Assembly (NCBI GenBank): GCA_003614675.1
Contig: ML002283.1
Location: forward strand, 1-47,960
Reading direction: 5' to 3'
DNA: 47,960 nt
Source of the DNA: Dimargaris cristalligena
Lineage: Eukaryota
The notes under the pieces are model-generated. The model searched no databases, was not told where the DNA came from, and saw only the letters and a program-made list of their open reading frames with translations. Made by a program: the position numbers and the translations under genes. Positions 1 to 47,960 of the stretch are shown here, in pieces (position 1 is the first letter of the stretch; each line of letters starts with the position of its first letter).

Positions 1-115
1 CTTGTCACTGCCCCTAACACTAGTAGCCCGCTTGGCCGTGTCCAACGCCCCGCCTACTGTTAGAAGCCTACCCCCGAGACTCTTGACGGACTAAGAGTGG
101 TTAATTCGGGCGACA
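1..115 (-). mobile_element. LTR-like repeat, copy 1 (truncated by window edge; CpG-rich)
   Basis: The reverse complement of 1-115 (TGTCGCCCGAATTAACCACTCTTAGTCCGTCAAGAGTCTCGGGGGTAGGCTTCTAACAGTAGGC...) aligns with the starts of the copies at 24056 and 46737. It begins with TG. Strand is relative to the other copies. Confidence 0.8.
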
Positions 116-899
116 TATTCCATACCCCCTTTATTAGTTAACTCAATCTATTAGATATCTCCTTTATTATTATCTATAAAGCACCATTCGCATCAACTGC
201 CTGTGTGTTATCTCTTGTAAACTTGTCCGAGGCGTAGCCCTTTAATTATTTCTTATATTATAGGCTATGACAAGTATTACCCACGAAAAGCTCGAACAGA
301 AAATATAAAACATAATAAAATATGAATACAAATCACCAGGAATAATAGGCAGTTATACTGGTTTGAAGTTTAAGTGGATTTATTCAAATATCCTAGAGAA
401 AAAATGTGGAGTAATTCAGTGGGGTATATATACAAAATGGTAAGACCAAAGAAACTATTACAAATTATTGAAGAACTCAAGGGCCATGGATTATAAAAAC
501 CTACGGTAGGGGAAAACTGATAAAAGCGCTAATATATGGTAATGCATGGATAAGAGTTATGAAAGATGACTGGAAGACCTGCAGGGTGGTGGTGGTCCTG
601 AGCCCCCTAAATGCCAGATATTGATAGGATGGATATAAAATAATTCATAAGCAAACGCTACCTGGTCCAATTCCTAAAAGATATTCACCAGACAACTGGT
701 AATTTCTAAGCCATGGTTAAAATGATTTAATGATGTCACTAAAATGGCAATTCGAAGTAGGCGATTATTGTTTGACAAAATCACCATCAACCTCGACTGG
801 CTATAACTTCGCCGAACAGTAGAGAAACCTAAAATTAAATGGCAGATACGGAAAACTGAAGAAAATAATAATCAACTTGTATAACGAGAATAATATGAT

Positions 900-2027
900 T
901 CCGACTTCAAGATTTTGCCATAGAATGGGACTGATAATTTCCGGTGATCTTGAACTCGTTCATATTACATCTTTAATTTGATACCCACATTGCCCATGGC
1001 AGTGCATTGAGTACATTTACATTAGGCTATTTGTAGCGGTATCACTAGGGATAAAACCCCTATTATATATCTTCATTGTGGTGATACAAATCAAGGTGGG
1101 CCAGTCGTGGACAGAAACACAATGCCCAATTGTTCTCCTACTCATCGAATTCTACAATTACACTCGCAGCGATTGAGGAGTAAACCCAACTAGGGCAGTA
1201 ACGTTTTCCAGGAGGGTACTGCCAAGAACCACTTCATGAAAAACTAGGCCAATAATTGGCTCAGCTATTTGGTGCTTCGGGCCACATGGTACTGTCCGAG
1301 GTGCCGCCGGGACCACGGGGCCATATGCAATAAGTACCCGCAACAGCACCATTGGGGTGCTGTAGACTTCTCGAACTGACTTGATTTCATCCTCCAGATA
1401 CCCAATCGCTGTATCCGGGAGGACGAGTCTCCACAGACTACGGTCGTTTTTGACTTGGGCTGGCCAACTAAGTACATCCCAGTGAATGGGTCCCTCCAGA
1501 ATCATGGTTTTGTTCGCATTTTTGGCTCCATGGGGCAAGCTCACCGGAACCGAATCGGGCCATGGATACATGTCGAACTTTGTGGATACGAGGACCACTA
1601 ATTTGAAATTTTTCACTAGTTGAATAGTCCGCCCTAAAAGGCGGACCAGTCGATTCAAGAGTGCGGGATTGTGCACCTCAACAACCAGACTTTCCAAGGG
1701 TAGTTAGGCGTCAATGCCAATGCCAAAAAAAGCACAAAAAAGAGGGTCGGTGGTGGCTTCGCTATCCAACACAAGGGTGATTTGCTGTATTTTATCCCGG
1801 TACTCGAAAAGAGTGCAATACATTTCGTGGGCGTTAGGGGAACTGGTTGCCACACTCATGTGTTGAAGGTCAGGGGGACGGGGGACTTGGGCTTGGACTT
1901 GACCGACCGAAGAAAATGATAGAATGTTCTTATTTGGGACATACTGGTTCAGCTGAGCCACGGAAGTAGAATGAACTTCGCTTGGTTGATAGCCGGGGCT
2001 AGAATGACCGGTAAGTTGGTTGGTCAT
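900..2027 (-). pseudogene. Probable degraded gene of unknown family
   Basis: ORFs 1704-2102 and 1158-1697 are in the same frame, separated by one TAA (1704-1706). First ATG at 2027. The frame continues below 1158 with further TAG/TAA/TGA stops. No recognised homology; 3' limit uncertain. Confidence 0.4.
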
Positions 2028-4949
2028 GTTGGAATCTATGTTGTTGTATAGATAAAGTATACCAAGCGTCGAAATGTATGCTAAGAGTTGCTGTATTAAC
2101 AAACGGGAAGTATTGGTTCCAGGTGTGAACAGGTGGTGGAATAGTCGAAAACGCGGTGGATATTACTGAGGTTGAAGGGGGTGGGGATTATTTAAAATTC
2201 GAGTGGTGTGTTAGTTGAGCAATAGTGGGTGTAGACAATAGATAACTAGGTGGGGTTGTTGATAGGTCTGGTAGAGGGGCCGGATGCTGCCTTTTTATCC
2301 TCTGCAATGCCAATTACCAAAGTACAGTAAGCCACAATACTAGTTCACATTTCGTGTCGCCTAGTTCGAGTAGGCCCAGCCATCAATTGGGGAAGCACCA
2401 AAAACTATGTCCTCCAAACGGCCATTGCGAAGCCCGGTCTAACCTGTAGCTTGGCTACTTAACCCTATTTGTCGACTATTTAGTAATTCCATAGCAAACT
2501 TGAAGTGATATTCTTTGTGGGCGGATTAACCGATCTTTGCAATCAGCAGCTGGTCTGGTCACCCCTTTGTTCAATCTAAAAGTAGCCAACGACGGCCGAT
2601 GGCTTTATTCCCAGAATCATCGACTTTGTTACCAACCTCCAAGTAAAATAAAGGCATTTTTTTTATATATTTGGAACCTACGACAATAACCTATCCATCA
2701 AAAACGGCGCCAGACCCATCAGTGGCTGCCCATTTAGAATATCCAAAGACAAAGTGGGTAAACAAATACTCTGGCCCAGATTCGGTTGGCGGAAAGTCCA
2801 ACGGTGGGAAAGAAAAAAATGGATTCCACCCCACCCTGACAATGGCGAAAATTCAATAGGCATTTCGTTGTTTGATATCTCGTCATTTGGGATTCGAGTA
2901 CTCCTCCCAAAGCCTCACCAGGTTCTCTCAAAATCTATAATCTTTTGTGTGAGGACTGTTGACTACTTTCAATGCTTTGCTAAACTGGGACCAACAATGA
3001 GTTCTCATCAAACTTGTCAATCGACCATGAAAATAATTATTATGCCGAATGCGACACCAGGTTGACCCTAAACACTCACACACTGGCCATCGATATAGGC
3101 ACTTGCAGTAGTGGTAACCTTCGCGTAGGCCCTTTGGAATAGTTCGCCGGTATTCGGCTAACCAAGACTACACTGTATAGCGACATGTCTTTCCTCTGCC
3201 TTAGGCAGCTGTGTCATCAACGACTAGAACTCCAGCGCCCCTATCTTTTGTCCGTGGGAGGGCACTCCCCCAGTCTTCTCTGCCCATGGTTTAACGGGGG
3301 ACATGGGCTGTACTGGAAGCAATGAATTGTTCATAATAAAGAGTCGGTCATTACTTATGCTTCGTATATTTGACTAGACGTGTGAATGTCTAATTAATTG
3401 AGGGCATGTTTAACATCGACATTGCTTGGCCCTGGTGCTGGGAACTATCGTAGTCATCATTGTATGTACATAGTTTTGTTTTGGTTGCCATGCCTACTGT
3501 ATTTGTTTGGGTGAAATTGGAAACTACATGTAGGTCGGGGTGATAATGCTAACTCCATCGAAAGCATGGTTTAACCAAGTATCGTCTAAATCAGGCGCTA
3601 AAAGTATCAACCAAGGATATGTGGCCGTGGTACCTGGCGGCCAGAGTTGGTTATAAAGTATTACCGCCGACATGTTAGGCACAGGTTCTAATCAAACTTA
3701 TTAATTGATTTCCAAAACCCCGGAAGGTGGGATTATTGACGACGTTTTAGTTTGCAATTTATGCGTATTGCGAGAGAGATCACGCTATTGTATTTCCTTA
3801 TAATACAATATCGTTAAATGAAGAGTGCATGGATCATGGGCATTAATGGTTGGAAAAGTTGGTATGGGTATAAGAAATGTATCAGATATTACCTGATAGA
3901 ATTATCTGAATAATACAAACAAAACCAATTCATTACCGTCCAATACATCAGAGCGCCTGTATATTTCAAGTGTTAGAATTATGAATCGATGGGCAATTGC
4001 AAAGTCTTTCTAAAGCAGCTTATAGAAAAATTTAATGAGAGAAACAACTGCAAGTGACATTGCTAGATGATCGCGGTTGGGTGGATTGAGTTAGGTAAAA
4101 GACATGAGCGGACTTAGGCCCAGTTGTATTGGGCTCTGAGTGATACTCGTATGGGAAAATGGGCGGGGGAATCATATAGAGCCAGGAAAATTTGCATCAT
4201 CTAATGGATGTTTTGTTATACACCTAAGTAAGCCTCTCCCATACCAATACTGAACAGTTTGTTATACTGGCTGCGATATATATGTATATATGGACACTTA
4301 AAGCTGCATGCTCAATGAAGCGGTTGGTTCTATATTTTTGAGAAGTTCTCACCATTGGATTGCGCTATACGTCTGTCTTTCCAACCGCATTGAACTTCAA
4401 ATTACATTAATGGCGGTACGATGAAAAGAGAAGTTTCAGTAGTGAGAAAAAAGCAGAGAACGGACAACCTCTTGCTACTCCTGCGACACGTTGTTGACCA
4501 ACCGAAGTTTGCTGGCCTTCTCCCGAGGCCTACCTAATGGCCAAAGAAAATGAATCCCTGTAAGAGAAGGATCGCCTTATATTATTACAACACCCCCTAC
4601 TACTGGTAGAATCACCTAGCTAAGAGGGGATCAGAAGAGGAAAAGGGAGGGTGAGAATAGGTTTAGGTGAGAGACATGGGCTGTACCCTATGTTGCTCTT
4701 CCTCGGATTGGTCAAGGGCATTTAATGGGTGATTGCTTTAAATGGAAGTATCCAAGGAAACGTACCCCACCTGACTTGGGCGCCATCTATTTGCTGTGGA
4801 TCTACGGGTTGAATCAATTTTCCCACCTCTCATCACTTCGCCTCTCTCCTTCACACTGCCAAAGTGCTCGCAATGTTGGGGACCTGTGTGTTGTGAACTT
4901 TATCTATATACCCACATACAAATCGCCTGACATCTGTGCGATATCCCCC

Positions 4950-4977
4950 CCACACACACTCACACACACACACACAC
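4950..4977. repeat. (CA)n microsatellite, interrupted
   Basis: cacacacactcacacacacacacacac seen directly. Confidence 0.85.
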
Positions 4978-6165
4978 TCTTCCCGCCGGGAGTTTCGGTT
5001 CCATTTAATCGACCACGTCGAATTCGTGGACTATTTGTCGGTCCCATTTTTGGTGTACAATTAAAGAAGCGCCCACCTGGGATATTGAATGAAGCCTGGT
5101 ACATATTACTGGCTCTTCGGGCCCGCTACTTGGTAATGGTGGTGGGTGGTAAGTCATTCTACTTAGCCTGCCAAATGATCTACAGTACCAGCTGCAGGGT
5201 TCACATAGTATATAAGATGTTCGCTTATTTTATCGAGCAGGGGGAGGAGGGAAGATGTAGTAACAGAGCGTCTTGTTGGTGGAATATGTTAACTGTAATC
5301 AAAAAATATATTACGTCTCTTTCGTACACCCCCTACATAAACCTAACGTCATGATATGTGTACTTCGCCATAGCGGACTTGACTAATGACAGTGTAGCAT
5401 TGCTTTAAACCGTTGGTATTCAGTCGGCATATGTGTGATATATCCATAGTACATGACATGGTTACATTTAAATCGAGTAGTCACTGAGCTATCGGGTTAA
5501 AACCTACCCAAAGCAATGAACAAAATTGAATGCTGTGCGTTGATATCATCGTGACATAGCAACCAAAATGTTGGCGAATACTGGGTGCCGACGGATACAA
5601 TTTAATGCAAACTCTATCTCCAACTACTTCGCGCTTTAGTTCAAATAGTAGATAGTATACTGGTCTGCGCCTTGCATATCCAATGAACATTTTTAGACCC
5701 ACACAGTGATGCCCATATATACCCAGCCAATTCGCAAGTCCACAAGTGTACACCCACACCTCCTTGTCCCATTTTGTTTTAAGCCTGCTCTGTGCCCTTG
5801 CTCTGAAGATGGGGGGGGGGGGCTGATGATAGAAAGCCAGCTATCGTAATCTCTGTTCCCAGGTCGCTTCGGTCGGAGACTGGTGTGGTCAATCGCCGCC
5901 ATTCTCGCTCAATTTTCCCAGCCAATAGATAAGAAGATACAGGACTGCTTCTAGGGCTGTTGAACACCCCCTCGTATCATTGGTAGATGGTCACCTGGTC
6001 AGGGAAAGGAACGACACGCCCCCTCTTAACGCACGTTGATGACCATTTCTGGTATACGGTTACAGGAGGGGAGGAGTAAAACGAGGCATATCTCACTCAT
6101 AGTTTGAAATGCGCGTAGAGGGGGGGTAACGAAATTAACTCCAGTTAGTCGTATTAATCATTAGG

Positions 6166-6173
6166 TATAAATA
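6166..6173 (+). promoter_or_regulatory. Putative TATA box of the acyl-CoA synthetase gene
   Basis: TATAAATA ~130 nt upstream of ATG 6302, followed by a pyrimidine-rich leader. Confidence 0.45.
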
Positions 6174-6301
6174 GACGACTGGATCCTCGTCACCTGAACC
6201 CGATATATCATCTACTATTCCCTTATTTTCCACTTTGGCCTTAACTTCGCTATCCTCAACCCACACCCCGCTCAGTCCTCTATTGTATCAGTTAAGCCAC
6301 G

Positions 6302-8281
6302 ATGAGCCACCGCCTCCTTACGCTTTCCTCCGCCCCACGGCTCATGTCCCGCCGTCTGGCGCCCACCACCCGACTGGCGGCGGCTTCTCGATTTGCCGCC
6401 CGTCGGGCCCTGACCCCGGGGTATCTTTCCCCGACGGTTCTCCACCGTTCGTTGACCATCACGCCCACCCGTCCTAGCGGGGCGGCTGAAGCCAGCGTTG
6501 CCGCCAGTAGTAGTGCCCCGTTTACCTCACCCGAACCAACAGCCCTACGGTTATCCCACGTCAAAGGCGATGCCGCGTTTCCCCTCCAAGAGTATACCCT
6601 CGGCGAGGCGTTTGACCGGCAGGTGGAGCTATTCCCGGACAGTACCGCCATTGTGGTGTCCCACGAAAACGCCCGACTGACTTACCAGGAACTGGCCCGC
6701 GAGGTAGACCAGATGGCCCAGGCCCTCTACGACCATGGCCTGCGGCCCGGCGACTGTGTTGGCGTGTTCATGCCCAATACCTTGGCCTGGATGGTTTTGC
6801 AGTACGCCACAACCAAAATCGGCGTGATTTTGGCGACCATCAACCCGGCCTACCGGGTGGGCGAACTGGAACACGCCCTGAATCTCGTCAATTGTAAAAC
6901 CCTAGTACTGACCCCGTCCTTCCGTTCCTCCAACTACATCAACATGATCCAGGAGTTAGTCCCGGAGGTAGCCCAGTTGTCCTCACCTGCCCCCAACGGG
7001 GAAGGTGCGGTGGCCCTCCAGAGCGCCCGAGTCCCTTCCCTCCGGTCCATTTTCGTGGTGGACGAGTCGGCGAAATCGGGAGCTGCGGCCGGGCCCGAAT
7101 GGCGGCACTTGCCGGGGTTGGCCGATTACCAAACGCTGCGACACGCTTCGCACCAGTCGGCGACCCGCGCGGCCATCGCCCAACTGCCCCTGCGGAATTC
7201 GGACGTGGCCAACATTCTCTTCACCTCGGGAACCACGGGTAAACCCAAGGCCGCGGCCCTCACCCACCGTAACCTGCTCAATAACGCCCTTCTCACCGCC
7301 CACACTCTAGGGTACACCCACCGGGACGTGGTGTGCTGTCCTTTACCGCTGTACCACTGTTTCGGTCTGGTGCTGGGAAACTTGGCCTGCATGACCCAGG
7401 GGGCCACCATGGTGTTCCCTAGTCCGGTATTTGAGGCCCAAGCCGTTTTAACCGCCGTGACTAAGGAGCGGTGCACCTCGCTGTACGGGGTTCCCACGAT
7501 GTTTATCGAGGAAATGGCCCACCCCGACTTTGCTTCATTCGATCTGTCCAGCCTGCGCACGGGTATCATGTCCGGCAGTTCGTGTCCCATTGAAGTGATG
7601 CGGGAGGTGATTGAGAAAATGCACATGCGGGAGGTGGTCATTGGCTACGGTATGACCGAAACCAGCCCCATTTCGTTCTTTACCCGCCGCGACGACCCTA
7701 TTGAAAAGCGGGTCTCGACCGTGGGTCGTGTGGTCTCCCACGTCGAAGCGAAGATCATTGATGCCGCCACGGGAGCCACTTTACCCACCGGGGAGAAGGG
7801 CGAACTCTGCATCAACGGGAGTGGTGTGATGCAGGGCTACTGGAACGACCCCGTGAACACCGCCAAGAGCATAGATGGCGAAGGGTGGATGCATACGGGC
7901 GATCTCGCCATCATGGATCCGGACGGGTTCTGCCGCATCGTGGGCCGGTCCAAAGATGTCATCATCCGGGGCGGCGAGAATATCATGCCGCTGGAAATCG
8001 AAAACGTGCTCTTTGAACACCCCGCCATCTCCAATGTCCTGGTGGTGGGGGTACCCGACGCCAAGTACGGCGAACAAATCTGCGCCTGCGTTATCCCCGT
8101 AGACTCCCAGACTCCCGTCACTCTGGAATCCATCAAGGACTTCTGCCGTGACAAAATGTCCCACTATAAAATGCCCCGGTATACCTTGACCTTCCACGAA
8201 TTCCCCCAAACCGTCTCGGGTAAAATTAAGCGGAACGAGCTGAGCGTGCTCGCTGCGGAGCAGCTTCAGCTCAAGAAATAA
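6302..8281 (+). CDS. AMP-dependent acyl-CoA synthetase (ACSF2-like), probably mitochondrial; intronless, 659 aa
   Basis: ANL-superfamily motifs [30 protein letters not shown] and PQTVSGKI. The N-terminus is R/S/L/A-rich and lacks acidic residues, like a mitochondrial presequence. Confidence 0.93.
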
Positions 8282-11006
8282 ACCTCAACCGGGGCCATCT
8301 CCCCCACTAACTAAGCCCAGGAGAGAGCGGCGCTCCTTAACGTTGTGGCTATTCCGTGACGGTGTACTTATTGGGTATATATCACGTCACTGAAACCCGT
8401 TTCTTACTCGTATCCTCCATCGCCTCGCATCCAAACCAGGGGGCGGTGGTTCGCTTTTCCGCTTAACTGCGTGTGAGCCCCTCGCTTATGGACTTTGCTG
8501 CATACTGTACTGGTTTAATCCGGTTTTTAAACCAGAATCCTCTGCTTATATTTCTCTAGTTTTACATTGTATTCGGCTCTACAGCACCGAATCTATTAAT
8601 CACCTGGTTTTGTATGTTCCCGCCTTACTCGTTAGTATTCTGAATCGTATGTTATTTTACCATGTATTTATTACCTTCCCTCATCACTGTTTTAAGATAA
8701 ATTAATAAACTCGCATCACGTTTAGAAACGCAGCAGGCAATCAGCTATATAGGAGGTTGGTTTGTAACTCAGCAATCAACATTGGTATTTTTGGTTGGTT
8801 TTATATATCAATTGTCGATGGCACGGCAGCTCTTGTAGACTTGGTATATTTATGGGCAGTTTAGGGCTACGTTGGATTTGAATAACCGGATATATCAATG
8901 TTTAATATTAAAGTAGCTAATTCGAATTTACGGGAACAAGACAATTGGGAATATCTGGGTCCCATTTTTTTCTATGTATGTCGAGTATTATTATCAGGTA
9001 AATTTTATAACATCCCTCAAGCAGGCGGTAATGGATAGGCAATATGTAAGGATCTATTCTAACTGTATACACATGGCGGCTGGCCAAGGTTTATTTAAAA
9101 TTCGCGGTGCCTATTTTGTTTAATGGGGAGGGGAAGGGTGCATTAAACTAACTATGGGCAGCCCTTACTATAAAGACAGTCCGGAAAAATGGTGGGAAAT
9201 AGACTGGACCAGCATTAATTATTACCGCCCCTATTTAACCGGAACCCTATTGTAGAAGGCACAGTAGGAAGCATAAGTCTAGGAATGTTAGACAAAAAAA
9301 TCCAGCCCTTGGCACCCTGCAGCCAAGGTCTGAAGTTCTATGATCGGACACAGCGTTAAAGTACGTATAGCTACATAAACAATAGTGATGCTGGGGTTTC
9401 AAGCAGACTACGTACAATCGAAATGCCCGGCAAGATGCCATTTAGTGGTTATTGTATTTGAATTAATCCCACTTTAGTGATGATTATGCCCGTATTTAGA
9501 ACTGCGGGTTATGTTAACATAGTGCTCTATTTTTTGATAGCCTATCCCACTCGATTGAATGGGACATTCTTTAGCGAGCGCAGTAGGATTTACATTTTCA
9601 ATATCCATTTTACATTGAAAATAGTCTACTCGAAGTCATATGCTGCACAGTTCTAGATCGATGACAATCCACTGTTATTTGCCTGAGGGATCGGCCCATT
9701 CGCGGAAGGAGATTACCAACTAATTAAAACCGCTATTGATAAAATCTTCAGAATTAATTTGTATTGGTTTAGAAAGCATTGGAAAATGGGTGTATGAAGT
9801 TGGGTGAGGCGAGTACTGCTCATGATAGGGGGGACGTCCTCAGATAGTTCTCGGACAATAAAAGTAGACCCAGTTTGACCAGCCTAGGTGGTATGGGATT
9901 GTGAGAGGGGCTAGTTAAATGGATGGACAATCTTCTTAAAACCATTTGGGCCGGCCCTTGTTATTCCACCAAGCAGCATAATCAACACGCACCACCTCCT
10001 GACCCGGGACTAGCAGGGTGTCCTGGCTGCGTGGGACTACACCAAACCAATCCAATCCAAAAAAAAACACAACAGAATTACCAATTTATACCGTAAGGGT
10101 CATTGTGGGGTCGCGACGTTTAAAAGACGGTACCTGTAATAATGAAGAACTACCAGACAATAGCCTGGATTGCCCCCCCGATATGGTTATCATCCCGACT
10201 AAACCGTGGTAAAATCCACGCCAAGGTCTGAGCCCCCTCCTCATGAACCTCCGCCACCTGACCAAGCAGGCTGCGTGAGACGCTACTGCGTGGTTCTTTC
10301 GATATATTTTTCCGTTGTTTTTACCCCATACCCAGCTGGCACCTGCTTGGCAATATTAGGTTAGGGAGGGTGTCAACATTGGGAGTGATAAAAGGCAAAT
10401 GTTTATGCGGTCATATGTGGTCAAGTAAATCCCGTATAAAGCGGCTATTACGACATCTAATACCCCGGCCGGCAAGGATTCTGTGTTCTTTTAGTCGAAT
10501 TTCCAATCGTCTAATTATATGAAATATTTTGAACTAACTCTCCCAGTGTATATTTTTTCAGAATTAGACAGGGCGTCTCAAACGAATAGCCCTGGTCCTC
10601 TATTCCATTGCATAACTGGCTCGCTCCCACTCTGGTTCATTAGCACATCCATGGTACATTGGGGACTGCAGGCGTATGGGTAAATGATGTATGCCAGGCA
10701 GTCTAAGGGAGATACTCGAGTGGGGGGGAGGGGGGGATGTACCAAGACCACCGGTACTTGTAGGTGTGAAGAAGCACCAAACGATTGGCTAGAAATATGA
10801 ACGAATTCCAGGGTTGCAGGGAGGTGCAGGCAGCTACAGTTGGACCATAATCGAATGATTTCTACTTCTCTAATGGTGTAGGAAATGCCTTGGCTATATT
10901 GGCCACGGGTACTTGGGTCCAGGGTTGGAGGGCACTCAGCCACCCGAACTAGGTCGCCGGAATACAGAGTAATGCTGTATATTAATATCTTGTCGGGGGA
11001 GTGTCG

Positions 11007-11030
11007 ATATATATATATATATATATATAT
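11007..11030. repeat. (AT)n microsatellite
   Basis: About 12 AT units seen directly. Confidence 0.9.
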
Positions 11031-11909
11031 TATATCAATGGGTTACATTACATTGCGTAATTAGGCCATTTCGGCCATTTAATGGAATCCGTTGTTACGA
11101 TTACGGGTGTGCATTTCTATTTACCAGCCCTACGACTCCGACCCTTCCAGGTGGCTATTCCAACGTCCATTTCCCGATGCATCCCCCCCCCTCCCGCCTA
11201 ATCCAGCTCGCTCTTTTCAACACCCGCCGTACTGCTCATGAGTAGACTGTTGCATAGTATTGGGTAGATGATACCCGTGGTGGAGGTGATAATGCAGGCC
11301 GGGAGAAATCAAAACAGGGATTCCAGCGGTACATTCCACGCCTTGTCTATCCATTGGCTGTGCTTCCGGGAAGGGAAAGGGGAACCCGCTGGTAATAACG
11401 GTGGGAAAGTGACACTGCTTTCCACTTTGCAATGTTTGGCTGCTGTGTAGGATCATTACCGGTTGTTTATATGAAATGAGTGAGAGATTCGTAAGGCTCA
11501 CTGGATGCAGCGGTTGCTAATCGGAATGTAAATATATGAAGGCACCTAAATAATGGGGAATGTCCCTCTTATGGCCGTACCCAGACTCCGGTCTGGTCGA
11601 TTCAAGAATGGCCTACATTCAGCTTCATCCGCGGGATGGTGGGGACTAATAGTTATTTTCCCTCATGACGGGGAGGGAGGGAGTAGGGGGGCAATTAACG
11701 GCCGTAGTAGAGGGTATGGTTCTATGGACACGCACTATTATTAATTCGCAGTAATTAAAGGAAAGGGGGTGTGGAGGTGGTTGTATTCCCAGAAGGAACG
11801 CAAACAATACATTTTGGGTCACGATGGACAAGCCCTGTCCACGGTTTCCGTTCCCCCGACTCCTGGCCCCAGTCCAAATAGCATGGCCTTAGTATAAATG
11901 TATAAACCG

Positions 11910-11970
11910 AATAATAATATTAATGATAATAACAATAATAGTAGTAGTATTGGTAGTAATGGTAGTAGCA
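11910..11970. repeat. Degenerate trinucleotide low-complexity tract (AAT grading to AGT/GGT)
   Basis: ataataatattaatgataataacaataatagtagtagtattggtagtaatggtagtagca. Confidence 0.75.
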
Positions 11971-13374
11971 GAAGGGGAGGGCTATAGTACTAGCGGAACC
12001 CATTGCTGCTAACAGCGTGGGTCGCAGGGAAATAAAGAATGAGTCAAGATAGGGGAGAACACATGAGAAGGCCCCCAAGCCCCATTCGCCCCAACCCAAC
12101 CCCGCCCCCTCCTCCTCATCGGGACGGTCGCCCCAACCCAACTGTCCCCAGCGTGGTCACGCTGGCCGCCCAAAAGGTGGTAACCTGCAGCGCTATTCAT
12201 TTGCAAATTTGGCCCTGGCAATCTGCGGTGTTTCCTTTAACCCCTTGGATACACCCACCCATCGTGGTTATATGGACTAGTCGACCCGCAGGTTCATCTG
12301 GGACAAACGGACTGGATTTTATCGGGGTGAATTGGGTTCCCCTTTTGCATGCCCCGCTTAGTAGGTTTTCGCTTCTGCTGCCCTATACCGAACAGTCGCC
12401 GCTGGGATTTAACTGAACAGGAGGAGGAGGAGCACCCAGCGCTCATTTGGCGCCGTTCGGACGTAGACCGTTTGGGCGGTGGACCAATGGTTGCAGGGGT
12501 TTAGCCTGGATATAATGCTCGAAATGGAATGTTTATGTGAAAAAAGGCGAAATTAAAATATAAATCGATATATAAAGCGGGAAAAGCCACACATGTTCAT
12601 ATACATATATACAGTACTAATAGGGCCATGGGGTTTAGGGTAGTAATGGGGAATAAGCCTGGGGACAGTGCCCAGAAGTCGCCCCCCTCCCTTCCCAGCT
12701 GCAGCCTGCCTTGGAGGTAGTTAGTTTATGGTCAAGGCTTTTCAGATTCGCGCAGTTTAGGTGTTTCACATATTCTTGCCCTTTTGGGGACGGGATCCGC
12801 TCTTTGTTGATGTCGGGGTTTGAATACGGTGGGTTGCGTATAATAGAAATAGAATAGGAATAGGAGTAGGAATAATAATAGGAACAGGGTTTCTCAGCGC
12901 CCATGGGCCCTACCGGGCTCGGTGGTGGGAACGGTACAGTGGCATTGTTTAGATCCGAGGGTCTGTCGGCGAGGGTTAATAATATCCTCGCATATCCTCC
13001 ATACCACATAGACATGGTAGTAGTACCAGGAGGACTTGGTTATATCGTCTGGGGGTTTTTTATATTGCCGTGCAGCCGCTTCGGTGAGTCTGCCTATACT
13101 ACCACTCCATTTCTGTATATGCTGCTGCATACAATCAGCTGTGTTTATAGCCTCTGAATTGATCCTATTTCTCCCCCTCACTGACTCTTCCTCTCTCTCT
13201 CTTTCTTGCTTTCTCTCCTGTATCTTTAGTTTCTTCCTTTCCTCGTTTAGCCTATTTTTATTATTCCGGCGCTCGTCAAGGCGCTCGGTCTTTTGCAACG
13301 ACTTCCTCCTCCTCTTCACTCACTTGCTGCTTAAACGCCTTCACTAACCGGTTATCTACCCCTTCTTATGGTTT

Positions 13375-13394
13375 GAACGAACGAACGAACGAAC
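13375..13394. repeat. (GAAC)5 tetranucleotide repeat
   Basis: gaacgaacgaacgaacgaac. Confidence 0.85.
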
Positions 13395-14323
13395 CCTCGC
13401 TCTCCTCTTCTCCTCTCGCAGACTTACTTGCTGCCCTTACTTCCAATCTATTCAAGCCCACGAAACCACTCCTCCCCCGTTGGCTGTTCCATACCCTCAC
13501 CGGCACTTGTTTACCTTCTTCTCTACCTTCTGAAGCTGTCAAGGTCGGCTGTGTAACCCAGCCTCTCGTTTGCCATTCGTCCATTTTTGGACATATAAAC
13601 TTGCCCTCCCAGTTTCGCATATATATCTTACACTCCCGTTGGAGCCACAAAGGTATGTGTCCCCCCTTCCCCTTTGTCCCGCCCACCTGCCTATCGTCGT
13701 TTAACATTGAGGGTTAGGTTAGTTAGCTTCCCCCACCAACCCCGTGTCTATTGGGTCCACCGCATACACCCAAGGGCCAAAGCACTTAGGCTATACATGT
13801 CACCCCCCCACCTACTACACCCATTCTATCCACACTACTCCAGCCCCCCTTCTCCCGCGGACTATTTCCCAACCGCAAGTGGTCCCCCATTCGTTTTTAA
13901 CCAACTAACCGTCGGCCATTCCCTGGCATTGTTTCATTTCTCTCTTCCATTTAACCGTTTCCTTGTCGGCGCAGCGTCCTGTTCCCTGGCCTTCCGCCAC
14001 CTCACCCCATTGCATACTACCGGCTTCCTTGCCATACCGACGCAAGTTGCCGAGACCAGCGAGCCTTTTGCCACTCCTGCCCAGCCCGACGTATTTTCCT
14101 ATTGTACCTCTTGCTACTGCCCACTTTGCCTGTATACCCTGTCGCCATACTTTGAATTCTTGTGGCTCTGGTTCCCAGCTTGTTTATTTTGGCTGCAATC
14201 CAATCGGGTATTTCGTTCCCAAGCCGTATATCCTCGTTCCAGCCGATAAATTAAATTAAAGGGACGAGCAAAAGAATACTCCTTCCCACTGAACCTTTTC
14301 CCCCTTTATTTGCACACCTACAA

Positions 14324-17300
14324 ATGGCTACTCATCAGACCCCTTCCCAGCTAGGTAAGTTTCCATGATTCTACACCCTGATGACTAGCTCCACCCGTTT
14401 ATATTGCTGCGTACTGTATCCAGCGCCCTTTCCTCGAGTGAATCTTTGCCCATCTTAAGGGTTTTCTGGATCGTCCCCTCGTTGTAAATGGCCAACGAGT
14501 ACTGACTGGTGTTGGGTCGTTTTATCATCAGTTGTTGTGGTTCGACATTCCCTCGTGAGGACGCCGCAATTCCCTGGAGCTCTGGAAAGCTCATTCACTC
14601 CCTAATCGGTGTTCCTTGCCTGCCAGTATTCAGTGCCCGTCTCCTTCCCCTTAAGGTTCGGCAGACCATTTGGCAGTTGTACCGCAGGCCACATGCTGAA
14701 CAATAAACAAGGGCAGGGAGGAGTAAAGTGCTTAAAAATATCACTTAGCCCCCCCTGTTTTTTTTATAATAGCTTGGCATTCACCAGGGTGGCCCGTTTT
14801 CCTTGATTCTTTCTTCATCTCTCCTTCGTAGTTTCCCTGACATTCAATATACTCATAGCTTTTACTATTTACGTTACCAATTGACCTTCGCTACTGCCAT
14901 TCTAGACCCACCCGGCCGGTTGAACCTCTATTCTCCCGCGACCCCGGCTCGACTCTCTTCCCAAAGGTCAGCCCTGTCTATGCTAGCCGTTAATACCTCT
15001 ATGGACACCCACGGCCTGCGAACATCCGCCTCCGTAAGCGACTTGACTGCATCCAAAGTAGGCCCCGGACGGGCCTCTAACGGTACCCTGTCCCAATATC
15101 CGTCTACTCCGCTAGGTAAAGGCTTCAAAGAGCCTCTGCCTCCAACCCGACCTCTCAGTAATGGGGTGTCGTCTTTCCCAACACCCGACTCGGCCCTTAA
15201 AACAGCTCCCAGCGGCACCGGGGCCATCCCGCTCTCCTCACTGATTAATGGCGCTCCCGTCACCAAGATGGCATATCCCTCAAACCCCCCTCCCGCCCAA
15301 CGGCGTCTCTACGAGTCGAGCCAAGGCGGTGACCGAGTGCCCCCCAGCTCACCGTCTCCCAATACCTTACACGAATCCTTCAACCGTCTCAACCAGGTCT
15401 TCGGTGTAATCAAAGAGCAATTGACCCTATACGGACCCGGGTCCCGCTGGAAAATTGATCTGCTACTTATGCCGCCGGGCTGCTCCAACGAAAATGGTTC
15501 AACTTCCCCGGCCACTCCCGCCATCAGCAGTTCAATGTTCATTGGGCCTCGTTCCCCAGAAATGGAAACTTCCCCGCCAATGTCGCCTACATCTCTTAGG
15601 GCACTCACCTGGCCCCAAATCCAAGATATGACTGCGGCCCAACTACGCGCTAACCTGCACGAGGCCGTAGAACAGCTAAGACATGACCCACCATCTGACC
15701 AGCGTCGAACACGCCCACTTCCGCAGAGACGCCCAACCCCCCCTCATTGGGGTGTATTTAGTCCTGTGGGGCCGGGAAACCATCCCAATCCAGGCAATTC
15801 GGGAACCAATGGGCTAGATGGCCTGGCCCTATTGGCGGACCAGGTGGTCGCCCACTACCCCGGGCGAACTGACCCCAGTCCGACTCAGTCGGACTCGATG
15901 TCAGCCGTAATTGCGCACACTAAATGTCGGTCAGAGGATATTTGTCCTGCCGGCAACCTGGTCCCATCCTCTATCCCAGAGAGCAATGACGTTCATCCCG
16001 CCGTCCGGAGTCGTACCGGATCCCCACCCAGGGAGGTTTTGGTAGCCCAAAGGTCCACCCAGTCCCTAACCGAGATGTTCGAGCGCTGTCGGCGCCAGCA
16101 CCTCCAAGATCAGCCTGCGGGAGCTTCTCCCAGGCACATCGCCTCGTCTCCGCTGGCCCAGCGCTCCAGCCCCAGCGGAGAGTCTGACCGGGCCATGCGG
16201 CCTAGCCCTTCTTTAGTGGATGTCTTCACTACTTCAGAGGTACCCAACCTAGATTCGGAAACCGAGTCAGACGGCTTCTCCGATGCAGATTCTGAAGTTA
16301 GCGTTGCCCCCTTTGCTCGAACCCCGTCCCTGGATGCTCGAGGTCGTGCGCGTTCCCAGTCTGACCCCGCTGGCCAGCCCCCTCAGCTCCAGCGAGTGGG
16401 ATTGCCGCTTAGTCGGGGCAAGCTACAGCCACCCATATCATTTTCCAAGCATAAGCGTAAGCCGATAGTGGTCGGCACGGCCTTCACCAGCACCGGTAAG
16501 CCCCGTTCCTCCCGCAACCGCGACCGATCTGGGGCCAAACGTAAAAATCCAAATTCCCGCAAGATGGCCAAGCGCAATCGCTTGCACTCCAAAACCGGTC
16601 ATCCCGGGGCGAACCTGACTATTCGTTTAACTTCGGGCCCCCGGGTTCTGCCCAATGTAACGACGTCCACTTCCGTATCGCCCCCTGAACCATCCCCCGC
16701 TCTTCCAAGCGCCAATACCCACAGCCAACACCGCACCGCCTTGGAAGACCCCATGGGGCGTTTGGAAATCACCCAAGGTGGATCCCGAGGCCGAACGGCG
16801 AGTAACCCAGAGGCTATGGGCTCATCCGATAGCATCCGCTCGGGGGTATTGCCTCCACTCCCGCCCGCTCAGCGCCTCGTGGCAGCTGCCCCTGATTCAC
16901 CCAGTAACAAGGAGAACCGCTGGCGTGAGTTGGTGGGACGGGTTACCCGACGGGGTCCGGATAGTGGTCAAATGCGTAAGTCGCTCGAGGAAAAGCTCCG
17001 CTCTCCCATCAAACGTCTGACCAGCCCGCGCCACAGTCGGATTGGCTCGCCCCCTGGTGAAGGAGAACCTCCAAGTCCCACCGAAGGCCCGAACAGTAGC
17101 CCAGGGTTACTGTCCCTATTAGGACTAAAGAAGCGGGTTCCCGTCCAACGTGATCCACCCAGCGGGCCGTCTCAGGGACCCACCGGTCACCAACTCCCGA
17201 CCCCAACGGGGTATCCCCCATTGGCTCCCGCCCCCAAGCTGGGACGCCACGGCGGAACACCGGGCCACATGTTGTATCGTCCACATCCTGCAGACGCTCG

Positions 17301-18948
17301 CAATTTCCCTGAGGGCTCAGCGTCGTACGCACCGACGGGTCACCCCCACCCGTCGTTCCACCACCATCAACATGCTTCCTATGGCGGCTCACCGGCTAGT
17401 CCCGTCACGACGCCTTATGACCACCCACCGCATCATAATCCGTATGCCGTTCAGGCTTATCATATGTCGAGACAGCCCCCGACACCGACTCAGCCAACCA
17501 ATGGGTCCGCTTCGAGTCCGGGACTTCCTCCCATCAGGGCAAACTGCTCGGTTAACCGACCTGGTGGGGTCCACACGGACGCCAGCCGCTACTATCGTCA
17601 AGTGACTGCCTCTCGCATGGCCCCCTACATTTCCACCTCGCGGTTCGGCATACCGTATCACCCGGCCAAGCGCCGGCGTTCCGTGTACGCTAAGTGGTCC
17701 CCTGCTGAAGATATTCTTTTGCGAGTGGCTACTTGCAAGTACGGCGAGAAGAATTGGGACTCCATTGCCCGGGAGGTGCCCGGTAGGACCTACCATCAGT
17801 GTCGTCAGCGATGGAATAAGTCGCTCAAGCTGACCAACCCACTCACCCCTGAAGAACTACGTACTGGAAAGCTCGGTGATGACCTGGATATCGAGGGCGC
17901 ACGTACAGCCGTTCAGACTGCGCTCAATAACAGCCAGACCCAGCCGATGGGGCCTGATGGCACTAGTGCCATGCTCAGCCCCGGGTCCGAGGACCTATCG
18001 TGTTCGCCCAAGTTCCCGAACCCCCAGTCTCCGGGTGACTTGATTTCACCTTACTTGACTTCGACCCATGGCGGCGAGACGGTCCCCGGCCATTTCTCGT
18101 TGCAGCACTCCCCCTACCCAGTCAACGCCCACCCTCAACGCTATCCTCCGGGAACCTACTTCCCTCACCACCATGCGGAAACGGGCGCTACTCAACCCCC
18201 TACCCCTTCCGATGGATCGGGCTACCCACCGCTGGGCCGTTGGCCAACTGCTGGAGACCGCTCGTCATCCCATGTTTCCGCTTCATCGTCCACCTCATCT
18301 CTGATCTCCCCGTCCCATACTGGTGGCCCATCAACTATAATGTATTCTCCCATGGTCAAGCCCATTGACGGCTATTGTCTCCAGGTAGCCCCGGCGGAGC
18401 CTCCTATCCCCCGATGCTCCGAAGGAATTTCGCTCATACCACCCTCCCCGTTGATGCCTGAGCCCCAAATGAACTGGCCCAACGGCTACCATCTCAGCGG
18501 GAGTTCGCCCATCGCTGCACACCATCAGCTCGGCCCAGGCCCCGTGGTCGGGAATGGCGGAAACAGCGTCGTTAGCCAGGTCTCTGACGCGACACTGGCG
18601 CCCGCTGACGAACGATCCGGCAATGGCTACCGTCGCACTCTCCAGAAGGTGTCGAGCCGTATTGGCCGTATCGTACACGGTAACGGGGTTTCCGACTCCT
18701 CGCAGTATAATGCATCGATGGCGCCAATGGTTTTGGCACCCGGCCAGGATAAGTATCATGCCGAAACCAGTGGTTACCCTTACCCGTCCAATGATATGAT
18801 TGAAGCTGGTGAGCCTGAAACGGACGCAACGATGTGTAGCCCTGTCACTATGGGTGTTCTGGACTCGACCCTCCCTGCCATTGATGAACCAATCGTGAGC
18901 GATAAACCCAGGGGCAACAGCATTCGGAGTTTGGTCAACTCTAACTAA
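14324..18948 (+). CDS. Large, mostly disordered Myb/SANT-domain transcriptional regulator (~1357 aa); exons 14324-14354, 14906-18948
   Basis: Myb repeat KWSPAEDILLRVATCKYGEKNWDSIAREVPGRTYHQCRQRW (~17692-17814). A mini-exon ATG GCT ACT CAT CAG ACC CCT TCC CAG CTA G|GTAAGT splices in frame to the acceptor TTCTAG|ACCCA at 14905. Alternative start is ATG 14980. Basic NLS-like clusters (KHKRK, KRKNPNSRKMAKR, KRRR). Confidence 0.85.
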
Positions 18949-21900
18949 TCGCGCCTTTTGTCCCACTGCATTTTGGGTGACTAGGCTTTGGCCATTTTCG
19001 AACAAGATGGTTTGGGTGTATTGCCGGAGTTCTGTTGCCGATTGTTATATCCCCATGAATGGCCCACCCATTACCTTTTACTAAACTATTTGCTCGATGC
19101 AATTGCTACATCCCTTATAATCTATCCTTATGAATTGTACATATTTACATTTACCCATTCCCTCATATCCACTATCTCCCAGTTATACATACATATATGC
19201 ATCCCCTCTACATATTACGACTAAAACCCGCGCCATTGGCGAATACCCCCTCCTCCCCCTTCACCGTACTTTATCATACTCATTCTGTACTTTATATCTA
19301 TATCTGAATATCCTACCATTTTGGACTATCCCGCATATTGCACTACTCTTCTGTATTCCCCCTCCTCATCATTTACCACTGTTTTCCCCATTTTCTAGAC
19401 CCGATTTGTGATTTATACAAGTTTGTGCGAATGTGCGCCATGTCATTTTACTAGCATGATTGATGGCATTGGTTATTATAAATGAAGTTGATTAATTCTT
19501 TCAAAATAAGACTGGTGAATTAGGACAGGGGAAAATTGGCCAGTTAATTGCATGCTATGCTGTAAAACCTGGTGAGATTTGATGTCAGTTTGTAAATGAG
19601 ATTGCAATTCTATCTTGCATATTAGAAAGGAGCTGGTAATATAGAAATGGTGTGGTGCATTTGGATCTCAAATCGACTCCAGCTTAGTTGCAGCAGCTGG
19701 GTGGTTAATGTAGCTGTCTAGTTTTTGCCGCATGCTTATTCTGTCATCCTGGATTCTTCAAGTATACACTTGAGTGTCCGACGTCGAGAATAGGTATATT
19801 ACAAGGACACTTTATTGAATGATCCAGTGGGCAAAATGTATGATAACTAGAATAATAAACTGAGAGACATTAGGAAGGGGTAGCGAATTGATTAATCAAC
19901 GGGTAATATATGTGTGTTGGGTGATAGACGTGGGATCTAAATATACCAGACGGGGCCGTCGCCGGGTTGGAACATGCGTTTGGGCTAGTTTGTTATCAAA
20001 TTAGGTGAGGAGGGTATCATATCCGCCAGACCGCTTACCTGAATCGGTACTTAATAATGTAATATGTTACAGCACTATTCCCATGACAACGCCTAGCACC
20101 GCGAGGGTCATTGATCAGTCACCCCAGGCCATACTCAAAGGTCTCATGCATTGAAATTCATCCTTAATCAAAGACCCCTCTAGTTCCCACCAGAGTTTTC
20201 TGGATACCCGTAGATAATTTCCGAAGCCATCATTAACATCATTAAATGGACCCTCGATTAGTGCTATACACTTCAGTGTTCATATACCGATGCCCCTCAC
20301 CATTCTGCTGTTCTAAATGGAGTAAATACTAGATGAGCCAATTACTGGTGTCGTATTCTTAGGAAGCCCACATCATATGGGCTCTAATCAGTATTAGAGG
20401 GGTTAACTACCGTCGCAAGTGGGAATACTGCTATTAAGTCAGGCTATATGCACATTGTACTAAAGGTATTCTATATCAACGGCCCATACGTAAATCTCAA
20501 AATGGTTAATTATACTACCAAGGGGCAGGGTTAGGGTGTCTATGGCGCTGTAATAAGGTTAAAATCAAGGCTGTCTAATAGCTCGCCCAATGCTGGCGCG
20601 GGAATGACTAGCAAAAAGACAACCGGCATAACGGAGCGGCAAGGGGGAAACCTGAGGGAAAGGGATTTTGAAAGAGTAGAAAACCATCAAAAAGGTACAA
20701 TGTGAATATCTGCTGGTAAAAGTCATTGTTATATAGTTATACCGACAATAGAGTAATAGTAAATAGCTCCGAAGCCATCAGGGGGAGGTATGCAGTGATA
20801 AAAGCGGTACAATGTTATACGTGCGTTGGTCAAGGGGGTGACAATTGGTGAAGCCTCGAATTGGTGCGGGTGGTTCGCCAATAGTGATTGAAGGAAAGTG
20901 GGCCGTAGTAACATCCCATTTAGCGATATCTATACCGTGGCCCCGGATGGCAGTCCAGTAGGGGTAGGAAGAGGCTATGTCAATTGCATTGATTGCTGGT
21001 GTGAGTATTTAGCCCTGCAGTAAAACAGCTCAAACTGACGAAATACTAATATAGTTGCCGGTCAGCAGAACGGTAGAATATAGCATCTTTATTCGTCCCC
21101 AATTCGCAAGGCTCGGCAAGGCTAAAGATTGCTCTATTATGGATTTGTACTTACAGCTGGCTACCACTTGAAGAGCAGTAGTTGATAATGTGAGGAATAA
21201 TGGCAGTAGCAGATTTTTCACTAATTCGACTCTTACTATCAGTGTGGAGGAAGGTGGTACCTGAGTGCATACAAACATTGCCCGCTTGCTCTAATAGTCT
21301 GAATTACAATAGAAATGTATTCATCGCGGTACACTATTCCCGCACTTGGCGGTTCCCGATAAAATCATCTGTCGTGATCAATCAAAGTTGGCCAGTCTTT
21401 TTAGCCGTAAATCTGGTCGCATAAAATAACCAGGTATACTATCACTATAATGTCGATGGATTCATCTATAGGCCAATCCTATTACGACAATCCCTGTGGT
21501 TTACTGCTATTAACCAAAGTGCGGCTACCCCATAACTTGCTACAGAATAAAACACCCGATAAAATGACATTTCTCACCTATGTGGGAGTATGTTTCCAAT
21601 GCTGGATCACATGTGGTATATGCCCGATTCGAGCTGTTCGTAGCTAGATTATAATCGATTGCAGTTTTATTATTACTATCAACCAAAGGCAACGGTCACC
21701 CTATAATCCAGCCGCTCTATTTGACACTTCTCTATTTCATACATTGGCATTCACGGCGTCTGCAAGTGGATCGACAGCGTGATGGTGTTTAAAGACCCAT
21801 ATAATGCCATATAGGGCATTACTGGGGATAGTTATTGAAAACATCACCTCGCCATCTTGGTCTGAAACGATCCTTCCAAGTCCCAGGAGTGCGCCAGCGA

Positions 21901-22889
21901 ATAATCAGCTTTGATTGTTCTAGCTTGGCGAGCCCAATAGTCTCGGGATTTACATATACTTTTTGGATCGAATTGGAGAAGTGATTGAACAACATTGTAT
22001 GGTACCCTCCTATAAAGGTGTAAGTGCAATGGGCCCTCGGGCGGAATGACGATAGTGACCAGTTAACCGAATGCTAAGCATAATGGGTGTGGATGTACCC
22101 TTCTGTGATGATCATTTGCCCGGATCGTCCATCGTATCTACTCATATATGCCCTATTAAATACCGAACTAATGTAATATATACCAGATATTTCCGGGCGT
22201 TCGATTTTCATTGCCTTTGTTACTCCCCCGGCCAATTGCACATCAATAGACAGGGATAGGGATGTACACGATCCACGGATTGGCATGTGAGTATGGTATC
22301 AATTAGTACACCCGTCAATTAAATGTGTATCACCCCGATTGTAGGCCAAGCGGCATACAACTAATTTAAACAACCTGTACCATTAGCAGCACGGCGATGG
22401 CAGAGTAACAGATTCTGGGCCGATTGGGTGCACTAAACCGCATTATTGTGGCTCGGATTATTTTCATACGTATAATTTTCCAATAGTGAAATGTGGCAAT
22501 CGTGACCGTCGCAAATATGAGCCCTCTCAAGTAGATCATAGGTAACCGCCCGCTCCCCCCTGTCGAAAATCCCGGTAACTTCATTAGTTTAGGCTGTGAG
22601 TAGTACGTTGGTGCCAAATGAATAGGAGAAGGTCCTGTAGGTATTGGAGGAGCACAGCGACTCACGGCCGAACTGAGCTGGAGGAGAGGTATTTGGCCAG
22701 TTTCCTACATAACCACACTGTTCACCTGATTTTTGCTATATATCATCCCTCATTCTTTTAATCATTACTCCGAACAGCTCTTACTTTTTCTATTGAAATC
22801 GCCCATACGCGTGTATCATCGTTTAACCCGCCTTCGTTGTCATTTTCGGGCCTATTCCACTTACCACTACAGCCCCACGGTCATCTGCA

Positions 22890-23264
22890 ATGAAGTTCAC
22901 TTACCTGTACACTGCGGTTCTTTTAGCGGTAGTCGCTGTCCCCTCGGCACCGCTGGTATCGTCCGCGGTCGTCCCCGTCAACACCGAATTTCAAGTTCCG
23001 TCGGCCCAGCGCCATGTCACACCTCCAGTCACCGAGTCAGACGTTCTAGCCCATCACCGCCACCCACACTTTGCTCGTACTGCTCTCTATTCCTGTAATT
23101 TAGGCTCACGGCCAATAATTCAAAGACGCTCACAACAACCGACCCAGCTTGTCCCCAGTGATAATATAGCTGCGGATAAGCAGTTACGTATTACGCCTCT
23201 GTCTACTGATAACACAATTGCCCTGATTCTTGGTAAAAATCTTCATATGCTTACCTCATTTTGA
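22890..23264 (+). CDS. Small secreted pre-pro-protein, paralog A (124 aa)
   Basis: Signal-peptide-like N-terminus MKFTYLYTAVLLAVVAVPSAP. Colinear homology to 26005-26370, including upstream DNA. QRRS at residues 78-81. Confidence 0.8.
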   Translation: MKFTYLYTAVLLAVVAVPSAPLVSSAVVPVNTEFQVPSAQRHVTPPVTESDVLAHHRHPHFARTALYSCNLGSRPIIQRRSQQPTQLVPSDNIAADKQLRITPLSTDNTIALILGKNLHMLTSF

Positions 23265-24055
23265 AGCCTTGAGATTTATATGGACCATGGCCAACTGCCG
23301 CCATATATCGTATTACCAGGCACTGGGCGTTTTTCTTTTGATAGCCATATCCCCCATCACCATGTCTTATTGTAAAATAGTTATATCACTTTGGCATTTA
23401 CCTTGAAAATACAATAAACACATATTTTATAGCGAGTTTATATGAATGTACCTGGCCATCATTATCCAATTGTTAATGCAAGCCAGTGCAAATAATTCGG
23501 ATTAATTGATTCACCCGGTCAAGGAAAACAAAATGCGGTACTTGGCAAAGTATTTCTTAAATGGGGGTGCAGTTATGCGCAGCTATTATATTACCCGAAC
23601 TTGCCGGTATGTATTAAGTAGAGATAGGTGGGTGGCTCAATTAACAGTAGCACATTCCTAGACAAAATATTTTGGTACATACCATCAATCTTAATGGCTT
23701 TTGATTCATTTTTTAGACATAATATTTTTTTCTAATTGAAGTCAAATCTAATATACAAATTATACAATCATGAACAGGCATCCCAGTGTATTAAGTCAAC
23801 TAACCCAACCTAAAAGAGAAAATGAATTTCCATATAACCCACCTGTATTTGACCCTTTTGTACCACAGCCCCTTCCCATAATGATACCTGGAATCATGAG
23901 GATATCCTATTTCCACCCCTCCCCCTAATTTTTACTACCAGGCTCTGGTACTTGTGCTTAGTTATTAACCTGAAGACCCATTACTTCATATTAAAGTCTT
24001 CCAGGTACTGATTAACCCCAACAGGGACCTTTAATATTCCCTTCTATATGATCCC

Positions 24056-24651
24056 TGTCATCTAGGTTAACCACTCTTAGTCTATCAAGAGTCCTAAGGA
24101 TAGGCTTCTAATGGTAGGCAGGGCTTATACTTAGCTAAGCTATTTACTAGCATCAGGTATGGGGCATAGTACTAATTAATAAAGGCTAAATGCAGGTATA
24201 ATCAAGGGACATGCAGCAGGCATACTTACTAGTTGATATAAGGGGAGTAAGTGTATATAGAGTTTATTAAGAGTAAACTAAGGATAGGAATAAGCTAAGG
24301 AATCCAACTGGTCCCAATGGGGCCTGGTTATATATACGCTGAGGATGCCTCCAGAGCAAGGTCCTAAGGGAAAGATACTAATAAGGCTATAGGATTTTGG
24401 TAAATAGGCTGACTGGATAGCTATGGATATCTGGAAGACTCTGATAGTAACTGGAAGAGACTTATGGATCAGTACCTGAGTGATTAGTACACAGGGTAAA
24501 GTCTGGGTGGGGGAAAGGTTATATATAATGCAGTATGATCCCATGGTACTGGGGGTAGCTATGGGAATCCTAGTATGGTGCAATAAGGCCTAATATGGTC
24601 TGGAGTCTAACCAGCTGGATTAAGGTGGATTAGATGGGCTAATATACCACA
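24056..24651 (+). mobile_element. Solo-LTR-like repeat, copy 2 (~596 bp, TG...CA)
   Basis: Starts TGTCA and ends CCACA. Colinear with 46737-47306 along its whole length. Internal AATAAA and TATATATA. No coding capacity, one CpG, no clear TSD. Confidence 0.8.
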
Positions 24652-26004
24652 ATATATTGTATAAAGGTGGACCCTAGGTGTTTGGTAAATTTAGCTAATA
24701 TTAACATTACAGTGGAGAGAAATATTTAAATGCCTGCATTTTTACCAGCACTTTTGGATATGGTAAGGCAGTGGTATATGTTTTTGCTTTAATCATAAAA
24801 GCCAACAAAATCCACACCTCTAAACTAATATTGGATAGTAATGTACACCCAAGGTTGCAGTCCCGCCTGTTTTAATTACCATCATTTTCCATTTGGGCCA
24901 CCGACATCCCTGATTAGGTGAGTTTATGTGGCTTAAATTAGAACAACTGGGTATTCTTCAAGGTTCTTCGTTCCCGGGCTTGGCAGTAGTCACACAATAT
25001 CACTTGCGTTGGGTAGTCACCATAGGTAGATCCACTGGCCCTGATACATTAAGCAAAATATTACCAATATCGTCAATACGTAATAGTAAAATAGCGAAAT
25101 AGGAAATCCCCTGGGACTACCGAGAGAGAAGAGTTCTGAAAATACGTAAGAGCTATTAATGTAAGTCGTTGGGCGTAGGCGGTTGGGGGGGGGGAGAGAG
25201 AGAGATTTGTCTCCACTAGATCGGCTATTGGCATAATTATAGTTGACGAATAGGACTGTCTCAATATAAGGGGATGCTTTTGGAGATTTCCTTGAATATC
25301 TGTTTATCAATGCCTTTATTACCCCCGCAATCATTGGCGGATCGATGGGTAGAGATTTAATGGGCATAATTCACCGATGACCGTATATAAGTGTGTAATT
25401 AATTGGCACATCGGCCTTTTTTTTTACGCAAATCACAACCACTAAAGATTAATTAGCAAGCCGAGGATTTCTGGGACTTGTCGTATCGTCCGGTTAACAG
25501 TAATACCATAAATGAGTAGTGTAGTGTACGCTGATTAAATAGAGTATACTTCAGTATGGGGCCCGAAGGGATTAAAATGCACACCATAACCCCATAATAT
25601 ATCTTGCAAATCGCGACATTCGGACACCATGAACTTGCCCAAATGGATCATCCGTGACCGCCCGCTCTCCTCTGTTAGGCATATGGGTCAACCCCACTAG
25701 CTTTGGTGGTATGTAGTACATTTGCGTAATATGAACAGACCCAAGATTTGTGGGAGTTGAAAGAGATACAGCAACTCACAGACAATCTGGGCTGGAACCC
25801 GGGAATTAACTGCCTTGGGCCCATTTAAACTCGCCGTTCGCCCTATGTAATGGTACTCATTATCTCACATCGGTTTTAACCATTACTCATAATAGTTATT
25901 ATATTACCCTTGGAATTATCTCATACACGAACAACCCTTAAACCATCATTTCACTCCTCGTTGGTCCTACTCCACTTATTATACCTACTCCATAATCACT
26001 TGCA

Positions 26005-26370
26005 ATGAAGTTCACTTACCTTTTCTCTGCGGTTCTTTTGGTAGTGACCATTGCCACTTCGGCTCCCCCGGTTTCCTCCGCAGCTGCCCCCATCAATACC
26101 GAACTTCCCGTTCCATCGGCCCCACATTCTACCACACTCCCAGCCACCAAGCCCGATATTCTAGCTCATCGTCGGCTCCCACTCTTTGCCCGTAAGGCCC
26201 CCTTGCCCCGCTTGTCGGTCTCGCAGCCTACTACGCAAAGACGCTCTAAACCACAGACCCGACTGACCCTCCAGAAGGTCCCTAATTTGACTAAACCCAT
26301 TTATATCATGGCCGTCTCTTTCAATAATCGGATCCAGATACCATCAAAAGAATTGCTCATTGTATTCTAA
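26005..26370 (+). CDS. Small secreted pre-pro-protein, paralog B (121 aa)
   Basis: Signal-peptide-like MKFTYLFSAVLLVVTIATSAP. 45 of the first 81 residues match paralog A without gaps (manual count). QRRS at residues 78-81. Confidence 0.8.
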   Translation: MKFTYLFSAVLLVVTIATSAPPVSSAAAPINTELPVPSAPHSTTLPATKPDILAHRRLPLFARKAPLPRLSVSQPTTQRRSKPQTRLTLQKVPNLTKPIYIMAVSFNNRIQIPSKELLIVF

Positions 26371-27150
26371 CCCTCCCCCTAATATGCTGGGCCTTGTCTA
26401 GTTCACGCCCAATTACCTACCCGCTGCTTCGCCAACTGACTGAAAGTTTCCCTTATGTATATCCCCCTTCATTGCACACTTCTAGAATTATACTACCTCA
26501 CAATATTGTTATGCCATTAATAAATCCCGGCTAAAAAACACATTTTAAGTAGTCTATTTTGTCGCTATTATCACCAACCAATTTCGCATGGATACAAACG
26601 TGTTGAATTGGCAGTCGTCTATTATTACGCAACATGGAATACCCATACAAGCACTCCATTCAGGGGAATACGATTATGTATAGGTATCAGAGCGTTAAAC
26701 CCCGTGTGCCCATATCACCTAGAGACAGGTGGCAGTCCAATGTGCAATAGCTTTTCCTCGTAACTCAACCATTGTAGCCGACTGTAAATAGGTTAAATAC
26801 CACACACCTGTCATATTTGGGATGAAAAGCTTTAGTTATAAAAATAACAAATCGTGAAAAAGAACATAATTCGGGATATGAGCGATTGGCTATTCAAATT
26901 ATTATACATAGGAAAAGACGGTGACTCGAAATCAAAGACTGTGGACCAATAGGCATGAAAAAAAAGGGGGGATTTGGTACAATTTAATAGCAAATGAAGC
27001 TCCGAAAAGGAATATCGAGAACTGGGGTGTAAACTTAATAATTTTATAGCCATCTGTTAAAAGCAAATATAAATATGTAAAGATTAAAATTATAGGTCAA
27101 CCAGGCCAATTAAGTAAGGGCGGAAGGAAAGTGAAAGTCTGGCGCATGTT

Positions 27151-30100
27151 TTAAAAGTCCGATTCATCGCCTTCATCAAAGTCAGCCTCACTGGCCGAGT
27201 GGTCCCCGGGCTTATCATCGTCACTGTCACTGATCTCCACGTACTTAGCGGGCTGGCGAGTGGCCCGTGCCGACCGAGCGGGTCTCCGCCGTGCGGGCAT
27301 GGGCGAATCATCCTGGGCAGAGGAGGTCGGCGAATCAATCACGGTGGGTTTCGCCTTGGCTCGACCGGCGGTCACCCGGGCGGCCTTGGCCGGGGACGCC
27401 TTGGGTGTATCACCTGGGGAGGCCCTGGCTTTTTTGGTAACACGCCTCTTAGCCTTGGGAGCGAGTGCATCCGATACCGACGAGGGCGAATTGTCCATTG
27501 AGACTACTGGAGCCACTTCCTTGCTGGCGCGCTTGGCGGGTGACACCCGTGGCGGAGGGGGTTTGGTTGCCAAGGAGGTCGAAATAGGGTTCGCGAAATC
27601 CTCATCGTCGCTATCAACCAGCTTGCGTTTACGCGATGCCAAGAGCTTGTTCATTCGGGCAGTCAGGGATAGTGACAGATCATCCTCATCTGAGTCATCT
27701 GAGTCATCGTCGTCAGCAACCACCTGGGGCTTCGCTTTGGGCTTGGCAACAAGAAATCCGTCCAACTTCTGATTGTCATCCATTTTGCCGGCAGTAGTAG
27801 CGGCGGCTTTACCCTTCCCTCGAGCTTTGGGAGCGGGCTTCGCCCCAGTGGAACTAGCGGGAGAGGCACCGCTCGCTGAAACATTGGCAAAGCTGACTCC
27901 GGGTTCGTCGGTGATTTCCGTCTTCACTTTAACGGCCGGTTTGTGGACAGCAGCGGTTTTGGCGGGCGCCAAATCGTTGGGCTCTACTCCGTCGTCATCA
28001 GCCACCTTGACCTTCACCGCTTTGGCCCGCGGTTTAGCCTTTGGCTTAGCCTTCTTCCCCGACGTACCTTGCTCGTGGTCCGCACGTGCCTGGATCGTCT
28101 CCTGTTCCAATCGATCATGGTATTCGAGTTTCTGCTGCCACGCCTCCAGGAAGACATCCAGGTCCACATTCCAGAGCTCAATCGGGGACGTTTTGAGCAA
28201 GATATCGATTTCGGCCTGCTTACTGTCCCGGTTCTTGACCATTTCCTCCACCTTCTCGCGCGTCAAATTCCAAATCGGCATGGTAAGCAGATAGTCGTAG
28301 CCCTGGGCCGTTACAGCGGCAGGGGTTAAGGTCGTGGACTCGTCGTCCCCGTCTTTACCGTTTTCGTCGTTGGCGTCGATGCCGGGCTTCGACTGGAGAC
28401 TGGCACTGGTTCCCTTGTTGATTTTTGCCAACGGGGTGTACTTACGGGCTTGCAACTCGGCGACCAGGTCGGCCTTTTTACGGTTCTGGACAACGAGTTT
28501 ATTCTCGATGATTTCTAGAATGAACCGCACGCGGTTGTCCAGGCGAACATAGTCTTGAGTCAGCTGGTCAATCATCCATTCCTTTCGCTTCTGATAGAAC
28601 TGTAGGCGGAGATCGTAGAACTCGTGGATGATCTCTTCGGGAGCTTCGTACTTTTTAATGCGGTGGTTGCGATCGAAACAGATCATATTGGTCGTAGCAA
28701 TGCGAGTAATCAGGCGGAATTTAGTTTCGAGACCCTCGGCCAAGGCGTTGGCCATTTCCTCGGGGGTCAGGGTAATGACGAACCGAACGGTGTACACCCC
28801 ACTATAGTTGACATAGTCCTTAATAAAGGGCGTGACCTTATCCGTACCAACGCACCACGATTCGATCAACTGCTTGTAACTTTCGTTCCAAACCTTGATG
28901 GGCAGCTCGGTGATTTCTAAGGTGGTATCGTCGATCTGGTTGATAATTCCCGTGCATGAGTACCGGCCCGGGCCATCAGGACGAATAGTTCCCTGTAGTA
29001 AGCATAATTTAAGGATAGGGGAATATGTATGAAGTTAGTACAACATGCAATGCAGCCCTAGAAATTTGGCATTAAGTCAGGATTATAGGAAAATGGGACT
29101 AGGGAACTTTAGGGCGCTGGCCAAGTGCCATTACGCCAGCCATCGCTGTTCTTAGGATATACATATTAGCCGGACACTTACCCTGTAGCCACGGTACCAA
29201 GGTACCATTGGGACCATCTCCTGGCCATTCATGATACGGCGGATATTATTGACAATGTCGACCGGGTTGTAGCTAGGAATGTTGGTACTCCACCCGGTAC
29301 CAATACCGGTTGCATTATTCATGAGCACAAGGGGCACAATGGGAACGTAGCACTCTGGCTCGATCAAATCGTTATCTTCCTTGAGGTAAGTAAGCAGGTG
29401 ATCATCCTGTGGGCAGTATATTTTGCGGGTGATGGGCAACAAGAGAGTGTTCAAGTAACGGGGGCTGGCCGAATCATCGCCCCCTGAGAAGCGGGTACCG
29501 AATTGACCGTTGGGGGACAGGATATTGAGATTATTGCTCCCAACGAAGTCTTGGGCCATGTTGACAATGGTGCCACTCAAACTGTCCTCACCGTGGTGGT
29601 AATGTGTATCCGACGCAACCTGGGCCGCCAACTGGGACACGCGCACTTCCTTCTTAATATTGCGTTTGATGCAAGAGAAGAGTACTTTGCGCTGGCCAGG
29701 TTTGAAACCATCGACCATGGATGGAATCGACCGAATGTTATCCGCCATGCTGAACAAGATCAACTCTCGGTTAATAAAGTCGGATATGCGAATGGTGGCC
29801 TGATTGTGGTCTAGGTAGGTACCTTGCTGGAACTGGCGAAGCCATTCCTTGCGCTCGTCCGCCCGACTGGAATTGAACACCATGTCCAAAAGCTTGCGAT
29901 CCTCAGATTCGCAGCCGGAAAACTGCTTACGGTGGGTATCTAGCGCCGCAAAATACCGTTTAGCGTCCTGGGCATCACTGGTACCCAGTCCCTATAGAAA
30001 CGGACCGAGGATGGCCATAAACCAAGGTATACACATAGCGTATAAAAAATAGGCAGATAATTAATATACATATCCGAAAAAGGAACTTACTGGATATTTT

Positions 30101-32811
30101 AAGTACCACTCATGGCGAGACTAATGGTGTTAAAAGCAAGAAATCATCCAGTAATATTTATGAAAACGAATAGCCAACGGCGGTTGAGGACCACGGGCTA
30201 ACCAAAGTCCGCCGTGCTGCATTAGTTCAATATGGGACTCGCTAAACTTACTTTGAAGTACTTGGAAGTCCAAGAACGGATGCTGTCGCCCTGTTCTTCG
30301 ACCCACTTTTCGTATTCGGGCAAAGTGTAGAAGATCTTGCGGTCCTTACCTCTCGTAGCCTAGTTTATCGCAGGCCCAGGAAATTGATACATGGCAGACC
30401 CGGTGTAATTGGTTAATTAATCGAGGCAATGGGTAGATTGAGGGCATGGCGGCGTAGAACCTATTAAATCTCAAGGAGTGACTGATAATGACCAATTTGG
30501 GAATTAGCACAATACTTACTCGGACAATGGGCGTAATAAACTCGAGCAAAAAGCCGGGTTTCTTCAGCAATTCGGGATAGAAATGATCGAAAAAGTTGAT
30601 AATCAACCCCTTAATATGCGAGCCGTCGTGATCCTATATCGATTGAATGGTGCAATTGTTAAAAGCGAGTAAAAAGGGTTGAGTAAGTCATATAAATAAA
30701 TGGTAAGAGAGCCGGATAAGAGATTGCATTTTACGCAGGAAACCGGGTCCATGGGAAATCGAGCACCCCTCTATCATCAGTCTTAATGTTTAAAAGTTCC
30801 CAAAAAGCCTACCTGATCGGTCATGATCATAATGTGACCGTACCGCAGTTTGGAGATGTCATTGGTCTGGCCGTGCTTTAGTCCCAGAATCCGCTTAATG
30901 TTATTCAACTCCTTGTTTCCCAGGAGCTGGTTATGAGTCGCACCGCGCACATTCAGCATTTTACCACGCAACGGAAAGACACCAAAGTATTTCTTGCCCA
31001 CCACTTCAAATCCGCACAGGGCCAAAGAGCGGGCGGAGTCACCTTCGGTAAGCACCAACGTGCACTTACCGGCCTCTCTAGTCCCTGCACAGGTCGCGTC
31101 TTCGAGCTTCTCAATACCCATGAGGCGCTGGGTTCGGCCACCATCGGACTTCTTCAGTTCCCGTTCGAGTTTGAGTTGAGCGGAGGCCGTAGAATTCAGA
31201 ACGATTTCGGACTTCAGGATCCACTTGAAGAATCTTTCGCTGGGTTCGCACTTGGATCCAAATGCGGATTGGCGGAGGGTCAAGGTTTCCTTGGTCTGGG
31301 AATCAAAGGTCGGGTTCTCGATCAAACAGTTGACAAAGATCCACATGTGGTTTTTGACCACGCCGGGCGTAATAGTGGACTTCACCTTCTTCTTGACGGC
31401 TTCCACAAGGCGAGCCGCGATCTGATCGGCTATATGGCTAACGTGGGTACCGCCTTTGGTGGTACAAATGCTGTTAACGAAGCTGACTTGCTGAAACTGG
31501 CCGTCGCTCACAGCAAAAGCGATCTCCCAGCGAGGGCTGGGGGTTTCGTAAATATATACCGGTTTCGGAATGGCCTCGATATCGGGGTCTGCAGGGGTCT
31601 CGCCGTCAGCGCCCTCGTTCATTAATGATAAGGGTTTCTGTTTCGCGGCCAGGGCCCGACGCGCAATTGCGGGAGCGTTCAGATACATTTCCACGTACTG
31701 TTTGAACCCCCTGATCTTGATGCGCTCACCATTAAGGAATACCTTGACCTCTTGCAGCGTACCGGCAATATCGTAGACCCGCTTGGTCATGAGGGAAACG
31801 ATATCATCATCGAGGGTTTCCATATGGAACTTGGCTAGATCAGGGCGGAATGTGATTTTGGTGTACTCCTCCTTTTTGGAGTTGTTGCTAACCACCGGCG
31901 CCGACCGATTGGACATGTTGTCGCGGAAAACCTGCTTGAACTTGCGGCCGGATACCTTGTCGGCGGTTTCGACGATAAACTCTTTGCTGAAAATATTGCA
32001 CAGCTTAGCACCGTACCCGTTACGACCACCCGTCACCTTCTTTTGACTGTCATCATAGTTGGAACTGGTCAATAGGTGACCGAAAATCAATTCAGGGACG
32101 TATATTTTTTCATTCTTGTGAATTTCGATGGGGATACCCTTGCCGTTGTTCATGACGGAAACGAAGCAGTTTTCCTGGTCGATGACCACTTTGATGGTAT
32201 CCATGGTCTTGTCTCGGATCTACCGTGGGCCAAGGATTCAGCGGGTAGAGGGACACCCCAAAAGGACGGTTAGCACTGATATGAAGAGGAAGGAATAGAT
32301 CTCCTCCCCGGCTGCAAAACGCATAAATATTGCAGTCAAGCAGCCAAAAATAAGTGGGGGGATTCCCATATCTGGCTTAGCTTAGTGGGGAGCTGGGTGT
32401 ATTAGGACGTACCTTGTTATCGGCGGCATTGACTAGAATCTCATCGAATATTTTGTATAAACCAGGGGTGATTTTCACCTTGCGATACTGTAGGGCCGTT
32501 AATTTGGTGTCGTAAACCCAATAGGATTGGGTATTGGGTTCGACCGACCCAATGTAAGTGTCCGGCCGCAGTAGAATGTGTTCGAGCTGGGATTTCTTCT
32601 GGTAGGTTTCCTCGATGGTCTTGCTGGCAATTTCCTCAACATCGGCGCCCCACACGGGGGCTGGCTTGTCGTCCTCCTCGCCATAGTCAGACGCGTCGCT
32701 ATCATCCAGGGCTGAGTCAACGGAAACGGGGGGCGCCGCCTTTTTGGTTCGCGGGGCGGTTTTCTTGGGGGCGGCCGGCTTCTTGGGAACCGAGGCCTTT
32801 TTGACCACCAT
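27151..32811 (-). CDS. TOP2: DNA topoisomerase II (type IIA), ~1559 aa; exons 32811-32413, 32219-30813, 30633-30520, 30359-30252, 29991-29182, 28992-27151
   Basis: EHILLRPDTYIG, EILVNAADN, GGRNGYGAK (GHKL ATPase); EGDSA, PLRGK, MTDQDHDGSHI, KYFKGLGTS (TOPRIM); DGFKPGQRK, YHHGE, catalytic SASPRY; K/D-rich C-terminal tail. Five GT-AG introns join in frame. Confidence 0.98.
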
Positions 32812-34213
32812 GGCAGCGGGGGCTTTTCTTTAGAAAAAATAGAATAATAAAGAGGCTTTAATGCGAAAGTGGTTGAGAAATAGGGGGACGGAGTAGAATA
32901 GTACAGTACGGATAGAGGTGGAATAAACGAGCTGAAGTAGTTAGCTGGGGTGAATGGCAAAGTATCGGGATAGAAAGGAAAACAGCTGGGTTGAGGAAAA
33001 TGAAGGGGAGGGGGATACTAGAGTGGAAGGGGAGAGGGGGGCACAACAAGAAATGTTGCTGGATTCGCCTCCCATTCATGCGCATTTTATTCCTTGAGCT
33101 CAATATTGGCTAGCGAAACAATGGCGGGCCCGTACTACTGGGAAACGAAAACAATCCTCACTCTTTAATGAATGAATGAGAATACATGCGCATATGGTGT
33201 GGCTATTTACATTCCATAGTCCGTGGGATGTGTTTTCAAACTATATGCTGTAATTTTGGCCCCACTGTCTATAGCCCATTCATTAGCTGATCAGTAATAG
33301 ACCCTTTAAACTTTATGAAATTGGGGCTAACCGTAGCAAGCAATTATTTAATAGACTAATCCGCTAATGGCCAAGGTGAATCAGTAGTGCTGGTTAATTA
33401 ATCAGGTTCGGTGGAAAATGTAGTGGCTGAGGTTGAAAAGAGAAGTGCGATGGCGGCGGTATTATTAGCTACCGACACCCACGGGTGTTATCTGTTCCAT
33501 AAGTCGCGAACGAATGAGATCATACTAAAAAGTTGACGGGGAGAATAAAGCAGCATGACCCAATAACCTAAGTGTATTAAATGTATGAATTAGAAATAGT
33601 AAGAAAACCAACGCAATGATAGAAGGTTAAAGGGGCAATTTAGCCACAAGTAGATATGGTAGTGAGTGATCTAATTATAGACATTGTTGATATTGTAGAT
33701 AGTATCCCCCTCTCCGTGAAATGGTTCATCATTGCTATCGATGCTCGATTTAACCCTATAATTATTATACACAAAGCCCCGCTAGCACTAGCATTGGCCG
33801 GCGTCATATATCCGGCATTCGCTGCTGAGTAGACATTATAATATATAATAGAACCCCCTGAAAGATGTGTTCCCTCATTTTTACCTGATCTGGACAACTT
33901 AGCCATTCTACCAAAGGAGCCAGCCCTAACAGACCCTTCTAAAGGCAGCCATTCCAAGATGCCTAGATGTTTGCTACAATGAAAGGTATATTAATCCAAT
34001 GTATTGTATTGGCCCTTCCGTATTTGCTCCCCAACCTGTAAGTGCCACTTAACCAACCCACTCACTGAGTGTCCTCCCCGGGTTCTTTACTCATAAACTT
34101 TTCACTGGGCCTTTCTTTAGGTCCATGCTGCTCATTGACCACCTCCGTTAAAGTACTTGTTTCTATTTATTTTTTTACCCCCTTTATTTTGGTCTGCCCC
34201 TCCATTCCTGACC

Positions 34214-36043
34214 ATGGACCGGGCTTCTGTATTCGGACTAACCGGCTACCATTTTGACCCGAGCCATGTTGACGCCCTCCAAGAGCGGGTCGAGAACCTG
34301 CGCTCCCTGGTCACCGAGTACGCCTGGCTAACCGAAATGCACATTGTCGACTTCTTCGTCGAGGACCATTGGCAACGTTTACCCCAAGTTTGGCGGGAGG
34401 AGTTCGATGGACGCTGGTACGGGACCGACGACTCCCTCGATGATCTAGTAAGACTGGCCGCCCTCGGGGAAATATGGCCAGGCGCTTCCCCGAGCCTCCG
34501 GGCCTTCTCCGGGACTTGCCAAGCCCTGGCCCTGGACCGTTCAGCCCAAATAGTCCCGCAAACAGTGAACAAGCCACCCGACCCTAGGACAGCGGGGGAA
34601 AGTCAGGAGACACCCCGACCGACCGCCCACTGGGCGCCCCCTATTGACGAACGCGTGGTACTCGGCATGAATCCCAAAAAAGTAGTGGAAGTAGAGCACC
34701 TAGCCTACTTTATTTCGCAACTGGCCCGTCGCGAAGAGGTTGGACTCATCGCCGATTTGGGAGCGGGCCAGGGGTACCTGAGCCGCACCCTGGTTTACCA
34801 ATACGACCACCCCGTATTGGCCATTGATTCTAACCAGATTCAGACCTGTGGCGCCGAACGGCAATTGCAGCGGACCGAGAAATTTGTAAATAAGACCAAA
34901 AAACCTCTATCGGCATCCGGCGATCAAATCAGCCCAGGCGACGCCCCGACTAACTCGCCCGCGCCGGTCGCTGCCAACGGGGCCTCCTTTACCTTAACGG
35001 GTCGCCCGGCCTACTTAAAGCATATCACTTGCTACATCGATACCGACAATCTGACCCAGGTGGCCGGTTTTGTCCAAGAGGCCCAGCGGACTTTAACAAC
35101 GCCTCCCTACATGCACCCCATGGCCCTGCAGCAGCCATGGCTTGTGTGTGGCCTCCATGCCTGTGGCAACTTGAGCAACGTCATGCTGAAATGGTTCGTA
35201 AAATCAACCGCCAAATGTGTCGTTAACGTGGGCTGCTGCTACAATATGATGGGTTTAACCGAAGGTAAGAACCCCCGCCGCTGTTGAGCAGGATTGCTGT
35301 AACTTTCGCCCATCCCACCGCAATAGACGAAACTTCTTCAGCTTTTAATACTGACTAATTATCTCCATCGCTTAACCACTGTACTTGTATTTATTCTATC
35401 ATATTTAGGCACCATTAGCTACTGCCCATTCTTTCCGATTAGCCAGGAGCTCACCCATAAAGGGGCCACACTTAGCGTCAATGCGCTCAAGCTCGCTTGC
35501 CAGGCCCCCACCCGCTGGGCCGATCAAACCACCACGGCCATCGGTAATTTCGAACGCCACTATTTCCGCGCCCTTTTACACTACGCCATGGTCGACCGGG
35601 GACTCGTTCAACCTAACGACCCCTTTCCCGTTGTGGGTCGGTTATCCAAAACCGCGTTTGCCAATTTCTCCACATATGCCCAGCGTGCCTTACGTCGACT
35701 GGGCCATCCCATCCCCAATGAGCCTGAACGGGGTAGTCCAACTGAAAGTACCCCCACTGCTACCGGTGCCGCACTACCAGAAGCACATCATGGACCTGCT
35801 CAGCTATCCAATTCTCCGTTGAAGGTGGGTGATTTGGCCTACTATGATACTAAACTCCGACCCCAGGCCGCCCGCATGGCGATTGTGTGGACCCTCAAAG
35901 CATTACTAAGTCCTTGCATCGAGAGTCTTATCATCCTTGATCGTTGCCTTTACCTGGTGGAGCAGGGCTGTCAAGTAGATTTAGTGCCGTTGGTGGACCC
36001 TAATGTGAGTCCTCGTAACATAGTTATTATGGCCACTAAATAA
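34214..36043 (+). CDS. METTL25: METTL25-like SAM-dependent methyltransferase (~561 aa); exons 34214-35264, 35409-36043
   Basis: HIVDFF, MNPKKVVEV, DLGAGQGYLS (motif I), GLHACGNLS, VGCCYN, FPIS, ACQA, ESLIILDRCLYL, SPRN. Phase-1 intron GTAAGA...TTTAG restores the frame. Confidence 0.88.
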
Positions 36044-36680
36044 ATACTTTTGGCTAATTAGTCGGATAAGCAACAGATGGGCTTAGATGTCTGGGTTTGT
36101 TTGTCCAAACATAAACGAGAAATGAACGCACCATATGGGCTGGAGAGGTCTTCAGAAATACCTGATACAATCATGGAAATAATATCGGTAGCCGATTTAG
36201 CTATATTGCTGGCTGGTTTGCCATCCAAATAGTTTCCTTCAGAATAAAGTATGCTTTGCGTTAGTTTATTAATGTGAAGGAATATTTGCAAACTCTTATA
36301 TCTTTCTTTTGATAATACACCTGAACTATACTCGCCTGGTTTATTCGGCAGTTGCCCCCGATACTCAATGGGCGCACTGTCCAATCGATATCTTCTATCC
36401 AAGTTCCACAAAATAGGGGGGATCAAACACGCAGAATGAAAAATGCCCCCAACTGATGAGCAATGCTGCAGGCCTCAACCAGGCGGAGGACCAGCCTTAA
36501 AATTAGTCGGCTGTTCTAATTCCCCTGCCTCCAGTAACATCAGTCCTCAGATATGCCTTTCGTCCACTACTGCCCGGGACTGGACTTTTTTTAATTTTGG
36601 TCAGATACTTTTTTCCTATCCTCCATTTTCTTACTCTCTGCAACATACTTTGCACCCTTTCTACCCTGTCATTCTTTTCG

Positions 36681-36701
36681 TATATATATATATATATATA
36701 T
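36681..36701. repeat. (TA)n microsatellite just upstream of the THUMP gene
   Basis: tatatatatatatatatatat. Confidence 0.85.
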
Positions 36702-36765
36702 TTAGCTCCTTTGGAATATTATTATTTTGAAAAATATAGTTATTTTTAACCCTCTCAGACTAAAA

Positions 36766-37785
36766 ATGAAACGTCCCGGGCAATCCACCACCGACAGCCA
36801 TGCCAAAGTTGAGCGCAAGAAGCGGCAGCGCAAGTACATTATTGCCAAAGAACGTAAACAGTATCAGTCCCATACCACCGCCGCCGCCGGTGGCCAAGCC
36901 ACTCCCCGCGATGAACCCACCCCCAAGGGCCGCATGGTCGGTTTCGGCCTTGAACCCAACCAGGCCGGTATTATGATTACCTGTATGCGGACCAAGGAAG
37001 GCCGCTGTGTCCAAGAAATGCGGACCCTCCTAACCGAATACGTGGAAAAACTGATGCCCCACCTTGTCCAGGAGGATGAAAAGGCAAAGGCTGCCGCAGC
37101 GGTGGAGAAAGAGAAGGAGGGCAAGTCTACTGCCGCCGCCCCTCCCAAGGCCGAGTCACTGGAAGATCAGATCGCCCGCGAATTGGCCGAACTCAAACGT
37201 CCCCAAGTCAACCCCTGGTTCACTTCGCTCAACACCGGTACCGAATGCGTTATTTTCTTCCGCACCTCACCCCGGGTCGATCCTGTCGCTTTGGTGAGTG
37301 GGCTCATGGCGGATTTGGCCGTCTCGCAACGCAAAGTCACCCGGTTCGCTAATCGGATTATTCCCGTGAGTCGTACGTGTGTGGCCCATATGCCCGATAT
37401 CACCAAAATGGCCCGAACCCTACTAGACCCCATTTTTAACGCGTCCGTTCCCAATGGTGACGTTCCTGCCTCGGGCGCCGACGCCGAAACCACCCCCGTT
37501 GCCGCCGCCAGCACCGATTTTGCTATTGTCCCCAAAATCCGGAATAACCAAAAGGTCGAACGAATGGCCCTCATCGAAAACATCGCCGAAATCGTGGGCC
37601 CCAACCATGTCGTCAACCTCGAAAATCCGCGGTACGTTATCCTCGTCGAAGTCCTCAAGAGTATCTGTATGATTTCCGTGGTGGAGAACTACTACCTGTA
37701 TAGGAAATTTAACCTATTCAGCCTTACCGAAGACACTCCGACTAAATCATCCACCCCAGCCAAAGAATCATCCGTCGCTGAATAG
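36766..37785 (+). CDS. TAN1: THUMP-domain tRNA ac4C adaptor (Tan1/THUMPD1-like), 339 aa
   Basis: GIMITC...KEGRCVQE, SLEDQIARELAELK, TGTECVIFF, TRFANRIIP, HVVNLENP..VILVEVLKSICMISVV..Y....KFNL. First ATG at 36766. Confidence 0.88.
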   Translation: MKRPGQSTTDSHAKVERKKRQRKYIIAKERKQYQSHTTAAAGGQATPRDEPTPKGRMVGFGLEPNQAGIMITCMRTKEGRCVQEMRTLLTEYVEKLMPHLVQEDEKAKAAAAVEKEKEGKSTAAAPPKAESLEDQIARELAELKRPQVNPWFTSLNTGTECVIFFRTSPRVDPVALVSGLMADLAVSQRKVTRFANRIIPVSRTCVAHMPDITKMARTLLDPIFNASVPNGDVPASGADAETTPVAAASTDFAIVPKIRNNQKVERMALIENIAEIVGPNHVVNLENPRYVILVEVLKSICMISVVENYYLYRKFNLFSLTEDTPTKSSTPAKESSVAE

Positions 37786-38166
37786 GAGTAGGCCCCGCCC
37801 CTCTCTCTCTCTCTCTCCCTCTTCACCCCGCCATCTGGCTGTACGTCAATGGAAACTCCAGTTCCCCCTCGTTTACAAACATACCCCAACCCGACCTTTC
37901 CTTGTATCTCCTGGATGATGGTTTAGGCCTGATCCCAAAACTATGACTTCATGCTCTTGTATATGTATATATCAACTGGCGCTTATACAGTCTATCTTGC
38001 GGCTGTTTAGGTTGGATTAGGCTATAGTAGTGCGATTAGGCGTGTTTTTCTTTTTTAAAAAATAATATATATCTTCAGAAACATAATACTTCTCATAAAA
38101 TAGATATTACAATGGATCAGCTAATGGCAGATCATACCCCTACATCAAGCGATACGAATAATACAG

Positions 38167-40642
38167 TTATTTAGGTTTAAAAGACAATGTTGTCTGACCT
38201 CGATCCAGGGCATTTTTCTTGCGCTTTGCGTTACTAGTAACCGGCGAAGGGCCAGTTCGTTTACTGGGGGATGTATTAGTTTCCACCTGCCCAGCCGCAG
38301 TCTGATGAAAGGACCTGGCGTCTTCGCGGTAAAGATCAAGGGCCACGTGGTAGTCCAGGTGTTCATCCCACTCTACTGCCGGGACAGTGATGGTGCGCAC
38401 TTGGGTGCCGAACGATGCTTTTTGGGTACACCGCTCGCACACTAATCGTGAATCGGCGGCTTCGATGCACTCCGCTTCTGGTTCTGGTTCTGGTTCAGGC
38501 TCAGGTTCCGGCGATGGTGGTTGTGTCTGGCGTAGTGGTGATTGGGGTTGTTGCGGAGCTGGATCCGGAGGTCGGGATTGCATCCAGGTCAATAGATTAG
38601 TGGAAGAACCGGTTAAATCACCTGTGGCACCGGATCCATAAGCAGTCAGGGATATCGAAAAACGTGTGCAAGGAAACAAACCTGTGGGTGCGCGGGGCGG
38701 AGCCGGGCCTGTCGTCCCCGGAAGATGTAGAGACGCAGCCATAGCACTAGCTACCCGAAAGAAAGGCTCGGGTGACGCCAGAAACTCAGGACTATAGGCC
38801 GGTAAAACCCCCGATTTCGAACGGGCATTTGCGTGTTCGGTCTTATAATGAAACAGTATGCTCTTGGGCCAGCGTTGGGAACTATTCCATTCATCCTGAA
38901 GACGGTGGTGCAGTTCGGCACATAGTACCTTGAACCATTCCAGAAGACTGTCTAGTGATGTTATAGGTGGATTAAATGACTTGGCAGCCATCATTGATTT
39001 GGTGGTTTCGCGTGGCTTGACTTAATCAGGGTAGTAATATTGAAATACACTCTGTTAAAAACTGGGAGTTAGAGAATCCCTAAACAAACCATAACCTAAC
39101 ACGGAATTACTATTCCCGCTTGGAAAATTAAAGTAGGTGTTGGCACCGATCGGAATAATACTGGATTTAGAGGAGGGGCATTACCTTGGCTATCGTCAAT
39201 ACCGCGGCATATATTGAAGAGGTAGAGCGCGCGTTCGGCATCAAAGTGCTCCCGCAGTTGAGGCAGGGTGTAAGTCCTATATTTGACCCAAGGAGTACGG
39301 ATGGGAAAGGTTGGAATAGAATATTCGAATCAAAGGAGGAGAAAGAGAGCAAATAGGTCACTAAGGTTGTGCGGTAACGCAGGTTTAAACGATGTATGCA
39401 CTCGAGAAATGTTGTTACAAATTAGGCTCGAATGCCCGGAAAAATATATGGGCTAAAAAATAGTTACCATAAATCACCGGCAGTAGTCACCTCGAATTTC
39501 TGGCATACATCGGTGCCAATTTTACCCCCGAGGCTACGGATCTTGGGTAGGGAGAGGTCCTTCATATAAGTCAACGTTTCGCCCAGTCGAATGACGGCCT
39601 GAGTCAGTGGTTAATCATGGTCCGTTGCCATAAATTCATTTGTTAGCACCGCTATTTAACTGGTATCCCGTCACGACAGGTCTTCTTTCGATCTGTCGTA
39701 TGGGGACCACCATGCCGGAACATAGAGGCAGTAATTAACTACTGACAGCAAGGCCAAGAATAGCGGAGAATCATTTACCTGTTGGTTCGGTTTGTGCATG
39801 GCCGACCCTAGTTTGGCCAAGGTTAGATTATGTCCCACGCCCGCGGAACAGGTAAAGTGCAGGTCCGTTAGGATTCGCGCTCGAAGGTAATTGGCGATAT
39901 TTGCGGCCACCCACAGTTGTAAGTCGGGCCATCCGAACGTTCTGTCGTTTGAAAGGACGGATTGGGTAGCGAAGGCATTTACCAAAGGGCTGTCCAACGG
40001 GGCGGGGCCATTCGGGCCGGGGAAACTGGTGACTACGGACCAGTCGATTGGGGTAGACCACCGCACCTCCGGCTCGCCATCCGCTTCGACGGGATCCGAT
40101 GCTACACCAGTCCAGGGGCCAGTGACCCCCGCCGCCCCGGAGCTGGAATCAACGGGGGTATCCACCAAGGGCAGCCGCCCCGCTCTCCGCAGGTCTTCCA
40201 CGATGGCATCGACCTGGTCAGTCACGTCCAGAAAGGCCTCGTCCACACTCGCGCGCTGGACGTTCGGGCCGACCATGGTCAAGATACGCAACACGGCGGC
40301 ACTGGCGGCCCGATACGGATCCAGACTGACTTTATGGCTATAGGGTTTAGGGTCGGCGTGATAGGCGTAGTGGGTGTCGCCCCGCCGGTAGGTCGCCACA
40401 TGGACCAGGCGCAGGTCCGGACAGAGTGCCCGGGCTTCGGGTACGGTCATGTGCCGCTGCACGCCCGCAGCCCGAGCGGCGTAGTTGACCGCAATGAGGG
40501 AATGCCATTGCTGTACCCCGACCGGCTGCGCTACGGGAATGCCCAGCCGAACGTGTTCGACCTGGCAGTAGAAACAATCCAAATCAACATGGAGAATGGC
40601 CCGTTGTTGGGCCCGGGCCGAGCAGGGAAGGTTGGGGACCAT
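38167..40642 (-). CDS. RAD30: Y-family DNA polymerase eta (~646 aa); exons 40642-39779, 39598-39468, 39276-39185, 39020-38167
   Basis: HVDLDCFYCQVE, VQQW..LIAVNYAAR, KVSLDPYR, RASVDEAFLD, TCSAGVGHN..LAKL, IRSLGGKIG, KSMMAAK. C-terminal UBZ (CERC...EHLDYHVALDL), NLS KRKK and PIP-like QTTLSF. Three GT-AG introns join in frame. Confidence 0.95.
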
Positions 40643-41867
40643 CGCTTAAAATGGTGACTAACGGAAGGGTAGGCGCAGTAGGGAATCGACCAACCCAAAA
40701 TTACGAAGGGGGAGGAGGAGGTTCGGCGAAGCAAGCCGTTAAAGCCTGGGGAAAAGTAATAGCGGAGTGTATAGAAAATAGCCAAGCGAACCGATGGTCG
40801 GGTGTAAGAGGGAAATCAAGTAGCTCTATGGTAAAACACGTCATAAAAATAATTGTATTCACAGATTGCCAACATGTAAATGGTAATGGAAGAGTCCACA
40901 GGAATAAGTCGAAATCACCAACTAGCTGGCGGTGTATATAGGATAGCGCTTCATTATCATGCTACAATCGAAAGGGTCTAACATATCGGAGATTAAATCG
41001 GCCTGGCATATCCCAATGAATAGTGCGATGAGTAATACGATATTTTCCAATAACTCCAAATCAGGCACAAGACTCAAAATATACCACCCTCTATAGAACT
41101 TGATTGTTTCATTGTAGATATAGCAAAGCCTTCCAAGCAATTTCATGAAGACTCACTGATGATAGCTCCATTAAATCAGCAGCAGTGCCGGTTGATATCG
41201 TATAGGAGTTACAGACACGGTTTATCCATGGCAGTAGCAATATATAGAGATCATGGAAAAGGACACAGTAGCTCTACTAAAATATATTTTATGAGAATAA
41301 GTCAACGAATTTTGAATGATTGGGCGGGCGAGAATAGATGTTGGTCAAAATAAAATACGGAATGAAAGGGGCAAATTAGTACAACCAACTGAAAAAAGCA
41401 TAGAGGGATGGGTAGGTAGAAAGAGGCATGCAAAGACACAGAGAGCTATTGATACAAGTCAGTAGAGGGCATAATCGTTGATTGGGTAAATGTAGAGGCA
41501 AGAGGGTGGGCCCTCAAATACTTGTTACAAATCATAAAAAATGGAGACTAAATCGGGGAGAATAACATCATACAAAACAAACCAGGCCAGCTGTAGGAAC
41601 CACCGAGCACAGATGATGAGCCAGGGAATGAAGTGCAAAAAAAACCAAGCTATAAGTGAAGGGTAGTGGGTGTAGGAGGGAAAGAATTGCCGGGATAGCA
41701 ATTATCCATGCTGGATCAGCGAAATACCTACTCTGGTTAATACCCTACAGTATTCAGCTAGAAGTTACGGACAACCCGAATAGTACCAATGGGTGGTTGG
41801 CCACTGTAATCGTGGGCTATCAATCGAATTCCAAATTAGAATTATTGGCGACTTGCCACCTAGCTAG

Positions 41868-42878
41868 CTATTGTTGGTTGTGGCGGTCCAAAAGGCCCGT
41901 CGAGTCGGAGGAAGCGGCAGGATCTTCGGTACAAACCTCACGCAGACTGATTGTATCGGGAAACGACTTGTCAGACATATGACCTTCCTTATTGGAGGAG
42001 TTGAGTAGAAAGACCCCGATGAAAATAGTTAAGAAGCCGCAGATAAGGGAAGTGATGTCGACAGTATCGGTTTTGGCGAAGCCCCGGAAGAGCGTGATGG
42101 ACGCAACAATTGTCGCAGTGGTGAAGAAGACGTAGTAGATGGGTGTCACAATGTTGGTGGAAAACACATCGAGGGCTTTGTTGAAGTAGTTCATTTGCAC
42201 CACGATACAGACTATGACAATCAGGGCGAACACATAGGTGGAGACGTGGGTCATTTGGTTAATACCAGCGAATGTGAGTTTCAAGGCAATACCAAAGCCC
42301 TTGCAGGCGGTCACGGTCATTGAGCCTACCAGGGAACAGATGGAAATGTAAATAAGGGGGTTACTTTTGCCATATTTAGGGGCCACCTTAAATATCATGA
42401 CCAAACTGAAGACCAGGACGGCGATGGCGTAGAACAGGAACCAGGGTCGCAGGGCCAGTTGGAGAATCTCGTCGGCCGTCGAGATGGCGCCGTCTTCAGG
42501 GGCATGTATGATAATCACGATGGAGCCCAGGAGGCACAGCGCGCACCCGGCCTTCCCGGACGGGGTTATCCGTTCGCCCAAAAACAGGGAGGCCAGGATA
42601 GCACCAACAATGACACTAAGGGCACCCAGGGGAGTGACCAGCACGGCCGGGGCGAAAGAGTAGGCGGCGAAATTGGCGAACTCCCCGAGGCCCATGAGAA
42701 CCATACCCGCCCACCAAATATAGTTGCGGAAATAGTTGTAGGAATCGGCGGCAGAGCCGTATTTGGCGGAGGTGTTCATAAGACCTTTTTTGGTGAGCAC
42801 AAAGCTCACCCCAATGAGGGCGCTCGAGGATAGGGCAAGGCCCATCCCAATGTACTTCTCATCGGTCATATACGTCAT
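41868..42878 (-). CDS. NIPA-family magnesium transporter, intronless, 336 aa
   Basis: DEKYIGMGLA, WWAGM..MGLGEFANFAAYSFAPAVLVTPLGALSV, YISICSL.GS, QMNYFNKALD.F.T..VTPIYYVFFT; multiple hydrophobic segments. Confidence 0.95.
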   Translation of the reverse strand: MTYMTDEKYIGMGLALSSSALIGVSFVLTKKGLMNTSAKYGSAADSYNYFRNYIWWAGMVLMGLGEFANFAAYSFAPAVLVTPLGALSVIVGAILASLFLGERITPSGKAGCALCLLGSIVIIIHAPEDGAISTADEILQLALRPWFLFYAIAVLVFSLVMIFKVAPKYGKSNPLIYISICSLVGSMTVTACKGFGIALKLTFAGINQMTHVSTYVFALIVIVCIVVQMNYFNKALDVFSTNIVTPIYYVFFTTATIVASITLFRGFAKTDTVDITSLICGFLTIFIGVFLLNSSNKEGHMSDKSFPDTISLREVCTEDPAASSDSTGLLDRHNQQ

Positions 42879-44896
42879 GGTGCGTTGCTTAACTGGAAGG
42901 AGGGGCTGTTGGAGGATAGTGAGGTCAATGAAAAACGGAAGGCGGAGGGCTCGTCGGGCTTTACCCTAGGGTATAAATAAACAACAACGAAAGGTGACCA
43001 ACCTAACTCAAAATGAGTGGCGGGGCGTATTACAAGTTGGGGAGCCAGCCGTGAAAAAACCCCGCTGTCAAAGTGGATGGGGTTGTACTAGGTGGTTGAT
43101 AAAATAATAAAGTTACACGGAACAGTAAGAGGCATCAAAGAATATGGTCAAGGGCGAAACCGTAAAAGTCATAAAAGAATACTAACAAGGGATAGTGGTG
43201 AGCACGGCGCTGGAATTCTACGGCAGTTTCTCAAAAACTATAGCCGCGATTGAAAATGGGCGGGGAAGAGCGTCAATTGTAAGAAGCGGTTAGGAGACTG
43301 CCGAATATAAGCAAGGATGACCAATAACGGTGGTCCCTAATAGTAAGAGGTCAAAATACAGGCTCCGCTCAAAGGTTGTAAAGAGATGGGAGGAGAGCGG
43401 CACAACTCTACGCAAGACTTAGGAACGGTCGAATAAAAGTAACTCGGAGGAGTAGAGTAAGTTTCCGCCAAGTCAACTGCCTGTAAGAGAGAGTAAGGCT
43501 AACTTCAGTGGCAAGCAAAAGAAACACAATGGCTGGGAGTGACAACAACAAATGATTGGTGGGGCTGGGGGGATTCTACAAGATCAGTGAAACATCAATA
43601 AAATTCGATGGCGGGGGGGGATCTATTTATAGGGAAAGGGAGTGACGGGTAATCCACCAAGGTTGAGTCATGCAGCTATTCCATCCCTTGCTAACGGGAA
43701 CCGCCCGCCCCTCCCTACTCGTTCTTCGAAAGGATATATGCAAGTGGGGAAGTTGGTTGTATGCTAGGCCAAGCATTACTGGCCCTACGTAATGGAGGGG
43801 AAGTTACAGCTGCATATAAAGGGAAGAGGGCCTCTCTACTCTACTTGGCTACCGATTCTTCTTCTCTCGGCTTGGTATGCATATAGTCTCCCAAGCCGGC
43901 ATGCATATAACCGCCCAACCCTAGTGCATACTCGCCGGAGCGGCATCGTGTATGGGGGACCAGAAGGGGTATGCCTGTCTAGGATAAATAGCCAGCAGGA
44001 TCGTGGGTCATCAAGAGTAGCAGTAGACCCACTTAGCTATTTGCTACCATACTACTCCTTGTAGAAATCGGGGCTAGAGAATGTGATTAAATATTATCCG
44101 ATTTTCCTCAGTTTAAATGCCAAGCTTACTCCGAATTCATCCCATGTGATTGGTGGTGGGCGAGCTTCGATGCAAATTGCAATTAATCCATCTCGATTGA
44201 CCAACCTGGTCTAACGGCCGATTCTACGCTGTGGGTGTGGAATTGCGTACGTCACAATATCAATTTACTGGGGCGGAAGCCTGAGTGTCCACCAATGGAC
44301 TGCGGACTTATCACGGAGCCGTTAGCGTGGCTCGGCTAATGAATCCCAGCCGTGTTACTTAGTGGCCGGTTGAACAGGCTTGTTTTAATACTCACCCCAC
44401 CCTTTTCCACCTGAAAACCAGCACAATATATATATATGGGAGGGGAATTAGATAGCAATGGGGAAAGCCCCTCCCCAAAAAGAGCTCAACGCCAGCCTGG
44501 TTTCCCTCAACCGTTGGCACCAACCGATCGGGTCACCAGCTCTCGTCTGCACCCTGTTGCCATTGCGCCCCACATTCGGCCCCCCTCCTTCTCTTTACCC
44601 AGGGTAACTCCCCCTTCCACGAAATCTGCAGGTTGATCGGTCACGTCTAGACCCCTCCAAAACAATACTAACTAGCCCTCCTCTTTTACCTTCAGTACCA
44701 CCTGGACCAATACCAACCAACCCCTCCCTAGTTCTTCTTGCCAAAGTGCATTCGGCCGATTCCTATTACTTGCCCTCCTCAGTATTATACCCCATCCGCG
44801 ATTCGTCTGACCCTGCTACGAGACCTTGCTGATTCAGGCACGCCCTTCACCACTCTAGCCCTTTCCCCGTCCCGCTCAAAATCGCCCGTCTCAGAC

Positions 44897-46393
44897 ATGC
44901 AGCGTGTCCGCTTTGGACCCCCTCTACGGCCCGCCCGCCTCATGGTCACCCGGAGCCTCTTTAATTCAACCGCCCGTCGGAATTGGGCCCAGACTGTGGC
45001 CCACGCTGAAACCCTGGTTCAACCCGACAAGCCCGATCCCAATCACAAGGACATTCGTAACCTGGCCCAGAATCACTTGGCCCATTTGACACAGAATCTC
45101 CGCCACCTGGTCGAGAGTGAGCACCCCATGTTGACCACCATGGGCCAATACTACTTCGAACCCAATGCTGGTAAGCATTTTCGGCCCCTGGTGGTGCTCC
45201 TAATGAGCCTGGCGACCAGTCTGGCCCCCAAACAGGTTCGGGTCAACCCGCTCACCGACTATTTCGAGGCCATCGACCACACCGTATCGCCGCTCTTCCG
45301 CAATACCTTTTATACTACCAATCACGCGGTATCACCCCAGCCGAGTGGCTCGTTTTACGGCGAGGGCAATGCGGCTGCATCCGGTCCTCCGCTCCCGCAT
45401 CCCCGCGAATCCCCCGCTGCCGACCAGACCTACCGGATCGGGGAGGCCGATAGCGCCGGATGCACTATCCTACCCAGTCAGCGGCGCCTATCGGAAATCG
45501 TGGAACTGATGCATACGGCCACTCTGCTGCACGACGACGTAGTCGATGAAGCTGCGATGCGCCGTCAGAAAACCTGCGCCCATCTCCAATTCGGCAATAA
45601 AATGGCTATCCTGGTGGGGGACTTCCTAATTGCACGGGCCTGCTGTGCCCTAACTCGTCTGAGGCACAACGAAGTCACCGAACTGCTTGCGACGGTAATC
45701 TCCGATTTGACTGAAGGCGAGGTAATGCAGCTTAAGAACTCGGAACAGGAAGAAGTGGTGGACCGCCGGCGTCTCGATGCTGAAGGGAAATCACCATCGT
45801 CACCATCATCATTATCATCATTGCCACATTCTTCTTCTACTTTACCGGGCTCGGTATTGTCCAGCTCGACCACTTCGCCCATAGTCGATGGCCCCACCCC
45901 CGCCACCTTTAACTACTATTTGCAAAAATCTTACCTCAAGACAGCTGCGCTCATCGCCAAGAGTTGCCGGGCCGCGGCCCTTTTGGGTGGCTGTCCTCCT
46001 GAGGTAGCCGACCAGGCCTACCTCTACGGCAAAAACCTCGGCTTGGCCTTCCAACTCATCGACGATATGTTGGACTTTACGGTGACCGAAGCCGATATGG
46101 GCAAGCCGGTGGGCGCCGATTTGAAACTTGGTCTGGCGACGGGACCCGTTCTGTACGCCTGGCAGGAATACCCCACCATTCTAGGACCTCTGATTCGCCG
46201 GAAATTCAGCCAGCCCGGGGATACTCAGCTGGCCTGGGACTATATTCACCGCTCCCGTGGACTAAGCCAAACCTACGAATTGGCGCGGTCCCACTGTGAC
46301 GCGGCCGTTGCTGCGTTGATGCATTTGCCGGAATCACCCGCTCGTCAAGCCCTAGTAGATTTGACAACCAAGGTCCTAGACCGCAAAAAGTAA
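44897..46393 (+). CDS. COQ1: Long-chain trans-polyprenyl diphosphate synthase (Coq1/PDSS1-like), mitochondrial, 498 aa
   Basis: GKHFRP, first Asp-rich motif LLHDDVVD....RR, GNKMAILVGDF, KSYLKTA, second motif AFQLIDDMLD, GKPVGADL.LGLATGPVL. R-rich presequence from ATG 44897. Confidence 0.93.
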   Translation: MQRVRFGPPLRPARLMVTRSLFNSTARRNWAQTVAHAETLVQPDKPDPNHKDIRNLAQNHLAHLTQNLRHLVESEHPMLTTMGQYYFEPNAGKHFRPLVVLLMSLATSLAPKQVRVNPLTDYFEAIDHTVSPLFRNTFYTTNHAVSPQPSGSFYGEGNAAASGPPLPHPRESPAADQTYRIGEADSAGCTILPSQRRLSEIVELMHTATLLHDDVVDEAAMRRQKTCAHLQFGNKMAILVGDFLIARACCALTRLRHNEVTELLATVISDLTEGEVMQLKNSEQEEVVDRRRLDAEGKSPSSPSSLSSLPHSSSTLPGSVLSSSTTSPIVDGPTPATFNYYLQKSYLKTAALIAKSCRAAALLGGCPPEVADQAYLYGKNLGLAFQLIDDMLDFTVTEADMGKPVGADLKLGLATGPVLYAWQEYPTILGPLIRRKFSQPGDTQLAWDYIHRSRGLSQTYELARSHCDAAVAALMHLPESPARQALVDLTTKVLDRKK

Positions 46394-46664
46394 TCGCATT
46401 TTAAAGTTAATATCCCAATAGCTTTCGATATATATATATCTATCTATTTATCCAGATACTTGGCAAACGAAAAATAAAGCACGTTCAGGGAGTGAATACC
46501 ATTATTGGGGTTCCCAATACCCATAGCTATTAGAAAACATTAACCCTCTAAAGTTAGTAGTATAATTAGGGTTAATGACTTTAGGTGGTGTGGTTGTATC
46601 AGTTAAGTTGCCCTTGCCTCTCTAGGCACTAGGCCCAATGGTATGTTTGATTATTAAATTTTAC

Positions 46665-46736
46665 ACACATTATTAGCCCTTTTAATCTACTTTAATTTGG
46701 TTAGATTAAACTCCCAACTATATTAGGCCTTATTAT
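46665..46736 (-). mobile_element. LTR-like repeat, copy 4, distal part (host of nested insertion)
   Basis: The reverse complement (ATAATAAGGCCTAATATAGTTGGGAGT...AAATTAAAGTAGATTAAAAGGGCTAATA) matches the last ~70 bp of copy 2. Confidence 0.65.
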
Positions 46737-47306
46737 TATTACCTGAGTTCACCACTCTTAGTTCATCAAGAGTTCTAAGGATAGGCTTTTAACAGTAGGT
46801 AGGGCTAAGACTCAGCCAAGCAGGCTACTAGCATCAAGTTTGGGGCATAATACTAACTAATAAAGGCTAAGTATAGGTATAGGTAAGGGATATACAGTAA
46901 GTACACTTACTAGTCAATATAGGGGAGTAAGTGTATATAGAGTTTATTGGGAGTAAACTAAGGGTAGGAGTAAGCTTAGAAAACTAACTGGTCCTAATGG
47001 GAGCTAGTTGTATATATGTAGGGATTATTCTAGAGGGAGGTCCTAAGGAAAGGATACTACTAAAGCTATAGGATAGGTGAATAGGCTAACTGGATAGCTG
47101 CTAGTATCCAGAAGACTCTAATGGATTAGTACTTAAGTAATTAGTATAAATGTGTAGGGCTAGGCTAGGGAAGGGTTATATAATAAGTGATAATCCCACA
47201 GTACTAAAGGTAACTATAGGAAAGCTAATATGGTGCTATAAGGCCTAATATGGCCAGATGTCTAAGCCAGCTAGATTAAGGCAGATTAAATAGTCAGATA
47301 ACTATA
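46737..47306 (+). mobile_element. Solo-LTR-like repeat, copy 3 (~570 bp, heavily transition-mutated)
   Basis: Colinear with 24056-24651. Termini have decayed to TATTA...CTATA. No CpG. ~20-bp internal deletion near 47120 relative to copy 2. Confidence 0.8.
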
Positions 47307-47620
47307 ATATATTAACTTTCCTATAACCATACCTAGTACTTTGGGATTATCCTTTATTATATATAACCTTTCCCCTACCTCTTTATACTAATTACTCATG
47401 TATTGATCCAAAGGGCTCTTCCAATTACCCTCAGAGTTTTCCAGATACTAGTAGCTATTTAGCCAGCCTATTCACCTATCCTATAGTTTTAGTAGTATCC
47501 CATCTTAGGACCTCCCTTTGGAGTTATCCCTATATATATATAACTGGGCCCTATTGGGACCTATTAGTTCCTTAGTTTATTCTTACCCCTTCTTTATTTA
47601 GTAAACCCCTGTATTCACAT
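47307..47620 (-). mobile_element. LTR-like repeat, copy 4, central part
   Basis: The reverse complement matches 24250-24575 and 46930-47232, and resumes where fragment 46665-46736 stops. Confidence 0.78.
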
Positions 47621-47689
47621 ATGTGGTGAACTTACCACATTTTTACCTACTTTAATTTTTTATCTATTTTTTGCACTTATCGGAAGTAT

Positions 47690-47852
47690 GCCCCTGACGA
47701 GTGAATGAGCCCCTGCCCCTGCCCCTGACAAGTATGGTCATTTTTCCTATATTTTCATTATTATATTTTATACCCTTGACTATGATGCACCCCTACCCCT
47801 GACTGGACTGTACCCCTGAATTCACACTGTCCCTGGCCTGACTGCAACCCTA
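47690..47852. repeat. Cluster of CCCCTG(AC) motifs, possibly the subterminal region of a degenerate DNA transposon
   Basis: cccctgac, cccctgcccctgcccctgac, cccttgac, cccctgac, cccctgaa and cctgac, ending in GACTGCAACCCTA. Confidence 0.4.
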
Positions 47853-47960
47853 TTCAAAGTACAGTTAAAAATAGCTTTCTCTTTTTCCCTTTTTCCCTTT
47901 TTCCTTTTTATTGTTTCACATTGAATTTATTAGTTACCTGAGTATTACCTATCCTTTGTG

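Follow-up and report, generated by a model that had tools for sequence, protein, structure and literature searches.

Cytosine-to-thymine mutation of repeated DNA has been described in several groups of fungi. In transposon copies of Microbotryum, Puccinia and Melampsora, C>T changes are found at CpG only, whereas Tuber melanosporum carries them at CpG and CpA; these signatures are attributed to methylation followed by deamination, and they are linked to a Dnmt1 of the Masc2 class rather than to RID (PMC4352252). For the repeats of Pucciniomycotina, a further study reports hypermutation at TpCpG (PMC3318451). In Zymoseptoria tritici, Dim2 drives mitotic C>T mutation at CpA that spares CpG (PMC8016269). 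On a wider scale, in a k-mer screen of the fungal kingdom, repeats with RIP-like enrichment were confined to Ascomycota (PMC12543289). A 2026 review describes early-diverging fungi as nearly free of 5-methylcytosine (5mC), with 6mA dominant, and its list of lineages does not include the Zoopagomycota (PMC13297926). Within the passages of the fungal 5mC literature covered here, no statement was found on 5mC or DNA methyltransferases (DNMTs) of Dimargaritales, nor on 5mC of Zoopagomycota.

The DNA analyzed here, henceforth the window, is a complete contig of 47,960 nt without any N. A preliminary description had read three repeat copies in this window as carrying a CpG-biased and repeat-restricted pattern of hypermutation, pointing to either 5mCpG deamination or a RIP-like genome defence. 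In the following, the copies are compared with each other, with their surroundings and with contigs of three sequencing runs.

The repeat family and its genomic setting

Self-comparison of the window yielded five pieces belonging to one family (Table 1). Copy c1 matches copy B at a BLAST E value of 6e-13 and copy A at 1e-9. Identity between c1 and either A or B is 67-70% over 109 columns (67% for the pair c1-A), while A and B are 76-78% identical (78% over 584 aligned columns). The three copies of the preliminary description (c1, A and B here) are real and can be aligned from the start of each full-length copy. The piece of 115 nt that it had delimited is real as well, but it is not the entire repeat: the full unit measures about 600 nt and is truncated here by the start of the contig. 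The unit is dispersed and non-coding. Fragments C and D can be read as collinear parts of one older inverted copy, which would have been split by the insertion of B.

The repeat may represent a solo LTR or else some non-autonomous element. Upon inspection of the repeat sequences by eye, neither terminal inverted repeats nor a clear target-site duplication were seen, and a metagenome scan with a degenerate motif of 23 nt from the core of the repeat gave 0 matches. An RNA gene or a tRNA-derived origin was considered for the conserved 5' end and dropped, as searches of the window gave 0 Rfam matches and 0 tRNAs. Remnants of coding sequence, within the repeats or next to them, were likewise dropped, as 0 Pfam families were found in the nine stop-to-stop ORFs of 19121-26370.

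Table 1. Repeat copies, CpG-depleted islands and other features of the window (o/e, observed/expected).
Feature	Position	Strand	Remarks
Copy c1	1-115	minus	First ~115 nt (5' end) of the repeat, truncated by contig start; 8 CpGs, CpG o/e 0.87, GC 0.57
Second multi-copy repeat	116-270		Unrelated to the family, directly follows c1; a single place is covered by as many as 19 contigs of a run; CpG o/e 0.76
Duplicated pair	22517-23145 / 25629-26260		Next to copy A; 69-74% identical, CpG-normal
Island around A	23606-24863		One CpG, at 24337; flanking parts of 450 nt (left) and 205 nt (right) belong to it
Flanks of copy A	23606-24055; 24659-24863		0 CpG
Copy A	24056-24658	plus	Full-length, ~600 nt; 1 CpG, where composition would give 23; TpA o/e 1.58
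Topoisomerase II gene	27151-32204	minus	Several exons
DNA polymerase eta gene	38167-40642	minus	
Further genes			NIPA magnesium transporter, polyprenyl synthetase, Myb protein, AMP-binding acyl-CoA synthetase
Island around D, B and C	46483-47960 (contig end)		46483-47680 CpG-free (38.5 expected from composition); CpGs at 47681 and 47698 only
Flank left of D	46483-46670		0 CpG
Fragment D	46671-46736	minus	3' part of older inverted copy, corresponds to A 24580-24644; 0 CpG
Copy B	46737-47313	plus	Full-length; 0 CpG (18 expected), TpA o/e 1.74, CpA+TpG o/e 0.62
Copy C	47318-47621	minus	Middle part of older inverted copy, corresponds to A 24248-24567; 0 CpG (9 expected)
Flank right of C	47622-47960		2 CpGs

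The protein genes in the window are of eukaryotic type, and no DNA methyltransferase gene is found among the genes of its 47,960 nt. The ORF of the NIPA transporter is 90% identical to its counterpart in Dimargaris cristalligena (87% of the query covered), followed by Tieghemiomyces parasiticus (84%), Dimargaris verticillata (83%), Dispira simplex (80%) and Coemansia (~65%). The acyl-CoA synthetase is 57-62% identical to proteins of the same Dimargaritales genera. The closest named relatives of both proteins are all Dimargaritales, and the host is therefore a Dimargaris-like mycoparasite of the Dimargaritales (Kickxellomycotina, Zoopagomycota), not an ascomycete.

To gauge the abundance of the family, Logan contigs of three runs were aligned to positions 1-20000 of the window at 80% likeness. 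Two of these runs (X1 and X4) represent one sample, which may be the source of the window DNA, and the third (X5) represents a second sample from another study. Summed word depth, which is not equivalent to copy number, amounts to 17,922, 24,832 and 39,129 for bin 1-667 in the three runs, while single-copy bins of X4 and X5 have a summed word depth of about 190-215. Per run, 25-31 contigs follow c1 through its CpG-bearing end as far as place 115, behind which each continues into another flank (agreement 0.4); since the contigs diverge from each other behind this place, 115 marks a terminus of the element. Another 25-29 contigs per run are clipped at 104, and their continuing consensus resembles copy A. 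Finally, 11-15 contigs per run are clipped before place 47. The consensus of this last class reads CA or TA at the CG positions of c1 and is also without the base that is missing from A and B. These contig classes indicate that the family is large and includes members of both the c1 type and the A/B type. The family is thus present in many copies, and the c1-type contigs probably keep their CpGs, judging from their alignment through 105-115 alone.

CpG loss within the copies and in their flanks

Using c1 as reference, C>T changes were counted by sequence context, a comparison with a CpG-retaining copy that spans only about 110 nt. The conversions reported in the preliminary description are all present. 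In the order A/B, TGTCG reads TGTCA/TATTA, CCCGA reads TCTAG/CCTGA, TCCGT reads TCTAT/TTCAT, GGCGG reads GGCAG/GGTAG and ACGG reads TTAG/TCAG. Two more CpGs of c1 are converted (CTCGG to CTAAG in both A and B; AGCGG to AGCTA in A and AGCAG in B), and the eighth falls at a 1-nt deletion common to A and B. At the seven scorable CpGs, copy A reads CA, TA, TA, TA, CA, TA and CT, and copy B reads TA, TG, CA, TA, TA, CA and CA, the two copies being unlike at 6 of the 7 sites. Not one of these 14 copy-sites retains CG; seven read TA, six CA or TG, and one CT. Hits on both strands of a site, as had been claimed from the conversion of CG to TA, thus account for half of them.

Additional ancestral CpGs had been postulated from sites where one copy has CA and a second has TG. 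Such sites are seen at alignment positions 60 and 100, and a third at position 109, near the end of the alignment. In view of these three sites, c1 itself would have taken single hits at about 3 of 11 ancestral CpGs.

Transitions are clearly enriched at CpG. Both A and B carry C>T changes at 10/15 CpG cytosines of c1, compared to 11/46 (A) and 10/46 (B) of the other cytosines (Fisher P = 0.004 and P = 0.003, respectively). For CpC the counts are 5/21 in A and 3/21 in B, for CpT 1/16 and 3/16, and transitions at the A/T sites of c1 number 8/48 and 5/48. All 18 inferred ancestral CpG columns vary, and they do so by transitions only, whereas 27 of the 91 other columns vary (16 transition-only, 11 with a transversion). 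With c1 as reference, the two strands are hit at similar rates, C>T and G>A being found at 9/26 versus 12/35 in A and at 8/26 versus 12/35 in B. When changes on A, B and C were polarised by majority rule, C>T (36/315) exceeded T>C (26/489; P = 0.003), suggesting that the direction of change is from C to T. The loss is specific to CpG, and no particular 5' neighbour is needed: the bases preceding the eight CpGs of c1 are T, C, C, T, G, G, A and G, and 7/7 scorable sites are converted regardless. Targeting of TCG was accordingly rejected, as only 2/8 of the c1 CpGs are TCG and yet every scorable one is converted.

At the level of whole copies, A to D together hold 1 CpG in 1581 nt, where about 39-51 would be expected; at the low-GC baseline of the window (o/e 0.78), the expectation is 39 (Poisson P = 3e-16). 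None of the 147 baseline windows of 600 nt has a CpG o/e below 0.44 (median 0.86), compared to 0.00-0.04 in the copies. Ranked by length, the CpG-free stretches of the window begin with 46482-47681 and 23605-24337, and 24337-24864 comes next. The loss is indeed concentrated at the repeats, but it is not restricted to them, as it extends into the flanks and reaches 190-450 nt beyond the recognisable repeat. The two flanks of copy A lack CpG where 15.5 are expected, and all four flanks together contain 2 CpGs versus 29.4 expected (P = 8e-11). These flanks are without repeat similarity inside the window, and they may be other old repeats.

Dinucleotide composition differs between flanks and elements. 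In the flanks, CpA+TpG o/e (1.03-1.20) and TpA o/e (1.02-1.27) fall inside the ranges of the low-GC baseline (0.88-1.25 and 0.74-1.32, respectively). Loss of CpG with CpA left intact is the outcome that CpG methylation would produce if it spread across a whole domain. Inside the elements, on the other hand, TpA o/e is 1.58-1.74 and CpA+TpG o/e is 0.56-0.87, the opposite of simple decay of CpG to TpG and CpA. Copy c1, which kept its CpGs, likewise has a TpA o/e of 1.53 and a CpA+TpG o/e of 0.79, so that part of the TpA bias may belong to the family and not to the mutation process.

The copies are old, A and B being separated by 36 columns with a transversion next to 93 transition-only columns, of 584 aligned. 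The ratio of transitions to transversions (Ti:Tv) is 29:7 for c1-A, 25:8 for c1-B and 16:11 outside the CpG columns of c1, A and B. Over all aligned contig differences, most of which are between repeat copies, it is 399:173 in X1, 344:153 in X4 and 343:147 in X5 (~2.3). In the comparison proposed by the preliminary description as a test, unique DNA of X5 differs from the window with a Ti:Tv of 15:6 among the 21 single-contig differences listed; 4/15 of the listed transitions involve CpG, which amounts to few sites. The ratios of the pair A-B and of the non-CpG columns are no higher than in this unique DNA or over all aligned differences. Hence hypermutation in the sense of a transition-only burst finds no support, both the non-CpG spectrum and Ti/Tv being ordinary.

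Mutational processes that could account for the loss

In our assessment, with a probability of about one half, the old copies are CpG-methylated repeat islands that have been eroded by deamination of 5mC. The repeats, together with a few hundred bases on each side, would be or would once have been CpG-methylated silenced chromatin. Deamination would then turn 5-methylcytosine into thymine on either strand, giving CG>TG or CG>CA, and over a long time this erosion would saturate. With a background transition level of 10-24%, a several-fold higher rate at CpG suffices for saturation. TA would represent second hits on the remaining cytosines, through background transitions combined with a rate that is somewhat elevated at CpA/TpG. 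Copies A, B and C/D, the old ones, sit in islands of 1.3 to at least 1.5 kb stripped of nearly all CpG, and c1 would be a member of a less eroded set of copies, presumably younger or unmethylated, in which CpGs are still present. Methylation and deamination as the chemical step are deduced here from the sequence pattern.

Deamination is favoured because of the CpG specificity, the hits on both strands, the sharp borders of the domain, the CpG-only loss in the flanks, the ordinary Ti/Tv and the survival of less eroded copies, and a RIP of the Neurospora type fits poorly with these same features. The preliminary description had left the choice between 5mCpG deamination and a RIP-like defence. 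Its strong CpG bias is upheld, and ordinary Ti/Tv, CpG-only loss in the flanks and the many contigs with a terminus like that of c1 tip the evidence toward deamination and away from RIP-like hypermutation. Overall, the pattern looks like long-term erosion of methylated repeat islands rather than RIP-like hypermutation. As a counterweight, the elements are enriched in TpA and depleted in CpA/TpG, and they show an excess of double hits.

It is this excess, together with the positive RIP indices of copies B, C and D, that keeps alive a RIP-like or mixed CpG and CpA process. A repeat-triggered C-to-T system in the Dimargaritales that hits CpG first and CpA second, and leaks into the flanks, is nevertheless unlikely in our estimation. 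Leakage as such has a precedent, as Neurospora RIP leaks into DNA flanking duplications. Under strict CpG-only decay plus a background of 0.16, double hits at 7/14 copy-sites have P = 0.003, and with a background of 0.24 P = 0.03; with the three inferred sites added (7/20), P ranges from 0.03 to 0.18. Cytosines of former CpGs behave as if hit independently, with p ~0.7 (7 TA, 6 single and 0 CG of 14), suggesting a target wider than the intact CpG. The classical RIP indices of the elements are likewise positive against the low-GC baseline: TpA/ApT is 1.32-1.85, compared to a baseline median of 0.88, and (CpA+TpG)/(ApC+GpT) is 0.64-0.65 in B and C, compared to 1.21. In line with a CpA component, polarised C>T changes on A, B and C are more frequent at CpA (11/45) than at CpC and CpT combined (25/270; P = 0.009). 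However, such an excess can arise without any targeting of CpA, because a comparison of three eroded copies does not reveal ancestral CpGs that have reached saturation.

Two higher estimates for CpA were discarded. The statement that CpA is hit as often as CpG (A 5/9, B 4/9) was withdrawn, since 3 of the 9 sites are CA/TG sites and thus hidden CpGs; after setting these aside, true CpA>TpA changes in the c1 comparison number only about 3/12 copy-sites. Similarly, a two-copy CpA rate of 30/56 in B was rejected as inflated by hidden CpGs and by reverse changes from TA to CA or TG at the abundant TA sites. The principal target is CpG; beside it, a weaker component at CpA/TpG is probable. The double-hit excess leaves room for such a weaker CpA component as well as for a RIP-like process.

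Precedents for a broader target exist in part of the literature, where Tuber is described with mixed CpG and CpA signatures and Aspergillus with CpG sites in addition to CpA (PMC4352252), and where the mitotic CpA mutator of Zymoseptoria is Dim2-dependent (PMC8016269). Against a RIP-like system stand the low rate of true CpA>TpA, the flanks that lost CpG only, and the ordinary Ti:Tv both between A and B and in the non-CpG columns. Moreover, the CpG-normal duplicated pair lies next to copy A. The family is also very abundant and has a less eroded, c1-type terminus in many contigs; efficient RIP is disfavoured by the dozens of contigs per run that end in this terminus. From published work, the restriction of RIP-like enrichment to Ascomycota in the kingdom-wide k-mer screen (PMC12543289), and the statement in PMC4352252 that RID is reported solely from Ascomycota, argue in the same direction. 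The more specific proposal that the Dimargaritales, an early-diverging lineage outside the Dikarya, have an active repeat-directed cytosine mutator as a RIP-like defence of RID-independent origin, preferring CpG, also hitting leftover CpA/TpG and spreading a few hundred bases into flanks, is improbable.

Alternatively, most of the difference could have been inherited, with A, B and C deriving from a source in which CpG was scarce and TpA abundant from the outset, and with c1 representing another subfamily; the three copies would then hold no record of independent hypermutation. We regard this as a rather improbable account of the pattern as a whole. A and B do have the 1-nt deletion in common, as well as several changes from c1 that are identical in both, and this deletion recurs along with the CA/TA states in the consensus built from the 11-15 contigs per run clipped before place 47. 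Among A, B and C, 25 TA sites are invariant, whereas CA/TG sites are invariant at 3 and variable at 24 positions, with only 3 CA-TG mixed sites; the many invariant TA sites would fit a common source. Conversely, the disagreement of A and B at 6/7 scorable former CpGs is what independent hits predict, and at two c1 CpGs copy B reads TG while the consensus of the 11-15 other contigs reads CA or TA. In addition, CpG is missing from the flanks of A and of D/B/C as well, and these flanks, not being homologous, could not have been transmitted by a source element. A purely inherited subfamily difference is insufficient in view of these flanks and of the disagreement between A and B, and a CpG-poor source would itself still require a CpG-specific mutation process.

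Among singletons of A, B and C on the plus strand, G>A (31/237, 0.131) exceeds C>T (7/93, 0.075), and A>G (22/300, 0.073) exceeds T>C (7/213, 0.033). Both purine transitions are thus about twice as frequent as the pyrimidine ones, an asymmetry that is not specific to deamination. Editing of retroelement cDNA before integration by an AID/APOBEC-like cytidine deaminase, for which the putative LTR nature of the element and the surplus of G>A could be cited, was rejected as highly improbable, because the excess of A>G over T>C is just as large, both strands are equally hit relative to c1, and editing that precedes integration cannot strip the flanks of CpG.

Comparison with known systems

As it stands, the locus represents a familiar and expected kind of repeat ageing, now in a little-studied fungal lineage and on one contig of one genome. 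If 5mC deamination is indeed responsible, the footprint would constitute sequence-level evidence of CpG methylation, present or past, on transposon copies and their surroundings in a fungus of the Zoopagomycota. The family is also a concrete case for asking whether a second component directed at CpA lies behind the surplus of CG>TA double hits, and it bears on whether RIP-like mutation is confined to Ascomycota, as the kingdom-wide screen has it (PMC12543289). A repeat-directed mutator in the Dimargaritales, if true, would contradict Ascomycota-only RIP-like signatures as reported in that screen (PMC12543289).

With RIP of Neurospora crassa and other Pezizomycotina, the family shares the change of C:G to T:A in duplicated DNA, the enrichment of TpA and, in copies B, C and D, positive indices. 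It differs from Neurospora RIP in its main target, which is CpG and not CpA (10/15 CpG per copy versus about 3/12 for CpA), in its ordinary Ti/Tv, in its many less eroded copies and in a lineage outside Ascomycota. The Dim2-dependent process in Zymoseptoria resembles the present case in being a non-meiotic, methylation-linked mutation of repeats that lowers CA/TG and raises TA, and a process of this kind could explain the second hits seen here; CpG, however, is spared there, while it is the main target here (PMC8016269).

CpG-centred, RIP-like C>T mutation in the repeats of a non-ascomycete is likewise known from Pucciniomycotina, although the motif given in that study includes a 5' T (PMC3318451), which is not needed here, 2/8 of the c1 CpGs being TCG. 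The decay described for Microbotryum, the rusts and Tuber agrees with the present case in having C>T concentrated at CpG in repeats, on both strands, with the rest of the genome less CpG-depleted (PMC4352252). Distinct from those systems are the host, which belongs to the Dimargaritales (Zoopagomycota) and not to the Dikarya and in which the pattern is known from sequence alone, as well as the completeness of the loss (flanks included), the excess of CG>TA and the TpA-rich composition of the copies.

Nested copies and their transitions

The ∼600-nt non-coding repeat is represented near the end of the window by the full copy B (46737-47313, plus strand), which reads from its sequence context as an insertion within an older inverted copy of its own family, the whole spanning 46671-47621. 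The two flanking parts of the older copy, C and D, are each collinear with a segment of the full copy A. At the insertion junction ∼10 nt of the older copy are absent, and inspection by eye revealed no clear target-site duplication around B.

Features of the nested locus and the acyl-CoA synthetase gene
Feature	Position	Strand	Description
D	46671-46736	−	One part of older inverted copy; collinear with A 24580-24644
C	47318-47621	−	Other part of older inverted copy; collinear with A 24248-24567
Acyl-CoA synthetase	6302-8281	+	AMP-binding, 659 aa, intronless; in GC-rich stretch (0.57-0.61)

Transition asymmetry was compared over A 24248-24567, B 46930-47313 and the whole of C. On the element plus strand, transitions between purines occur at roughly double the rate of those between pyrimidines, in both directions; the rates per site and branch are 0.131 for G>A versus 0.075 for C>T, and 0.073 for A>G versus 0.033 for T>C.

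Neighbouring repeats and a diverged segment

Copy A is bracketed by direct duplicates at 22517-23145 and 25629-26260, ∼3.1 kb apart and 69-74% identical, whose CpG content is normal (observed/expected 1.00 and 0.79, respectively). No Pfam match was obtained for their ORFs; the pair may have arisen by tandem duplication of a gene, or its members may be old LTRs.

A second multi-copy repeat (116-270) adjoins c1, the CpG-retaining copy cut by the contig start. Among the places listed in it, a single place is covered by at most 19 contigs per run; at three of the four transition places listed, the window carries T versus C in most contigs, the contexts being CpT, CpA and CpG.

In runs X1 and X4, which derive from one sample, a diverged version of 187-1804 is present on one contig, differing from the window at 28/220, 79/363 and 124/620 letters. 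The stretch on this contig is either paralogous or from a second haplotype; PMC9866270 describes the Dimargaritales as possibly non-haploid. Over single-copy DNA in window 1-20000, X1 contig depth ranges from ∼2 to 216, while depth is even in X4 and in X5, from a second sample.

Relatives of the acyl-CoA synthetase

The synthetase may be of bacterial origin. Its best named relatives belong to the Dimargaritales (57-62%), followed by Basidiobolus (51%) and then by bacteria (∼50%), namely Thermogemmatispora and Proteobacteria.
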